NCBI GenBank assembly: GCA_963777935.1 | Contig: CAVZSL010000006.1 | Span: 317,287-341,286 of the forward strand | Direction: 5' to 3' | Source: an uncultured Chloroflexia bacterium | GTDB lineage: Bacteria > Chloroflexota > Anaerolineae > Anaerolineales > UBA4823 | Length of the DNA stretch: 24,000 bases | In this document: positions 1-24,000 of the stretch, piece by piece | Layout: each line of letters opens with the position of its first letter | How positions within the stretch are numbered: the first letter of the stretch is position 1 | Notes under the pieces: generated by a model | What the model was told of the DNA's origin: nothing | The model's database searches: none | What the model saw: only the letters and a program-made list of their open reading frames with translations | Made by a program: the position numbers and the translations under genes

Positions 1-147
1 CGCGCCAGCTACAGATTCCAGGTTGGGAACCATTCGGTGAATTCAGCGGTTGCTTCAATGGCACAATGAGCCGTACCTCGAGGGTGACTACATAGAGCTG
101 AGTAATGGAAGTCTGGTGCGCCTGCCTGACCTATCGTTTTGAAAATT

Positions 148-183
148 GAAACCTCCTGGTGAACATGCCAGGAGGTTTCTTTC
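148..183. terminator. Candidate bidirectional rho-independent terminator
   Basis: Perfect 12-bp inverted repeat GAAACCTCCTGG (148..159) / CCAGGAGGTTTC (168..179) with an 8-nt loop. It is followed by TTTCATT on the + strand and AATTTTCAAAA on the - strand. It lies between an unresolved + strand 3' end and the stop (263) of the - strand redoxin gene. Confidence 0.55.
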
Positions 184-262
184 ATTCGGTAATAAACAGA
201 AAATTTATAAATAACATGGATTGCTCCAATTAGTTGTATCCTGACTGGTAGTTGACTTAAAA

Positions 263-739
263 TTAAGCATGCACAACTTCCAAGCTATCCAATAATTCCA
301 ATATCTCAGCATTGGATGGAATATCGGTCATATCATGACCATAATGTACATAACGAGCAACCCCATCATTATCCACGATCACCTGGGCTGGCATGCGCCC
401 AAATTTGAACAGGTTGATTTCCTGACCGTATAACTTGAGAACGCTTGCTTTAGGATCTGGTAAGCCGATGAAAGGCAGATTGTGTGTATGAAAATAAGTT
501 GCAAAGGCTTTGGGATCTTCTGGACCAACCACAATCACTTGAGCCTGCCGTTTGACAAATTCCTGATAATCCCTGCGCAACTGCGCCATATGCATTCGGC
601 AGAATGGTCAGGTAAAACCGCGGTTAAAAACCAACAATACACTCGATGTGCCTCGATAGTCGGATAAGTGTATTGTTTTACCTTTATAATCTATAAGGGT
701 AAAATCAGGCGCAGGGGTATTCAACGAGACTCTTGGCAT
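263..739 (-). CDS. Peroxiredoxin-like (AhpC/TSA-redoxin family) thiol-disulfide oxidoreductase, probable selenoprotein; 158 codons with in-frame TGA (U44) at 608..610
   Basis: The ORF track gives only 263..595 (MHMAQL...). Reading the same frame upstream gives MPRVSLNTPAPDFTLIDYKGKTIHLSDYRGTSSVLLVFNRGFT-TGA-PFCRMHMAQLRRDYQEF... This is a canonical redoxin N-terminus (APDFTL, LSDYRG, VLLVF), and the TGA sits where Cys homologues carry the first Cys of CxxC. The ATG at 737..739 is preceded by AAGGAAG. The next upstream stop in frame is at 767..769. Confidence 0.72.
545..604 (-). promoter_or_regulatory. Candidate bacterial SECIS-like stem-loop immediately 3' of the in-frame UGA
   Basis: On the mRNA, CUGCCG (602..597) can pair with CGGCAG (550..545). 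An apical GCGC-AGUU-GCGC hairpin lies at 586..575, and its loop begins 25 nt after the UGA. Hand-folded only; the asymmetric internal region is not convincingly paired. Confidence 0.3.
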
Positions 740-1724
740 TGGTTTCTTCCTTAGGTTGAGTATCATTCAGATATTTGATTACAGCCTCCAAAAACGCTTG
801 TGGTTTTTCCTCATGTGGTACATGCCCGGATTCAGCGATCACCACCAGGCTGGCATTGGGTAGCTCGGCTGCCAGGCGGATGCTATCTTTGGTAGGGATT
901 ATGCGGTCGTCATCGCCGGTAATCACCAATACTGGCACACTTATCTCATCCAGTCGTTTGGTTAAACCAATTGGCCGGTTGGCAAGGGTGAACTCCCACA
1001 GCGCTTTATCCCAATTCTCAACCTGGTAAGGTTTCTTATAAAACTCCATCATCTCCGGGGGTAATAATGCAGGGTTATGCCAGGCCAATTTGATTAAATC
1101 AGGACCGCGTTTTAAGATCTGGCGGGCGATCAATGGTCCCAGGCGACGCATTTGTGGGGTTGCAAGGATGGGCTTCATCCATTGCGGGGCCCCTCCACCG
1201 TTATAAACGGCCGGATCGACCAGGATCAGTGCTGAAACACGCTGCGGATATGCCAGTGTTGTCTGCATTGCCACAGTTCCCCCTGCTGAGTTGCCCACCA
1301 GAATAGCCCTCTGAATACTAAAGTGATCCAGTAATTTCACCGCTATCTCTACCTGCGTCTCAGCGCTGTAGGGGTTCTGTCTTTGCCAGGTTAGGGGACG
1401 CTCAGAGAGGCCAAACCCAGTGCGGTCATAGGCAATCACCGTTCCAAGCCGGCTAAGGGGTTCCATGACATCATGCCAGGAGTACAAGCTGGAAGCAAAT
1501 CCATGCATTAGAAGAAAAACTGGCTCACCCTGTCCCATCTTTTTTACGTGGATATCCAACCCATTAATCGCAACGAATTGGGAGTCTTCATCTGCCAATA
1601 CCTGGGGAGGGAAGGTATTTTTAAGTGGTTTTATAGGAATAAGCAAGGGTCCAACCGCCACAACGACCAATCCGCCTGCTAATATTAGGAAACTATTACG
1701 CTTTCGGGACCGATGCATGCTCAT
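705..1724 (-). CDS. Membrane-anchored alpha/beta-fold hydrolase
   Basis: 339 aa. N-terminal TM segment FLILAGGLVVVAVGPLL, HGFASS region, nucleophile elbow GNSAGG, and GDDDRIIP plus SGHVPHEE near the C-terminus (Asp/His of the triad). The 3' end overlaps the redoxin gene start by 35 nt. Confidence 0.85.
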   Translation of the reverse strand: MSMHRSRKRNSFLILAGGLVVVAVGPLLIPIKPLKNTFPPQVLADEDSQFVAINGLDIHVKKMGQGEPVFLLMHGFASSLYSWHDVMEPLSRLGTVIAYDRTGFGLSERPLTWQRQNPYSAETQVEIAVKLLDHFSIQRAILVGNSAGGTVAMQTTLAYPQRVSALILVDPAVYNGGGAPQWMKPILATPQMRRLGPLIARQILKRGPDLIKLAWHNPALLPPEMMEFYKKPYQVENWDKALWEFTLANRPIGLTKRLDEISVPVLVITGDDDRIIPTKDSIRLAAELPNASLVVIAESGHVPHEEKPQAFLEAVIKYLNDTQPKEETNAKSLVEYPCA

Positions 1725-1731
1725 ATTTCGA

Positions 1732-2505
1732 TTATTGAACAGGTTGAACTGAAGATGTTTTATCAGGCATAATGAATGCCAATATCAGGGTCATGGCCAC
1801 CAGTCCGAAGGTGATCCAGGTGGGAATGGCGATCGCAGGGATATTCGCAAATTTGACCGAAATTCCTGCCAAAGCCCACAGGATAACCGCGGTATAGGCA
1901 ATGTCTCGCCGGGAAAAATTCATCAATGTAGCGATCACAAACACCGCCACCAGGATGATATACATCCAGACTTCAGCGGCAATCCCGAATCCATCCCAAT
2001 TCAGGAAATAGAGCAATTCGGTGATATTGGCAATCGTCGCTACCGTTATCCAACCCAGGTAGATACTGAATGGTACGCGTACTGCCCAGGTCTCTGCCCT
2101 AGAGACACTACTCCGACCAGTGCCCAGACCCAGGTAGGTGATAATGAGTGTGCCAAGCAATACCAACATGGCGACCAGTGTCAAAGTGAACAGCTCATAG
2201 TGCCACAGGAAGATCCAGGCGATGTTTGCTAATCCTCCGAGGGCTATCCACCAACCAGTAGCTCGCAGGCGTGGATTCTCACGTTGAGAAGGAAGCGCCT
2301 GAAAGATGGCAAAGGCAATTAATCCGATATAAATCACACCCCAAATAGCAAATACATAGCCGGCAGGCACAAAATAAACCTTAAAGCGATCTGAGATTGC
2401 ACCAGTATTTAAGCCATTAATGGGCAAGGCATTGGCAAGCACGTTGACCACGATGGTAGCAAGAATAGTCAATGCTACAGAAACTTGTCGTAGGATATCT
2501 TTCAT
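1732..2505 (-). CDS. TspO/MBR-related tryptophan-rich integral membrane protein (putative)
   Basis: 257 aa and polytopic. The N-terminal NALPINGLNTGAISDRF...FVPAGYVFAIWGVIYIGL and the Trp-rich WWIALGGLANIAWIFLWHYE resemble the long 'tryptophan-rich sensory protein' homologues as I remember them. Not HMM-verified. Confidence 0.5.
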   Translation of the reverse strand: MKDILRQVSVALTILATIVVNVLANALPINGLNTGAISDRFKVYFVPAGYVFAIWGVIYIGLIAFAIFQALPSQRENPRLRATGWWIALGGLANIAWIFLWHYELFTLTLVAMLVLLGTLIITYLGLGTGRSSVSRAETWAVRVPFSIYLGWITVATIANITELLYFLNWDGFGIAAEVWMYIILVAVFVIATLMNFSRRDIAYTAVILWALAGISVKFANIPAIAIPTWITFGLVAMTLILAFIMPDKTSSVQPVQ

Positions 2506-2506
2506 G

Positions 2507-2887
2507 TTATTCTCTCACTTTCAATTCTAATATAGTATTTTTTCGTCCATCCCGATTTCCGGTCCAAGAAAATATTGTTTTCATTAGACCGTATTTTTTA
2601 CTCAACAAGCGATCGACCATACGGTCGATTTCCTGATTCGAGATTTCGCGGGCTTCTGCTTGAACCCAATCGCTAAGTAACGTGCCATCCATTTTACATG
2701 GTGCAATGTTCACCTGTGAATTATAACGGATGCGTTTCACCTTCCCTGAATCAGCAATTGTGCGGATATATAACTCTTGACCATCCTGGACAAACCAAAC
2801 TGGAGTTCTCACACCCACACCGCTCTTCCGGAAGGTTTCCAGATTTAGATATTTTTGTTTTTCAAACGCGGGAAACATAATAATCAT
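2507..2887 (-). CDS. Pyridoxamine 5'-phosphate oxidase-like (PPOX class, possibly F420/flavin-dependent) protein
   Basis: 126 aa. [47 protein letters not shown] resembles small PPOX-class split-barrel proteins. The start ATG overlaps the photolyase stop (ATGA at 2884..2887), and the stop lies 1 nt before the next gene's start. Confidence 0.6.
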
Positions 2888-4285
2888 CTTCCTCCTTTAC
2901 GATAAGCTGCCAATGCGCGTTCCCTTGCCATGGCATGGTCAACGATTGGGGCAGGATAGTTCTTTCCGATCACACAACCCACCTGAGTTTGCATATTGGT
3001 AGGCATCTTCCATGGCGTGTGGATAAATGCATCTGGAACTCGTGATAACTCCGGAACCCAGTGGCGTACATAGGCGCCCAGTGGATCGTATTTTTTCCCT
3101 TGCAGGACAGGATTGAATAGCCTGAAATATGGCACTGCATCGGTACCAGTGCCAGCTATCCATTGCCAACCACCATTATTGGCTGCCGGATCACCATCAA
3201 GCAGGTGCTGCATAAAATATCGCTCTCCCTGCCGCCAATCGATCAATAAATCTTTGGTCAGGAATGAAGCTGTGATCATGCGCGCCCGGTTATGCATCCA
3301 ACCGGTGGCATTTAGCTGGCGCATACCAGCATCCACCACTGGATACCCGGTGTATCCATTAACCCAGGCATCATATCCAACTGCGTCATCCCGCCATGGG
3401 ATCTTACGCAGCTCTGGACGGAAGGCGCCCTGGCGCACATGTGGAAAATGATAGAGGATGGTGGCATAAAACTCACGCCAGATCAGCTCGTTCAGCCAGG
3501 TTTTGACACTTTGACGTACTGTTGGGTCTGTTGCTAATGCCTCCGCTTCATGTGCTGCCCATGCTGCCTGCCTGGCTGAAAGCATACCAAAACGCAGGTA
3601 GGGCGATAAACCTGATGTACCTTCTACATCCAAGCGGTTGCGATCTTCGGTATAACGATTGATCAACGAATCAGTGAACCTTGCCAACCTCGTTTGTGCC
3701 TCTTCTTCACCAGCAGGAAATAATTCTTTATATGAATAACCTGGAAAATCAGGCGATAACCATGCTAATAAGGGGAGGTAAAGCAGGCAATCGCTCAGGT
3801 GGCGGGAGTGGTTTGCCAGGAAAAGGCAGGCTGTGCCACATCCGGCTGAATGGTGTGAACATAATATACGGTGAGCCATTGGGCTTTAGCAGTTCTTCAG
3901 CAGGGTGAACGGTGATGCCATTGGTAAGCTCGAGTGGTAATTCACGTATCACGCGTGCATCGCGCTGCCTACCGTATGGTGAAACATCTGCCTCGGCAAA
4001 GATACCTTCAACTTCAGCCTCATAACACAAACTTCGCAGCACATCCAGGGGTTGTCCCTTTCGTATGATAAGCTTGCTCCCCCGCTGGCGTAATTCTGAA
4101 TCGAGTGAACGTAAACCCTCAAACAGGAAAGCTAAACGCTGTTGGCTGATGTATGGCGAGTCCAGTAACTTGGGGTCAATGATAAATACCGGGATGACCA
4201 CTTCTGCCTTTAATAAGGCAGTTGCCAATGCCTGGTTATCTCGCAAGCGTAAGTCTCGGCGAATCCACCAAATTGCTCTTTTCAT
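2884..4285 (-). pseudogene. phr: Deoxyribodipyrimidine photolyase (cryptochrome/photolyase family) split by a frameshift into 3749..4285 (N-terminal alpha/beta domain) and 2884..3879 (FAD-binding domain)
   Basis: The N-terminal ORF begins MKRAIWWIRRDLRLRDNQAL...[12 protein letters not shown]. The C-terminal ORF contains [81 protein letters not shown]. The two frames overlap at 3749..3879. Genuine sequence resumes in the second frame at ...[20 protein letters not shown], so the shift lies at about 3750..3790 and looks like one extra nt. Confidence 0.85.
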
Positions 4286-5538
4286 CAGATAGTCTCTTCA
4301 GCCACCTTCTCGCGGTTAGCTGGACGGATGATACGCCAATAGGCAAGGACAATCGTCCAGGCCATCAGGATAGCACTAAAAACACCTGGCGCCCATACAC
4401 CCAGATGTTGCAGCAGGTAACCCCCGGCGATAGGGGCAATAATTCGGGTCACTGCTTCGAGAGATGTGGTTATACCAAGAATACCTCCCACTTCCTGTCG
4501 TGTGACGGATTTGGTGGTAGTACTTTGGATAATGGTATTCGATACCCCTCCAGCAACTGCCAGAGGCAAGATCAATACCACCAGGATCCATAGCTGTGTA
4601 GCAAAAGACCAGGCGAGTAATGCGCCAGCCATGACCCATAGTCCGGTGATCATCAAGGAATTTTCTCGGAAGCGACGGGTCAGGAAACCAATCAACCCAG
4701 CTTGGGTCACCACGGCTAAGACTCCCACATACGCCAGCAAAATCCCAGTAGTCTGCGAGCTCAAGCCAATCGTCTGAGCATAAAGGGCAAATATGGTTTG
4801 AAATATAGCAAAAGCGAGTGCGTAGAAGAACCGTACCTGGAGCAGGGGACCAACTTTTGGACGATTAAGCGCCTCCTTGAGAGCATTAAATGTGAACGGT
4901 GGACGTCTTTGCCCGGATATAGTACTCCTTCGGTCAGCGGAAAGTGATTCAGGTAGAAAAAATATGATCATTAGCACGTTGATGAAGGATACTGAAGCAG
5001 CTACAAAGGCAGGTAAGCTGTATCCCCACTTGCTGAGTGCGCCGCCTACAGCTGGTCCGATAATGAAACCCAGTCCAAATGCCGCACCGATCAATCCCAA
5101 GCCTTTGGCGCGGTTTTGATCATCCGTGACATCGGTGATATATGCCTGTGCGACTGTGATATTACCTCCAGTCAGTCCATCGATGACACGACTTAAAAAC
5201 AACACTGCCAAGACAAATGCATTTGCCGCTTGTGGAGCAATCAAATCCGCTAAGAAATGACCGATGGGATCGGCAAAACCAAGCAGCAAGAATCCAATTC
5301 CTGTACCAATCACGCTTATCAGCAAGACCGGTCGTCGGCCAATTCGGTCTGATAATCTCCCAAGCAAAGGCGCACCGATCAACTGAGCTGCTGCATAGGA
5401 TGCTACCAGCAAGCCAACAATAGTCGGAGTTGCACCGTAGGCTTCAGCATAATACGGTAATAAGGGTAAGATCAGGCTAAAACCCAACAGATCGATAAAA
5501 ACAATTAGAAAAATGGTCAACAAACGCGAATTTTTCAT
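4285..5538 (-). CDS. MFS transporter (DHA1/Tet-like family)
   Basis: 417 aa, about 12 TM. LLGFSLILPLLPYYAEAYGATP and the GRLSDRIGRRPVLL motif (MFS loop 2-3). The stop overlaps the photolyase start by 1 nt (TGATG). Confidence 0.85.
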   Translation of the reverse strand: MKNSRLLTIFLIVFIDLLGFSLILPLLPYYAEAYGATPTIVGLLVASYAAAQLIGAPLLGRLSDRIGRRPVLLISVIGTGIGFLLLGFADPIGHFLADLIAPQAANAFVLAVLFLSRVIDGLTGGNITVAQAYITDVTDDQNRAKGLGLIGAAFGLGFIIGPAVGGALSKWGYSLPAFVAASVSFINVLMIIFFLPESLSADRRSTISGQRRPPFTFNALKEALNRPKVGPLLQVRFFYALAFAIFQTIFALYAQTIGLSSQTTGILLAYVGVLAVVTQAGLIGFLTRRFRENSLMITGLWVMAGALLAWSFATQLWILVVLILPLAVAGGVSNTIIQSTTTKSVTRQEVGGILGITTSLEAVTRIIAPIAGGYLLQHLGVWAPGVFSAILMAWTIVLAYWRIIRPANREKVAEETI

Positions 5539-5582
5539 TGGTAATACTCTAATCAGCTATACTAAACTGGCCACCCAATTGT

Positions 5583-6878
5583 TTATAGGGACATCTCATA
5601 CTTTGCCAGCTGGACTTGTATGATCGATGCATCTTCTCCAAGGTAATGTTCAACCTCAATGCGATATGTGGCGTAATATTCATTCACCAATGATGCGGAG
5701 AGACCATAAGTTTTAAACATGCCATTCAACCAGAAAATGGTGTGATCTAATAAATTAATATCACCTAATTCAAGTGCTGATGTAATGGACTGGTTGAGGT
5801 TTTCATTGGCATTGTCCAATTGAGCTGGTTTAATCAGCGCAGAACGAAAAGAAGAGGATACATGCGTCACAACAGCCCATTCATTTTGAAGATATTTTGT
5901 CAATATTTGGGTATATTGGAGAGGTACAGGTAATGCGGAGGGCATTGGAGGAGGTGCAGAAATGAGTTGTTCAACCGTCTGGGGAATGCTTTCCACATCA
6001 GTTCCCAGGAAATAGCCTGAGATACACTTGGTGGCGGCAGGAACCTGGTTAAAAATTCCACCTCCATACGCCAGAGGTACAGACTGTGTGATTAGGTATT
6101 CAGACACTGCGCGGAGTGAAGCGGCAGTTTTGAGTGTCTGAGCAGTCGAGAGTATCAGAATTGGTGATGTGGATCGGATGGTTGCATCCAGGTCTATGAG
6201 AGGCACATTGGACCCGAGATAAACCACATCCCAACCACGCCTTCGAAGCAAGAAAGTGATTACCAATAAAATGAAATCGTGTTCCTCACCCGGTGGGCAG
6301 GCTGTCAGGATACATCCTGGTCGAATGGGTGGGGCAGCTGCTGCCAGGAGAGTATTAATACGCCGAATGGCGATGGCCGACGTGAAATGCTCCTGTTGAA
6401 CACTTACAGACCCAGAGTACCATCCCTCCCCGACCAGTGCCAGGCCTTTCTGAAGAACTTCGCTAATGGTCATTTCTGGGGCAGTCACAGCGAATGCTTC
6501 ATCAAGTATTCGGTTGGCACCCTGGTCGTCAAACGCTAAACAAGCCGATACCCATCGCGCTCGCAGAATATCTAATATACTTTCACCCGTTCCGATTTCA
6601 GGTACAGGTGTTCGACCATGTTGTAAGCTATCCTGATCATATTGGTGTTGGTTTTTCCACATTTCCATGGCGCTACTGATGCTCAATCCTTCTGCTTGCC
6701 TCTCGATCAACCATTTCAGCATCTCGATATCTTGTCTGGAGTAGAGCCGGTGTCCACCGGGCGACCGCTTGGGCTTGAGAAGATCATATCTCCGCTCCCA
6801 AGCCCGTAAAGTCACTGGGTTTATCCCAACCTCATTGGTCACAGCTTTTAGATTATAGAGGGGTGTATTGTCTACCAT
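5583..6878 (-). CDS. MerR-family transcriptional regulator with cobalamin-binding domain (CarH/LitR-like light sensor) plus ~125-aa C-terminal extension
   Basis: N-terminal MerR HTH (YNLKAVTNEVGINPVTLRAWERRYDLLKPKRSPGGHRLYSRQDIEMLKWL). W153-x9-E163-H164 (GEGWYSGSVSVQQEHF) matches the Wx9EH motif of AdoCbl photoreceptors. The Rossmann-like B12 domain is CPPGEEH200DFILLVITFLLRRRGWDVVYLGSNVP ... AYGGG. Residues ~306-431 have no domain I recognise. Confidence 0.85.
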   Translation of the reverse strand: MVDNTPLYNLKAVTNEVGINPVTLRAWERRYDLLKPKRSPGGHRLYSRQDIEMLKWLIERQAEGLSISSAMEMWKNQHQYDQDSLQHGRTPVPEIGTGESILDILRARWVSACLAFDDQGANRILDEAFAVTAPEMTISEVLQKGLALVGEGWYSGSVSVQQEHFTSAIAIRRINTLLAAAAPPIRPGCILTACPPGEEHDFILLVITFLLRRRGWDVVYLGSNVPLIDLDATIRSTSPILILSTAQTLKTAASLRAVSEYLITQSVPLAYGGGIFNQVPAATKCISGYFLGTDVESIPQTVEQLISAPPPMPSALPVPLQYTQILTKYLQNEWAVVTHVSSSFRSALIKPAQLDNANENLNQSITSALELGDINLLDHTIFWLNGMFKTYGLSASLVNEYYATYRIEVEHYLGEDASIIQVQLAKYEMSL

Positions 6879-6956
6879 ACCGATTACTTTCGCCTTTAAT
6901 AAATATATATTATTTAAGAAACTGCGTACACCCTATTTACATTAATCTGCAAAAAT

Positions 6957-7727
6957 TTATACCGGTGCTAAGGTGCCTGCAAAGATGATCCATGCCAGGA
7001 CGGTCTTTGCAGTCAGGCTCAGGATCACATACACCCGTTCACCAAACAAATAATCTTTCCATGGACCAACCTTCTTATATTGCAAAACCATGTTAATTGC
7101 AAAGATATTGAAGAACACAAAAAGGGTTGGGATGATGGCATATACGAAAGCAGGTGGTTTGCCACCTTCCCCTACTAAAGATCCCAAGAAGTAGGTCACA
7201 ATTACGATCCAGGGGACAATCCCTGCAATGCAACCAAAAATGAAAGCGGTCCAGTTGGTTTTCTGCGTATTCTGGTTGTGAAGCTCCATCAAGAGCCCAA
7301 ACAGGTTCATCATGGCGTTGATGCCAAAGATAAGAATGATGGCGCCAAGGTCATAAATACCTACCAGCATTCCAATCAGCACGATCATCACAGACGAAGA
7401 AAGTGCATATTCATAAAACCGGACTGGGTTCATGCCCTTTTTTAAGTTGGAAACATATAACTTATAGCCAACTGTAGCGAGGAAGAAATGCGCTACTGCC
7501 GAGAGAAGTAGAAATACGGCTACCGCTGGACCAAAGAGTAATTCAGCAGCTATCTTTGGATCGGGTACTAAAGCCATTGTTGCTGTATCAAACTTGAGGA
7601 AATTAGTGTAAATTGGATAAGCGGTATCATTGCTTAGTATGATCATCAGGAAGCCCTGTATCAAGTGCAAAAAACCCATGCTTAAGTTAAAACGTCGTAA
7701 TCCTAAATACTTTTTTTCTTCGTCCAT
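6957..7727 (-). CDS. Heliorhodopsin (retinal-binding 7-TM photoreceptor)
   Basis: 256 aa. FLHLIQ (H21), AVAHFF (H80), RFYEYALSSSVMIVLI (E106), FGCIAGIVPWI, FVYAIIPTLFVFFN and GERVYVILSLTAKTVLAW (K241, codon 7005..7007) parallel the conserved blocks of heliorhodopsin 48C12 as I recall it. AGGAGA lies 5 nt upstream of the ATG. Confidence 0.85.
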   Translation of the reverse strand: MDEEKKYLGLRRFNLSMGFLHLIQGFLMIILSNDTAYPIYTNFLKFDTATMALVPDPKIAAELLFGPAVAVFLLLSAVAHFFLATVGYKLYVSNLKKGMNPVRFYEYALSSSVMIVLIGMLVGIYDLGAIILIFGINAMMNLFGLLMELHNQNTQKTNWTAFIFGCIAGIVPWIVIVTYFLGSLVGEGGKPPAFVYAIIPTLFVFFNIFAINMVLQYKKVGPWKDYLFGERVYVILSLTAKTVLAWIIFAGTLAPV

Positions 7728-7773
7728 TGTTGTCTCCTATTCTGTTATTGCCTGCTATATATTCTTATCCATC

Positions 7774-7848
7774 TCTATAGAAGGATTGATTGAAAATTTA
7801 GCAAATGTACACATTGTGTATAAATAATAATAACATATTGTATAGATA
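7774..7848 (-). promoter_or_regulatory. Heliorhodopsin promoter region with four tandem 11-bp direct repeats (candidate CarH/LitR-type operator)
   Basis: The minus strand reads TATCTATACAA (7848..7838), TATGTTATTAT (7837..7827), TATTTATACAC (7826..7816), AATGTGTACAT (7815..7805). All four have A at position 2 and T at position 5, and three have ACA at positions 8-10. The array abuts TTGCTA (7804..7799, -35-like). TATAGA/TCTATA (-10-like) lies 17-19 bp further on, about 45 nt before the ATG. Confidence 0.45.
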
Positions 7849-8089
7849 TTGGCAAGATTATTTAGATTAAGGTTTGATTAAAAAGCTGAGATTCCATCAC
7901 TTCGGGAAAAGTGAGTTATAACTCCAACAGCCCCCATCAAAAGATACGCAGGTGCAATGCAAATAGGCTACTAGATTTTTCAACCAAATCCACCTGATTT
8001 TTCCCCTGATAAGTTAAAAATTTTTGCCTTATTCTGTAAATCTTCTTGCCGGTTGGTACTAGAAAAAATTTTCCTTTGGTCAGTGATTA

Positions 8090-8129
8090 AAACAAAGAAA
8101 AAATGAGTGTATATCTGTGTTTCTCACTC
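8090..8129 (-). terminator. Weak rho-independent terminator candidate after crtI
   Basis: On the minus strand, GAGTG (8129..8125) / CACTC (8109..8105) form a 5-bp stem with a 15-nt loop, followed directly by ATTTTTTCTTTGTTTT. The stem overlaps the crtI stop codon. Confidence 0.3.
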
Positions 8130-9614
8130 CAATCCTGCAAGCTCATCCACAATCCTCTTTGCCGCCAAACGACCAGAGATCATGGCTGTTGGTATGCCCG
8201 TGCCAGGGCGGGTACTTGCCCCCACAAAGTACAGGTTGCGATACCGTGGGTGTCGGTTGGATGGGCGAAAATAGCCTAATTGGCCCAGGTTATGTGACAA
8301 ACCGTGTGTGGAACCCTTCACCAGGTTATATCGTTTCCGCCAGGAAAGGGGAGTAAAAGAGACTTCAAACTTGATGTGGGTATGGAGATCAGTGATTCCC
8401 AACAATGCCAATCGACGGAACACATGTGCACGCGCCTGATCTGTCAATTCGTCCCAATCCTGGGATCCATCTTCAGACAGGTGACCCACAGGCACGACTG
8501 CGATCAGGGTATCTTCACCGGGCGGAGCCATTGAAGAGTCGAGCTGCTTGGGAGCGTGAATATAAAGACTTGGATTGGCAGGAAGGCCAAGCTCATTTGT
8601 GATGGTATCGAAGTTTGACTGAAAATCATCTGCCAGAAAAAGGGTGTGCGGATCAAGAATCTTATAGGGTTTATCAACTCCCCAGAAGAAACTGATCACT
8701 GAGCAGGAATAGCGTTTTCGGGTCATCTTTTCAGCCCGGTAATCTATGGGCAGGAGATCCTGATAAACATATGGCAAATCAGCATTCGCCAGGACCAAAT
8801 CTGGTGATTCACGCTGGTTATGTTCAAGTACCAACTCCTCTACTCGCTTGCCGTTTGCAGTAATTTGCTCCACGGTTGTATCGAAAGCAAATTCCACCCC
8901 GGCATTGCGGGCCAATGTCATAAGCGCTTCCACGATGCTATACATTCCACCCTTGGGATACCATACACCGTGTGCAAGCTCTGTGTATGGCATCATAGAG
9001 AAGGTGGCAGGAGCTTCAAAGGGGCTCAGTCCCATGTACACATCCTGGAAGGTGAAGGCTGCCTTTAGGTGCGGATTCCGGAAATAACTCGACATATGGG
9101 CATAATGATTCCTCAGGGGTTTTAACTGATAGAGTAAGGGAATATTGCTGAAATTAAAAAAGTCGGAAAATCGGCGAAAATCACGGTTCACTAATTTATC
9201 CATCGCTAAACGATAATGCCGCTCACCTTCTGCATGATAGCGCATGAATCCTTGATAGGCACCATGCTCTATGGACTCCAATTGATCCCGCATGGACTGC
9301 ATATCTGATGTGAGTGCCAGCTGGCTGCCATCATCAAATACCAGGCGATAAGATGGATCTACCTGGTGCAACTCGAGTAAATCAGCTATCGAACCACCCA
9401 GGGAGGCAAATTCTGCCTCGTAGACAGGCTGCATAACCATCAGGGTTGGTCCGGTATCAAAGTGGTGACCCTCTCGCTCGATCCAATCACAGCGCCCACC
9501 GGGGTTGGCGTTTTTTTCCATCACAGTGACATGCAACCCATGCTTAGCCAGGTGGATTGCCGCACAAATTCCACCCACACCAGCGCCGATAATCACAACC
9601 GATTTCACCTTCAT
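8124..9614 (-). CDS. crtI: Phytoene (or diapophytoene) desaturase, CrtI family FAD oxidoreductase
   Basis: 496 aa. N-terminal dinucleotide fold VVIIGAGVGGICAAIHLAKHGLHVTVMEKNANPGGRC. C-terminal FVGASTRPGTGIPTAMISGRLAA is typical of CrtI/CrtN. Strong SD (GAGGTGAGGAAGG). The ATGA overlap with the upstream synthase gene is at 9611..9614. Confidence 0.85.
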   Translation of the reverse strand: MKVKSVVIIGAGVGGICAAIHLAKHGLHVTVMEKNANPGGRCDWIEREGHHFDTGPTLMVMQPVYEAEFASLGGSIADLLELHQVDPSYRLVFDDGSQLALTSDMQSMRDQLESIEHGAYQGFMRYHAEGERHYRLAMDKLVNRDFRRFSDFFNFSNIPLLYQLKPLRNHYAHMSSYFRNPHLKAAFTFQDVYMGLSPFEAPATFSMMPYTELAHGVWYPKGGMYSIVEALMTLARNAGVEFAFDTTVEQITANGKRVEELVLEHNQRESPDLVLANADLPYVYQDLLPIDYRAEKMTRKRYSCSVISFFWGVDKPYKILDPHTLFLADDFQSNFDTITNELGLPANPSLYIHAPKQLDSSMAPPGEDTLIAVVPVGHLSEDGSQDWDELTDQARAHVFRRLALLGITDLHTHIKFEVSFTPLSWRKRYNLVKGSTHGLSHNLGQLGYFRPSNRHPRYRNLYFVGASTRPGTGIPTAMISGRLAAKRIVDELAGLE

Positions 9615-10579
9615 CCTTCCTCACCTCGATCGGTCAGTGCTGCTTGCAAACCGGGTTCCAGGCTCATCCAAGGAATGTTTAATACCGATAATGTTGTCCT
9701 CCAGACCATCCACAATCCGGCCTTAAGACTTTTCCGTTCAGGGTATTCAGGACGAAGATAATATCCGTCCTGTTCTATAGCTCGCATCATCCATTCGAAA
9801 CGGGCCAGGTAAGCAAAACCTGCCAGGCGACAACGAAAACTTTTAACCTGAGCGATATAGCTCCTGCCATCCTTAAAATATTGACGGGCAAGCTTCACCC
9901 TCCCAAAAACCCACCTGCGGAAAGACAGGCTATGTAATTCATCCAGCGAAATTTGCTGTTCGGTGATGTATTCTCCAGGAACATTGATATACCCTGCGGA
10001 AATATCTTCAACCACATCGCGCAGCATATGCACCACATGGGCGCCATTCACAGCATCATAGCGGTTTTTAGTTCTGGTAGGAGAATCCTCATGACCAATA
10101 AAGTAGAATAATAGCTCCGTCACTGCTGTGGAAAGTAAATGTGTATACTCGGTTAATTCAGCCTGGGAGATCACTTGACCGCAGCGTTCCACGTCAAAAG
10201 CCATTACTGCCATCATATTGCGGAGGTAGATTTGTAATCCACTGTCCTTTTTCCCATCATTTCGGACCAAATCCACCAGCATCTGCTCCTCCAGACTCAC
10301 ATCATCAGGTTGGTTTCCTTGATAACATGCTTCCAAAAGTGCCTGCTGGCTTTTTATTAATGCAACCTTCTCCGGTTGTGTGCCTGAATCACAGTCGAGG
10401 AGATCGTCCAACCAGCGGAAGTAGGCGTAAGACCGAAATGCATCCTGCACGCGATCTCGATCGGTTAAAAGACGGAACGTATAATAGGTTTGCTTACTTC
10501 CGGCCTTGGTGATCTTGGCAGGTAAATCGGATTTACCCGGTTGCACAGGTAGTCTTTGATTTATTGGGTTATTGACCAT
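9611..10579 (-). CDS. crtB: Phytoene/squalene synthase family protein (CrtB/CrtM-like)
   Basis: 322 aa. First Asp-rich motif YFRWLDDLLD, second motif MLRDVVEDISAGYINVPGEY. Directly coupled to crtI. Confidence 0.78.
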   Translation of the reverse strand: MVNNPINQRLPVQPGKSDLPAKITKAGSKQTYYTFRLLTDRDRVQDAFRSYAYFRWLDDLLDCDSGTQPEKVALIKSQQALLEACYQGNQPDDVSLEEQMLVDLVRNDGKKDSGLQIYLRNMMAVMAFDVERCGQVISQAELTEYTHLLSTAVTELLFYFIGHEDSPTRTKNRYDAVNGAHVVHMLRDVVEDISAGYINVPGEYITEQQISLDELHSLSFRRWVFGRVKLARQYFKDGRSYIAQVKSFRCRLAGFAYLARFEWMMRAIEQDGYYLRPEYPERKSLKAGLWMVWRTTLSVLNIPWMSLEPGLQAALTDRGEEG

Positions 10580-10775
10580 GGCATTAGCAGTTTTCCTGGT
10601 TTCGACCTACAAGTATACTCCTGAAATTATTACAGAGAATCATGTCTCCTTCCTCAGAAAATCATAAGTTTTTCTGTATATTTATTCCCCTAAGTAACGT
10701 GAATGTCTCCCCGTTCACTAGTAGTGATAAGATTAACAAAATATTAGGACGAGATATTTACGTCTGGAGGGTATT

Positions 10776-11897
10776 ATGGACGCTGACATGCAAGCTACGG
10801 CATTAGCTAGCCTGAACGATGAGCTCAATGGGGCATATCTTTATGATGCACTGGCGCAAGCTGAGAAAGATCCCCGCCTGGCAGAAGTATATCGGCGCAT
10901 GGCAGCCGTAGAGCGTAAACACGCGGCCACCTGGGTGGAACGTCTTAAGGAATCTGGTGTGGCAATCCCTAATTTTAAAACCAATTGGCGCAGTCGCACC
11001 CTGGCTTGGGCAGCCAAACACCTGGGTGTGGGAGCGGTATTACCCACTGTGATTGGGAATGAGCGCAAAGATACTCGCAAATATGCCTACACTCCGGGTG
11101 GCGCAGAGATGGGAGCAGATGAAGCATCCCATAACCGGTTGTTGAGCCTTGTGGCCAGGGATATGAAAGGTGGAATGGAAGGCGGGGCACTCGCCCAACT
11201 GGAAGGCAGGCATCGTGCGGGTGGAGGGAATGCCCTACGGGCAGCGGTATTGGGAGCTAATGATGGGCTGGTATCCAACTTGAGCCTGGTGATGGGTGTG
11301 GCAGGTGCTTCTCTGAATAACTCGGCTATCCTGATCACTGGTTTTGCTGGACTATTGGCTGGGGCAATCTCGATGGCATTGGGTGAGTGGCTGTCGGTGC
11401 AAAGCTCCAGGGAGCTATATAAGCATCAGATCAGCATTGAGAAGGCGGAGCTTGCTGCAGCACCCCAGGAAGAAGCCGAAGAACTGGCGTTGATCTACGA
11501 GGCACGCGGCCTACCCACCGATGAAGCCCAACGCATGGCTCAGCATATCATCAGCGACCCAGAATCTGCTCTTGAAAGCCTTGCCCGTGAAGAGCTCAAC
11601 GTGGATCCTTCTGAACTGGGTGGCTCAGCCTGGGAGGCTGCCTTAACGTCCTTCTTCCTTTTCTCCATCGGTGCGATCATCCCGGTGCTGCCGTACACCT
11701 TCCTGAGAGGCACCACTGCAGTGACCGTCAGTATGGTGATGAGCGGTGTTGGGTTATTTATCATCGGCGCGGGCATCACCCTTTTTACGGGGCGAAACGT
11801 GCTGTATTCAGGCGTACGGCAGGTGTTGTTTGGCTTGGCTGCAGCCACAGTCACCTTCGGCATTGGCCGGGTGATCGGAAAGAACCTGGGTGGGTAG
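10776..11897 (+). CDS. Erythrin-VIT1 fusion: ferritin-like N-terminal domain + VIT1/CCC1 iron/manganese transporter (MbfA-like)
   Basis: 373 aa. The N-terminal di-iron-like helices are YLYDALAQAEKDPRLAEVYRRMAAVERKHAATW and DEASHNRLL. The C-terminal part has GANDGLVSNLSLVMGVAGA and the TM helices typical of the VIT family. GGAGG lies 5 nt before the ATG. Confidence 0.8.
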   Translation: MDADMQATALASLNDELNGAYLYDALAQAEKDPRLAEVYRRMAAVERKHAATWVERLKESGVAIPNFKTNWRSRTLAWAAKHLGVGAVLPTVIGNERKDTRKYAYTPGGAEMGADEASHNRLLSLVARDMKGGMEGGALAQLEGRHRAGGGNALRAAVLGANDGLVSNLSLVMGVAGASLNNSAILITGFAGLLAGAISMALGEWLSVQSSRELYKHQISIEKAELAAAPQEEAEELALIYEARGLPTDEAQRMAQHIISDPESALESLAREELNVDPSELGGSAWEAALTSFFLFSIGAIIPVLPYTFLRGTTAVTVSMVMSGVGLFIIGAGITLFTGRNVLYSGVRQVLFGLAAATVTFGIGRVIGKNLGG

Positions 11898-11904
11898 GAG
11901 CACA

Positions 11905-11929
11905 GTGTACACATTCACCATGTGTATAT
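11905..11929. other. 10-bp inverted repeat/hairpin in convergent intergenic region; contains a near-copy of the heliorhodopsin operator repeat
   Basis: GTGTACACAT (11905..11914), loop TCACC, ATGTGTATAT (11920..11929), with two G-T pairs. There is no flanking T-tract on either strand. TGTACACATT is identical to 7806..7815, and TGTGTATA also recurs at 7816..7823. Confidence 0.4.
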
Positions 11930-11953
11930 ATTAAATATCCTATGACGAGGCAA

Positions 11954-12952
11954 TCACGCATTGTTTTCAGGAAGGGCTCTCTTCATTGCAGCAATCAGCT
12001 GATCTTGTACTCCATCGATATGTGAATCAACCACCTGGCGGGAGTTATCCTCATCATACCAGGCGATAATCTCCCGCGCTCCCTGCCAAAATGGGATTGT
12101 GGATCTAAATTGGGGCACTAACTGGCGGATTTTACGATTATCAAAGATCACGCTATGGGCTTTATCACCCAGCATGGAAGCGCCCCACTCCGGATCATAC
12201 CTGGCGATAAGATCAGATGGGACATGTACCAGATGCGGCTCAACACCTGCAGCCTGGGCAACGATGGTGTAGATTTGGTTCCAACTCAAGGTTTCATCAG
12301 AAGTAATGTGGAAACTTTGGCCGATGGATTGTGGATTACCCAGCAGTCCAACAAAGCCAACCGCGAAATCACGATGGTGTGTCATCGTCCATAGTGAGGT
12401 CCCATCACCTTGCACGATCACCGATTTGCCTGCGCGCATCCGCGCAACGGTTGTGTAGCCTCCATGGAAGGGAAGCAAGGTGCGATCATAGGTATGAGAT
12501 GGTCGCACGATGGTGTAAGGGAAACCCTCCTGAAGTCCAGTGAGTTCCAGGAGAGTCTCACAGGCGGCTTTGTCACGCGAGTACTGCCAGAAGGGATTAT
12601 CTAAGGGTGTGCTTTCTGAGATAGGTAAAAATCCAGGCGGTTTCTGGTATACAGAAGCTGAGCTAATAAAAATATATTGCCTGGTGCGTTTGCGAAATAG
12701 TGCCAGATCAGTTTTAACTTGGTCTGGGGTGAATGCCACCCAATCCACCACTGCATCAAATTTCAAATCACCCAATGCTCTATTTACCGAAGCAGGTTGT
12801 CGGATATCAGCACGAAGAGAAATTGCACCCTGCGGAGTAGGACGAAGGCTCTGCCCACGATTAAGCAGATATAGATCAAATCCATGTTGAATCGCCAGTT
12901 CTGAACAAGCTGAGCTGATAATTCCGGTTCCACCAATGAATAATACTTTCAT
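11954..12952 (-). CDS. NAD-dependent epimerase/dehydratase (extended SDR family)
   Basis: 332 aa. N-terminal MKVLFIGGTGIISSACSE Rossmann motif and the YxxxK-type region YSRDKAACE. AAGGA SD. Confidence 0.8.
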   Translation of the reverse strand: MKVLFIGGTGIISSACSELAIQHGFDLYLLNRGQSLRPTPQGAISLRADIRQPASVNRALGDLKFDAVVDWVAFTPDQVKTDLALFRKRTRQYIFISSASVYQKPPGFLPISESTPLDNPFWQYSRDKAACETLLELTGLQEGFPYTIVRPSHTYDRTLLPFHGGYTTVARMRAGKSVIVQGDGTSLWTMTHHRDFAVGFVGLLGNPQSIGQSFHITSDETLSWNQIYTIVAQAAGVEPHLVHVPSDLIARYDPEWGASMLGDKAHSVIFDNRKIRQLVPQFRSTIPFWQGAREIIAWYDEDNSRQVVDSHIDGVQDQLIAAMKRALPENNA

Positions 12953-13245
12953 AGGTTATCCTTTCAGGTAATAAATGCTGCCAAATACCGCTATAGTAAT
13001 TTTACTCCTATCGAATAAGGGTTTCATACCCAGACTTTTGATAGGTTAAACTACCTTCACAGGAATCTGGGATCTATCTATATTTCTAAAATCCTCATAA
13101 AATCATTTGCTGCAGTAAGTTTTGCCTTTGGCTGGTTGAGCTGAACCAAGGATGGTGGGATTATCCGAGGAGGAGAGATCGCTACTGATTCCCTAATAAC
13201 CGTCTGGATACCATGATCTGCTGATGAACATCAGCTCGGGTAAGA

Positions 13246-13761
13246 TCATTCTGGCATGTAGGGAGCCTGTCGATCGATATTACCTACAAATTGTGGTAAG
13301 TTGGTGTGCCCGAGCATTTGCCGGATTGCCAGGTTTTCCCCGGTATGGTACCAGTAGTGGTAGATCATACGCTGCAACAAGGAGCCATACGTACGTTGGA
13401 TTTTTGTACCATCTGCCTTTACGACTAAATCTTGGAGCTTGTTGCTCGTCAAGGTTTCAAGCCAGGAGCTTGTTGAAGCGGTGATATTCTGCCAAAGTTT
13501 AAGTATTTCACGCAGGGAAGGCGTGCTTGCCGGAGCGCCATATGCAAAATCCCTTTCGATCTCAGGAAATGGCATTTCCCCCATCCCATAATAAAGGATA
13601 TATTTCTGCTCCTGCCAGGCAAGGTGACCGACATTCCAGCTGATGCAATTCATTGGCAGTAAGCGCTTGCATGCATCCTCCTCCGATAAACCTTTCAGAC
13701 CCCGCTTAAACTCGGTTCGAGTGAACTTCAATTGCAAAATGATGGGATGAATCGCTTTCAT
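13246..13761 (-). CDS. DinB-family (four-helix bundle, metal-binding) protein
   Basis: 171 aa. WNVGHLAWQE and YHYWYHTGENLAIRQMLGH resemble the His triad pattern of the DinB/DinB_2 superfamily. Confidence 0.6.
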   Translation of the reverse strand: MKAIHPIILQLKFTRTEFKRGLKGLSEEDACKRLLPMNCISWNVGHLAWQEQKYILYYGMGEMPFPEIERDFAYGAPASTPSLREILKLWQNITASTSSWLETLTSNKLQDLVVKADGTKIQRTYGSLLQRMIYHYWYHTGENLAIRQMLGHTNLPQFVGNIDRQAPYMPE

Positions 13762-14015
13762 AGCCTTCCTCCAACAAAGATTTAAATCTACGTGTGGACG
13801 CTCCTAATATAACGTAATTATTATTATTTTATCCAATAAGTGGCGAAGTGAGGGGATTGAATGTAAGCTAACGTTAGAATCTAAATAGCAACCCCCAAGA
13901 AGCCTGTACGATTTTTTGCATTACTTACCTGCCATGATCGCGTTAATCTTATAAAATATGAAATCACCACCTGACCAATAGTATTGAGAATCAGTATCTG
14001 AAATGTGCAATTATT

Positions 14016-14024
14016 TGCTATACT
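14016..14024 (+). promoter_or_regulatory. Candidate extended -10 promoter element for the LAL regulator gene
   Basis: TGcTATACT at 14016..14024, about 58 nt upstream of the ATG at 14083. No convincing -35. Confidence 0.3.
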
Positions 14025-14082
14025 ATAAACAGCAAGTCTCTTAATCGGGGTTCATTCTTTATTACTAACCTGGGAGTCGATT

Positions 14083-16692
14083 ATGTCTCCTCAGCTGCTG
14101 GTCACAAAACTTTATACCCCACCTGCACGTAAAGGTCTTGTCACGCGCCAGCGTTTGATCCAGTTGTTGAATGATGCTTGGCAGCAGGATAAAAAACTCA
14201 TCCTGGTCTCAGCATCGGCTGGTTATGGAAAGACCACTCTGGTGACCGAATGGTTGCGAGGCTTACAGGAAAAATCCGCATGGCTATCCCTGGACGAAAC
14301 CGATAATGATCCTACCAGGTTCCTTGCTTATCTCATCGCCGCGTTACAGATTATAGACAAAAGTATCGGGGATAAAACTCAGGCAATGCTCCAGTCACCC
14401 CAGCCGCTTCCACCTGAGGTGGTGCTGACCACACTTATAAACGAAATAGCCCTCACCCCCCAATCCTTTATCCTCGTACTGGACGATTATCACCTGATCC
14501 AGACCTTGCCAATCCACAAGCAGCTCGACTTCCTGGTGGAACACCTGCCTGCTCAAATGCACCTGGTTATCATTACGCGTGAAGATCCACCTCTTCCACT
14601 CTCCCGATTACGCGCCTGTGGTCAGATGGTCGAGATCCGGCAGAACGACCTGCGTTTCTTACCCGAGGAATGTGCAGATTTCCTACAGCGGATTATGGGA
14701 CTTAATCTCGAAACCGATGATATCACCGCTCTAGAACGCCGAACCGAAGGTTGGATCGTCGGTTTACAACTAGCTGCTATATCGATGCAAGGGCGAGATG
14801 ACCTGTCTAATTTCGTCGAGGAATTCACAGGCAGCAGCCACTACATTTTGGATTATTTAATCGAGGAAGTGTTTGAACAGCAAACACTTGAAACCCAGGA
14901 ATTCCTTTTGAAAACCTCGATCCTTAACCGCCTGTCTGGACCGCTATGCGATTTCGTTGTAGAGCGAAGAGGTAGCCACGAGCTGCTCGACCAATTTGAA
15001 CATGCCAACCTGTTTATCTTCCCACTTGACCAATCGCGTAGCTGGTATCGCTATCATCGCTTATTTGCTGAGTTATTACAGCAGCGCCTACACGCCATTG
15101 ATTCATTATCCGTAAATATGCTTAACAGTCGTGCAAGCCAGTGGTTTGCCACTGAGGGGTTCATCCCCGAAGCCATCCACCATGCACTGGATGCATCCGA
15201 TTGGGAGCAGGCAGCTAAACTTATTGCCGATTGCACGGTCCTAATGTTGAGAAGTGGTGAATTGTTGACGCTGATCGGTTGGCTCAAAGCTTTACCCAAT
15301 GAAGTAATCTTCACCCACCCGGAGCTGTGCCAAAACTATGGTTGGGCATTAACCCTCACCGGGCAGATGGAAGCTGCAGACATATATCTCTTACAAGCAG
15401 AGAAAATTGCCCGGGACGACGAGACTTTATTAGGACCTATCCTGGTCGCCCGGGCATACCACCTGCGCGTGTGTGGAAATGTTATTCAGGCGATTGATTA
15501 TGCTCAGCGAGCGTTATCGATCCTTCCCCAGTCGGATGCATTATCACGCGGCCTGGCTGCACTCACGCTCGGTCTGGCATATTGGAATCTGGGAGATTAT
15601 CAAGAATCAGAACGGGCATTTATAGAGGTTGAGCGCGCTGCTCAACAGTCAGGAAACAATTATGCCCGCATGACCGCTCGCTCATACCTGGGGAACATCC
15701 AGGCAGTTTATGGACATCTCCATAAGGCAGCTGAGTTGTGCCAACAGGTAATCCAATCGGGAGGGCAATCACCATACGTTGCTCCTGCCCATATTGGGTT
15801 AGCAGCACTTTATTATGAGTGGAATCAACTGGACCAGGCCTCTCAAGAGGCCCAAATTGGGATCGACCAGAGCCAGCGCACGGGCAATCCACTGATCTTA
15901 TGTGATGGCTACCGTATCAAAGCAGTCATATATCAGGCACTTGGCAATCCTGAGGTTGCCCTGTCGACGCTTAAAAACGCCGACCAGCTGGTTCTCAACC
16001 AGCTGGTTTCTCCACTCGCCCGTTTACGCATTGCTGCCTGCCATGTTCAGGTTGCACTGGCACAGGATAATCACACAGCGGCTCAGTTTTGGGCAGAACA
16101 GGTGACCGATCCATCTGGTGCATCTTTATATGATCCCTGCCTTGGTCTCACTCCAATTCATATTTATCTAGCTCGTCACAAGAAAAAAGAAGCCGCACAA
16201 AGGCTAAGCGAGCTCTACAATATCGCCTCGCAAAAAAGCTGTGGTGCTGGGATGGTTGAAATCCGTCTACTACAAGCCATGGCAGCGGAATCTCCACAGG
16301 GTGCACTCCAGTTTATGAAGAAAGCCTTAAAAATGGCACAACCTGAAGGCTTCATCCGCATTTTCGTTAATCAAGGGGAACCGGTGAAGAAACTGCTAGA
16401 AAGATTAAAATCCCAAGGGGGCGACATGAAAGAGTATATTCTTACCCTGCTCGCTTCTTTTGGGGAGACCAGCAAGGTATCAGCCTCACGGGGGTTGGTT
16501 GAACCCTTGAGCGAGCGTGAGCTGGATGTATTACGCCTCCTGGAGCAAGGATTGTCAAATGGGGAGATTGCAAGGCGTTTGGTGGTTACCACTGGAACAG
16601 TAAAAAGCCATGTCCACAACATTATTAATAAGCTGGAGGTGAGTAACCGCGCTCAGGCAGTTGTACAGGCAAAGGCGCTAAAGCTGATATAG
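14083..16692 (+). CDS. LuxR-family transcriptional regulator, MalT-like large ATP-binding (LAL/STAND) type
   Basis: 869 aa. N-terminal P-loop SASAGYGKTTL and Walker B-like FILVLDDYH. The central region is helical and TPR-like. The C-terminal LuxR HTH is LSERELDVLRLLEQGLSNGEIARRLVVTTGTVKSHVHNIINKLEVSNRAQAV. Confidence 0.9.
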   Translation: MSPQLLVTKLYTPPARKGLVTRQRLIQLLNDAWQQDKKLILVSASAGYGKTTLVTEWLRGLQEKSAWLSLDETDNDPTRFLAYLIAALQIIDKSIGDKTQAMLQSPQPLPPEVVLTTLINEIALTPQSFILVLDDYHLIQTLPIHKQLDFLVEHLPAQMHLVIITREDPPLPLSRLRACGQMVEIRQNDLRFLPEECADFLQRIMGLNLETDDITALERRTEGWIVGLQLAAISMQGRDDLSNFVEEFTGSSHYILDYLIEEVFEQQTLETQEFLLKTSILNRLSGPLCDFVVERRGSHELLDQFEHANLFIFPLDQSRSWYRYHRLFAELLQQRLHAIDSLSVNMLNSRASQWFATEGFIPEAIHHALDASDWEQAAKLIADCTVLMLRSGELLTLIGWLKALPNEVIFTHPELCQNYGWALTLTGQMEAADIYLLQAEKIARDDETLLGPILVARAYHLRVCGNVIQAIDYAQRALSILPQSDALSRGLAALTLGLAYWNLGDYQESERAFIEVERAAQQSGNNYARMTARSYLGNIQAVYGHLHKAAELCQQVIQSGGQSPYVAPAHIGLAALYYEWNQLDQASQEAQIGIDQSQRTGNPLILCDGYRIKAVIYQALGNPEVALSTLKNADQLVLNQLVSPLARLRIAACHVQVALAQDNHTAAQFWAEQVTDPSGASLYDPCLGLTPIHIYLARHKKKEAAQRLSELYNIASQKSCGAGMVEIRLLQAMAAESPQGALQFMKKALKMAQPEGFIRIFVNQGEPVKKLLERLKSQGGDMKEYILTLLASFGETSKVSASRGLVEPLSERELDVLRLLEQGLSNGEIARRLVVTTGTVKSHVHNIINKLEVSNRAQAVVQAKALKLI

Positions 16693-16726
16693 GTAACCTG
16701 TCCGCCGGATGATGAACAAATCCCAT

Positions 16727-16759
16727 CCCCGTTCCGCAAAGGAGCGGGGGGTTCGTTTT
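16727..16759 (+). terminator. Rho-independent terminator after the LAL regulator gene
   Basis: CCCCGTTCC (16727..16735), loop GCAAA, GGAGCGGGG (16741..16749), with one G-U pair, followed by GGTTCGTTTT. Confidence 0.65.
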
Positions 16760-16760
16760 A

Positions 16761-16803
16761 AATCTATCCTCTAATCTATCTTTGGATAGATGACAATCTA
16801 TCT
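16761..16803 (+). promoter_or_regulatory. Cluster of four phased heptamer boxes ATCTATC/GATAGAT (candidate activator/operator sites)
   Basis: ATCTATC at 16762..16768, 16774..16780 and 16796..16802, and inverted GATAGAT at 16785..16791. Start-to-start spacing is 12, 11 and 11 bp. Boxes 2 and 3 form the perfect palindrome ATCTATC-TTTG-GATAGAT. A fifth GATAGAT lies at 17398..17404, upstream of the second membrane-protein gene. Confidence 0.5.
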
Positions 16804-16824
16804 GGTTGAGCTATATGATATAGA
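16796..16824 (+). promoter_or_regulatory. Candidate promoter of the membrane-protein operon (extended -10)
   Basis: TGaTATAGA at 16816..16824. The expected -35 position (16796..16801) coincides with heptamer box 4. The ATG lies about 42 nt downstream and is preceded by GAGGAG. Confidence 0.35.
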
Positions 16825-16865
16825 CACAATCAAAATAGTTAAAAACGCCAAAAGAGGAGAATCAA

Positions 16866-17348
16866 ATGAACAGCACCGTAGATCTTCAAAATGCCACTTC
16901 TAGTAATGAACAAAGCAACAAAGATCAGTATCAGGTAAAAGTCAACCAGTATATGGCTAAGCAACCAGGGATCGTCCGCGGACTCCATACGATATTGCAG
17001 GTCGTTTTTCTGATCGCCATCGTACTTGCAACCATCTTTTTCGCAGTGGCTCTCTACTACACATTTGTCTGGATCTTTACCGGAGCACTGACCAAACTCG
17101 ATGATGCCTGGGTTGACTATGGATTGAGTATGTCGTTCCTGGCATTCCCACTGGGTCTGGACTCGATGCTCACCCGCATCTTCCCTTCAGCCATTTTCCC
17201 ACCCTCACTTTATCGGTCCACCAAGCCAATCGCCTTCATGACAGGCATTGGCGCCTTCTTTGCCGGCTTTGGGATTATGTGCGCAGGTGCTCCAGGTGCA
17301 GTCCACATGGTTGACCTGGTATCACAGGCCATCCAGAAACTATTTTAG
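16866..17348 (+). CDS. Hypothetical small membrane protein (paralogue A)
   Basis: 160 aa. Polar S/N/Q-rich N-terminus, then QYMAKQPGIVRGLH followed by a TM helix, plus 2 further hydrophobic segments. Good SD. No family recognised. Confidence 0.65.
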   Translation: MNSTVDLQNATSSNEQSNKDQYQVKVNQYMAKQPGIVRGLHTILQVVFLIAIVLATIFFAVALYYTFVWIFTGALTKLDDAWVDYGLSMSFLAFPLGLDSMLTRIFPSAIFPPSLYRSTKPIAFMTGIGAFFAGFGIMCAGAPGAVHMVDLVSQAIQKLF

Positions 17349-17358
17349 GCGCTATTAC

Positions 17359-17384
17359 GAAGCCTGGTCTCCGGATCAGGCTTC
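17359..17384 (+). other. Intercistronic hairpin (possible partial terminator/processing site)
   Basis: GAAGCCTG (17359..17366) / CAGGCTTC (17377..17384), 10-nt loop, followed by ATTTCCATTC (weak T-tract). Confidence 0.3.
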
Positions 17385-17446
17385 ATTTCCATTCTGCGAT
17401 AGATAACGCTCAAACCGAATTCTCACTAAAACGAAAGGTGGAGACC

Positions 17447-18049
17447 ATGGAGAAAACAACCGTACAAAATGTAGCAACACAGAATACAAGCTCTCAACAA
17501 TTAAAAACCCAGCTTGCCAGTTACCTTGAGGAACAGCCTGAAAACATTCAGTCGTTTCATCGTGTAATGAAGGTTCTGGAAAGCATCGCCCTCGGCATCA
17601 TGATCATTATCTTCATCACCGCCATGGTGCTGTCCTTTATGTGGAAAACCATCCCTGTAGGAGTCATCCCCGCCACATGGTTCCTCCTGCCAACAAGCGT
17701 AGCAGGTTTAATGCTACTCATCGCCGTGCATACCCTAATCCTGCACGCCTATCCCCCAAGCAACCTTTACAGCATTTACCACGGTGGATCCCCCGCCCGT
17801 TCGTTGGGGAAATATCAACAGTTCGTCACTGGTAAAGACGCGGATACTCAAGCCTTGATATTGATCCTGGTGGCACTGATCGTGGGTGCATTTTTTGCCA
17901 TCTTCGCCTGGGCATCCTGGACGGTTAACTGGGCGATTCTTACCCCCATGATCAATATCTCGGGGGTAGCATTGGGGATCGCCATCGCTGTGGGCATTGT
18001 GGGTGGCATGATTCTCAAAACTTATCAGAAACTCTCCAAATCTCGCTGA
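17447..18049 (+). CDS. Hypothetical membrane protein (paralogue B)
   Basis: The ORF track starts at GTG 17438. ATG 17447 with AAAGGTGGAG upstream is the more likely start. About 4 TM. It shares with paralogue A the layout of polar Q/S/T-rich N-terminus, SYLEEQPENIQSFH, TM, and a PPSxLY motif (YPPSNLYS versus FPPSLYRS). Confidence 0.65.
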   Translation: MEKTTVQNVATQNTSSQQLKTQLASYLEEQPENIQSFHRVMKVLESIALGIMIIIFITAMVLSFMWKTIPVGVIPATWFLLPTSVAGLMLLIAVHTLILHAYPPSNLYSIYHGGSPARSLGKYQQFVTGKDADTQALILILVALIVGAFFAIFAWASWTVNWAILTPMINISGVALGIAIAVGIVGGMILKTYQKLSKSR

Positions 18050-18108
18050 ACTTGGTTGGTTTCTGCCCTCAAGACAAGCAATAGAATAAAAATGAAAGGA
18101 GTCTTATC

Positions 18109-19644
18109 ATGGCAACAGAATCTATCAATAGATACCCACTGCGTGACCGTTGGTCATATCTCTGGCTGGGTATCGCGGCAGTTCTGCTTGTATTCACTTA
18201 TGGAATGTATCGCAATCCACTGGCTGCTTTATTGGCGCAGGTTTTCCTTATTCGCTTCCTACGCAGTCGAAAGATCGGTGTAGGCTATCTTCTGATCTGC
18301 CTGACGCTGGTGGTGGCTAATATAATCTCCTGGTGGAACCTCATGCCGACGAACCCCATCCTGGTTCGCATTATTATGGGGTCCATTTTTGGATTGTTAT
18401 ACTCTATTCCCTTCTTGCTGGACCGTGTGTTGGTGGGTCGCTTTAGTGGATTTGCTACTACTCTGGTCTTCCCTTTCGCCAGATCTGCGTTCGAGTTCCT
18501 TACCCTGTGGCCTAATCCGCTGGGTACATACGGCGCACTGGCCTACAGCCAGTTCAGCAGTGTGTATCTCACCCAATTGGTGTCGATCACAGGGTTATGG
18601 GGTGTCACCTTCCTCGTTTCATGGTTCGCCTCGACGGTCAATTGGATCTGGGAAGAGGGCATGGCCTGGCAACGCATCCGCCGTGGTCTGGCAATTTTCG
18701 CTGGCGTGACACTGGTTGTTTTGCTGTACGGCATGGTTCGCCTGACCTATTCTCAACCTCAGCCCGGAAGCGTGCGCATCCATGGGATCGTCGAGACCGA
18801 CTATACTCGCTACGATTGGGATACCAAGATCTGGCCTTTGAGTAAGACTGACCCTGAGGCTTTCAGAGCCATGATGACCCCCGTTTACGAGCGCTACTTG
18901 CAGGCTACCATCCGCGAAGCCCAGGCTGGAGCCCAGATTGTTGTATGGCCAGAAGTGGCTGCCGAAGGCTTCCGCCAGGATTTAGATGCAGTACTCTTGC
19001 AAGCGCAGGAAATCGCCCGTCAGGAAGGCATCTACCTGGCAGTGGGGTTGAACGTGATCAGCCCAAATTCGAACCCCGAAGGGGAGAACAGGCTTGTGAT
19101 AATCGACCCGCGTGGCGAAATTGTCATAAACCAACTCAAGTATGGCTGTATGGCTTTTAACATGTACGACTTCGAGATTCCAACTGTCAACACACCTTAC
19201 GGCAGGCTGGCTGGCGTGATTTGCTGCGACCTCGATTTCCCATTTGTCATCAGGCAGGTGAGCCAAAAAGGCATTGACATTCTACTGGTTCCTAGCTTCG
19301 AACCGACAACGGCAAACATCACTGCGCATTCGCAGATGGCTCCTTTCAGTGCCATTGAAAACGGCGTGTCAATCTTCCGACCTACGAGCATGGGAATCTC
19401 GCTCGCCATCGATCCATACGGACGCATCCTGGGCTCCATGGATGCCACGCGTGTTGACCAGCGCGTATTTGTGGTGCAGTTGCCCAACCACCATGTTCAT
19501 CCCGTCTATTCTGTGGTTGGTGATCTGTTTGGGTGGTTGATCGTAGTTGGTTTTGTGGTTATCGTGGGCTGGGCAATCTTCAGTAACCGCAAATCCCGAG
19601 CAGAAACAACTAGTTCTACAGGGCCACAGCCTCCATCTGCATAA
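18109..19644 (+). CDS. Lnt-like membrane-bound carbon-nitrogen hydrolase (apolipoprotein N-acyltransferase family architecture)
   Basis: 511 aa. The N-terminal ~220 aa are polytopic. The C-terminal CN-hydrolase domain carries an E-K-C triad context: IVVWPEVA, NQLKYG, AGVICCDLDFP. A final TM helix follows (WLIVVGFVVIVGWAIF). AAAGGAG SD. Confidence 0.78.
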   Translation: MATESINRYPLRDRWSYLWLGIAAVLLVFTYGMYRNPLAALLAQVFLIRFLRSRKIGVGYLLICLTLVVANIISWWNLMPTNPILVRIIMGSIFGLLYSIPFLLDRVLVGRFSGFATTLVFPFARSAFEFLTLWPNPLGTYGALAYSQFSSVYLTQLVSITGLWGVTFLVSWFASTVNWIWEEGMAWQRIRRGLAIFAGVTLVVLLYGMVRLTYSQPQPGSVRIHGIVETDYTRYDWDTKIWPLSKTDPEAFRAMMTPVYERYLQATIREAQAGAQIVVWPEVAAEGFRQDLDAVLLQAQEIARQEGIYLAVGLNVISPNSNPEGENRLVIIDPRGEIVINQLKYGCMAFNMYDFEIPTVNTPYGRLAGVICCDLDFPFVIRQVSQKGIDILLVPSFEPTTANITAHSQMAPFSAIENGVSIFRPTSMGISLAIDPYGRILGSMDATRVDQRVFVVQLPNHHVHPVYSVVGDLFGWLIVVGFVVIVGWAIFSNRKSRAETTSSTGPQPPSA

Positions 19645-19719
19645 TGAGTTGGGTGCTGCATGTGTTGAATGGAACTGCCCGCACCAACTTGTCAATACCA
19701 TATCTATGGGAAGTGAAAA

Positions 19720-19947
19720 ATGCTTCAAATTGAGATCCATCTTAAGGGAAAAATAAACCAGCAGTGGTCAGGATGGTTTGACAGCCTAACATACAGCTTA
19801 TCCGGTCACGATGAAACGGTTCTTACTGGTATTGTGGCAGACCAGGCGGCATTGTATGGGATTATTTCCCATTTGCGCGACTTGGGTTTACCACTGATTT
19901 CAGTCAGCAGTAAGGAAATTAAGGAGAATTCACATGAACGCAACTAA
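19720..19947 (+). CDS. Small conserved hypothetical protein (paralogue 1 of 2; 'LTGxVxDQxALYxxIxHLRDLGLxLIS' family)
   Basis: 75 aa. About 40 of the first 64 residues are identical, by hand alignment, to the 21129..21350 product. The 3' end overlaps the following hydrolase gene by 14 nt. Confidence 0.7.
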   Translation: MLQIEIHLKGKINQQWSGWFDSLTYSLSGHDETVLTGIVADQAALYGIISHLRDLGLPLISVSSKEIKENSHERN

Positions 19948-21010
19948 TGACCAGAATGATATCCAGGATAAATCAATTGGTAAACGGCACGGTTGTCTGG
20001 GTTGTTTGGGACGTGGCGCCATCGGATTGTTGATTTTCTTGGTGGTTATTTTGGTGGCAGGGTCAACCTATCAAACCATGGCAAGTGCCAGTGATTTAAG
20101 GAAATATCCGCCGCCGGGTGAATTATACGATGTGGGAGACTACCGGTTACACCTCTTTTGCACTGGAGAGGGCAGTCCAACCGTGATCCTGGAAGCGGGA
20201 GCGGGGAATCCGTCCATCGGTTGGTCCGTGGTGCAGAGTGGCGTGGAAGGATTTACCCGCGTTTGCTCTTATGACCGCCCCGGATTTGGCTGGAGCGATC
20301 CGGCCAACAGCCCACTTTCCAGAGAGCAGGTAGCTTCCCTCTTGCACGATTTGCTCCAAACTGCAGATGTCTCCGGACCGTATATCCTGGTTGGGCATTC
20401 TGCGGGAGGCGAGTACATTCGCGCATATGCCAGGCAGTATCCCTCCGAAGTGCTTGGAATGGTATTTGTGGACTCCTCGCATGAGAGCGAAACCCTGCGT
20501 TACCCAGCCAAATTCATGAACTTTAACCAATATCAGCTAATGACACAGAAAATATGCCAATTCCTCTCACCGGTTGGAACGGTACGCCTGATCAAACTCT
20601 GGAGCACTTTCCTCCCTGAGACGCTGACATCGACGGACATCGGGAAGGCAGTGACTTCAACCTTATACCGAAGCGGGTATTGTAAAGCGGCTTATGCTGA
20701 AGCATCCGTTTTGGGATCGCCTGGCCAGTCTGGAGAGCCTGGTAGTTTAGGAGATTTACCATTAATCGTACTTTCGGCTGGTGCTTTCAACGATAATATA
20801 CCCAGCTCTGTGGTAACAGCCATGGGCGGCTCAGATGTGCTTGCTGAGGTCGTCAAGGTTCATGATGAAATCCAACAGGAATTGGTAAACTTATCTAGCG
20901 CGGGCAAGCTAGTTGTCGCTGAGAAAAGCGGACATGAAATTCACTGGTACCAGCCTGAATTGGTAGTTAATGCAATACATACAGTCTTAGAACAGGTGCG
21001 GAACAAGTGA
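19934..21010 (+). CDS. Membrane-anchored alpha/beta-fold hydrolase
   Basis: 358 aa. TM anchor AIGLLIFLVVILVAG, nucleophile elbow LVGHSAGG, C-terminal SGHEIHW. AAGGAG lies 7 nt before the ATG. Confidence 0.85.
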   Translation: MNATNDQNDIQDKSIGKRHGCLGCLGRGAIGLLIFLVVILVAGSTYQTMASASDLRKYPPPGELYDVGDYRLHLFCTGEGSPTVILEAGAGNPSIGWSVVQSGVEGFTRVCSYDRPGFGWSDPANSPLSREQVASLLHDLLQTADVSGPYILVGHSAGGEYIRAYARQYPSEVLGMVFVDSSHESETLRYPAKFMNFNQYQLMTQKICQFLSPVGTVRLIKLWSTFLPETLTSTDIGKAVTSTLYRSGYCKAAYAEASVLGSPGQSGEPGSLGDLPLIVLSAGAFNDNIPSSVVTAMGGSDVLAEVVKVHDEIQQELVNLSSAGKLVVAEKSGHEIHWYQPELVVNAIHTVLEQVRNK

Positions 21011-21073
21011 GTAGATTTTCCTCAAAGAAATGCAAAATAAATCTTCCAATCAGGGGTGGAGCTGTTACATATA

Positions 21074-21082
21074 TGATATAAT
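21074..21082 (+). promoter_or_regulatory. Candidate extended -10 promoter for the second small-protein gene
   Basis: TGaTATAAT (TG 21074..21075, TATAAT 21077..21082), 47 nt upstream of ATG 21129. The -35 is poor (GGTGGA). Confidence 0.4.
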
Positions 21083-21128
21083 CTGAGGAAAATCAGGGCA
21101 TTATATGCTTGGGTAATAAGAGATCAAA

Positions 21129-21350
21129 ATGCTAAATATCGAGATTCGCATTAAAGGGCAGATTATCAATCCGGGATCGGGATGGCTCAACAACTTGACA
21201 TTGAGTCATTCTGACCCGGATGAAACCATACTCACAGGAATCGTTTCAGATCAAATTGCCTTGTATCAGTTAATAACCCATTTACGAGATTTAGGCTTAT
21301 ACCTGATATCGATAAGCAGTGAAGACTTAATGGATCAAAATCCACCCTAA
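21129..21350 (+). CDS. Small conserved hypothetical protein (paralogue 2 of 2)
   Basis: 73 aa: MLNIEIRIKGQIINPGSGWLNNLTLSHSDPDETILTGIVSDQIALYQLITHLRDLGLYLISISS. It is collinear with the 19720..19947 product. Confidence 0.7.
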   Translation: MLNIEIRIKGQIINPGSGWLNNLTLSHSDPDETILTGIVSDQIALYQLITHLRDLGLYLISISSEDLMDQNPP

Positions 21351-21374
21351 GACGTTGTTCATCCATTACCCTAA

Positions 21375-22328
21375 TTATTCTGGGTAACGTTGAACCTCAA
21401 TCGTAGTATGAACAATCCCGGAGTTATGGGGGATCATATCTTTGTAAGTGCTTGGTGAATCTGGATATTTGGTTACCAGTGTGATTTCTGATGAATAGAT
21501 CCCCGGCCCGATGGACCATATATGAAGGTCAGAGACTTTTGTATCTTTGTAGCTTTCCAGAATCTCGGTGATCCTTTGCTGAATTTCCATGGGGCTTTGG
21601 TGGTCCAATAATACCTTGGTTGTTCCTTGAATCAGTCCAACTGACCACCTGATAACCAGCGTTGCACCTACGATGCCCATCAGGGGATCCATCCAAACCA
21701 AATTAAAGTATTTAGCTCCTAGCAATGCAACGATCGCCAAGATAGAAGTCATGGCATCGGTTAGCACGTGTAAATACGCTGCCTTTAAATTATGGTCGTC
21801 TCCACTGCCCTCGTGAGCATGATGATGATCTCCGTGTTCATGGTCATCATGATCATGATTATGGGCATGGTTCTTTTCTCCCAGGATAAGCATGCTGATA
21901 CCATTCACGATCAGGCCGATCACCGCGACCAAGATTGCGTGATTGTATTGAATCTCGACCGGATTGACCAGACGGACAATGCTTTCGTAGGCCATGAACA
22001 GGGCGATAAAAATAAGGATCATTGCGCTTGAATATCCCGCCAGGGCGTTTACTTTACCTGTCCCAAAACTATAAAGTTGATCATGGGCATGCTTGCGTGC
22101 ATAGATATATGCAAAAAAAGCAATTCCAAGACCAACCATATGAGAACCCATATGGATTCCATCTGCAGTGAGCGCCATCGAACCAAAAATGATCCCGGTG
22201 ATAATTTCACCCACCATCATAATTCCAGTAAGGATAATGACGAATAGCGTTCGTCGTTCTCCAGATCTGATCTGGTCTTGTCCAAAGACATGGGTATGTT
22301 GCCATTGAGATATTGAATCAGTCGTCAT
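21375..22328 (-). CDS. Cation diffusion facilitator (CDF) divalent-metal efflux transporter with His-rich loop (ZitB/DmeF-like)
   Basis: The maximal ORF runs to 22382, but ATG 22326..22328 has GGAG 8 nt upstream and the earlier ATGs have no SD. Six TM. It has FGSMALTADGIHMGSHM and LHVLTDAMTSILAIV motifs, an HAHNHDHDDHEHGDHHHAHEGSGDDH loop, and a C-terminal cytoplasmic domain. Confidence 0.85.
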   Translation of the reverse strand: MTTDSISQWQHTHVFGQDQIRSGERRTLFVIILTGIMMVGEIITGIIFGSMALTADGIHMGSHMVGLGIAFFAYIYARKHAHDQLYSFGTGKVNALAGYSSAMILIFIALFMAYESIVRLVNPVEIQYNHAILVAVIGLIVNGISMLILGEKNHAHNHDHDDHEHGDHHHAHEGSGDDHNLKAAYLHVLTDAMTSILAIVALLGAKYFNLVWMDPLMGIVGATLVIRWSVGLIQGTTKVLLDHQSPMEIQQRITEILESYKDTKVSDLHIWSIGPGIYSSEITLVTKYPDSPSTYKDMIPHNSGIVHTTIEVQRYPE

Positions 22329-22555
22329 CGGTTGCTCCAATGGATTGTATAAGTAGGACATTTTACCGCAGATAATGGGCATTGAAGAAATTAATATTCA
22401 TATGCATTAGACCATTATATTCCTGCTGAGAAAGGAAAAGCAACGGATGCCTTGGTTACAAATCCAACATTGCATTAGAATTAACGTTGTAACATCAACG
22501 CGCTCAATCAGAGATGGATATTCTACGTTTCATCAATCGTAATGAGGAGGTCCAA

Positions 22556-23407
22556 ATGACAGAACGTAAAAAAGTAACCTTACCCTTTTTGTTTAACAAG
22601 GTCCATGATAATGAGCCTATTACCTGGCTCACCTGCTATGACTATCCAACTGCTTATTTAATGGAGCAAGCCGGCCTCGACATGATCCTGGTGGGTGATA
22701 GCCTGGCAATGACTATGCTTGGATTTGAAACCACACTACCAGCCACCATGGACGATATGATCCGTCATGCAGCGGCTGTGCGTCGAGGTACGCCTAACAC
22801 CTTCATCGTAGGTGACATGCCATACATGAGCTACCAGCCAAGCGTGGAAAGCGCTATCCGCAACGCTGGGCGTTTTATGGCTGAGGCGGGATGTGATTCA
22901 ATCAAGCTGGAGGGCGGGGTGGAAATGGCTGACCGCGTCCACGGAATCGTGAATGCCGGTATCCCAGCCATAGGACATCTGGGGTTAACCCCACAAAGTG
23001 CTTCTGCCTTAGGTGGTCACAAGGTGCAGGGACGAGCAGCTAAATCCGCAAAAAAGATCATCGATTCTGCCAGGGCACTTGAGCAAGCTGGTGCTTTCGC
23101 CATTCTCCTGGAAATGGTCCCTGACCGTATCTGCAAGATCATCACCGAACGGGCTGAGAATTGTATCATTATGAGCCTTGGATCCGGTCCTCATGCTCAT
23201 GGTCAGCTATTGATCTACCATGACATGTTTGGTCTATACCCACGTTTTAAACCGCGCATGGCCAAGGTATTTGGAAACGCCGGTGAGGTGATCCTTAATG
23301 GTCTCAAGCAATACGTCTCAGAAGTTTCAGAAAAGACTTTCCCACAACCAGAACATTGGTTCACCATGAAAGATGAAGAATACGATGAGTTAATGGGTAT
23401 TCTATGA
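22556..23407 (+). CDS. panB: 3-methyl-2-oxobutanoate hydroxymethyltransferase
   Basis: TWLTCYDYPTAYLMEQAGLDMILVGDSLAMTMLGFETTLPATMDDMIRHAAAVRRG...GDMPYMSYQ...IKLEGG is typical PanB. The ORF track starts at 22514, but ATG 22556 is preceded by GAGGAGG at 5 nt. Confidence 0.9.
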   Translation: MTERKKVTLPFLFNKVHDNEPITWLTCYDYPTAYLMEQAGLDMILVGDSLAMTMLGFETTLPATMDDMIRHAAAVRRGTPNTFIVGDMPYMSYQPSVESAIRNAGRFMAEAGCDSIKLEGGVEMADRVHGIVNAGIPAIGHLGLTPQSASALGGHKVQGRAAKSAKKIIDSARALEQAGAFAILLEMVPDRICKIITERAENCIIMSLGSGPHAHGQLLIYHDMFGLYPRFKPRMAKVFGNAGEVILNGLKQYVSEVSEKTFPQPEHWFTMKDEEYDELMGIL

Positions 23408-24000
23408 AGTATGCCAGCAGGATCCACCACCTTGAACCCGAAGGGGCATACTATGTGCTGGCGCGCGCCCAGTCTCTGGAGGCCAGTGGGCGGAAGATCA
23501 TTCATCTCGAAATCGGCCAGCCGGATTTCGATACTTTTGACAATATCAAATTTGCAGGGATCAAAGCTATCCATGAGGGGCTGACGCGCTACACGCCTCC
23601 GAATGGAATGAGATCCCTGCGCGAGGTGATTGCTGAAGATGCGGGTCACCGGCATGGAATGGATATTCACCCCGACCAGGTTGTGGTCAGCCCGGGCGCC
23701 AAGCCAAATCTTTTTTTCCCAACCCTGGCCTTGGTCGAGCCTGGCGACGAGGTGATCTACCCGAATCCCGGCTTCCCGACCTATGAAGCCATGATCCGTG
23801 TGGCAGGAGGAACTCCTGTTCCTGTGCCTTTGCTCGAAGAAAATAACTTCTCATTCGATTTAGAAGCATTCAACCACCTGGTCAACGACCGGACCAAGCT
23901 GGTCATCTTGAATTCCCCCAGCAATCCCACCGGTGGGGTAATTCCCCGCGCTGATCTCGAACAGATCGCAGCAGCTGCCCAGCGCCACAATTGTTGGGTT
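23404..24000 (+). CDS. Class I/II pyridoxal-phosphate-dependent aminotransferase (AspC-like), 5' part; continues beyond the window
   Basis: Not in the ORF track because there is no stop in the window. I hand-translated 199 stop-free codons from ATG 23404: MKYASRIHHLEPEGAYYVLARAQSLEASGRKIIHLEIGQPDFDT...YTPPNGMRSLREVIA...VVVSPGAKPNLFF...GDEVIYPNPGFPTYE...LVILNSPSNPTGG. The ATG overlaps the panB stop (ATGA at 23404..23407). Confidence 0.85.
   Translation, partial: MKYASRIHHLEPEGAYYVLARAQSLEASGRKIIHLEIGQPDFDTFDNIKFAGIKAIHEGLTRYTPPNGMRSLREVIAEDAGHRHGMDIHPDQVVVSPGAKPNLFFPTLALVEPGDEVIYPNPGFPTYEAMIRVAGGTPVPVPLLEENNFSFDLEAFNHLVNDRTKLVILNSPSNPTGGVIPRADLEQIAAAAQRHNCWV

What the first reader, a model, noticed from the sequence alone, without database searches (positions are those of the whole stretch)
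263..739. In-frame TGA at the catalytic Cys position of a peroxiredoxin-like gene: a probable selenoprotein truncated by the ORF track
The ORF track reports only a 110-aa fragment beginning MHMAQL. The same minus-strand frame continues upstream through a single TGA (608..610). It encodes a textbook redoxin N-terminus, with an SD-preceded ATG at 737..739: MPRVSLNTPAPDFTLIDYKGKTIHLSDYRGTSSVLLVFNRGFT[TGA]PFCRMHMAQL...

The TGA falls exactly where Cys-containing homologues have the first Cys of the (T/W)CPxC redox motif, giving U-P-F-C. A random nonsense mutation hitting precisely this codon while the flanking frame stays intact is unlikely. Prx-like UxxC proteins are an already catalogued bacterial selenoprotein class, so the family is not new. 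The call matters because it restores a full 158-codon gene, implies the host decodes Sec, and places a Sec enzyme at the 3' end of a light-stress operon. A possible SECIS-like fold (apical GCGC-AGUU-GCGC at 586..575, outer CUGCCG/CGGCAG pairing) follows the UGA, but I could only fold it by hand.
Basis: partly seen in the sequence, partly recalled or inferred. Interest (0 to 1): 0.75.

Follow-up and report, generated by a model that had tools for sequence, protein, structure and literature searches.

The report
Selenocysteine redoxin gene annotated as truncated
The apparent stop codon inside this small peroxiredoxin-like gene is almost certainly read as selenocysteine: about 160 related Anaerolineae bacteria keep the same TGA and the same RNA hairpin after it, so this is a real but ordinary member of a known selenoprotein class that public annotation cuts short.

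Summary
Window 263..739 (minus strand) is one reading frame of 158 codons with a single in-frame TGA at 608..610, inside an AhpC/TSA-Redoxin domain.

The TGA is not a mutation. All 80 best genome relatives, which are all Chloroflexota and mostly Anaerolineae, carry TGA at the same codon in the motif FNRxFx-U-P-F/Y-C. So do 78 of 78 metagenome relatives that have the motif. The real stop codons of these genes vary. The peptide on both sides of the TGA is under protein-level selection. Rare Cys (TGT) homologues exist.

Twenty nucleotides after the UGA lies a hairpin, U-GGCGC-AGUU-GCGCC-A. Its synonymous sites are frozen across the family, it has two compensatory pair changes, and it fits the published bacterial SECIS model.

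The Sec residue is the first position of a thioredoxin-type UxxC motif. It aligns with the Thr of the peroxiredoxin PxxxTxxC motif, not with the peroxidatic Cys.

The class, Prx-like thiol:disulfide oxidoreductase with UxxC, is already catalogued. GenBank nevertheless annotates the two cultured-strain orthologues as 108-111 aa fragments.

Two caveats remain. The window's own hairpin carries a private G·A mismatch. Genes selA, selB, selC and selD could not be examined in the source genome.

The parts
263..739 (-). Full selenoprotein gene: 158 sense codons plus TAA stop (263..265). Prx-like/redoxin-fold protein with a U-P-F-C redox motif.
   Evidence: Translation. Pfam AhpC-TSA 3.8e-23 and Redoxin 2.9e-16 spanning the TGA. 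Full-length collinear orthologues in 80 genome loci and 78 metagenome loci.
737..739 (-). ATG start codon. An SD-like AAGGAAG lies at 746..752. The start sits inside the 3' end of the upstream hydrolase gene, whose stop is at 705..707.
   Evidence: Sequence. Codon -43 is ATG in 74 of 79 orthologues. The hydrolase ORF 705..1724 overlaps it.
608..610 (-). In-frame TGA, the proposed Sec codon (residue 44).
   Evidence: TGA in 81/81 genome sequences and 78/78 metagenome loci with the motif, never TAA or TAG. TGT (Cys) in homologue L082.
599..610 (-). Redox motif U-P-F-C (TGA CCA TTC TGC).
   Evidence: Pro +1 and Cys +3 are invariant and Phe/Tyr +2 is 94% Phe, with synonymous variation at Pro (CCA/CCG/CCC). 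In the AhpE alignment U pairs with Thr and the second Cys pairs with the peroxidatic Cys. In the AlphaFold model of Cys homologue P0005, residue 44 sits at the N-cap of helix 45-56.
573..588 (-). SECIS-like hairpin: 5' stem 583..588, loop AGUU 579..582, 3' stem 573..578. In the window only the four G-C pairs (583..586 with 575..578) and a U-G pair form; G587/A574 is a mismatch.
   Evidence: Frozen synonymous sites: GCG 77/78, CAG 79/79, TTG 79/79, CGC/CGT only. RNAalifold predicts the same 6 bp. 99.4% of cells are paired, with 2 compensatory pairs. It fits the published bSECIS constraints.
148..179 (.). 14-bp palindromic hairpin about 85 nt downstream of the gene's stop codon. Probable bidirectional terminator closing the minus-strand gene run.
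   Evidence: Terminator scan; sequence.
705..1724 (-). Upstream alpha/beta-hydrolase gene. It overlaps the selenoprotein start by 35 nt and is probably co-transcribed.
   Evidence: ORF. Pfam Abhydrolase_1 2.7e-34. A homologue is present in 56 related loci, immediately upstream of the redoxin gene on the same strand in nearly all of them.

Best explanation
Window 263..739 (minus strand) encodes a 158-residue selenoprotein. It is a peroxiredoxin-fold (AhpC/TSA-Redoxin) thiol:disulfide oxidoreductase whose thioredoxin-type active site is U44-P-F-C47.

Proposed recoding mechanism (inferred): the UGA at 608..610 is decoded as selenocysteine by the standard bacterial route. SelB carrying Sec-tRNA(Sec) binds a small hairpin in the mRNA whose stem starts 20 nt after the UGA, with 25 nt between the UGA and its AGUU loop. 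The hairpin is 573..588, with family consensus U-GGCGC-AGUU-GCGCC-A.

Proposed chemistry (inferred): the selenolate sits at the N-terminus of helix alpha-1 and attacks an oxidised substrate, such as a disulfide, sulfenic acid or peroxide. This forms a selenenylsulfide with Cys47, which a thioredoxin-like reductant then resolves.

Genomic setting: the gene is the last one in a minus-strand run and overlaps the upstream hydrolase gene. In many relatives the run includes a CarH-like B12 photoreceptor-regulator, a heliorhodopsin, photolyase and carotenoid genes. Its likely role is therefore defence against photo-oxidative stress.

Shown here: the frame, the domain, conservation of TGA and of the flanking peptide, the conserved hairpin, the existence of Cys homologues, and the synteny.

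Inferred: actual Sec insertion, the substrate, and light regulation.
For: 1. TGA, and only TGA, occupies the same codon in 81/81 genome sequences, each locus from a different species' genome, and in 78/78 metagenome loci with the motif. The genuine stop codons of these genes are a mix of TAA, TAG and TGA.

2. Both sides of the TGA are translated. Upstream residues such as A-34, P-33, F-31, L-19 and F-6/N-5/R-4/F-2 are 95-100% conserved, while their third codon positions are saturated (entropy up to 1.96 bits). Between the TGA and the next ATG, P+1, C+3 and H+6 are 99-100% conserved, with synonymous variation at P+1 and H+6 (C+3 is TGC in 78/79).

3. Cys occupies the same column in homologues: L082 has TGT, and P0030 and P0051 have Cys.

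4. Codons +8 to +11 are frozen at synonymous sites: GCG 77/78, CAG 79/79, TTG 79/79, and CGC/CGT only. They form a 6-bp hairpin that RNAalifold predicts independently. It is 99.4% paired, with G-C to G-U changes in 23 sequences and two double compensatory changes in L019 and L045. Slid controls pair only 17-67%.

5. The hairpin meets the published bSECIS constraints: a 4-nt loop with G in position 2 followed by U, 25 nt between the UGA and the loop, and a 4-6 bp stem (PMC13188914). The family mean hairpin energy is -9.8 kcal/mol.

6. TGA is the ordinary stop codon for 11 of 19 large ORFs in the window, so the code is not reassigned.

7. Anaerolinea thermophila UNI-1 and Caldilinea aerophila are listed as SelD+, SelA+ and SelB+, with 4 and 3 selenoproteins respectively (Peng et al. 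2016, Tables S1 and S2).

8. Prx-like thiol:disulfide oxidoreductase (PF00578, UxxC/UxxU) is a catalogued bacterial selenoprotein family (PMC13188914, PMC1794560).

9. An independent assembly, L163, has the same TGA.
Against: - No selA, selB, selD or tRNA-Sec lies in the 24-kb window or in 1.83 Mb of related loci. Sec decoding by this particular organism is therefore unproven.
- The window's own hairpin is at the weak end of the family. A private CAG/CGG-to-AGG change gives a G·A mismatch, the only one at that pair among 81 genome sequences. The canonical hairpin drops to -4.0 kcal/mol, and a competing fold of -11.6 kcal/mol is predicted.
- Folding the window sequence alone is not significant (z = -0.84).
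- Rfam has no matching family.
- There is no biochemical evidence of Sec insertion for any member of this clade.
Confidence: 0.88

Rival explanations
1. Pseudogene: a nonsense mutation or a sequencing error inactivated an ordinary Cys redoxin gene.
For: A neighbouring gene in the same window, the photolyase, is split by a frameshift near 3753..3764 while its orthologues are intact. The assembly or the locus therefore does carry at least one disruption.
Against: TGA sits at the identical codon in about 160 independent sequences. Both halves show protein-level conservation with saturated synonymous sites. An independent assembly has the same base. The gene has no other disruption.
Confidence: 0.01
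2. The UGA is read through or recoded without selenocysteine. For example, near-cognate Trp, Cys or Arg insertion could be stimulated by the hairpin and the UGA-C context, or TGA could be reassigned as in codes 4 and 25.
For: Several public gene callers translated these genes with TGA read as Trp, for example P0001-P0004. No Sec machinery could be shown in the source genome. UGA followed by C is known to be a leaky context (general knowledge).
Against: TGA terminates 11 of 19 large ORFs in the window, and many of the orthologues themselves. The code-4 translation of P0001 runs through the true stop into non-homologous sequence. The recoded position is the redox-active Cys column, and Cys, not Trp, is what non-TGA homologues carry. 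The hairpin fits the SelB-type bSECIS model. The class Anaerolineae includes SelA/B/D-positive genomes.
Confidence: 0.06
3. The family is a genuine selenoprotein, but this particular copy is impaired. The private mismatch in its SECIS stem, or loss of sel genes in this strain, would make Sec insertion inefficient, so mostly a 43-aa peptide is made.
For: The G·A mismatch at stem pair 587/574 is unique among 81 genome sequences. The hairpin is -4.0 kcal/mol against a family mean of -9.8, and a competing fold is predicted. The nearby photolyase is frameshifted.
Against: The four G-C pairs and the AGUU loop are intact. Other relatives tolerate single mismatches: L106, L133, L143 and L155. The rest of the ORF is intact and conserved, at 80-81% identity to its closest relatives. 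Two independent assemblies agree. A window-specific outer stem brings the composite structure to -13.9 kcal/mol.
Confidence: 0.05

Closest known systems
Prx-like thiol:disulfide oxidoreductase selenoprotein family (Kryukov & Gladyshev 2004). Listed in PMC13188914 as PF00578, UxxC/UxxU, reference WP_010940744.1. Found in 28 organisms in Peng et al. 2016.
   Same: PF00578/AhpC-TSA domain. Sec is the first residue of a UxxC motif. A bSECIS hairpin lies in the coding region after the UGA. The family is a predicted thiol-based oxidoreductase without biochemical characterisation.
   Different: Orthology to the Geobacter and Deltaproteobacteria reference proteins was not tested. This clade is confined, in the hits seen, to Chloroflexota and mostly Anaerolineae. 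Its SECIS is nearly invariant. It is frequently linked to light-response genes.
Peroxiredoxins of the BCP/PrxQ and AhpE types, and the Sec-containing Prx (PxxxTxxU, PrxU of Eubacterium acidaminophilum).
   Same: Same fold: Foldseek TM 0.79-0.82 to Sulfolobus Bcp1/Bcp4 and M. tuberculosis AhpE. A Cys is kept at the peroxidatic position.
   Different: The Pro and Thr of PxxxTxxC are not kept: R/N replaces Pro and Sec replaces Thr. In PrxU the Sec is the peroxidatic residue itself (TxxU); here it lies three residues earlier. NCBIfam PrxU scores only 21 bits against a cut-off of 270.
NCBIfam NF040769, 'SelL-related redox protein'. Related by my recollection to selenoprotein L and the CDD PRX_like2 group, in which a CxxC has its second Cys at the Prx peroxidatic position.
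   Same: It is the best-scoring curated family (E 5.7e-24, residues 9-105). It shares the concept of a CxxC/UxxC on a Prx scaffold.
   Different: The score of 84.7 bits is below the curated cut-off of 120, and the C-terminal third of the model is not matched. The window protein is a relative, not a member.
ResA/TlpA-type thiol-disulfide oxidoreductases (CxxC).
   Same: A CxxC at the N-terminus of helix alpha-1 on an extended thioredoxin fold. Foldseek TM about 0.73 with 24-25% identity. HMM hit to ResA at 2.5e-11.
   Different: ResA and TlpA are membrane-anchored, extracytoplasmic cytochrome-maturation factors. This protein has no signal peptide or anchor, starting MPRVSLNTPAPDF directly in the first strand.
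E. coli fdhF SECIS, the best-characterised bacterial SECIS.
   Same: A stem-loop within the ORF just after the UGA. G-U in the apical loop (GGUC in fdhF, AGUU here). A short G-C-rich upper stem.
   Different: The loop G lies 7 nt further from the UGA (position 30 against 23, by my numbering of fdhF from memory). There is no bulged U. The sequences are unrelated. No Rfam family matches.

Membership tests
Bacterial selenoprotein gene (Sec-UGA plus bSECIS, model as given in PMC13188914 Fig. 2 legend) | In-frame UGA that aligns with Cys in homologues | tested here: met
   L082 has TGT at the same codon. P0030 and P0051 have Cys. The TGA column is invariant in about 160 sequences.
Bacterial selenoprotein gene (Sec-UGA plus bSECIS) | Apical loop of 3-9 nt and upper stem of 4-16 bp | tested here: met
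   4-nt loop AGUU. The stem is 6 bp in the family and 4 G-C pairs in the window.
Bacterial selenoprotein gene (Sec-UGA plus bSECIS) | At least one G in the first two loop positions, usually followed by G or U | tested here: met
   The loop A-G-U-U is invariant in 81/81 genome sequences.
Bacterial selenoprotein gene (Sec-UGA plus bSECIS) | 16-37 nt between the UGA and the apical loop | tested here: met
   25 nt lie between the A of UGA (608) and the first loop base (582).
Bacterial selenoprotein gene (Sec-UGA plus bSECIS) | Minimum free energy of -7.5 kcal/mol or lower | tested here: inconclusive
   The family hairpin averages -9.8 kcal/mol, and 149/161 sequences are at or below -7.5. The window's canonical hairpin alone is -4.0. 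With the window-specific outer stem the structure reaches -13.9.
Bacterial selenoprotein gene (Sec-UGA plus bSECIS) | selA, selB, selD and tRNA-Sec in the same genome | not testable with these tools
   None in the window or in 1.83 Mb of related loci. There is lineage-level support only.
Prx-like thiol:disulfide oxidoreductase selenoprotein family | PF00578 (AhpC/TSA) domain | tested here: met
   82.2 bits against a gathering score of 26.
Prx-like thiol:disulfide oxidoreductase selenoprotein family | UxxC or UxxU redox motif | tested here: met
   U-P-F-C. The motif is conserved as U-P-[FY]-C.
Prx-like thiol:disulfide oxidoreductase selenoprotein family | Homology to the reference member WP_010940744.1 closer than to other redoxin subfamilies | not tested
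   The reference sequence could not be retrieved with these tools.
Peroxiredoxin proper (including Sec-Prx, PxxxTxxU) | PxxxTxxC/U active-site signature with the catalytic residue at the last position | tested here: not met
   In the AhpE alignment, R aligns with Pro, U with Thr, and the second Cys with the peroxidatic Cys. PrxQ, BCP and PrxU NCBIfam models all score far below their cut-offs.
NCBIfam NF040769 SelL-related redox protein | Score at or above the curated cut-off of 120 bits | tested here: not met
   84.7 bits, matching model positions 2-99 of 173.

The most novel reading that the evidence does not exclude
The Sec-redoxin is a dedicated, light-induced component of a photo-oxidative-stress regulon in the mostly anaerobic or microaerophilic Anaerolineae. 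That regulon would be controlled by a CarH-like B12 photoreceptor and possibly by heliorhodopsin. A selenoenzyme would then be deployed specifically against light-generated oxidants, and its nearly invariant SECIS would reflect lineage-wide co-evolution with one SelB. This would run against the common view that bacterial Sec is mainly a tool of anaerobic energy metabolism, and it would give heliorhodopsin gene clusters a concrete redox effector.
Probability: 0.3. Interest if true: 0.55.

Novelty: new member of a known kind. Interest (0 to 1): 0.4.

Why it matters
- Annotation: the call restores a complete 158-residue enzyme from what gene callers report as a 110-aa fragment. The same error affects public records. 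GenBank GAP15703.1 ('peroxiredoxin', 111 aa, Longilinea arvoryzae) and BCY16685.1 ('hypothetical protein', 108 aa, Leptolinea sp. HRD-7) are the truncated forms. Many metagenome proteins carry a spurious Trp from code-4 calling.

- Selenium use: the gene marks a large and abundant lineage, the Anaerolineae of sediments, sludge and peat, as users of selenium in redox defence.

- A good experimental SECIS: the family provides an unusually clean natural example, with a frozen 16-nt hairpin and two compensatory changes. It could be tested in the cultured strains.

- Light response: the gene links a selenoprotein to heliorhodopsin, CarH, photolyase and carotenoid gene clusters.

None of this changes how Sec decoding or Prx-like proteins are understood.

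Tried and rejected
- Folding the window sequence alone (540..615, minus strand) gave z = -0.84, and the minimum-energy fold was not the conserved hairpin. Single-sequence folding is uninformative here; the comparative analysis decided the question.
- Rfam at gathering thresholds found nothing in the window.
- ARAGORN found no tRNA in the window and no tRNA-Sec in 163 loci.
- phmmer with E. coli SelA, SelB and SelD sequences, written from memory, found nothing in 8702 ORFs from 1.83 Mb of loci. This is uninformative about the rest of those genomes.
- Looking up the window's 110-aa fragment to reach the 433,749-bp source contig failed, as it was not on record. The organism name and the rest of the genome were therefore not obtained.
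The Cys homologue P0005 was modelled instead.
- My first guess that ORF 1732..2505 is TspO-like was rejected: it has no Pfam or NCBIfam hit.
- The idea that the 'W' homologues carry TGG was rejected: L081 shows TGA.
Full report
**Observation**

The minus strand of window 263..739 is one open frame of 158 sense codons. It is interrupted by a single TGA at 608..610 and ends in TAA at 263..265. Mechanical ORF listing splits it into a 110-aa piece (263..595) and a 52-aa piece (608..766). ATG 737..739 is preceded by AAGGAAG at 746..752 and lies inside the 3' end of the upstream alpha/beta-hydrolase ORF (705..1724). With the TGA read as Cys, the protein matches Pfam AhpC-TSA (E 3.8e-23, 82 bits, cut-off 26) and Redoxin (E 2.9e-16) over residues 7-139, so the domain runs across the TGA.

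**The TGA is conserved, not accidental**

A protein search returned dozens of hits at about 80% identity that are only 103-111 aa long and start at the Met just after the TGA. It also returned 'full-length' hits that carry Trp at the TGA position. The DNA of one Trp form (P0001, locus L081) shows TGA. The gene caller had used a TGA=Trp code and also read through the true TGA stop into unrelated sequence.

A scan of one genome for each of 185,579 species found 578 relatives. The 80 best are all Chloroflexota, mostly Anaerolineae, and include the cultured Longilinea arvoryzae KOME-1 and Leptolinea sp. HRD-7. In all 80, and in the window, the aligned codon is TGA, never TAA or TAG. It sits in the motif F-N-R-x-F-x-U-P-[F/Y]-C. 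The genuine stop codons of the same genes are a mixture of TAA, TAG and TGA.

A metagenome scan added 80 loci. All 78 that contain the motif have TGA. An independently assembled Logan contig (L163), 99.9% identical to the window over 2222 nt, has the same TGA.

In the window, TGA terminates 11 of 19 large ORFs, and no other gene is bridged by a TGA. The genetic code is therefore not reassigned.

**Both sides of the TGA are translated**

In a codon-register alignment of 79 orthologues, the 43 codons upstream have strongly conserved residues: A-34 96%, P-33 99%, F-31 99%, L-19 99%, and F-6, N-5, R-4 and F-2 100%. Their synonymous third positions are near saturation, up to 1.96 bits.

The six codons between the TGA and the next ATG would be untranslated if the annotated fragment were the real gene. 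They keep Pro+1, Cys+3 and His+6 at 99-100%, and Pro+1 (CCA/CCG/CCC) and His+6 (CAC/CAT) vary synonymously; Cys+3 is TGC in 78/79. This excludes both a pseudogene and a pair of separate genes.

**Cys homologues**

Locus L082 (protein P0005, 66% identical) has TGT at the same codon. P0030 and P0051 also have Cys there. L082 still carries the hairpin sequence described below. That pattern is what Zhang et al. 2006 describe as a remnant SECIS in Sec-to-Cys converted genes (PMC1794560).

**The SECIS-like element**

Codons +8 to +11 after the TGA (Ala-Gln-Leu-Arg) are frozen at the nucleotide level: GCG 77/78, CAG 79/79, TTG 79/79, and CGC or CGT only. The same amino acids elsewhere in the gene use all their codons.

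These bases form the hairpin U-GGCGC-AGUU-GCGCC-A. RNAalifold predicts this 6-bp helix and nothing else. On 81 sequences, 99.4% of cells are paired. One pair switches between G-C (57) and G-U (23). Two pairs each have one sequence with a double compensatory change: L019, where G-C became A-U at the cost of Arg to Cys, and L045, where G-C became A-U at the cost of Ala to Thr. Sliding the 3' arm by 1-3 columns drops pairing to 17-67%. With so little variation the covariation statistics are modest (5 of 500 shuffles reach the observed value). The main argument is the freezing of synonymous sites.

The element satisfies the published bacterial SECIS constraints (PMC13188914):
- a loop of 3-9 nt (here 4);
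- G in the first two loop positions, followed by G or U (here A-G-U-U);
- an upper stem of 4-16 bp (6 in the family, 4 in the window);
- 16-37 nt between the UGA and the loop (here 25).

The hairpin energy averages -9.8 kcal/mol, and 149 of 161 sequences are at or below -7.5.

**A caveat specific to this window**

The window has AGG where relatives have CAG, CAA or CGN. Its closest relatives, L083-L085, have CGG. This produces a G·A mismatch at 587/574, the only unpaired cell at that pair among 81 genome sequences. It lowers the canonical hairpin to -4.0 kcal/mol and creates a competing predicted fold of -11.6 kcal/mol. A few metagenome relatives also carry single mismatches (L106, L133, L143, L155), so such variants are tolerated or transitional. 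Sec insertion may nonetheless be less efficient in this strain.

**What kind of protein it is**

In the HMMER alignment to M. tuberculosis AhpE, the Sec aligns with the Thr of the peroxiredoxin signature PxxxTxxC. The second Cys of U-P-F-C aligns with the peroxidatic Cys, and Arg replaces the Pro. The active site is therefore a thioredoxin-type UxxC on a peroxiredoxin scaffold, not a TxxU peroxiredoxin.

An AlphaFold model of the Cys homologue P0005 (pLDDT 91.5) places residue 44 at the N-cap of helix 45-56, the classical position of the nucleophilic residue of CxxC. The nearest solved folds are Sulfolobus Bcp1/Bcp4 and AhpE (TM about 0.8) and ResA-type thiol-disulfide oxidoreductases (TM about 0.73), all at 20-29% identity.

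The best curated NCBIfam model is NF040769, 'SelL-related redox protein'. It scores 84.7 bits, below its cut-off of 120. PrxQ, BCP and PrxU models score far below theirs.

The 2026 review of prokaryotic selenoproteomes lists 'Prx-like thiol:disulfide oxidoreductase, PF00578, UxxC/UxxU' among families predicted with high confidence. Peng et al. 2016 counted it in 28 organisms. The window gene has the two features that define this family in the literature. Orthology to the Geobacter reference was not tested.

**Sec machinery**

No tRNA lies in the window. No tRNA-Sec and no SelA, SelB or SelD homologue lies in 1.83 Mb of related loci. Given the 10-kb flanks, this says nothing about the rest of those genomes.

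At lineage level, Peng et al. 2016 Table S1 lists Anaerolinea thermophila UNI-1 and Caldilinea aerophila as SelD+, SelA+ and SelB+, with 4 and 3 selenoproteins respectively. Sec decoding by the host is thus well supported by inference but not shown.

**Genomic setting**

The gene is the last of a minus-strand run:
- phytoene synthase and a desaturase (8124..10579);
- heliorhodopsin (6957..7727, Pfam E 4.5e-103);
- a MerR plus B12-binding regulator whose best NCBIfam match is CarH (5583..6878);
- an MFS transporter;
- photolyase, split into two ORFs;
- an F420-dependent PPOX-class protein (TIGR03666, above cut-off);
- a 257-aa membrane protein with no family match;
- the alpha/beta hydrolase;
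- the selenoprotein gene.

A 14-bp palindromic hairpin at 148..179 follows the gene.

The linkage recurs in relatives. Among loci with at least 3 kb held upstream, 43 of 90 have the hydrolase, the membrane protein or the PPOX-like gene upstream on the same strand. Among loci with at least 8 kb held upstream, 25 of 62 have a CarH-like, photolyase, heliorhodopsin or carotenoid gene within the held flank. Bulzu et al. 2021 had already noted redox genes, including peroxiredoxin, near heliorhodopsins and proposed a role in light-induced oxidative stress (PMC8612252). A photo-oxidative-stress role for the selenoprotein is a reasonable inference but is untested.

**Public annotation**

The Longilinea and Leptolinea orthologues are in GenBank as 111-aa 'peroxiredoxin' (GAP15703.1) and 108-aa 'hypothetical protein' (BCY16685.1). 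MAG entries are 105-106-aa 'redoxin domain-containing protein'. The clade is therefore systematically truncated in the records examined.

**Verdict**

This is a selenocysteine-containing Prx-like UxxC oxidoreductase with a conserved coding-region SECIS. It is a new, large and mis-annotated Anaerolineae clade of an already catalogued selenoprotein class.

It is not surprising to a specialist. The points of moderate interest are three:
- the very clean comparative signature;
- the association with heliorhodopsin, CarH and photolyase clusters;
- the weakened hairpin in this particular genome.

My confidence that the family is decoded as Sec is about 0.9. Interest is 0.4.

Noticed in passing
window 2884..4285 (-), break near 3753..3764: The DNA photolyase gene is split into two overlapping ORFs: an N-terminal domain at 3749..4285 and an FAD-binding domain at 2884..3879. 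Orthologues in L085 and L090 are single 470-aa ORFs. tblastn shows the frame changing between ortholog residues 178 and 182. This is either a real frameshift (pseudogene) or an assembly error. L001 shows a similar split.
   Followed up: partly
window 5583..10579 (-): A light-response cluster: heliorhodopsin (6957..7727, Pfam PF18761, E 4.5e-103), a MerR plus B12-binding regulator whose best match is CarH (5583..6878, below the NCBIfam cut-off), a phytoene desaturase-like gene (8124..9614) and phytoene synthase (9611..10579). The same genes recur near the selenoprotein gene in many Anaerolineae loci, for example L011, L027, L041, L062 and L090.
   Followed up: partly
window 1732..2505 (-): A 257-aa multi-pass membrane protein with no Pfam or NCBIfam match. 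A homologue was found in 50 related loci (E down to 1e-144), usually immediately upstream of the redoxin gene or of the hydrolase. It is an uncharacterised family tightly linked to the selenoprotein.
   Followed up: partly
L082:1354-1836: A Cys (TGT) version of the gene keeps the full ATGGCGCAGTTGCGCCAA hairpin. This looks like a recent Sec-to-Cys conversion with a fossil SECIS.
   Followed up: partly
proteins P0001-P0004, P0062 and many others; locus L081: Public metagenome protein sets contain this family translated with TGA read as Trp (code 4 or 25 chosen by the gene caller on short contigs). This gives a spurious Trp at the active site and, in P0001, a false 45-residue C-terminal extension past the true TGA stop.
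   Followed up: yes
window 148..179: A perfect 14-bp palindrome (GAAACCTCCTGGTG/AACATGCCAGGAGGTTTC region) between the redoxin gene and a 58-aa ORF at 9..185. It is probably a bidirectional intrinsic terminator.
   Followed up: no
window 2507..2887 (-): A small PPOX-class F420-dependent oxidoreductase (TIGR03666, 108 bits, above its cut-off of 84.9). It implies use of the F420 cofactor in this Chloroflexota organism and is often syntenic with the redoxin gene.
   Followed up: no
codon -1 and codon +5 relative to the TGA (window 611..613 and 593..595): Beyond the hairpin, two more positions show unusual nucleotide constraint in the family. A Thr before the UGA is almost always ACC (39/41). The third base of codon +5 is G in most sequences, and always when the residue is Arg (CGG/AGG, 38/38). 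This may reflect UGA context effects or a lower part of the SECIS. It remains unexplained.
   Followed up: no
window 14083..16692 (+): An 869-aa ORF whose C-terminal residues look to me like a LuxR-type helix-turn-helix, preceded by a large ATPase/TPR-like region (MalT/LAL-type regulator by appearance). It was not scanned against any family library.
   Followed up: no

Follow-up and report, generated by a model that had tools for sequence, protein, structure and literature searches.

The ten minus-strand genes found between positions 263 and 10,579 of the window (the whole analyzed stretch of DNA, 24,000 nt in length) probably belong to two transcription units, a crtB-like/crtI pair and an operon of eight genes. 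The latter would be autoregulated and under light control by a CarH-type photoreceptor, and we assign this reading a probability of about 0.68. The order of genes within the eight-gene unit is heliorhodopsin (HeR), regulator, MFS transporter, photolyase (phr), F420-class PPOX, a TspO-fold 7-TM protein, an anchored α/β-hydrolase and a Sec-containing AhpC/TSA protein. The operon is a recognizable variant of known light-response operons which recurs across Anaerolineae, and it points to new components of the light-stress response.

Structural organization of the locus

The original prediction described ten minus-strand genes running head to tail, and all ORFs were present at their positions. The host is an Anaerolineae bacterium of soil or sediment. 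Family assignments exceeded the curated cut-offs for heliorhodopsin, MerR with B12-binding_2 and B12-binding, MFS_1, Abhydrolase_1 and AhpC-TSA, as well as for both photolyase domains, the crtI family and the F420-class PPOX (TIGR03666).

The junction figures given originally were each exact on re-measurement. The crtB-like gene and crtI share an ATGA overlap (9611–9614) and a gap of 44 nt lies between regulator and MFS. MFS and photolyase overlap by 1 nt (at 4285), photolyase and PPOX by 4 nt (2884–2887), and hydrolase and Sec protein by 35 nt (705–739), with gaps of 1 nt from PPOX to the TspO-like gene and of 7 nt from there to the hydrolase. To these we add the gaps from crtI to HeR (396 nt) and from HeR to the regulator (78 nt), which had not been given. 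From MFS onward every junction is an overlap or a gap of at most 7 nt on one strand. The coupling is real but not "extreme" as proposed: among bacterial operons, tight overlaps of 1 and 4 nt are the most frequent kinds of junction.

The ten genes had been read as a single block. We would rather separate it between crtI and HeR. The first gene of the two-gene unit (9611–10,579) is a divergent member of the squalene/phytoene-synthase family (Pfam SQS_PSY, 80 bits). Its family membership stood, whereas its identity as CrtB is weak: the best NCBIfam scores were 61 bits for HpnD and 25 bits for CrtB, far under every CrtB/Hpn cut-off. The second gene (8124–9614) encodes a CrtI-family phytoene desaturase (TIGR02734 crtI_fam, 449 bits, cut-off 238). 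Pairing of both genes was conserved within the genus, and a promoter-like motif, GTAATAAT-N5-6-GGAGTATACTTGT, was located upstream of crtB (10,609–10,635, minus strand) in 12 of 12 genus sequences inspected; CarH-type repeats were absent from it. Furthermore, six relatives carried an unrelated GH99/metallophosphatase gene between crtBI and HeR. These features suggest that crtBI is a separate unit, transcribed from its own conserved promoter and apparently outside the operator-controlled unit. The "terminator-like hairpin" reported after crtI turned out to be a weak stem leading into a U-rich tract, with an MFE (z = -1.5) that was not significant, and was not picked up by the terminator scan.

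At the end of the eight-gene unit a strong bidirectional intrinsic terminator was found (148–179). It consists of a 14-pair hairpin with 7 GC pairs; AATTTTC follows it on the minus strand, TTTCATT follows it on the plus strand, and a convergent gene lies beyond. A simple scan from 7727 to 263 revealed only weak terminator-like sites within coding sequence, none of them at a gene junction and none convincing. An Rfam search identified no element inside the unit.

The heliorhodopsin promoter

The best promoter-like site in the block, TTGCCA-17-TATTAT preceded by a TG, is of the sigma-70-like kind and lies some 95 nt ahead of the start codon of heliorhodopsin. The site carries a putative CarH-type operator (7806–7855, minus strand) of five phased 11-bp repeats, in order TTGCCA (the -35, a pseudo-repeat), TATACA, TTATTA (a pseudo-repeat overlapping the -10 TATTAT), TATACA and TGTACA. 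Three are thus full TnnACA repeats and two are pseudo-repeats, together spanning -35 to about +15. Judged from the sequence, they match the published operator design, in which the CarH repeat nnnnTnnACAn overlaps -35 and -10 (PMC9304148). The pattern TNNACA-22-TNNACA-11-TNNACA occurred once in the window and in none of 100 shuffles, and this was the single match in the whole 3.8-Mb genome. The layout of promoter and operator was kept in 12 congeners. Among distant Anaerolineae, NNTACA-N5-NNTACA pairs were found up to 200 nt upstream of carH at 6 loci (9 observed, 0.21 expected).

Because the operator-bearing promoter lies upstream of HeR, the transcript most likely starts there rather than at the regulator, and would extend through all eight genes to the hairpin at 148–179. 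By analogy with the CarH proteins of Thermus, Bacillus and myxobacteria, the adenosylcobalamin-loaded regulator would oligomerize on the five repeats in the dark and block RNA polymerase. UV-to-green light would photolyse the cofactor and dissociate the oligomer, so that the operon, including the regulator gene itself, would be transcribed.

Conservation and recurrence

For comparison 15 loci of the same genus were fetched, of which 13 contained the regulator and 12 extended to HeR. HeR was the first gene in all 12. The regulator was followed by the TspO-like protein in 13/13 loci, with MFS, phr and PPOX optional in between, and the hydrolase came after the TspO-like protein in 12 of the 13. 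The Sec gene was optional as well, and the junctions remained tight. The arrangement around the CarH homologues was therefore conserved in the 13 regulator loci, as the original prediction would lead one to expect.

Beyond the genus, 80 distant CarH loci had neighbours with 43–73% identity to phr (27), crtI (24), MFS (16), Sec (11), TspO-like (9), hydrolase (8) and PPOX (5). Of 39 other species examined for HeR, 16 had orthologues of the operon genes clustered with it, again in rearranged order. In other lineages the accessory genes were also present without an adjacent CarH or recognizable repeats, so CarH control is not obligatory for the module. MFS, PPOX and hydrolase had been put forward as candidates for new light-response components; since their orthologues and those of the TspO-like and Sec proteins recur beside CarH and HeR across Anaerolineae, it is justified to regard all five as members of a light-response module.

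The modular nature of the locus also fits a different arrangement, which we consider unlikely: an island of independent light-stress units, where the operator controls only HeR and the regulator, and the genes from MFS to Sec are merely nearby, with at least one internal promoter driving them. Some congeners lack MFS, others phr, PPOX or Sec, and the same genes are found in other orders and without CarH elsewhere in Anaerolineae. The 78-nt gap between HeR and regulator and the 44-nt gap before MFS could hold internal promoters. However, the HeR-to-carH spacer was not conserved and had no shared motif among the congeners compared, and after MFS an internal promoter would have to lie in coding sequence because of the tight junctions; weak promoter-like hexamers do occur there. 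Moreover, in congeners that lack MFS, phr or PPOX, the remaining genes rejoin equally tightly in the usual order (14 nt from carH to the TspO-like gene in locus L045), and, as described above, terminator-like sites are lacking at the junctions. These observations argue for the eight-gene operon.

The regulator

The regulator (5583–6878) combines a MerR-HTH, a B12-binding and a photoglobin-like domain (Pfam MerR_1, B12-binding_2, B12-binding) and is the single CarH-like gene found genome-wide. The AdoCbl photochemistry of CarH is defined by Trp, Glu-His and the axial His. Here, Wx9EH and the axial His (His200) aligned to CarH of Thermus (TtCarH), which bears out the assignment as CarH/LitR-like, and all these residues were invariant in 27 members of the family. 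The AF2 model (pLDDT 88) matched CarH (E about 1e-15) and the photocobilins 8j2w, 8j2x and 8j2y (TMt 0.77–0.81) in Foldseek. In the predicted structure, the fold of the C-terminal domain (residues about 295–431) corresponds to that of photoglobin in photocobilins; at the sequence level no similarity of this domain to solved photocobilins was found. Residues and model support a CarH-type B12 photoreceptor with a photocobilin-like C-terminal domain. Since the protein has this extra domain and scored 140 bits against NCBIfam CarH (cut-off 400), its behaviour may differ from that of model CarH proteins.

Both features would also suit a MerR repressor that responds to B12, bilin or redox state and is not primarily a light switch, with the operon answering cofactor or oxidative status and not photons. 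Such a protein would resemble the B12-independent CarA or other regulators that bind cobalamin; a heme oxygenase to supply biliverdin was not found in the genome. We regard this as improbable, since the photochemistry residues are invariant, the operator follows the AdoCbl-CarH design and the cargo is light-related (HeR, photolyase, carotenoid genes nearby).

Gene products of the eight-gene unit

The roles considered here would follow from the protein families. Heliorhodopsin (6957–7727) scored 344 bits over the full model of Pfam PF18761 and 373 bits with NCBIfam HeR. HeR binds an ABC transporter in other bacteria, and the protein may provide light-dependent modulation of partner proteins. 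The genome, which is 92% complete, yielded no retinal-forming enzyme of the blh or RPE65 type, although the blh search matched 0 of 14 control genomes as well.

The MFS protein (4285–5538; Pfam MFS_1, 200 bits) is a DHA1-type transporter with a putative role in efflux. Its nearest NCBIfam model was the Tet(A/B/C) family (210 bits, under the cut-off), and orthologues with 49–73% identity were present near CarH and HeR in other genomes. The class I CPD photolyase (2884–4285), presumably acting in DNA repair, had both domains above the cut-off but was not a single intact gene in the assembly. A +1 frameshift, one extra base near 3755–3765 that the relatives L036, L041 and L046 lack in their intact genes, splits it into two overlapping ORFs, N-terminal (3749–4285) and C-terminal (2884–3879), with DNA_photolyase and FAD_binding_7 on separate ORFs.

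The PPOX-class protein (2507–2887) is an F420-dependent oxidoreductase of the Rv2061 subfamily (TIGR03666, 108 bits, cut-off 84.9); cofE was present in the genome and cofH was not found there. The TspO-related protein (1732–2505) has 257 amino acids and seven helices with a TspO-like five-helix core. Its assignment held at the level of the fold but not of domain profiles, as it had no Pfam or NCBIfam match of its own. Foldseek with the AF2 model (pLDDT 80) ranked BcTSPO 4ryi (prob 1.0, TMt 0.68) and RsTSPO 4uc1 (TMt 0.71) on top; the remaining matches were at most 0.26 except for one weak partial match (0.48). Some homologues, 76–96% identical, have a precomputed PF03073 match. Both proteins may be involved in the handling of photosensitising tetrapyrroles. 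The N-terminally anchored α/β-fold hydrolase (705–1724; Abhydrolase_1, 119 bits) reached no NCBIfam equivalog. Its N-terminal hydrophobic segment is visible directly in the translation, and it might turn over damaged lipid or cofactor.

The last gene (263–739; Pfam AhpC-TSA, 82 bits, translated through TGA) encodes a selenoprotein of the AhpC/TSA fold. The in-frame TGA (607–609) was kept in 19 of 19 orthologues, with the reading frame conserved on both sides, and tRNA-Sec, selA and selB were present in the genome. The designation as Sec-peroxiredoxin was correct for selenoprotein and fold, whereas the site T-U-P-F-C (UxxC) differs from the peroxiredoxin motif PxxxTxxC; thiol or peroxide redox repair is conceivable. 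At a distance of 22 nt past the UGA lies a small hairpin (572–587; 6-bp stem UGGCGC/GCGCCA, loop AGUU), a weak candidate for the SECIS apical stem. Relatives retain it, with pairs changing from G-C to G-U, one pair is broken in the window itself, and its MFE was no better than that of shuffles.

Most of these labels are broad superfamilies (MFS, α/β-hydrolase, PPOX, AhpC/TSA), yet ordinary strand-biased packing of genes without shared function is very improbable, because many species have specific orthologues (about 43–87% identical) next to CarH and HeR in shuffled order, and single-copy genes in 3–6-Mb genomes would not so recur by chance.

Comparison with known systems

The CarH/LitR operons of Thermus thermophilus, Bacillus megaterium and Myxococcales share with this locus the MerR-HTH and B12-binding repressor with Wx9EH and axial His, an operator in which TnnACA repeats of 11 bp stand in tandem across -35 and -10, autoregulation (proposed here), and carotenoid and photolyase genes within or beside the regulon. 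In contrast to them, heliorhodopsin comes first here, the regulator is extended by a photoglobin-like domain, the five phased repeats include two pseudo-repeats, the cargo includes MFS, F420-PPOX, TspO-fold protein, hydrolase and selenoprotein, and the carotenoid genes are apparently outside the operator-controlled unit. The regulator model resembles photocobilins in its four-helix bundle, Rossmann B12 domain and C-terminal helical globin-like domain; the characterized photocobilins do not bind DNA and occur either alone or as fusions with a diguanylate cyclase (Zhang et al. 2024, PMC10979010), whereas a MerR-HTH is present here. Schneider et al. 2021 (PMC8717448) had predicted an architecture of MerR-HTH, B12 and photoglobin.

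That MFS, PPOX and hydrolase have no assigned role in light responses, as originally stated, is overstated, since most families of the operon are already listed as HeR neighbours in published surveys. AhpC/TSA, photolyase, PNPOx, MFS and cobalamin-binding proteins were reported by Chazan et al. (bioRxiv 10.1101/2021.02.16.431466); HeR neighbours were also surveyed by Bulzu et al. (PMC8612252). In the literature on HeR operons and neighbours, its proposed role is in the light-induced oxidative stress response. Classes of HeR operons include photolyase, MerR regulators and α/β-hydrolases, the MerR class being without other grouped genes (PMC11109279), whereas here all three are united in one operon. 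HeR has also been shown to bind and stimulate photolyase (Shim et al. 2022, PMC9769723). Unlike in published HeR systems, the CarH-type operator is predicted to place HeR expression under a second photoreceptor; our literature search found no paper linking HeR with CarH by name.

In Mycobacterium kansasii, the phrB-tspO-mmpL2 cluster, which is induced by light (PMC9861118), likewise unites a photolyase and a transporter with a membrane protein of the TspO type. The cluster differs in its canonical TspO and MmpL transporter, and it is without rhodopsin and has no B12 regulator described at the locus, while both are present here.

Organisation of the gene block

Ten genes follow each other on the minus strand between positions 263 and 10579, as the original prediction had stated, and every junction figure given there was matched exactly by our ORF listing. 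The crtB-like gene (9611-10579) and crtI (8124-9614) overlap by an ATGA. Within the following eight genes the regulator (5583-6878) and the MFS transporter are separated by 44 nt, the MFS and photolyase genes overlap by 1 nt, and the photolyase and PPOX genes by 4 nt. Gaps of 1 nt and 7 nt precede the TspO-like and the hydrolase gene, respectively, and the hydrolase gene overlaps the putative selenoprotein (Sec) gene by 35 nt. Two further junctions were added here: 396 nt between crtI and the heliorhodopsin gene (6957-7727) and 78 nt between heliorhodopsin and the regulator. The source genome is metagenome-assembled, with 13 contigs, 3.8 Mb and a completeness of 92%; the window covers positions 317287-341286 of its contig C6.

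The heliorhodopsin matched PF18761 (344 bits, 1-242 of 242) and NF038020 (373 bits), both above the curated cut-offs. Pfam assigned the MFS protein to MFS_1, the anchored hydrolase to the alpha/beta hydrolases and the regulator to the combination MerR, B12-binding_2 and B12-binding. The desaturase was assigned to the crtI family (449 bits, NCBIfam). Its partner named CrtB is no more than a divergent member of the SQS_PSY family (80 bits).

The idea that crtB and crtI share one transcript with the remaining genes was not upheld. The crtB-like gene has a conserved upstream motif of its own (10609-10635, GTAATAAT-N5-6-GGAGTATACTTGT) that contains no CarH repeats; genome-wide copies of this motif were uninformative. 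The terminator-like hairpin proposed behind crtI is weak and no better than those of shuffled sequences (z = -1.5). Six congeners (loci L038, L040, L041, L044, L045 and L047) carry an insertion of 1.8-2.6 kb between crtI and the heliorhodopsin promoter, which in L041 codes for a 638-aa GH99 and metallophosphatase protein unrelated to the block.

A look-alike of the crtB-type motif (CTGTAAT...AGTATACTTGT...GAAACCAGG) is found on contig C13 of the source genome (132205-132215; about 306-316 of locus L134), 5' of a URO-D-family gene. This gene is itself broken into two overlapping ORFs (229 aa and 116 aa), hinting at a further indel in the assembly. Divergent from crtB, positions 10776-11897 of the plus strand encode a rubrerythrin/ferritin-like N-terminal domain fused to a VIT1/CCC1 iron transporter.

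Predicted promoter, operator and terminator

The best sigma-70-like site of the block (TTGCCA-17-TATTAT with an upstream TG; 7855-7827, minus strand) is located about 95 nt upstream of the start codon of heliorhodopsin. Five hexamers in an exact 11-bp register (TTGCCA, TATACA, TTATTA, TATACA and TGTACA) occupy positions 7806-7855; this predicted operator array consists of three full TnnACA repeats and two pseudo-repeats and spans from the -35 element to about +15. It matches the design described for CarH operators, in which tandem 11-bp nnnnTnnACAn repeats, three or four with pseudo-repeats, overlap the -35 or the -10 element (PMC9304148). The spaced pattern TnnACA-22-TnnACA-11-TnnACA was found once in the window and in none of 100 shuffles, and this was the single occurrence on both strands of the whole source genome. 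Promoter and repeat layout were also present upstream of heliorhodopsin in 12 congeners. The spacer between heliorhodopsin and the regulator was not conserved and contained no repeat.

Among distant Anaerolineae the pattern NNTACA-N5-NNTACA within 200 nt upstream of carH was found nine times in six loci versus 0.21 expected, an excess inflated by kinship. Near heliorhodopsin modules of distant lineages that have no adjacent carH, the operator pattern was not found. In three of the distant Anaerolineae loci (L103 1691-1707, L104 9930-9946 and L114 9925-9941) the pair GGTACA-N5-TGTACA is located in the short interval that separates a crtI-like match from carH, where the crtI-like gene ends or slightly beyond, and may mark an internal promoter of carH under operator control.

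Operator-like sites with two repeats elsewhere in the source genome were mostly located inside genes and appeared chance-like. An intergenic site with three tandem TnnACA repeats (TCTACA, TTCACA and TTCACA) is present on contig C5 (574751-574778; 152-179 of locus L205), followed downstream by a small membrane protein with a C-terminal zinc ribbon (CPNCG...CPYCG). This site may be a second CarH target.

At the end of the unit, facing a convergent gene, a hairpin of 14 pairs with T-runs on both strands (148-179) forms the terminator. A scan inside the eight-gene unit returned no convincing terminator but a few weak sites that lie in coding sequence; the Rfam scan of window positions 1-12000 returned neither a riboswitch nor any other RNA family. 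With one promoter, a terminal terminator and a conserved order, the eight genes from heliorhodopsin to the Sec gene constitute a single predicted operon. Best supported is the reading that this operon is autoregulated and would be derepressed by light. The sequences themselves show the anatomy of the unit, the operator array, the signature residues of the regulator and the conservation of the locus; we infer co-transcription, light induction and the biochemical roles of the products.

The regulator

The MerR-type helix-turn-helix of the regulator was recognised by MerR_1 (49.5 bits, residues 8-73). W153-x9-E163-H164 aligns with the Wx9EH motif of Thermus CarH (four-helix bundle, adenosyl cap), and PPGEEH200 aligns with its PPGERH, which holds the lower axial histidine of the Rossmann B12 domain. 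Throughout 27 relatives W153, H164 and H200 were invariant and E163 nearly so (at least 90%). The score for the CarH equivalog NF052513 was 139.8 bits and thus below the cut-off of 400. The protein is a distant CarH member with an extra domain, and its gene is the sole CarH-like gene of the source genome.

The extra domain comprises about 135 C-terminal residues (about 295-431; window 5583-6020) with no family match in Pfam or NCBIfam. The structural model of the regulator (pLDDT 88 overall and above 90 in the C-terminal domain) matches full-length CarH, and the C-terminal domain is predicted to be a five-helix globin-like fold packed against the B12 domains. In Foldseek the solved photocobilins 8j2w, 8j2x and 8j2y gave a TMq of 0.62 and a TMt of 0.77-0.81, while the CarH B12 domain alone reached a TMq of 0.40; judged by the model, photocobilins fit the regulator better than CarH does. 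When the last 145 residues were searched as a profile against the PDB sequences, no photocobilin chain was retrieved and the matches amounted to noise (SipD and a designed helical protein, E >0.05). The domain carries a conserved L-G-D...W motif.

In photocobilins a five-helix globin-like domain binds biliverdin beside B12 (PMC10979010), and an architecture of MerR-HTH, B12 and photoglobin domains has been predicted computationally (PMC8717448). Given its CarH signatures and its photocobilin-like predicted fold, the most fitting description of the regulator is a repressor of the CarH type extended by a photoglobin-like domain, which may bind a bilin. A canonical heme oxygenase (PF01126) was not found in the source genome.

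Conservation of the module

A synteny check in relatives showed that the arrangement is conserved across the genus and that orthologues recur near CarH and heliorhodopsin genes. All genomes compared are metagenome-assembled, the relatives are not independent of each other, and the flanks vary in length from locus to locus; many of the nearest public relatives stem from one long-read survey. The genus comparison covered 15 loci. The regulator was present in 13 of the 15 loci. It was followed by the TspO-like gene in all 13 and, behind this, by the hydrolase gene in 12. Heliorhodopsin was the first gene in all 12 loci that reach it, and crtB-crtI was found upstream wherever the contig extends far enough. 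The MFS, photolyase and PPOX genes between regulator and TspO-like gene are optional, as is the Sec gene. Junctions stayed tight despite missing cassettes: PPOX and TspO-like genes were always 1 nt apart, TspO-like and hydrolase genes often overlapped by 4 nt, and in L045 only 14 nt separated carH from the TspO-like gene.

A second set was anchored on CarH and comprised 80 loci with the extended regulator (10-kb range) from Anaerolineales, Caldilineales, Ardenticatenales, Promineifilales and others. Photolyase was found in 27 of these loci, crtI in 24 and an MFS orthologue with 54-73% identity to the window protein in 16. The Sec protein (11/80), the TspO-like protein (9/80), the hydrolase (8/80), PPOX (5/80) and heliorhodopsin (4/80) followed. 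The string crtI-carH-MFS-phr-hydrolase-(P450)-PPOX and similar ones recurred in L096, L102 and L106. The last of these, from an Anaerolineales MAG, carries a cytochrome P450 and a 264-aa protein without family match between hydrolase and PPOX (15068-17127); the 264-aa protein was considered as a member of the TspO-like family and rejected as unrelated.

Heliorhodopsin genes were found in 60 of 401 genomes of the class. When loci of other species were anchored on heliorhodopsin, one or more orthologues lay within 8 kb in 16 of 39, namely the hydrolase in 10 loci, photolyase and the Sec protein in 7 each, MFS in 5, the TspO-like protein in 4 and CarH in 3. The orders differed, as in L179 with phr-PPOX-PPOX-TspO-like-hydrolase-HeR-Sec. 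A gene set that is conserved while its order changes usually indicates functional coupling. Since the adjacency of heliorhodopsin and CarH is mostly confined to this genus and a few others, heliorhodopsin looks like a later addition to an older CarH-centred cluster.

Proteins encoded in the unit

The photolyase, of the class I CPD type, matched both of its domains, but they are split over two overlapping ORFs with no single intact frame. Alignment with intact orthologues located one extra base (+1) near 3755-3765; the gene is unbroken in L036, L041 and L046. Because many breaks of this type occur in the congener genomes G007 and G021, and another gene of the source genome looks split, an assembly error is as likely as a real pseudogene.

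The PPOX protein belongs to the F420 class (TIGR03666, 108 bits versus a cut-off of 84.9) and had no match among PDB sequences. Of the F420 genes, cofE (F420 glutamyl ligase) was found in the 92% complete source genome (284 bits) and cofH (FO synthase) was not.

The designation TspO-related holds for the fold, but the 257-aa protein has no family match of its own: PF03073 was not matched even at E = 10, and its profile retrieved nothing from the PDB sequences. Some homologues with 76-96% identity do carry a precomputed PF03073 match. The AlphaFold model, built from 19 orthologues (pLDDT 80), has seven helices. Foldseek aligned it with the TSPO of Bacillus cereus (4ryi_A, probability 1.0, TMt 0.68) and of Rhodobacter (4uc1_B, TMt 0.71), at weak E-values of 0.3-2.6; other targets had a TMt of at most 0.26, except for one weak partial match (0.48). 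On the basis of this model, TSPOs are the only meaningful structural neighbours. The TSPO fold matches and PF03073 in close homologues thus support the label at the level of the predicted fold. Compared to canonical TspO, the window protein has two extra C-terminal helices and falls short of the Pfam model.

The Sec gene yields an AhpC/TSA match when translation continues across the in-frame TGA at 607-609 (PF00578, 82 bits versus a cut-off of 26), with AhpE (Rv2238c) and BCP as the closest solved relatives. Of the proposed selenocysteine peroxiredoxin the AhpC-TSA domain stands, but the PxxxTxxC motif is lacking and the site reads F-T-U-P-F-C (UxxC). The top NCBIfam match was 'SelL-related redox protein' with 84 bits, under the cut-off of 120. 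The TGA was kept in 19 of 19 orthologues with a conserved frame on either side; these comprise 11 from the same-genus or same-family fetch (9 of the same genus) and 8 from distant loci, among them a duplicate of one genus locus. tRNA-Sec, selA and selB are present in the source genome; selD was not found at 92% completeness. A search for a SECIS element returned a short conserved stem only, 22 nt 3' of the UGA and imperfect in the window, where the folding energy equals that of shuffles.

Relation to known systems and possible mechanism

That CarH/LitR regulons include carotenoid and photolyase genes is textbook knowledge. For heliorhodopsins, AhpC/TSA, photolyase, PNPOx, MFS and cobalamin-binding families were reported as neighbours (bioRxiv 10.1101/2021.02.16.431466), and genes nearby include redox and carotenoid/photolyase types (PMC8612252). 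Ten classes of heliorhodopsin operons were described, among them photolyase, MerR regulators and alpha/beta hydrolases, the MerR class being without the other grouped genes (PMC11109279). Here, in contrast and as a new feature, three of these classes are joined in one predicted unit. A light-induced phrB-tspO-transporter cluster is known from Mycobacterium kansasii (PMC9861118), and binding and stimulation of photolyase by heliorhodopsin was demonstrated as well (PMC9769723).

In the literature searched we found no pairing of heliorhodopsin and CarH by name. New is the explicit predicted operator that would place heliorhodopsin under a B12 photoreceptor, and hence a hierarchy of two light sensors that is not named in that literature. 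New as well are the modelled photoglobin-like extension on a DNA-binding CarH and the orthologue-level evidence that points to the TspO-fold protein, the hydrolase, the F420 enzyme and the putative UxxC selenoprotein as members of the module. In the regulator, the MerR-B12-photoglobin architecture, hitherto only predicted and of relevance to the design of optogenetic tools, would have a natural DNA-binding representative. From the comparative data, four families with poor annotation emerge as candidate components of the light-stress defence of bacteria in a large and mostly uncultured class: those of the 7-TM protein with the TspO fold, the anchored hydrolase, the F420 enzyme of the Rv2061 type and the putative selenoprotein with the UxxC site. 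The predicted control logic is simple enough to be put to the test with a single purified protein and a DNA probe of 60 bp.

Among the members of the wider F420-dependent PPOX class are biliverdin reductases. Because of these enzymes, the TspO fold and the bilin-type domain of the regulator, a tetrapyrrole theme of the operon can be put forward as a hypothesis only. A more far-reaching and, in our view, improbable reading combines three chromophores in one light-response unit. A DNA-binding photocobilin would sense light via B12, perhaps also a bilin, and switch on the retinal protein heliorhodopsin along with two proteins for the handling of tetrapyrroles, the 7-TM protein with the TspO fold and the F420-dependent PPOX. 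The latter two would supply, modify or clear the second chromophore of the regulator, or clear photosensitising porphyrins, and heliorhodopsin would bind directly to the photolyase, the MFS pump or the anchored hydrolase encoded with it and thereby tune this partner. If true, such a unit would extend photocobilin biology by a transcriptional output and by a branch dedicated to tetrapyrroles, and would give heliorhodopsin a defined partner set in Chloroflexota. A retinal-forming blh (PF15461) or RPE65-type carotenoid oxygenase was not found in the 92% complete source genome, a result that is uninformative for PF15461, as it was likewise missing from 14 of 14 control genomes.

To our knowledge, the function of heliorhodopsins is largely unknown and just three partner proteins have been demonstrated experimentally. 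The locus represents a compact and conserved set of candidate partners. A second heliorhodopsin gene of the source genome on contig C13 (110687-111418; L194 7983-8741) is 75% identical to the window copy and has none of the accessory genes of the block nearby. About 1.3 kb upstream of it, before a small minus-strand ORF, the sequence GATACA-N5-TATACA is present.

Follow-up and report, generated by a model that had tools for sequence, protein, structure and literature searches.

The cellular role of heliorhodopsins (HeRs) is argued case by case, the partners proposed being glutamine synthetase, photolyase and an ABC transporter. In Trichococcus flocculiformis the heliorhodopsin TfHeR binds the class 2 photolyase of the same organism with a Kd of 21.7 uM and raises its repair activity (PMC9769723), and an actinobacterium has been described in which the HeR transcript level goes up in the dark (PMC8591293). 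Chazan et al. noted photolyase and cobalamin-binding proteins as neighbours of HeRs, and both were found near proton pumps as well. The operon described in this work is itself present, for Chloroflexi RBG_13_50_21 and Anaerolineales FeB_25, in Supplementary Data 3 of Shim et al. 2024 (PMC11109279), where it is placed in the "photolyase group" with the gene order crt genes, helR, 'hypothetical protein', MFS, photolyase, PPOX, 'tryptophan-rich sensory protein' and hydrolase. In these entries the loci are classed by photolyase, the regulator is unnamed, and operator, B12 domain and photoglobin domain are not described. A "MerR family" group of HeRs also figures in that work.

The second group of related systems is formed by the CarH/LitR class I regulators of Thermus, Bacillus megaterium and Myxococcus. 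These carry the RxWERRY motif, the Wx9EH motif, which contacts the upper axial adenosyl group, and the B12 motifs, and their operators are composed of three or four tandem 11-bp repeats of the type nnnnTnnACAn, degenerate units included, which overlap the -35 or -10 box (PMC9304148). In the photoglobin and photocobilin proteins (PMC8717448; PMC10979010; structures 8J2W, 8J2X and 8J2Y) a CarH-like B12 domain is followed by a globin-like helical domain. The combination of a MerR-type HTH, a B12 domain and a photoglobin domain, Chloroflexi members included, was already listed by Schneider et al. (PMC8717448); in the papers searched no member of this MerR type is characterised and none is linked to a rhodopsin.

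The heliorhodopsin gene and its neighbourhood

The DNA analysed here is a 24-kb stretch (the window) in which ORF 6957..7727 (minus strand, 256 aa) is, judged by Pfam, NCBIfam and solved-structure alignments, a genuine full-length heliorhodopsin from Anaerolineae (Chloroflexota). Residues 10-253 match the Pfam family PF18761 (Heliorhodopsin) with an E-value of 4.5e-103 and 344 bits against a cutoff of 26.7, covering profile positions 1-242 of 242, and the NCBIfam HeR equivalog NF038020 is matched with 373.4 bits (cutoff 100). The closest solved structures are 6is6 (TaHeR, 1.1e-76) and 6su3 (48C12, 9.3e-56), and neither a type-1 rhodopsin nor another 7-TM family was matched in Pfam, NCBIfam or the structure comparisons. 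The product has about seven hydrophobic segments and carries H21 in FLHLIQ, H80 in AVAHFF, E106 in RFYEYALSSS, which is the counterion position, and K241 in SLTAK, the Schiff-base lysine with its codon at 7007..7005. In an alignment to 9ljj, a solved HeR chain in 48C12-type numbering, these residues correspond to H23 (TM1), H80 (TM2), E107 (TM3) and K241 (TM7). Both the family assignment and the four residues had been claimed in the original prediction, and the Pfam search proposed there as a check was positive. With its retinal Schiff-base lysine, Glu counterion and both conserved histidines the protein is by sequence an ordinary sensory-type HeR, for which homology predicts an inverted topology, retinal binding and a long photocycle without pumping.

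Homology to TaHeR (6is6), to HeR 48C12 (6su3) and to BcHeR of Bellilinea caldifistulae extends over the full length, with all four key residues present. BcHeR belongs to the same bacterial class, and the HeR of the B. caldifistulae locus (L074) is 74% identical to the one in the window. The window HeR falls into a separate Anaerolineae HeR subclade which bears a CarH-type operator, unlike the B. caldifistulae locus, where no such array is found (DR score 9) and the regulator is not adjacent. Nine HeR positions are specific to the clade, and they point to no interface; a predicted extracellular loop contains the most striking of them.

All genes of the cluster are on the minus strand. Upstream of HeR are a crtB-like gene (10579..9611) and, directly adjoining, a crtI-family gene (9614..8124). 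The next gene, 78 bp downstream of HeR, encodes a 431-aa long-form CarH/LitR-like regulator (5583..6878), and it is followed by an MFS transporter (4285..5538), a class-I-type CPD photolyase (2884..4285, two ORFs), a PPOX-class F420-dependent oxidoreductase (2507..2887), a Trp-rich multi-pass membrane protein (1732..2505), an alpha/beta hydrolase (705..1724) and an AhpC/TSA-like redox protein (263..703), which ends the cluster. The photolyase starts 2.7 kb downstream of HeR. The neighbourhood described in the original prediction, with crtB-crtI upstream, the B12 regulator downstream and the photolyase at about 2.7 kb in the same orientation, is correct. The 78-bp spacer between HeR and the regulator holds no terminator-like site, and co-transcription from HeR through the AhpC/TSA-like gene is predicted.

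Of 30 informative loci, 27 have HeR directly before the long-form regulator, a count made up of 21/24 informative metagenome loci, 3/3 further divergent regulators and 3 genome loci; the regulator served as the criterion for choosing the metagenome loci, and a single bacterial class is the source of all loci. The two genes are paired in two more arrangements (L014 and L080). In a set of 80 species-level HeR loci from this class, the regulator is close by in only 5 and a photolyase lies within 10 kb in 3-4. Only one HeR subclade shows the linkage, and in the unbiased species set the regulator is adjacent in only 3 of 8 subclade members. The neighbourhood is kept beyond this genome, but it is restricted to that subclade; the linkage was already published and lends only limited independent support. 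The gene order given by Shim et al. for RBG_13_50_21 and FeB_25 is that of the window, and the HeR of RBG_13_50_21 (P0008) is 92% identical to the window HeR.

Within the HeR/regulator loci a photolyase is present in 12 of 27 and missing from 15. On these gene-neighbourhood counts it is the regulator that constantly accompanies HeR, and the photolyase link is the weaker one, which would correct the published grouping of these loci.

Predicted operator and B12 regulator

Directly upstream of HeR we found a predicted CarH-type operator (7805..7859, minus strand) composed of five tandem 11-bp units, AATCTTGCCAA TATCTATACAA TATGTTATTAT TATTTATACAC AATGTGTACAT, which read dr-DR-dr-DR-DR, where DR is a full match to the consensus nnnnTnnACAn (PMC9304148) and dr a partial one. 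Three of the five units are therefore perfect. The array is the top-scoring site of this type in the window, and its five-unit score was reached in none of 100 window shuffles and none of 2000 IGR shuffles. The best sigma-70-like promoter match in 5.5 kb (7827..7855, minus strand; TTGCCA, a 17-nt spacer and TATTAT, with TG before the -10) lies inside the array, the -35 within repeat unit 1 and the -10 within repeat unit 3. A conserved upstream element, TTAATCAAACCTTAATC, recognised in the clade alignment, is located at 7865..7881, and a ribosome-binding site GGAGA at 7733..7737, 5 nt before the ATG at 7727, both on the minus strand. In the clade alignment DR1, DR3, DR4, the -35, the -10 and the ribosome-binding site are conserved, and the spacer between DR4 and the ribosome-binding site is not. 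The array fits the design of the CarH/LitR class I operators, including the degenerate units and the overlap with -35 and -10, with five units in place of three or four.

Of 96 loci, 24 have an array scoring at least 13 of 16 within the 250 nt that precede HeR, where about 0.3 would be expected from a real-sequence background of 0.014 per kb, an enrichment of about 70-fold. In three loci without HeR (L096, L097 and L105) the array is directly upstream of the regulator gene, and HeR genes of other clades carry arrays as well (L035, L041, L062 and L080). The consensus carries little information, since 4 of its 11 bases are fixed, and it was sought in an AT-rich region; the two-unit pattern alone gave 3 matches in the window against 1.8 expected, which is not significant, and only four- and five-unit arrays are significant. 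No operator was found in the 330 nt preceding crtB, either in the window or in six relatives, where scores were those of background (9-11). The predicted direct target is the heliorhodopsin operon, unlike in the classical CarH regulon, where it is the carotenoid genes.

The regulator is composed of a MerR HTH (residues 8-73), a B12-binding_2 four-helix bundle (107-177), a B12-binding Rossmann domain (189-282) and a C-terminal photoglobin-like domain, and it aligns to TtCarH (5c8d) at 3.6e-30. [quoted passage not shown] Conservation across 71 long-form homologues is at least 90% for the motifs RxWERRY (TLRAWERRY), Wx9EH (GEGWYSGSVSVQQEHF), E-x-H (PPGEEHD) and GG, and several positions of RxWERRY are invariant. 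The Wx9EH motif is W153-x9-E163-H164 and lies in the four-helix bundle. The classic B12 motif D/ExHx2G/P...SxT/V...GG is represented by E198-x-H200 and G272-G273, with Ile in place of Gly/Pro (EEHDFI) and with S-T-A at SxT/V. With 32.9 bits the Rossmann domain barely exceeds its Pfam cutoff of 32.1, and several homologues give no match to it. Since the Gly of E/DxHxxG is replaced, the predicted AdoCbl binding is not assured. The score of 139.8 bits with the NCBIfam CarH equivalog NF052513 is below the cutoff of 400, and the regulator is for this reason filed as CarH-like and not as a CarH orthologue. The protein thus resembles the class I regulators in its MerR head with RxWERRY, in Wx9EH and E-x-H, in the TnnACA repeats and, by position, in its predicted autoregulation, and it differs from them in the score below the NCBIfam cutoff, the lost Gly of ExHxxG and some 150 additional C-terminal residues that form a further domain.

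This extra domain (residues 283-431; 5586..6032, minus strand) gave in its AF2 model six helices with a pLDDT of 85, and the predicted globin-like fold resembles that of phycobiliproteins and photoglobin. The top 50 Foldseek matches in the PDB are all phycobiliproteins (E about 0.01-0.06, TM 0.55-0.67), and the profile of the full-length regulator aligns collinearly through the globin domain of the photocobilins 8J2X, 8J2W and 8J2Y. No Pfam or NCBIfam family matches the domain, profiles of the domain alone reached nothing meaningful in the PDB and no photocobilin, and hhalign of the domain against that of SasPcob gave a P of 0.0044 and a probability of 8%. Only 3 relatives were found in the indexed search. 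The bilin-pocket residues compared were Asp270 and Trp296 of SasPcob and D49 and L80 of photoglobin. The invariant Trp of the family aligns with the Trp equated to SasPcob Trp296, and the near-invariant D91 and Y123 are 32 residues apart, like D83 and Y115 of phycocyanin, in a tentative register. Differences from the photocobilins are the Asn aligned with the biliverdin-binding Asp270 of SasPcob, at a position variable across the family, the lack of a conserved Cys or His in the family of the domain, and the failure of the domain-only profiles to connect. On the basis of model and alignments the domain is best described as photoglobin-like. A role as docking module for HeR had been a candidate and was dropped once the photoglobin relation emerged.

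Role of HeR in the cluster

We consider it probable (roughly 65%) that HeR heads a photoprotection operon of CarH type which light derepresses. The co-directional cluster would comprise HeR, the regulator, the MFS transporter, the photolyase, the F420-PPOX protein, the membrane protein, the hydrolase and the AhpC/TSA-like probable selenoprotein, and its second gene would encode the matching repressor, with a MerR-type head, a CarH-like adenosylcobalamin domain and the photoglobin-like C-terminal domain. In the dark an AdoCbl-bound oligomer would sit on the repeats over -35 and -10 and block transcription; in the light the Co-C bond would be cleaved, the oligomer would leave the DNA, and expression of HeR, of the repressor and of the photoprotection genes would follow. 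HeR, once made, would most likely be a slow-cycling light-dependent partner of another protein, like other characterised HeRs. As the repeats cover the HeR promoter and the repressor would be released by light, HeR would act as an output controlled by the B12 photoreceptor, and not as a second input beside it, and a light sensor would itself be light-induced. The actinobacterial transcripts that rise in the dark (PMC8591293) indicate that light induction is not a general property of HeRs. The two-colour light-response module suggested earlier for the two photoreceptors is not the best description of the locus, since the literature assigns both CarH-type AdoCbl sensing and HeRs to the green range, and the sequence evidence places HeR downstream of the B12 sensor.

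This regulatory context, which comprises promoter, operator, repressor type and co-expressed photo-oxidative-stress genes, would make one abundant environmental HeR clade open to experiment. If the operon is confirmed, HeR is made in these bacteria only after the B12 sensor has detected light, the uncharacterised MerR, B12 and photoglobin architecture obtains its first predicted target genes, and a light-inducible HeR offers a concrete route to studying heliorhodopsin function.

The arrangement could be without functional meaning, the array being a chance occurrence in an AT-rich promoter and the gene order inherited synteny of one lineage, as the weak operator consensus and the origin of all loci from one bacterial class, with metagenome loci picked through the regulator, would allow; we regard this as quite improbable in view of the array enrichment, the selective conservation of the repeat cores inside a variable spacer, the shift of the array to the regulator gene in loci lacking HeR and the arrays at HeR genes of other clades. 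A very unlikely reading is that the soluble repressor is modulated through physical contact with HeR, by which retinal and B12 signals, perhaps with a bilin signal, are merged on one promoter. No feature of the cluster is more constant than the pairing of HeR with the regulator, which recurs in three gene arrangements and each time involves the long form, other HeRs act via protein-protein contacts, and the LitR-family repressor PmlR2 is a precedent in being controlled by a separate short LOV protein (PMC9758184). An autoregulated operon is however the simpler account of the linkage, no contact between a HeR and a transcription factor is known, few HeR residues are specific to the clade and those that stand out most are predicted to be extracellular, and the extra domain resembles the photocobilin globin module, which packs against the B12 domain, so that it need not serve for docking of HeR. 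We give little credit also to a multi-chromophore module of HeR and the MerR-B12-photoglobin regulator (retinal, AdoCbl and possibly a linear tetrapyrrole), in which the induced HeR would feed back on the regulator or on the Trp-rich membrane protein; were it true, an irreversible B12 light switch would be combined with a reversible retinal sensor, and a MerR-type photocobilin-like protein and a Chloroflexota heliorhodopsin would each obtain a first physiological output.

The other alternatives concern the photolyase and the carotenoid genes. That HeR is kept in the cluster for binding and stimulating the co-encoded photolyase, by analogy with TfHeR, is unlikely, although it would be compatible with the light-derepressed operon, as it concerns the role of HeR after induction. 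The interaction with a photolyase to which the original prediction referred is that of TfHeR and is correctly described there (PMC9769723), HeR and a CPD photolyase share one co-directional cluster in both organisms, the arrangement is repeated in 12 related loci, and close relatives are filed under the photolyase group by Shim et al. (PMC11109279). The photolyase is however missing in 15 of the 27 loci while HeR stays 84-98% identical, and Chazan et al. found it equally near proton-pump rhodopsins. The photolyase is moreover of class-I type (348 bits with NF007955 against about 35 bits with the class II model TIGR00591) and not of class 2 as TfPHR, the window copy is split by one extra base near 3755, two genes separate HeR from it, and Pfam domains revealed no DUF2238 gene beside helR in the window, whereas this gene accompanies HeR and photolyase in Trichococcus. 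More doubtful than any of these readings is that HeR lies beside crtB-crtI for a chromophore precursor or a carotenoid antenna. Both genes are indeed directly upstream, as had been noted, and the carotenoid-binding fenestration residues proposed for HeRs (10.1101/2025.11.27.691015) are present as F163, C167, G170, F206, N207 and A210, aligned by eye with F162, C166, G169, F206, N207 and A210 of 48C12. The adjacency is loose, being absent in one locus (L113) and interrupted by other genes in four (L111, L112, L002 and L003), and crtB and HeR share no operator, crtB having none of CarH type, so that crtB-crtI are described only as adjacent to the regulated unit. Neither a lycopene cyclase nor a beta-carotene dioxygenase was detected in the window, and crtB and crtI alone therefore cannot yield retinal or a ringed xanthophyll. 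The antenna proposal is based on structures and docking and invokes exogenous xanthophylls (10.1101/2025.11.27.691015), and blh is rare near HeRs according to Chazan et al.

Downstream genes of the cluster

The MFS transporter, the photolyase and the PPOX-class protein (TIGR03666, 108 bits against a cutoff of 85) are variable members of the operon, the hydrolase is a persistent one, and the Trp-rich membrane protein is the most persistent downstream member. This 257-aa protein matches no family in Pfam or NCBIfam, and its single-sequence AF2 model (pLDDT 58) was too poor for a structure search; a distant TspO/MBR-like assignment can be made only tentatively, and the same holds for its published name "tryptophan-rich sensory protein". 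The AhpC/TSA-like gene contains an in-frame TGA (610..608) within a U-x-x-C motif. An RNA hairpin for selenocysteine insertion after this TGA was not convincing (z = -1.6). The TGA is conserved, and the protein is, from its sequence, a probable selenoprotein.

The heliorhodopsin gene and its cluster

The heliorhodopsin (HeR) gene (6957..7727, minus strand) encodes a 256 amino acid protein which covers the Pfam Heliorhodopsin model end to end (E 4.5e-103) and reaches 373 bits against the NCBIfam HeR equivalog, for which the cutoff is 100. The nearest solved structures are the Thermoplasmatales HeR 6is6 (1.1e-76) and HeR 48C12 (9.3e-56), and profile and structure-sequence searches gave no match to other 7-TM families. 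When aligned to a solved HeR chain, H21, H80, E106 and K241 correspond to H23, H80, E107 and K241 in 48C12-type numbering. Both the family and the positions of these four residues are thus as the original prediction had them. The top matches, from Chloroflexi and Anaerolineales MAGs, are 95-92% identical, which places the source organism as an Anaerolineae-type Chloroflexota bacterium. By sequence the protein is a typical heliorhodopsin, of an established family.

In transcription order on the minus strand the cluster is composed of a crtB-like gene, a crtI-family gene, a 397-bp spacer, the HeR gene, a 78-bp spacer, the regulator (5583..6878, a 431-aa MerR, B12-binding_2 and B12-binding protein), an MFS transporter, a photolyase (4285..2884), an F420-dependent PPOX-class oxidoreductase, a multi-pass membrane protein of 257 aa (1732..2505), an alpha/beta hydrolase and an AhpC/TSA-like ORF (263..703). 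The photolyase, of class-I type by profile scores, is split into two overlapping ORFs by a single surplus base near position 3755, absent from two related loci (L081 and L082), which may reflect either genuine loss of the gene's function or an indel from assembly. The membrane protein is Trp-rich (11 W), and of the downstream genes its own is kept most often (23 of 24 loci). It has no family match in the window and its homologues show at most a weak TspO_MBR match, one of them being named 'tryptophan-rich sensory protein' in a published table. Its conservation together with HeR makes it a candidate partner of the rhodopsin.

In the AhpC/TSA-like gene, the last of the cluster, a TGA at 610..608 is in frame, reads GFT-U-PFC and gives a U-x-x-C redox motif. 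All 15 homologous regions in the loci that were fetched keep this TGA, among them a paralogue family of about 30% identity (REFN*MQC), and the product is probably a selenoprotein split in two by ORF callers; the RNA fold 3' of the TGA is unconvincing (z = -1.6). Divergent from crtB is a VIT1-family iron/manganese transporter with an N-terminal rubrerythrin/ferritin-like stretch (10776..11897, plus strand), which adjoins the cluster in several relatives too (including L086 and L113).

The adjoining regulator

The regulator aligns to Thermus CarH 5c8d (3.6e-30) and carries signatures of the CarH literature (PMC9304148). Its recognition helix has RxWERRY and its four-helix bundle Wx9EH, and the E-x-H of the lower-ligand histidine and the GG pair are present as well; all four are at least 90% conserved over 71 homologues of the same long form. 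Its score against the NCBIfam CarH equivalog is 140 bits versus 400 needed, its Rossmann domain is marginal in Pfam and the Gly of ExHxxG is substituted. In distinction to CarH it is about 150 aa longer, the extra residues (283-431) forming a C-terminal domain. Long-form regulators, 412-457 aa in length, are abundant and make up over 120 clusters, and the C-terminal domain is present in 207 cluster representatives.

This domain has no Pfam match. [quoted passage not shown] The related photocobilins are crystallised photoreceptors with B12 and biliverdin (PMC10979010). A profile built from long-form regulators over their full length aligned without a break across the B12 and the globin domains of the photocobilins 8J2X, 8J2W and 8J2Y (about 6e-23), whereas against CarH it aligned through the B12 domain only. 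The invariant Trp of the long form falls on chain residue W290 of the photocobilin SasPcob; assuming a numbering offset of six residues, this is Trp296, which contacts both corrin and biliverdin (PMC10979010). The biliverdin-binding Asp270 of SasPcob corresponds to an Asn, variable among long-form regulators. Profile searches with the C-terminal domain alone gave nothing or weak matches (hhalign P 0.0044, probability 8%), and no Cys or His of the domain is conserved among homologues. Taken together, we consider a divergent photoglobin-like module the likely identity of this domain.

The gene following helR is described as "hypothetical protein" by Shim et al. 2024 (PMC11109279). Its assignment from sequence to a CarH-like regulator whose C-terminal domain is probably photoglobin-like appears to be new with respect to the literature searched.

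Conservation of the neighbourhood

The original prediction had raised a conserved HeR linkage as something that would give independent support, and the neighbourhood is indeed kept beyond this genome; the linkage itself is not new, since the neighbourhood of this lineage is already tabulated. In Supplementary Data 3 of Shim et al. 2024 (PMC11109279), Chloroflexi RBG_13_50_21 and Anaerolineales FeB_25 appear in the photolyase group with the same gene order, and the authors also name HeR operons of a "MerR family" as a group apart. According to Chazan et al., recurrent HeR neighbours include DNA photolyase and cobalamin-binding proteins, both of which also occur near proton-pump rhodopsins, and blh is rare close to HeRs. 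Bulzu et al. found carotenoid and photolyase genes adjoining zinc-finger HeRs.

In a survey of 80 species-representative loci with a HeR 72-88% identical, the HeR-regulator tandem was present only in L001-L003, with the long-form regulator in other arrangements in L014 and L080. A photolyase lies within 10 kb of HeR in three of these loci (L014, L035 and L060), and even the commonest neighbour family is found in at most 10 of the 80. A search from the regulator side gave HeR as the next gene upstream in 21 of the 24 metagenome loci that were informative, and also for three further regulators of 52-59% identity. Across the tandem loci HeR is 84-98% identical and the regulator goes down to about 52%; in a neighbour-joining tree all the tandem-linked HeRs fall in one separate subclade. 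Between the regulator and the membrane protein is a variable cassette with intermittent MFS transporter and PPOX genes. Of the 27 HeR/regulator loci 12 have a photolyase, and the membrane protein and the hydrolase are near-constant. The crt genes are missing in L113 and separated from HeR by an inserted gene in L111, L112, L002 and L003. These comparisons point to the regulator, not the photolyase, as the constant partner of HeR, which appears to be new against the literature searched.

In one locus (L096) the place of HeR is taken by a membrane-anchored protein of 517 aa (326..1879, minus strand), which is unrelated to it and encoded on the opposite strand. Two MAGs carry two HeR genes of different clades each (L001 with L040, and L005 with L031). 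In the former pair a CarH-type repeat array is found upstream of the window-type copy L001 only; in L005 the array sits before the preceding gene (position 150), which suggests a two-gene operon.

Predicted operator and proposed regulation

The top sigma-70-like promoter in 5.5 kb (7855..7827, TTGCCA, 17 nt, TATTAT, with an extended -10 TG) lies upstream of HeR, inside five tandem 11-bp units (7859..7805) of which three are perfect nnnnTnnACAn and two degenerate. Unit 1 holds the -35 and unit 3 the -10, the same design as in the Thermus, Bacillus and myxobacterial CarH operators, where tandem repeats lie over the promoter (PMC9304148). This array is the highest-scoring site of the whole window, and its five-unit score was never attained when the window was shuffled 100 times or the intergenic region 2000 times. 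The -35, repeat unit DR1, -10, DR3, DR4 and RBS are kept in a 22-member clade alignment, the stretch from DR4 to RBS not. Just 5' of the -35 most clade members have a conserved TTAATCAAAnnTTAATC element (7865..7881, minus strand), in 11-bp register with the repeats.

Arrays scoring at least 13 of 16 were found within 250 nt 5' of HeR in 24 of 96 loci versus about 0.3 expected, the background being 0.014 per kb in 2.8 Mb of fetched real sequence on both strands. Where the regulator has no HeR upstream (L096, L097 and L105), the array is directly 5' of the regulator gene, as is due from an autoregulatory operator. In five loci (L004, L008, L035, L041 and L062) arrays are found about 100-300 nt before HeR with no regulator gene within 10 kb, and in L035 and L041 photolyase, PPOX or hydrolase genes are still downstream, which suggests an unlinked regulator and a regulon wider than adjacency. 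No CarH-type array was found at crtB in the window and six relatives searched. A rhodopsin gene tied to a CarH/LitR regulon was not reported in the literature searched, against which the conserved predicted operator on the HeR promoter appears new.

The best-supported reading, from families, motifs, operator statistics and linkage, is hierarchical, with the regulator above HeR in a putative CarH-type light-induced operon of which the rhodopsin would be the lead gene. By analogy with the established CarH mechanism, from which AdoCbl binding, repression, light induction and co-transcription are all inferred, the AdoCbl-loaded regulator would sit on the repeats in the dark and block the promoter. 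Light would release it, and HeR, the regulator and a photo-oxidative-stress set (transporter, photolyase, F420 oxidoreductase, membrane protein, hydrolase and AhpC-like protein) would then be expressed. HeR physiology in an abundant environmental clade is thereby made directly testable.

Once made, HeR could possibly act on the co-encoded photolyase. The precedent named in the original prediction, a HeR that stimulates a photolyase, is correct: in Trichococcus flocculiformis, TfHeR binds to a CPD photolyase of class 2 (Kd 21.7 µM; PMC9769723). However, the photolyase here is of another class, patchy among related loci and frameshifted in the window. The idea of a two-colour retinal and cobalamin module is weak, since the range described is green for CarH-type sensing and HeRs alike. 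The regulator itself could reach into the red, as photocobilins do, if its globin-like domain binds a bilin.

Elsewhere in the window an apolipoprotein N-acyltransferase (Lnt)-like gene with LNT_N and CN_hydrolase domains (18109..19644, plus strand) is present. In a Chloroflexota genome with a HeR this is noteworthy, since heliorhodopsins are said to be restricted to monoderm organisms.

Follow-up and report, generated by a model that had tools for sequence, protein, structure and literature searches.

The window, that is, the whole 24-kb stretch of DNA analysed, carries on its minus strand a heliorhodopsin gene (6957..7727) followed by the gene of a 431-residue regulator (5583..6878) that combines a MerR-type DNA-binding domain, a B12 domain and a C-terminal globin-like domain. 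The heliorhodopsin matches PF18761 with an E-value of 4.5e-103 and 344 bits (cutoff 26.7) and the NF038020 equivalog with 373 bits (cutoff 100), and is preceded by a ribosome-binding site, GGAGA at 7737..7733. Downstream on the same strand lie genes for an MFS transporter (4285..5538), a photolyase (2884..4285), a PNPOx-like protein (2507..2887), a tryptophan-rich membrane protein (1732..2505) and an alpha/beta hydrolase (705..1724), all assigned by Pfam except the membrane protein, which is conserved in the operon. This part of the putative operon (705..5538) has the same gene order in the related loci L081-L092 and in L002 and L003. Considering the short gaps after the heliorhodopsin gene and the lack of terminator-like hairpins there, the operon likely starts at heliorhodopsin, its predicted first gene. 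A terminator scan found none between heliorhodopsin and the regulator gene, and none in the 396-bp gap separating heliorhodopsin from the upstream crtI gene, so that read-through from crtI is possible.

Several features of the neighbouring genes deserve description. Near position 3755 a 1-base frameshift splits the photolyase gene into two overlapping open reading frames through one extra base relative to the intact 466-aa frame of the closest relative (L081), reflecting either a pseudogene or an assembly error. The multi-pass membrane protein at 1732..2505 has no Pfam or NCBIfam match, and the gene occupying the same slot in Anaerolineales FeB_25 is called 'tryptophan-rich sensory protein' (supplement of PMC11109279); a tetrapyrrole-handling TspO relative beside a possible bilin sensor would, if this is what it is, be of interest. 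Among the genes identified in the window, none encodes a heme oxygenase. On the upstream side, crtI (8124..9614) and crtB (9611..10579) are encoded on the minus strand (both by Pfam), and divergent from crtB lies a plus-strand gene (10776..11897) whose product joins a rubrerythrin-like N-terminus to a VIT1 iron-transporter domain. A 'rubrerythrin family protein' is also listed as a neighbour in Chloroflexi RBG_13_50_21 (supplement of PMC11109279).

Repeat array and predicted promoter

CarH proteins bind tandem 11-bp direct repeats with the consensus nAnnTnnACAn (PMC8156234), given as nnnnTnnACAn in PMC9304148, and published operators contain three or four such repeats, tolerate pseudo-repeats and overlap the -35 and/or -10 elements (PMC9304148). 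The initial annotation had given this consensus in its published form, and had matched to it four tandem repeats upstream of the heliorhodopsin gene, a description that the sequence bears out. Within the crtI-heliorhodopsin spacer (8123..7728; 396 bp, 32% GC), positions 7848..7805 read on the minus strand as four 11-bp units in exact register, TATCTATACAA / TATGTTATTAT / TATTTATACAC / AATGTGTACAT. All four have A at position 2 and T at position 5, and units 1, 3 and 4 have ACA at positions 8-10; three of the four thus fit nAnnTnnACAn, and the second is a pseudo-repeat. We refer to these units as DR1 (7838..7848), dr2 (7827..7837), DR3 (7816..7826) and DR4 (7805..7815). Immediately upstream, a near-repeat, unit 0 (AATCTTGCCAA, 7849..7859), retains T5 and has CCA in place of ACA. 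With three full units, one pseudo-unit and one near-unit, the array contains the at least three tandem 11-bp nnnnTnnACAn units in register that characterize a CarH-type operator.

Such an arrangement is rare by chance. Counting both strands, the 24-kb window holds 48 copies of the single-unit pattern, and 11-bp register is seen at the array only. Three of four units in register arose in 10 of 20000 mononucleotide shuffles of the 396-bp spacer (~0.05%, or 5e-4), and 24 instances of this pattern were found in 1.216 Mb of sequence comprising the window and related loci, where 20 shuffles preserving local composition gave 0.55 on average. A weight matrix derived from 97 repeat units of other loci scored 33.7 at 7848 and 7.5 at the next unrelated place in the window, making the array the sole site of its type in 24 kb. 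The region before crtB (10580..10775) contains no operator by either the strict pattern or the weight matrix. The crtB-crtI pair thus stands directly 5' of the heliorhodopsin operon without CarH-type repeats, in contrast to classical CarH regulons. Two related loci (L082 and L083) have an array in inverted orientation before a lipoprotein gene, and crtB comes after that gene.

The matrix scan also revealed two conserved upstream units, TTAATCAAACC and TTAATCTAAAT (7860..7881), in 11-bp register with the array. In an alignment of 17 orthologous upstream regions they are conserved as TTAATCAAAnnTTAATCTA. They form a pair of TTAATC units 11 bp apart just 5' of the predicted -35 element, and are kept in most orthologous promoters; an UP-like element, degenerate repeats or the binding site of a second factor are candidate explanations for them.

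The best promoter-like match in 5400..10900 falls inside the array. It consists of a predicted -35 hexamer, TTGCCA (7855..7850), a 17-bp spacer and a predicted -10 hexamer, TATTAT (7832..7827), preceded by TG at 7835..7834 (TG-T-TATTAT), and agrees with consensus at 10 of 12 positions. Since promoter-like matches are not enriched in this region (7 observed versus 10.3 expected), the promoter assignment rests on conservation. The -35 hexamer lies in unit 0, DR1 occupies the spacer, dr2 coincides with the -10 hexamer, which explains its departure from the repeat consensus, DR3 covers the predicted transcription start at ~7820, and DR4 falls in the predicted initial transcribed region. Both hexamers are thereby located within the array, as in published CarH operators, and the 17-bp spacing is conserved. 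As far as can be read from the DNA, the operator is interleaved with the predicted promoter, covering its -35, spacer, -10 and start site, and is not placed 5' of it. The initial annotation had instead proposed that the array ends directly at a -35-like TTGCTA (7804..7799). This hexamer does abut the array; its role as a -35 element was rejected, because it is not conserved among orthologous promoters, reading tcgata in L081 and ttatta in L086. An Rfam scan of the whole window returned no match, giving no sign of a B12 riboswitch or any other known RNA within the spacer.

Conservation of the module and its association with the regulator gene

A genome scan with the heliorhodopsin protein as query yielded 80 loci, all from Chloroflexota and mostly from Anaerolineae MAGs, with 72-88% identity. 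The regulator gene directly follows heliorhodopsin in only three of them (L001, L002 and L003) and lies nearby in two more (L014 and L080). A metagenome scan with the regulator gave 30 loci, and in most of those with upstream DNA the heliorhodopsin gene lies 5' of the regulator gene, with the same genes downstream. All loci with the heliorhodopsin-regulator order share a common module, consisting of two TTAATC units, a -35 unit, DR1, a pseudo-repeat, DR3, DR4 and sometimes a DR5; the 17-bp hexamer spacing and the five-unit architecture recur in both the genome MAGs and the metagenome contigs.

Phylogenetic footprinting of the region upstream of heliorhodopsin had been suggested as a check on the repeats, and they proved to be conserved, with invariant columns at A2, T5, A8 and A10. 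The -35 unit takes the form CCTTGcCAA, with CCTTGnCA conserved across loci, and in L110, L100 and L101 TTGCCA is replaced by TTGACA, completing a full repeat. DR1 appears as nAnnTnTACAA and the pseudo-repeat as TATnTTATTAT, whose positions 6-11 form a -10-like hexamer in every orthologous array (TATTAT, TATAAT, TATCAT, AATAAT or TATATT), often preceded by TGn. Invariant or nearly invariant columns comprise the T, A, T and final T of the -10 element (alignment columns T69, A70, T71 and T74), ACAA of DR1, T5, A8 and A10 of DR3, and A2 of DR4. Conservation ends at the edges of the module, and the sequence 3' of DR4 cannot be aligned until the ribosome-binding site GGAGA, which is invariant.

The array is closely associated with the regulator gene. 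When strict repeats in the five-unit register were counted within 250 bp of heliorhodopsin, at least two were present in 20 of 20 loci with the heliorhodopsin-regulator order (the window included) versus 8 of 76 heliorhodopsin loci lacking a downstream regulator, and at least three in 14 of 20 versus 1 of 76. The corresponding Fisher p values, ~1e-14 and ~2e-11, are uncorrected for phylogeny and overstate the independence of related loci. In three loci without heliorhodopsin (L096, L097 and L105), the same -35/DR1/-10/DR3/DR4 module stands directly before the regulator gene, which points to an autoregulatory operator of the regulator. A CarH-type operator is expected to be conserved in orthologous promoters and linked to the gene of its regulator, and both are found here. 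Judged by these comparisons, the array is a real, conserved CarH-type site at which binding is predicted, and the module is the regulator's own autoregulatory promoter-operator, with heliorhodopsin as the first gene behind it in this clade.

Several loci depart from this arrangement. One locus (L091, 354..689) contains the module, then a 41-codon remnant of heliorhodopsin and then the regulator gene, and looks like a natural deletion of heliorhodopsin. Two others (L035 at 5091 and L041 at 201) have heliorhodopsin with a full array and no regulator gene within the DNA examined; the regulator may be encoded elsewhere in these genomes. The L035 array comprises six units in register, with TTGACA inside the first. 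Some genomes contain two heliorhodopsin genes, namely L001 and L040 in MAG MFD04716.bin.2.163, and L005 and L031 in one other MAG; in the former, the regulator gene and an array directly upstream are present at the L001 copy only. Further arrays occur in L005 (150 and 5348), L041 (4367), L029 (5266), L038 (129), L014 (4528) and L022 (9977). The genes behind them include a DUF2867/NAD-binding gene followed by heliorhodopsin, M50-CBS peptidases, DUF4397 lipoproteins, a 137-aa protein of unknown type followed by heliorhodopsin, and a gene divergent from heliorhodopsin, offering a glimpse of what may be a wider regulon.

The regulator and its putative light switch

The N-terminal part of the regulator resembles CarH. 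Its MerR domain matches PF13411 (E 4.8e-13), residues 6-274 align to T. thermophilus CarH (TtCarH; 5C8D, E 3.6e-30; also 3WHP), and the DNA-binding domain also aligns to 2JML. In the MerR domain 28 of 70 residues (40%) are identical to those of TtCarH, as in CarH/LitR class I proteins. The region that follows, a four-helix bundle and a Rossmann B12 domain, carries the class I signatures as well: the Wx9EH segment GEGWYSGSVSVQQEH aligns with the TtCarH motif and PPGEEH with the motif of the lower axial His (E/DxH), the corresponding stretches being GEGWYSGSVSVQQEHF and PPGEEHDF. The W, E and H of the former, like the axial H, show no variation across 46 family members. On the other hand, class I proteins consist of two modules in ~290-330 aa and exceed the 400 bits that NCBIfam sets as cutoff for its CarH equivalog, whereas this regulator scores 139.8 bits and has 431 aa with an additional globin-like domain; its length is uniform in the family (~431 aa among the top 120 homologs). 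Accordingly, of the CarH/LitR-like identity given in the initial annotation, the MerR and B12 domains and the intact Wx9EH motif stand, and the status of a plain CarH does not.

Neither Pfam nor NCBIfam matches the 147 C-terminal residues, and sequence profiles fail to reach the globin part of the photocobilin structure 8J2W. A separate model of these 147 residues is a helical domain (pLDDT 84.5), and phycobiliproteins and smURFP account for all of its best PDB matches (probability 1.0, TM ~0.6). A model of residues 100-431 (pLDDT 93.5, pTM 0.89) superposes on the photocobilins 8J2W, 8J2X and 8J2Y with TM 0.77-0.83 over 330-350 columns (E 4e-15), while CarH B12 domains cover only ~200 residues of it. 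By this fold comparison, the region at 5583..6020 (residues ~290-431) is a globin-like (photoglobin-like) domain, and the predicted structure shows it packed against the B12 domain, as in photocobilins. In the family alignment it contains a conserved Asp in an SALxLGD motif, which would be the equivalent of SasPcob Asp270, and no conserved Cys. From sequence and model, the regulator is not a canonical CarH; its action on DNA is most likely CarH-like, and it has an additional module. Given the missed equivalog cutoff and this extra domain, its oligomeric state and light response may differ from those of CarH.

We consider dark repression and light derepression of the heliorhodopsin operon by its own MerR/B12 regulator, acting through the promoter-operator module at 7859..7805, to be the probable mode of control, with a probability of about 0.75. 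This reading draws on the sequence features above and on analogy with CarH. A sigma-70-type promoter would be interleaved with 11-bp direct repeats lying all on one face of the helix, in the order -35 near-repeat, DR1, -10 pseudo-repeat, DR3 and DR4. In the dark, AdoCbl-loaded regulator, either tetrameric or arranged as two head-to-tail dimers, would occupy four to five phased repeats by means of its CarH-like winged-helix domains, covering the -35, the -10 and the start site and excluding RNA polymerase. Light would then photolyse the cofactor, the oligomer would disassemble, and the operon would be transcribed, yielding heliorhodopsin, the regulator, the MFS transporter, the photolyase, the PNPOx-like protein, the membrane protein and the hydrolase. 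Because its gene lies inside the operon that it controls, the regulator would also repress its own synthesis. DNA binding, dependence on AdoCbl and light, oligomeric state, start site, operon boundaries and any part played by the globin-like domain are inferred in this scheme, its functional steps from the known CarH systems. Heliorhodopsin would thus belong, as a light-induced component, to an operon for photoprotection and repair, and is probably made only in the light in these Chloroflexi. In the freshwater actinobacterium A. photophilum, heliorhodopsin transcripts rise in the dark (PMC8591293), so that light induction is not general to heliorhodopsin genes.

The least probable alternative is that the repeats arose incidentally in an AT-rich promoter region or form the site of an unrelated factor, with the adjacent regulator acting elsewhere. 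The 32% GC of the spacer and the fact that the -35 consensus TTGACA itself fits TnnACA lend this some plausibility, against which stand the shuffle frequency of 5e-4, the exact 11-bp phasing over 4-6 units in many loci, the coincidence of invariant columns with published contact positions, and the tight link between array and regulator gene, which extends to loci lacking heliorhodopsin; together these leave it highly improbable. Hardly better placed is the arrangement in which the array lies 5' of a promoter whose -35 is TTGCTA, the repressor blocking from the upstream side. TTGCTA directly follows the array, and L001 has TTGACG at a similar place; however, the hexamer is lost in the closest relatives (L081, L086 and L088), has no acceptable -10 element 16-18 bp to its 3' side and was not picked by the promoter scan, whereas a TTGCCA/TATTAT-type pair with 17-bp spacing is kept in all loci.

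An alternative that is still unlikely, yet clearly ahead of these two, accepts the array as the operator of the regulator and questions the protein, which would be no plain AdoCbl-dependent photoreceptor-repressor: B12-independent like CarA, steered by a bilin (red/far-red or two-colour), or dependent on a partner. In its favour, the C-terminal domain is extra, residues 100-431 fit 8J2W and 8J2Y better than CarH, and the score falls under the CarH equivalog cutoff. CarA, moreover, recognizes operators of this kind with no requirement for B12 (PMC8156234), and biliverdin-bound photocobilins respond to red light (PMC10979010). Against it, Wx9EH and the axial His, invariant in the family, are the signature of light-responsive AdoCbl domains, the window shows no heme oxygenase gene, and one characterised photocobilin binds bilin only poorly (PMC10979010). 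The dimeric state of photocobilins in the dark (PMC10979010) counts, for its part, against the preferred CarH-based reading. A related proposal, which we regard as tentative and improbable, is that the regulator is a DNA-binding photocobilin holding both AdoCbl and a bilin, placing heliorhodopsin synthesis under a two-colour switch in which B12 would sense green light and the bilin red or far-red. If that were true, four light-absorbing cofactor systems would meet in one operon: B12, bilin, retinal and the photolyase flavin. Heliorhodopsin, once made, might in turn act post-translationally on its operon partners (photolyase, MFS transporter or the regulator itself). AdoCbl-based dark repression through the interleaved operator is preferred over all of these readings. 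The core of the initial annotation, a CarH-type operator that would set heliorhodopsin under the adjacent B12-type regulator, thus finds support in the consensus match, phasing, conservation, the 20/20 versus 8/76 association and the heliorhodopsin-less loci.

Relation to known systems

The function of heliorhodopsin has been an open question since its discovery in 2018. The present analysis provides a concrete regulatory context for it in a clade of Anaerolineae, where light, acting through a B12-type photoreceptor, appears to switch on its gene along with photolyase and other photoprotection genes; this would point to a function in coping with light damage and not in capturing energy. It would also supply a candidate operator and target set for MerR-fused photocobilins, a class represented so far by domain surveys and by enzyme-linked or stand-alone members, and describe a CarH-type circuit whose primary target is other than carotenogenesis. 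The initial annotation knew of no earlier account of such a link, and a literature search of incomplete coverage found no paper connecting heliorhodopsin to CarH or, in a relevant way, to LitR; as far as we have checked, the regulatory link and its operator are undescribed. Surveys of heliorhodopsin gene neighbours do list 'cobalamin-binding proteins' (bioRxiv 10.1101/2021.02.16.431466) and a 'MerR family' group (PMC11109279).

Among operons of known type, the nearest are those in which heliorhodopsin and photolyase genes are joined, as for T. flocculiformis heliorhodopsin and the 'photolyase group' of Cho et al. (2024). The supplement of PMC11109279 shows the same operon type within this group in Chloroflexi RBG_13_50_21 and Anaerolineales FeB_25 and predicts a promoter in front of helR; in it the regulator gene bears the label 'hypothetical protein', and no operator or B12 link is proposed. 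The RBG_13_50_21 regulator is among the regulator homologs identified here. In the reading of Cho et al., heliorhodopsin modulates the proteins of its neighbours, whereas we propose that a neighbour controls heliorhodopsin transcription.

The regulator itself stands between two families. It shares with CarH/LitR class I proteins (TtCarH, 5C8D/5C8E) a MerR winged helix, a four-helix bundle with Wx9EH and a Rossmann fold with an axial His, and differs from TtCarH in its ~140 extra, globin-like C-terminal residues and in its 139.8 bits against the 400-bit equivalog cutoff. With photocobilins (8J2W, 8J2X and 8J2Y; PMC10979010, PMC8717448) it shares a predicted B12 domain and C-terminal helical globin domain that superpose throughout. 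Photocobilins combine binding of AdoCbl and biliverdin with responses to green and red light (PMC10979010). Characterised members are stand-alone or fused to a diguanylate cyclase, whereas the regulator described here is fused to a MerR domain. The combination of MerR-HTH, B12 and photoglobin domains is listed in the photoglobin survey of Schneider et al. (PMC8717448), and our literature search turned up no account of an operator or target gene for any MerR-fused photocobilin.

The operator has its counterparts in the CarH systems of B. megaterium, T. thermophilus and Myxococcales, which likewise have nAnnTnnACAn on the sense strand, overlap with the -35 and -10 elements and a regulator gene inside the regulated cluster (PMC9304148, PMC8156234). 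The T. thermophilus operator has three repeats, and Cystobacter CarH binds as two dimers (PMC9304148). The present combination of three full repeats with pseudo-repeats recalls Bacillus megaterium ('three DRs and one pseudorepeat') and M. xanthus (DR1-dr2-DR3-DR4-dr5). It differs from these operators in that a pseudo-repeat systematically forms the -10 hexamer and two extra conserved TTAATC units lie upstream, and in that the first controlled gene would be heliorhodopsin and not a carotenoid gene, the crtB-crtI pair of the window having no operator of its own.

Follow-up and report, generated by a model that had tools for sequence, protein, structure and literature searches.

A putative LAL-controlled accessory operon with an Lnt-like enzyme and small regulator-linked proteins in an Anaerolineales genome

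Introduction

Regulators of the LAL/MalT type combine a P-loop STAND ATPase with a TPR sensor and a C-terminal LuxR/GerE helix-turn-helix. MalK, MalY, and Aes are partner proteins that restrain MalT itself, and in the IniR-iniBAC system of mycobacteria, a LAL-type regulator responds to envelope stress. Inducible remodeling of lipoprotein N termini also has a precedent, in the copper-induced lit2 of Listeria and Enterococcus. Stand-alone ACT/RAM-type domains, in turn, typically bind a small ligand and modulate a partner protein.

We analyzed a seven-gene set from an Anaerolineales genome (Chloroflexota), located in a 24,000-nucleotide stretch of DNA, here called the window. The reading we favor, with a probability of roughly 0.55, is that the region is an accessory LAL-controlled operon, in which a regulatory cassette made up of the LAL and a small partner protein is combined with cargo that handles acyl or amide groups at the cell envelope.

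Results and Discussion

Gene content and conservation of the locus

All seven of the consecutive, closely spaced plus-strand genes that had been described for this region were recovered as open reading frames at the positions claimed for them (Table 1). The intergenic distances were, in order, 173, 89, 59, 75, −14, and 118 nt. The earlier domain descriptions of the LAL, the Lnt-like protein, and the hydrolase agreed with the Pfam and NCBIfam domain calls. The 160-, 203-, 75-, and 73-aa proteins, which had been placed in three families of no assignable function, had no Pfam or NCBIfam match above cutoff. Both paralog pairs among these proteins are genuine: the 160-aa and 203-aa proteins matched each other by BLASTP (E = 5e-8) and had motifs in common in their alignment, and the 75-aa and 73-aa proteins were related at the identity given in Table 1.

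Table 1. Features of the seven-gene set, with positions counted from the first nucleotide of the window
Feature	Position	Strand	Evidence
LAL (MalT-type STAND ATPase with LuxR helix-turn-helix), 869 aa	14083-16692	+	AAA_16, TPR_MalT, GerE
Terminator-like hairpin with T-run after the LAL gene	16726-16750	+	10-pair stem, then GTTCGTTTTA
Putative LAL-dependent promoter	16761-16819	+	Boxes, -35-like element, -10
160-aa membrane protein, paralog of the 203-aa protein	16866-17348	+	BLASTP, hydrophobic segments
Intergenic hairpin between the 160-aa and 203-aa genes	17359-17384	+	Stem kept in L013
203-aa protein, four TM segments, narrow Anaerolineales family	17438-18049	+	Homolog search, hydrophobic segments
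Lnt-fold integral-membrane CN-hydrolase	18109-19644	+	LNT_N, CN_hydrolase
75-aa small protein, predicted cytoplasmic	19720-19947	+	AlphaFold2 model, LAL-associated family
TM-anchored alpha/beta (serine) hydrolase	19934-21010	+	Abhydrolase_1/6, GHSAG
73-aa paralog of the 75-aa protein	21129-21350	+	56% identity to the 75-aa protein

The cluster recurred within the genus, across Chloroflexota, and in Actinomycetota (L069, L075, and L096). LAL homologs adjoined an Lnt-like gene in 27 of 78 loci, and the order of LAL, Lnt-like gene, and small gene was still seen at enzyme identities as low as about 38%. In Acidobacteriota, Lnt-like homologs sit behind TetR regulators. The original prediction had named as a way to its own refutation that these families might never co-occur elsewhere; comparison of gene neighborhoods showed that they do co-occur. 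Because the gene order recurs in many other genomes, it is not a chance arrangement. That the genes are unrelated, co-oriented neighbors without a functional module is accordingly the reading we find hardest to credit. It draws on the occurrence of the hydrolase, of the 73-aa copy, and of the 160/203-aa family each in only a subset of loci, but the LAL, the Lnt-like gene, and the small gene occurred together in about 20 loci, a second phylum included, the hydrolase gene starts inside the small gene, and one conserved promoter lies ahead of the gene set.

Within the cluster, the hydrolase and the 160/203-aa family are additions confined to certain lineages. Homologs of the 160-aa protein, which has hydrophobic segments, were seen only in L013 and L023 among the relatives' loci compared. 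The 203-aa protein, with four hydrophobic segments, had 85 homologs, all on Anaerolineales-type contigs, and in about 9 loci the Lnt-like gene was preceded by a gene of its family. Some sources label this protein DctQ, the small permease of TRAP transporters. We rejected this label: the match (20.8 bits) is below the Pfam gathering cutoff of 28.3 bits and spans residues 137 to 192 only, and there were no TRAP transporter partner genes near the 203-aa gene.

The LAL regulator and its putative promoter

The regulator has the full LAL/MalT-type architecture. Pfam domains AAA_16 (residues 19 to 164), TPR_MalT (residues 452 to 777; E = 5.8e-59), and GerE (residues 808 to 862; E = 5e-18) were all present, with intact Walker A (ASAGYGKT, residues 44 to 51) and Walker B (ILVLDD, residues 130 to 135) motifs. 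In all of these features it resembles MalT and its family. It was nevertheless rejected as a MalT ortholog, given a score of 440 bits against the MalT equivalog NF003420, for which the cutoff is 537 bits. The likeness to IniR-iniBAC is that in both systems a LAL-type ATPase/LuxR regulator adjoins an envelope-related operon, which in IniR-iniBAC is inducible. However, the IniR model NF038181 matched only the helix-turn-helix tail of the LAL (17.6 bits versus a cutoff of 750 bits), and the cargo in mycobacteria is dynamin-like, whereas the locus encodes an Lnt-like enzyme and a hydrolase. A gene resembling DinB_2/mycothiol-S-transferase is oriented divergently to the LAL gene, and two relatives retain it.

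The earlier description of the LAL as a dedicated-looking regulator was borne out: a terminator-like hairpin of its own closes the gene, and behind it lies a repeat-box promoter with an architecture that relatives keep. The hairpin includes 7 G-C pairs, and comparable hairpins were found downstream of the LAL stop codon in the relatives L018 and L024. Three AATCTATC(T/C) boxes are in direct orientation, with starts at 16761, 16773, and 16795 (their cores are at 16762, 16774, and 16796), and an inverted copy lies at 16785 to 16791; the four AATCTATC boxes are phased at a spacing of 11 to 12 bp. The cluster is a real concentration: four of the seven ATCTATC copies in the whole window fall within 16762 to 16802. 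The last boxes form a palindrome that abuts a -35-like ATGACA at 16790 to 16795, with a -10 element, TATGAT, at 16814 to 16819. Downstream of the LAL genes of relatives, direct repeats were likewise followed by an inverted copy abutting (G)ATGAC(A). The box sequences themselves were lineage specific (for instance, TCACCC, CCCACCC, ACACCT, and ATACCCTAT), while the architecture was constant. MalT promoters are similar in having several short direct and inverted boxes upstream of or overlapping a weak -35; the locus differs in its box sequence, AATCTATC, and boxes vary from LAL to LAL.

This arrangement suggests that the LAL protein binds the repeat boxes of the putative promoter. In the operon that we propose, the LAL gene would be its own transcription unit, closed by the terminator-like hairpin. 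A ligand sensed by the TPR_MalT region, together with ATP, would lead the LAL to oligomerize on the four boxes, and LAL bound to the palindrome at the weak -35 would activate the downstream genes, much as MalT does at its box arrays. Co-transcription and induction of the operon are predicted from the spacing of the genes, their ribosome-binding sites, and the conservation of the promoter.

The intergenic hairpin following the 160-aa gene, also part of the original prediction, is present as well. It has an 11-pair stem with a predicted energy of −23 kcal/mol, and the stem was retained in the orthologous spacer of one relative, L013, through compensatory changes on both sides. There was no clear U-tract at this hairpin, which may act in attenuation, processing, or stability.

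The Lnt-like enzyme and the anchored hydrolase

The Lnt-like protein contains the Pfam domains LNT_N and CN_hydrolase, with eight TM helices and a nitrilase-like domain that is predicted to face outward. Its AlphaFold2 model (pLDDT, 92.8; pTM, 0.91) was searched with Foldseek, and the top 24 matches were all Lnt chains, aligned over their full length with TM-scores of 0.65 to 0.71; the best of these were the Lnts of Escherichia coli, with a TM-score of about 0.7, and Pseudomonas aeruginosa. As in the Lnt structures (5N6H, 5N6M, and 8AQ4), the nitrilase-like domain is inserted before the last of the eight TM helices, and the Glu-Lys-Cys triad E282/K344/C372 aligns with E267/K335/C387 of E. coli. 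Catalysis through a thioester acyl-enzyme on the outer side of the membrane is probable here as well. E282, K344, C372, and D374 were invariant in 76 sequences of the Lnt-like family.

Despite this shared fold, the protein departs from Lnt in several ways. Its identity to Lnt is 16 to 18%, its membrane domain is unusually conserved, and its genes, which follow LAL or TetR regulators, are accessory and patchy within the genus. In the 76 sequences, about half of the invariant columns fell in residues 122 to 208, within the membrane domain. Against TIGR00546, the protein scored 91.2 bits (57.7 bits in a six-frame genome search), below the 132.9-bit cutoff. Besides the triad, W237, E343, Y388, and E389 have been reported to be essential in E. 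coli Lnt, and we compared these positions in an alignment made with MAFFT that included the E. coli protein and four canonical Lnts. E343 aligned with A349, a position that is mostly Gly in the Lnt-like family; W237 aligned with P249, which is variable, in a part of the alignment that is less certain than elsewhere; and E389 aligned with an invariant Asp of the family. The W415/F416 loop of Lnt is deleted. We conclude that the Lnt-like protein belongs to a paralog family that is separate from Lnt and spread across phyla.

In other phyla, a canonical Lnt (254 to 362 bits) was encoded elsewhere in four of the five genomes that hold the Lnt-like family. Of the 21 other genomes of the genus that were searched, 4 hold a close homolog, which in one case contains internal stops. 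Both this coexistence and the patchy occurrence speak against a role as the housekeeping N-acyltransferase.

The hydrolase exceeded the Pfam cutoffs for Abhydrolase_1 (53.5 bits) and Abhydrolase_6 (54.2 bits) and has the G-x-S-x-G nucleophile elbow, as GHSAG, at residue 154. No specific subfamily emerged from NCBIfam profiles, and its relatives in the PDB were generic only. A single N-terminal TM segment lies within residues 19 to 52, and because the N terminus before it is positively charged, the catalytic domain should face outward. The statement that both enzymes are membrane associated thus stands, given the TM anchor of one and the Lnt topology of the other. The start of the hydrolase gene overlaps the 75-aa gene by 14 nt, with an AAGGAG ribosome-binding site inside the latter, and in about 10 loci the small gene is followed by a conserved hydrolase gene.

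The proposed cargo would therefore comprise the two paralogous polytopic membrane proteins, the Lnt-fold enzyme with its intact triad, and the membrane-anchored serine hydrolase, with both catalytic domains predicted to lie outside the cytoplasmic membrane. Judging from their folds, the two enzymes would most likely act through acyl-enzyme intermediates, transferring or removing acyl or amide groups on a lipidic substrate that is either associated with the envelope or exogenous.

A narrower reading would make all of the genes one inducible pathway of lipoprotein remodeling, with the Lnt-like enzyme as a conditional apolipoprotein N-acyltransferase that under some stress gives diacylglyceryl lipoproteins a third acyl chain, and with the hydrolase clearing the lyso-phospholipid by-product. 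The complete Lnt architecture and triad fit this reading, as does the lit2 precedent. Further, Lgt was found in the host genome (181 bits, above cutoff), and the six-frame TIGR00546 search found no canonical Lnt there, so that lipoproteins would otherwise stay diacylated. We nevertheless consider this reading unlikely. The TIGR00546 score is under the cutoff, and the family shows no conservation at the counterparts of E343 and W237 and lacks the W415/F416 loop; high-scoring canonical Lnts coexist with the family in other phyla, where the Lnt-like enzyme is not needed for N-acylation; the gene is absent from most genomes of the genus; and the small proteins are tied to the regulator rather than to acylation chemistry. 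Lipoprotein remodeling as a specific function is thus weakened by a paralog without the residues essential in Lnt and by canonical Lnts alongside it in other phyla.

Alternatively, the LAL could sense an exogenous compound, such as an antibiotic or other xenobiotic, and the outward-facing CN-hydrolase and serine hydrolase could cleave or acylate that compound (for instance, a lipopeptide, amide, or ester) and not the cell's own envelope. We regard this as rather improbable. In sequence, the CN-hydrolase domain is equally close to soluble amidases and to Lnt, which would suit such a role, as would the TetR regulators that precede Lnt-like homologs in Acidobacteriota and the divergently oriented DinB_2/mycothiol-S-transferase-like neighbor of the LAL gene, which two relatives also have. 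Moreover, LAL and small-protein cassettes at other loci carry cargo reminiscent of detoxification (quinone/alcohol oxidoreductases, flavodoxin-like reductases, beta-lactamase-fold proteins, alpha/beta hydrolases, VOC and GNAT proteins, and MMPL and ABC transporters), although this theme is based on family names only. However, the operon encodes no transporter, and the very strong conservation of the Lnt-like membrane domain suggests a membrane-lipid donor or partner, not a soluble substrate.

The small protein family linked to LAL genes

The AlphaFold2 model of the 75-aa protein (pLDDT, 82.6) has a beta-beta-beta-alpha-beta order with a single helix. Foldseek returned weak likenesses to ACT, HMA, PII, and RAM domains (best E value, 0.008; TM-score, about 0.5; 13 to 20% identity), and no solved structure was found among its sequence relatives. 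The best structural neighbors, though weak matches, were ACT/RAM-type domains (for instance, the ACT domain of GTP pyrophosphokinase 3IBW, PII/PstA, and the RAM domains of Lrp/AsnC). These share with the 75-aa protein a small alpha+beta sandwich of ∼70 residues but have the ferredoxin-like order beta-alpha-beta-beta-alpha-beta. The ∼75-aa family, which is unnamed and for which neither Pfam nor NCBIfam has a model, is very large, with 11,936 clusters at 50% identity, and was found in Chloroflexota, Actinomycetota, and Cyanobacteriota.

Genes of this family lie next to LAL genes. In a sample made up of the best-scoring matches from a family with thousands of more distant members, a LAL gene adjoined the small-protein gene in 21 of 24 Chloroflexota loci (counting three of the four extra copies in the host genome) and in 18 of 20 Actinomycetes loci; the chance expectation of LAL adjacency is ∼2% per gene in the host genome. 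A LAL gene was present in all 22 sampled Chloroflexota genomes with the small protein, versus 60 of 121 genomes overall. Annotated LAL and small-protein cassettes also occur in RefSeq, in Chlorohelix and in Acaryochloris plasmids. Conversely, the small gene was absent beside about a third of the close LAL homologs sampled.

The cargo behind these cassettes varied from locus to locus, and the ∼75-aa proteins track the LAL regulator, not the enzyme; this gene linkage suggests that they form part of the regulatory layer. Rather than being enzyme specific, they are the signature companion of this LAL subfamily in at least three phyla. This bears on the original prediction of an inducible module for envelope lipid or lipoprotein remodeling. 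Co-occurrence, the dedicated-looking regulator, and the membrane enzymes support that prediction in part, but a single indivisible pathway does not fit, as the ∼75-aa proteins follow the LAL whatever the cargo.

In cassettes, the small gene is usually the first after the LAL promoter; in this operon the two copies are fourth and sixth. Fusion partners of the small domain included DUF6326, DUF4386, NUDIX, an alpha/beta hydrolase, and a TM block with a copy of the domain on each side, and in some fusions the small domain is the N terminus of the cargo protein. Since the small genes are usually first after the LAL promoter and sometimes fused to cargo, a role in the regulatory circuit is most likely.

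A similar layout, with effector-associated domains, is seen in NTPase conflict systems, and the presence of the small domain at the N terminus of varied membrane, hydrolase, and NUDIX proteins beside a STAND ATPase could mean that it is an effector-associated adaptor that links the STAND protein to membrane-damaging or hydrolytic effectors of a defense system. This is very unlikely. PADLOC returned only generic helix-turn-helix and nitrilase matches and no defense family, the STAND protein has a DNA-binding output domain and lacks a copy of the small domain, a conserved promoter with putative regulator boxes separates regulator from cargo, and the cargo appears metabolic, not toxic.

Returning to the regulatory cassette of the proposed LAL-controlled operon, linkage to the LAL would allow the ∼75-aa protein to be a feedback or adaptor partner, with a logic like that of MalK, MalY, and Aes acting on MalT. 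The candidate partner would differ from those of MalT in being an unrelated ∼75-aa protein encoded within the regulated operon. No similarity was found between the LAL and the small protein, and the LAL contains no copy of the small domain. More broadly, we propose tentatively, at somewhat less than even odds, that a major subfamily of LAL/MalT-type STAND regulators has the ∼75-aa family as its dedicated protein partner. The partner would be encoded in the operon that each regulator activates, or fused to that operon's first product, and would report back to the regulator on the state of the cargo. If so, such partners would be a general and so far undescribed layer of control for LAL/MalT-type regulators.

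The 73-aa protein was the second-best match to the profile of the ∼75-aa family in the host genome. Among relatives, a copy of its gene was found in L013 only, where it is apparently frameshifted. The putative promoter ahead of it, at 21074 to 21082, consists of a consensus-like TATGATATAAT only, with no box cluster nearby in our search of the window; the 73-aa gene may have its own promoter.

Gene content of the module

All seven co-directional ORFs that the original prediction had placed on the plus strand were present, with recognizable ribosome-binding sites for most of them and intergenic gaps of 173, 89, 59, 75, −14, and 118 nt, in order. The source assembly is an Anaerolineales (Chloroflexota) metagenome-assembled genome of 3.8 Mb in 13 contigs, and homologues bear the same taxonomic label. 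The regulator contains AAA_16, TPR_MalT, and GerE domains with intact Walker A and Walker B motifs; because it scored below the MalT equivalog cutoff, it is a member of the LAL family (MalT-type STAND ATPases with a LuxR helix-turn-helix) and not MalT. The 511-amino-acid (aa) protein carries LNT_N and CN_hydrolase domains. The 358-aa protein is an alpha/beta hydrolase with a single N-terminal transmembrane (TM) segment and a GHSAG elbow, for which the search for a specific function returned generic relatives only. None of the 160-aa, 203-aa, 75-aa, and 73-aa proteins matched a curated family, and both pairs of paralogues proposed among them were confirmed: the 160-aa and 203-aa membrane proteins are related (E = 5e-8) and have motifs in common, and the 75-aa protein shares 56% identity with the 73-aa protein. 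A match of the 203-aa protein to DctQ was partial and scored under the cutoff.

Coordinates of features in the window and at compared loci (L numbers, loci; G numbers, genomes, G000 being the window's own; C numbers, contigs)
Feature	Location	Strand	Remark
Seven-gene set	window:14083-21350	+
DinB_2/mycothiol-S-transferase-like gene	window:13246-13761	-	Divergent from LAL gene; position retained in L013 and L016/L024
Terminator-like hairpin and T-run	window:16726-16750		After LAL stop codon
Second hairpin	window:17359-17384
Box ATCTATC	Close relatives
Box TCACCC	L029, L046
Box CCCACCC	L077, L095
Boxes ACACCT, ATACCCTAT, CCCCACA	Other cassettes
Duplicated box-promoter unit	L020:8969-9300		Between LAL stop and 203-aa homologue
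c8 family	L022, L029, L030, L039, L040, L042, L045		For example, L030:6075-6677
c8 gene after second, divergent Lnt-like paralogue	L022, L030, L040
TetR-family gene directly upstream of Lnt-like homologue	L067, L068, L081, L082, L084, L092, L094; L035, L043; L085		First seven, Acidobacteriota
Biotin carboxylase gene after Lnt-like homologue	L067, L068, L081, L082		Terriglobia
Lnt-like gene with internal stops	L016/L024, G019:C1
LAL gene split into 3-4 frames	L013, L020, L022
Frameshifted 73-aa homologue	L013
Three Lnt-like paralogues, two small-protein genes, one hydrolase gene	L025:198-9203		One 10.8-kb Anaerolineaceae contig
LAL genes, among positions given	G000, C6: 331369, 344450, 359076, 423056; C2: 16053
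Gene after another LAL and small-protein pair	L104:4664-5155		Window's genome, C6
Plasmid cassettes	L146 (Acaryochloris marina pREC3); L147 (Candidatus Chlorohelix)

Linkage between a small-protein family and LAL regulators

The 75-aa and 73-aa proteins belong to a family of 11,936 clusters at 50% identity in an exhaustive profile search (4,883 with E <= 1e-10), whose RefSeq members are labeled "hypothetical protein." Searches with 28 members found no Pfam or NCBIfam family, even at E values of 1 to 10. The model of the 75-aa protein (pLDDT, 82.6) predicts the order beta-beta-beta-alpha-beta, with weak resemblance to ACT, HMA, PII, and RAM domains; no solved structures were found among its sequence relatives.

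The window's genome contains six members of this family and seven LAL genes. Three of the four members outside the window lie 66 to 154 nt downstream of another LAL gene, in a genome in which any one gene has a chance expectation of about 2% of falling within 5 kb of an LAL gene. Among the best-scoring matches, which made up our sample of further loci, an LAL gene stood beside the small gene in 18 of 20 from Chloroflexota, almost always immediately upstream in the same orientation (a contig end truncates one of the two exceptions), and within about 4 kb of it in 18 of 20 from Actinomycetes, where it was often divergent. Every one of the 22 Chloroflexota genomes that encode the small protein also had LAL genes, versus 60/121 overall. 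The closest full-length LAL homologues of the window's regulator were those with an adjoining small gene; roughly one-third were without one.

The other genes of these cassettes (an LAL gene, a small-protein gene, and cargo) were varied and included DUF4386 and DUF6326 membrane proteins, zinc dehydrogenases, flavodoxin-like reductases, alpha/beta hydrolases, beta-lactamase-fold proteins, and transporters. Since the regulator is the constant neighbor and the cargo is variable, we place the small protein in the regulatory circuit. Fusions of the small domain to the N terminus of cargo proteins (DUF6326, DUF4386, a dehalogenase-like hydrolase, and NUDIX) also occur, and in a further fusion type two copies of it flank a four-helix membrane block.

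LAL regulators occur widely and govern operons for antibiotic biosynthesis and stress. To our knowledge, few partners or ligands are known for them apart from those of MalT, and our search of the literature on LAL partners, DUF4386, and DUF6326 returned nothing relevant and no small LAL partner. A near-obligate partner family of this size, if true, would offer a concrete handle on LAL switching and a simple genomic marker for LAL-controlled operons. We rank this general linkage first in interest and the Lnt-fold paralogue family second.

Promoter architecture

Downstream of the terminator-like hairpin lie three direct and one inverted AATCTATC boxes, with a start-to-start spacing of 11 to 12 nt. 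A palindrome made up of the last boxes abuts a −35-like ATGACA, and a −10 TATGAT lies beyond it. The LAL genes of relatives have the same 3′ layout, namely, two or three direct boxes followed by a copy in inverted orientation that merges with (G)ATGAC(A), and the box sequence varies with the regulator. This combination of a kept architecture and co-varying sequences is how the site of a dedicated activator would be expected to look; the LAL protein is predicted to bind there. The stem of the second hairpin is maintained in the orthologous L013 spacer through changes on both sides. No box cluster was found upstream of the 73-aa gene.

The duplicated unit at L020 consists of boxes, an inverted copy, GATGACA, and a −10 TATAGT; its two copies are ~150 nt apart, with a short ORF between them. 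On the other side of the LAL gene, the divergent DinB_2/mycothiol-S-transferase-like gene may share a regulatory region with it.

Conservation of the gene set

Searches of 21 other genomes of the same genus recovered a close Lnt-like homologue in only 4, which indicates that the module is accessory. All four retained the order LAL gene, 203-aa gene, Lnt-like gene, and small gene; two of them had the hydrolase, and a single one had the 160-aa gene and the 73-aa copy. One more homologue, in another genus of the family, had none of these neighbors. Internal stops, split frames, and a frameshift occur in some relatives (see table) and could represent true decay of an accessory module or assembly indel errors.

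A wider scan with one genome per species yielded 79 loci with Lnt-like homologues. Neighbors of the enzyme gene were an LAL gene (27 loci), the small-protein gene (about 22), the hydrolase gene (about 10), and a member of the 160/203-aa family (about 9). Here and in the small-protein samples, related genomes do not count as independent. In seven further loci, the membrane-protein position was filled by a ~200-aa four-TM protein (c8) without a Pfam match. The c8 family, DUF6326, DUF4386, and the double-domain TM block all occupy positions similar to that of the 160/203-aa family, but relatedness to it was undetectable (profile-comparison probabilities, <2%). Geodermatophilus and a related actinobacterial genome have a homologue of the small protein immediately upstream of the enzyme and an LAL gene immediately downstream on the opposite strand. 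In Acidobacteriota, a TetR gene instead of an LAL gene precedes the enzyme. In the enzyme tree, the window falls in a well-supported, mostly Chloroflexota clade in which the LAL and small-protein context is prevalent. It is unlikely that these genes are adjacent merely by chance, because the set recurs in other loci and the box-promoter layout is kept in relatives.

A paralogue family with a predicted Lnt fold

The best structural matches to the AlphaFold2 model of the 511-aa protein (pLDDT, 92.8) were full-length Escherichia coli and Pseudomonas aeruginosa Lnt (TM-score, 0.65 to 0.71; identity, 16 to 18%). E282, K344, and C372 align with the Lnt triad, and none of them varies among 76 members drawn from many phyla. 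The sequence of the catalytic domain is equally close to soluble amidases and to Lnt.

The enzyme is not Lnt itself, as judged by a score under the cutoff of the curated Lnt model, TIGR00546. Unlike in Lnt (E. coli numbering), the position of the essential E343 is Ala in the window protein and mostly Gly in the paralogue family, W237 is unconserved, E389 is replaced by an invariant Asp, and the W415/F416 loop is absent. Moreover, of five genomes with the Lnt-like family that represent other phyla, four also contained a canonical Lnt (254 to 362 bits). Lipoprotein N-acylation cannot be the general role of the family. The window's genome contains Lgt, and no canonical Lnt was found there, so that conditional lipoprotein N-acylation is possible in this genome. 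About half of the family's invariant columns fall within residues 122 to 208 of the membrane domain, which suggests a specific lipid or membrane partner. We conclude that this is a separate cross-phylum paralogue family with a predicted Lnt fold, without the acceptor-side residues of Lnt, and under apparently dedicated LAL or TetR control. A literature search on Lnt paralogues returned nothing relevant to it. The family suggests acyl transfer or amidase chemistry on the outward side of the membrane.

Proposed circuit

The locus had been read as an inducible envelope remodeling module; what the analysis bears out is a conserved, regulated module located at the envelope, but a single lipoprotein-remodeling pathway is not supported. 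We propose that the LAL protein would sense a ligand and activate the box promoter, and that the operon would be transcribed as a unit extending at least through the hydrolase gene. Both enzymes would form acyl-enzyme intermediates and act on a lipidic substrate outside the membrane. The layout of Lnt-type loci suggests that the enzyme gene was inserted after the LAL promoter and ahead of the small gene, and the small proteins may act on the LAL protein as feedback or adaptor partners, by a logic analogous to that of MalK, MalY, and Aes, which act on MalT.

A homotypic form of the adaptor idea, with a small-domain copy within the LAL protein, was rejected when no such copy was found. A reading of the module as a defense system is unlikely: the LAL protein lacks that copy, and PADLOC matches were to generic helix-turn-helix or nitrilase only. 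Under the proposed circuit, candidate roles for the enzymes are modification of lipoproteins or envelope lipids and modification of external compounds. The substrate of the Lnt-like enzyme, once identified, could bring to light a new modification of the envelope or a new means of inactivating external compounds.

Additional cassette arrangements

Four of the seven LAL genes in the window's genome are within about 95 kb of contig C6; one begins about 3 kb past the window's end, with no small gene detected beside it. The L104 gene begins with a lipoprotein-type signal peptide, with a hydrophobic stretch ending in TACSS, and is followed by genes for an S9-type hydrolase and a DUF4396 membrane protein. 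At L025, two of the three Lnt-like paralogues, one of the small-protein genes, and an LAL gene are on the strand opposite to the first set. Large plasmids, of which one was typed as conjugative, also carry LAL and small-protein cassettes, with DUF6326, VOC, dehydrogenase, methyltransferase, and MMPL genes among the cargo. For instance, the Chlorohelix plasmid carries a LuxR-type regulator, a small protein, and an MMPL transporter, and the small-protein and DUF6326 genes of pREC3 are 3.6 kb from a LuxR-type regulator.

Follow-up and report, generated by a model that had tools for sequence, protein, structure and literature searches.

A predicted four-box operator between a MalT-type regulator gene and a membrane-protein operon in an uncultured Anaerolineales lineage

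The locus, the box array and the promoter

The window (the whole 24,000-nucleotide stretch of DNA analysed here) contains the gene for an 869-aa regulator of the LAL/MalT family of STAND proteins, which is followed on the same strand by its own intrinsic terminator, an array of four short repeats, and a block of genes that starts with two membrane proteins (Table 1). A Pfam search started with the 869-aa protein identifies AAA_16, TPR_MalT (PF17874, 5.8e-59, residues 452-777) and GerE (PF00196, 5e-18, residues 808-862), and residues 5-413 are similar to the NOD-arm structure of Escherichia coli MalT (8bob_C, E 2.6e-56), with a GYGKTT P-loop and an ILVLDD Walker B motif. The protein thus contains all three modules that are characteristic of the LAL family, namely the NOD, the TPR sensor and the C-terminal LuxR/GerE HTH domain. 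The score against the NCBIfam MalT equivalog NF003420 is 440.1 bits, below the cut-off of 537, so that the protein represents a relative of MalT rather than MalT proper. The solved HTH domains nearest to that of the 869-aa protein are those of VraR, LiaR and NarL (E 1e-10 to 1e-13). No autoregulatory site was found upstream of the LAL gene.

The first two genes of the downstream block encode membrane proteins of 160 aa and 203 aa that are paralogues of each other (E 1.9e-5); Pfam and NCBIfam searches assign neither of them to a family. The gene order of the block is kept in relatives, and we infer that it is co-transcribed from the 160-aa gene to the alpha/beta hydrolase gene. A terminator-like hairpin (17359-17384) directly 3' of the 160-aa gene may lower read-through into the 203-aa gene; relatives have it too, with compensatory changes. 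The 75-aa protein of the block belongs to a group of small proteins (about 75-100 aa) that share the motif ...TGxVxDQAALxGxxxxLRDLGLPLxSV and have no Pfam or NCBIfam match. Such proteins are encoded twice in the window (19720-19947 and 21129-21350), in two other loci (L080:2337-2615 and L082:2107-2337), downstream of the LAL gene of locus L090, and as the first gene past the boxes in the paralogous LAL family B described below. They recur in LAL-controlled blocks and may represent a regulator-associated partner.

Table 1. Features of the regulator-operon junction and of the downstream block (positions in the window; box positions also relative to the predicted transcription start)
Feature	Position	Strand	Remarks
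LAL/MalT-family STAND regulator gene	14083..16692	+	869 aa; NOD ATPase, TPR_MalT sensor, LuxR/GerE HTH
Intrinsic terminator of the regulator gene	16726..16759	+	hairpin 16726-16750 and T-run; terminator scan
Box 1	16762..16768	+	ATCTATC, direct, -64..-58
Box 2	16774..16780	+	ATCTATC, direct, -52..-46; left arm of the core 7-4-7 palindrome
Box 3	16785..16791	-	GATAGAT (inverted box), -41..-35; right arm of the core palindrome
-35-like hexamer	16790..16795	+	ATGACA, 5/6 of TTGACA; promoter scan; 18-nt spacer to the -10
Box 4	16796..16802	+	ATCTATC, direct, -30..-24, within the promoter spacer
-10 hexamer	16814..16819	+	TATGAT, family consensus TAtAgT; promoter scan and alignment
Predicted transcription start	16826	+	A, 7 nt past the -10; inferred from the -10 position
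Ribosome-binding site and first predicted target gene	16854..17348	+	GAGGAG (16854-59); 160-aa membrane protein, no Pfam/NCBIfam match
Degenerate operator relic	17375..17415	+	contains a 'fifth' GATAGAT (17398-404); between the two paralogous membrane genes
203-aa membrane paralogue and rest of the block	17438..21010	+
Lnt-like CN-hydrolase	18109-19644	+
Small protein	19720-19947	+	75 aa
Alpha/beta hydrolase	19934-21010	+

The four repeats are copies of the heptamer ATCTATC, with start-to-start distances of 12, 11 and 11 nt. The 9-mer AATCTATCT is found at 16773-81 and 16795-803, around boxes 2 and 4; boxes 2 and 3 form a perfect 7-4-7 palindrome centred at -43.5 and ending at -35, and boxes 3 and 4 form an everted 7-4-7 repeat, with box 3 common to two overlapping palindromes. 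Apart from the positions relative to the start, these coordinates, spacings and symmetries had been described in the sequence-only reading of this DNA and are exact. That reading also judged the cluster to be non-random and proposed a genome search for further ones. The heptamer as such occurs 7 times in the window, an unremarkable number compared with the 3.4 expected, and 547 times in the 3.82-Mb genome (561 expected); the single copies of ATCTATC at 13072 and 18120 correspond to this background frequency. It is the clustering that makes the array notable: the genome search shows that the four-box array is the sole site in 3.82 Mb with at least three copies per 60 bp, against about 1.8e-5 clusters of that density expected by chance in the whole genome.

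The array is interleaved with a predicted promoter. The promoter scan, which is independent of the alignment of 33 loci analysed below, identifies ATGACA, an 18-nt spacer and TATGAT. In the alignment, the T, A and final T of the -10 (TAnnnT) are each present in 31 of the 33 loci, GAC (16792-94) is kept in 33/33, and the candidate start, A16826, is an A in 28/33. Because the scan and the alignment agree, the -10, the -35-like hexamer and the start are placed as in Table 1. Box 3 overlaps the -35-like hexamer by 2 nt, and the distance from its end to the -10 is 22 nt in 31 of the 33 promoters of this family; the same distance separates an inverted heptamer from the -10 in three of four second-copy modules and in eight of eight family B promoters. 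Lying 22 nt before the conserved -10, box 3 ends at -35, with the predicted -10, not a mapped start, as the reference. The initial proposal was different, namely an extended -10 promoter TGnTATAGA with box 4 as its -35. The corresponding sequence, TGATATAGA, is present at 16816-24 but is not conserved beyond the closest relatives; outside this group TATAGA (16819-24) varies freely, and the conserved -10 is the TAnnnT five nt upstream, so that TATAGA was rejected as the -10 hexamer. Thus, box 4 is not the -35 element; it is located in the spacer, and it is box 3 that abuts the -35.

Conservation of the array and its link to the adjacent regulator

Homologous membrane-gene loci were examined in 10 genome and 35 metagenome loci. 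Among the genome loci are homologues from four same-genus genomes and from three genomes of other families, along with two more Chloroflexota loci from an exact-pattern scan, and the metagenome loci come from a scan that was seeded solely with the alignment of the 203-aa protein and not with the boxes. The pattern ATCTATC-N4-GATAGAT followed by GAC(A/G) is found just 5' of the first membrane gene in all loci with enough upstream DNA except three (G159/L054, L084 and L085). In all 31 assessable loci, i.e., those with a contig reaching far enough upstream, a LAL orthologue (30-81% identity) ends directly before the array on the same strand. The three box-less loci, by comparison, all lack an adjoining LAL gene, and in the G159 genome (94% complete) the operator-like pattern is found nowhere even with two mismatches allowed. 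Among 41 relatives, the pattern is present in five genomes of the same genus, namely those with the membrane genes, and in G025, where it is located at a different LAL gene. The sequence-only reading had tied the boxes to the adjacent LAL gene and had expected them at orthologous loci; they are present at all orthologous loci, and the comparative evidence (31 of 31, with box-less loci lacking the LAL gene) supports the tie.

The 33 distinct sequences from Anaerolineales genomes and metagenomes, which are relatives and so not statistically independent, align without gaps from box 2 to the -10. The information content amounts to 1.6-2.0 bits per column in the boxes, GAC and the -10, compared with 0.2-0.9 in the flanks and, likewise, in the interval between box 4 and the -10 (16803-16813). 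Within the boxes, the most conserved positions are T16763, A16766 and C16768 in box 1 (32/33 each), C16776, A16778 and C16780 in box 2 and G16785, A16786, T16787 and G16789 in box 3 (33/33 each), and T16797 (32/33), C16798 and C16802 (33/33 each) in box 4. In distant loci box 1 decays to TTATATC or AATAAAC. Complete second modules, with the same spacing to TATAGT, are found in more distant loci before another membrane paralogue or another membrane protein. A weight matrix derived from the other 32 loci, and so without the site in the window, assigns this site 69.2 bits, against 3.0 bits for the runner-up among the 7.6 million positions of the source genome. The four boxes, then, are a real, deeply conserved array on the promoter of the membrane-protein operon and a predicted site of regulator binding.

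No wider regulon was found in the source genome, where the next weight-matrix match scores only 3 bits. Other 7-4-7 palindromes are absent from the source genome at zero mismatches, and matches with one or two mismatches are at the chance level. The assembly is a metagenome bin (92% complete, 8% contamination), so that the absence of further sites is provisional. The fifth GATAGAT reported in the sequence-only reading is indeed present upstream of the 203-aa gene, but roughly every second close relative has mutations in it, and it is part of a degenerate operator copy that ranks fifth among the 7.6 million positions with a score of only -9.4 bits; accordingly it was rejected as a working box. 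This decaying relic looks like a remnant of the operator from the tandem duplication to which the 160-aa gene would owe its origin; in G013, G019 and G002, only a gene of the 203-aa type is located directly behind the boxes.

The exact-pattern scan covered 596 Gb of genome contigs. As an 18-nt pattern was searched in a data set of this size, most matches are due to chance, and the real ones are Chloroflexota loci only. A one-mismatch core palindrome in G019 (C1:512854-512873, L105) has no -10 at the canonical distance and is probably a chance match as well. In G003, whose bin is 61% complete, box 3 reads GATGGAT and the LAL orthologue (L008, C12, 8177-10785, minus strand) aligns as three segments, each in a frame of its own (residues 1-61, 62-467 and 464-869), which suggests frameshifts and hence either a pseudogene or assembly errors.

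Further evidence on the binding partner comes from the regulator itself. The recognition helix of the 869-aa protein is TVKSHVHN, and all box-linked LAL proteins retain a T-x-K-S/T-H-V-H helix, even at 30-40% overall identity. In the alignment with NarL, VraR and LiaR, the K-S/T-H-V-H residues fall on the helix that reads the DNA, and none of the other GerE-type HTH proteins of the source genome has the T-x-K-S/T-H-V-H helix. A second LAL protein from G025, a member of another genus (L104, C72, 2925-6436; 955 aa, 33% identity), contains the helix TVKSHVNH and is encoded divergently to a flavodoxin-like gene; the shared intergenic region contains TTCTATC-CTTG-GATAGAT-GACG, with the palindrome unit located exactly 22 nt before TACGAT. 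G072 has an identical match (C71:2799-2818), recorded as a pattern match only. The same palindrome at the second LAL gene of G025 indicates that the boxes follow the type of HTH domain rather than the membrane genes. Between the regulator gene and the array, a hairpin with a T-run is present at the same place in every orthologous locus, each time with a different sequence. On the comparative evidence of the exclusive linkage, the retained helix and the second LAL gene of G025, together with the covariation of helices and boxes described below, the array is almost certainly the docking site of the upstream MalT-type regulator.

Paralogous LAL families and similarity to known systems

LAL genes are strongly expanded in the genus, with several full-length copies per genome (e.g., C2:16056-18887, L090/L092, and C6:423059-425800, L091/L106, in G000; relatives in L093-L137). 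The helices and the box sequences differ in at least five other LAL families of the genus, whereas the promoter positions of the boxes do not; in each family, the boxes lie directly 3' of the regulator gene and at the same positions relative to TAnnnT, as determined from anchored position counts. These are TCACCAC/TCACATC/TCATCAC with the helix xRTHTK/QN (boxes at -63, -51, -42, inverted, and -28); ATCCCCA with TVRTHTKS (-64, -52, -41, inverted, and -29); CAACAC with TxKGHNRK (-64, -51 and -29); family B, TACACCT with AGGTGGT ending at -35, with TAKRHSIN (-72, -61 and -50); and TACAACC with TVKRHISN (-74, -62 and -50). Other LAL families, despite their different boxes, have ATGAC(A/G) at this position of the promoter as well. 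Family B, in which the core TACACCT-TT-AGGTGGT is of the NarL-like 7-2-7 type, has no -35-like hexamer. In the TCACCAC family the spacer box co-varies with the upstream boxes locus by locus (TCATCAC upstream with TCATCAT in the spacer, TCACATC upstream with TCACATC in the spacer), a pattern that would be difficult to account for if the boxes were not all read by a single protein. In yet another LAL family, with the helix TVHKHLKN (L126-L132, L135, L136 and, in G000, downstream of C6:361739), three ATACCC boxes precede a hairpin, GGGCCTGA...TCAGGCCC, with a T-run; the hairpin occupies the place of the -35 and the spacer, so that terminator and promoter apparently overlap.

The four-site layout with a spacer box recurs in several paralogous families. 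The window might show one instance of a promoter layout common to an expanded set of MalT-type STAND regulators in the Anaerolineales, although this is less likely than not: the boxes at about -63 and -51 would be direct, the third would be inverted with its end at -35, and the fourth, direct again, would lie at -28 to -30 between the -35 and the -10, with box sequences specific to each family that co-vary with the helix. If it is true, the families would be natural matched pairs of helix and box, suitable for deriving a recognition code of LuxR-type HTH domains and for constructing orthogonal switches.

Among characterized systems, the closest similarity is to MalT of E. coli and Klebsiella, which is built from the same modules (a NOD ATPase, a TPR-like sensor and a LuxR-type HTH domain; NOD homology with E 2.6e-56) and binds several short asymmetric boxes per promoter, with the proximal site at about -35 (PMC4381067, PMC7567727). 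At the locus described here, a short asymmetric box is repeated in both orientations (four boxes, 33 loci) and the proximal site ends at about -35 as measured from the predicted -10, so that the MalT-like geometry proposed in the sequence-only reading, with an array abutting the -35, is supported by comparative evidence (PMC7567727). A weak or absent -35 hexamer, another feature of MalT-type promoters, is not found; instead, the near-consensus hexamer ATGACA (5/6) is invariant, and there is an extra box at -30..-24 in the spacer. The box itself (ATCTATC, 7 nt, with 11-12-bp phasing) is unrelated to the MalT box GGGGA(T/G)GAGG, and, in place of mal genes, the predicted targets encode membrane proteins, an enzyme similar to Lnt and a hydrolase, which sets the system apart from MalT proper. 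MalT of Actinoplanes sp. SE50/110, which binds TCATCC-5 nt-GGATGA overlapping the -35, is similar in the 11-bp spacing of half-sites, in the 3' end of the site about 34-35 nt from the start, and in the activation of poorly annotated, non-maltose genes; it differs in using one palindrome before 17 start sites, as opposed to four boxes at one promoter per genome, as well as in box sequence and phylum (PMC7567727).

Sites of the NarL/VraR/LiaR type also consist of 7-nt boxes in mixed orientations, and the paralogous family B even has the 7-2-7 arrangement. NarL itself (TACYYMT, 7-2-7) differs from the family in the window in that the latter has 7-4-7 sites and, according to Pfam, a regulator without a receiver domain. 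The computed alignment shows K-S-..-H here compared with K-V-..-K in NarL at the base-contacting positions. SARP activators, as far as they are described in the work cited in PMC11784345 (PimR/SARP-LAL), resemble the present system in phased heptamers on one face with an 11-nt period that extend past the -35 towards the -10, and SARP-LAL proteins contain a STAND module too; in SARP sites every repeat has the same orientation and is recognized by a winged helix of the OmpR type, whereas box 3 here is inverted and Pfam detects no SARP or BTAD domain in the 869-aa protein. MilO, a LuxR-family activator from Streptomyces, shares the LuxR-type HTH domain and needs several phased repeats at a single target promoter, but these are three 11-bp direct repeats, the site lies 142 bp 5' of the start, and the protein architecture is different (PMC11784345). 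A literature search for the motif returned nothing relevant, as judged by titles and abstracts.

Direction of control and implications

Given these similarities, the system could operate as follows, with a probability of roughly 0.6: an inducer-activated oligomer of the LAL protein would bind the four boxes on one face of the DNA and activate the promoter. The regulator gene ends at its own terminator, and the next 100 bp contain a predicted sigma-70-type promoter interleaved with the four boxes. By analogy with MalT, for which inducer- and ATP-driven multimerization leads to cooperative binding of multiple boxes and recruitment of RNA polymerase (PMC4381067), inducer and ATP would open the NOD and cause multimerization; the multimer would then present several LuxR-type HTH domains for cooperative binding. 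The boxes, being about 11 bp apart, lie on one helix face, and the oligomer would span -64 to -24 along it. The core site would be the box 2/3 palindrome ending at -35, the place where MalT sites are located: the position reported for E. coli MalT boxes is -34.5/-35.5, and the Actinoplanes palindrome, in which the half-sites are 11 bp apart, has its 3' end at a distance of 34.4 +/- 1 nt from the start (PMC7567727). Binding might assist RNA polymerase at a promoter with a sub-optimal 18-nt spacer, and the genes switched on would be those of the two membrane proteins and, probably, of the Lnt-like enzyme, the small protein and the hydrolase.

Two features run counter to a simple activator, namely the hexamer ATGACA, which is near consensus, in contrast to classical activator-dependent MalT promoters, and the position of box 4 between the -35 and the -10. 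Proteins bound between these two elements more often repress. Consequently, the main competing possibility is that the same LAL protein binds but that the effect of the array is chiefly repression, or a switch between two states; boxes 3 and 4, which flank the -35-like hexamer, would be occupied at rest and block sigma region 4, and re-registration of the protein onto boxes 1-2-3, driven by the inducer, would relieve the block or activate. A promoter with an invariant 5/6 hexamer and a good -10 might well fire unaided, and the overlap of box 3 with the hexamer by 2 nt, the spacer box, and the participation of box 3 in two overlapping palindromes all suit this possibility. Against it, the characterized MalT regulators cited here are activators (PMC7567727, PMC4381067), and family B, with the same proximal geometry but no -35-like hexamer, points to activator dependence. 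Furthermore, boxes 3 and 4 are centred at -38 and -27, approximately half a turn off the centre of the -35, so that sigma could take the other face and its co-occupancy would be geometrically possible. We consider repression or a switch of this kind unlikely. The position of the proximal site, as in MalT promoters, together with the lack of the hexamer in family B, favours activation over repression, by analogy.

Alternatively, a different regulator encoded elsewhere (e.g., a NarL-type response regulator or a member of another family) could bind the boxes, with the LAL protein incidental or acting elsewhere. Several other GerE-type HTH proteins are indeed encoded in the genome, yet the LAL gene adjoins the array in 31/31 assessable loci, down to 30% identity, and the boxes are missing where it is missing; the K-S-H-V-H helix is present in no other HTH protein of the genome; the same palindrome accompanies a LAL protein with a similar helix beside unrelated target genes; and boxes co-vary with LAL helices across families. 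This makes another binding partner improbable. That no protein binds the array at all, and that it arose by chance, belongs to a mobile element or acts as a transcribed RNA, is extremely unlikely, as nothing was found in favour of it, whereas the chance expectation is about 2e-5, the array has no further copies in the genome, a terminator precedes the element and a conserved -10 follows it, conservation is box-shaped rather than helix-shaped, and, for an RNA element, there is no Rfam match.

Thus, activation by an inducer-responsive LAL oligomer appears to be the best explanation for the array. If all four boxes were occupied alongside RNA polymerase, the geometry of activation would be that of an HTH array on one DNA face bracketing the -35, of which we know no example among MalT or LuxR-type activators. 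Likewise, we know of no description of a four-site layout with a spacer box for MalT-type activators. Chloroflexota and Actinomycetota have very large numbers of LAL/MalT-type regulators; the operators of only a handful of them are known to us, none from Chloroflexota, a phylum in which, as far as we are aware, gene regulation is almost unstudied. As judged from the sequence, the array is a new operator within a known regulator class. It provides a precise operator-promoter model for an uncultured Anaerolineales lineage, with a predicted one-operon regulon of envelope proteins without family assignment, and with several paralogous regulators that would use one site geometry with different boxes. 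Such a set may offer a route to a recognition code of HTH domains, to the prediction of regulator targets from sequence alone, and to potentially orthogonal ligand-controlled promoters.
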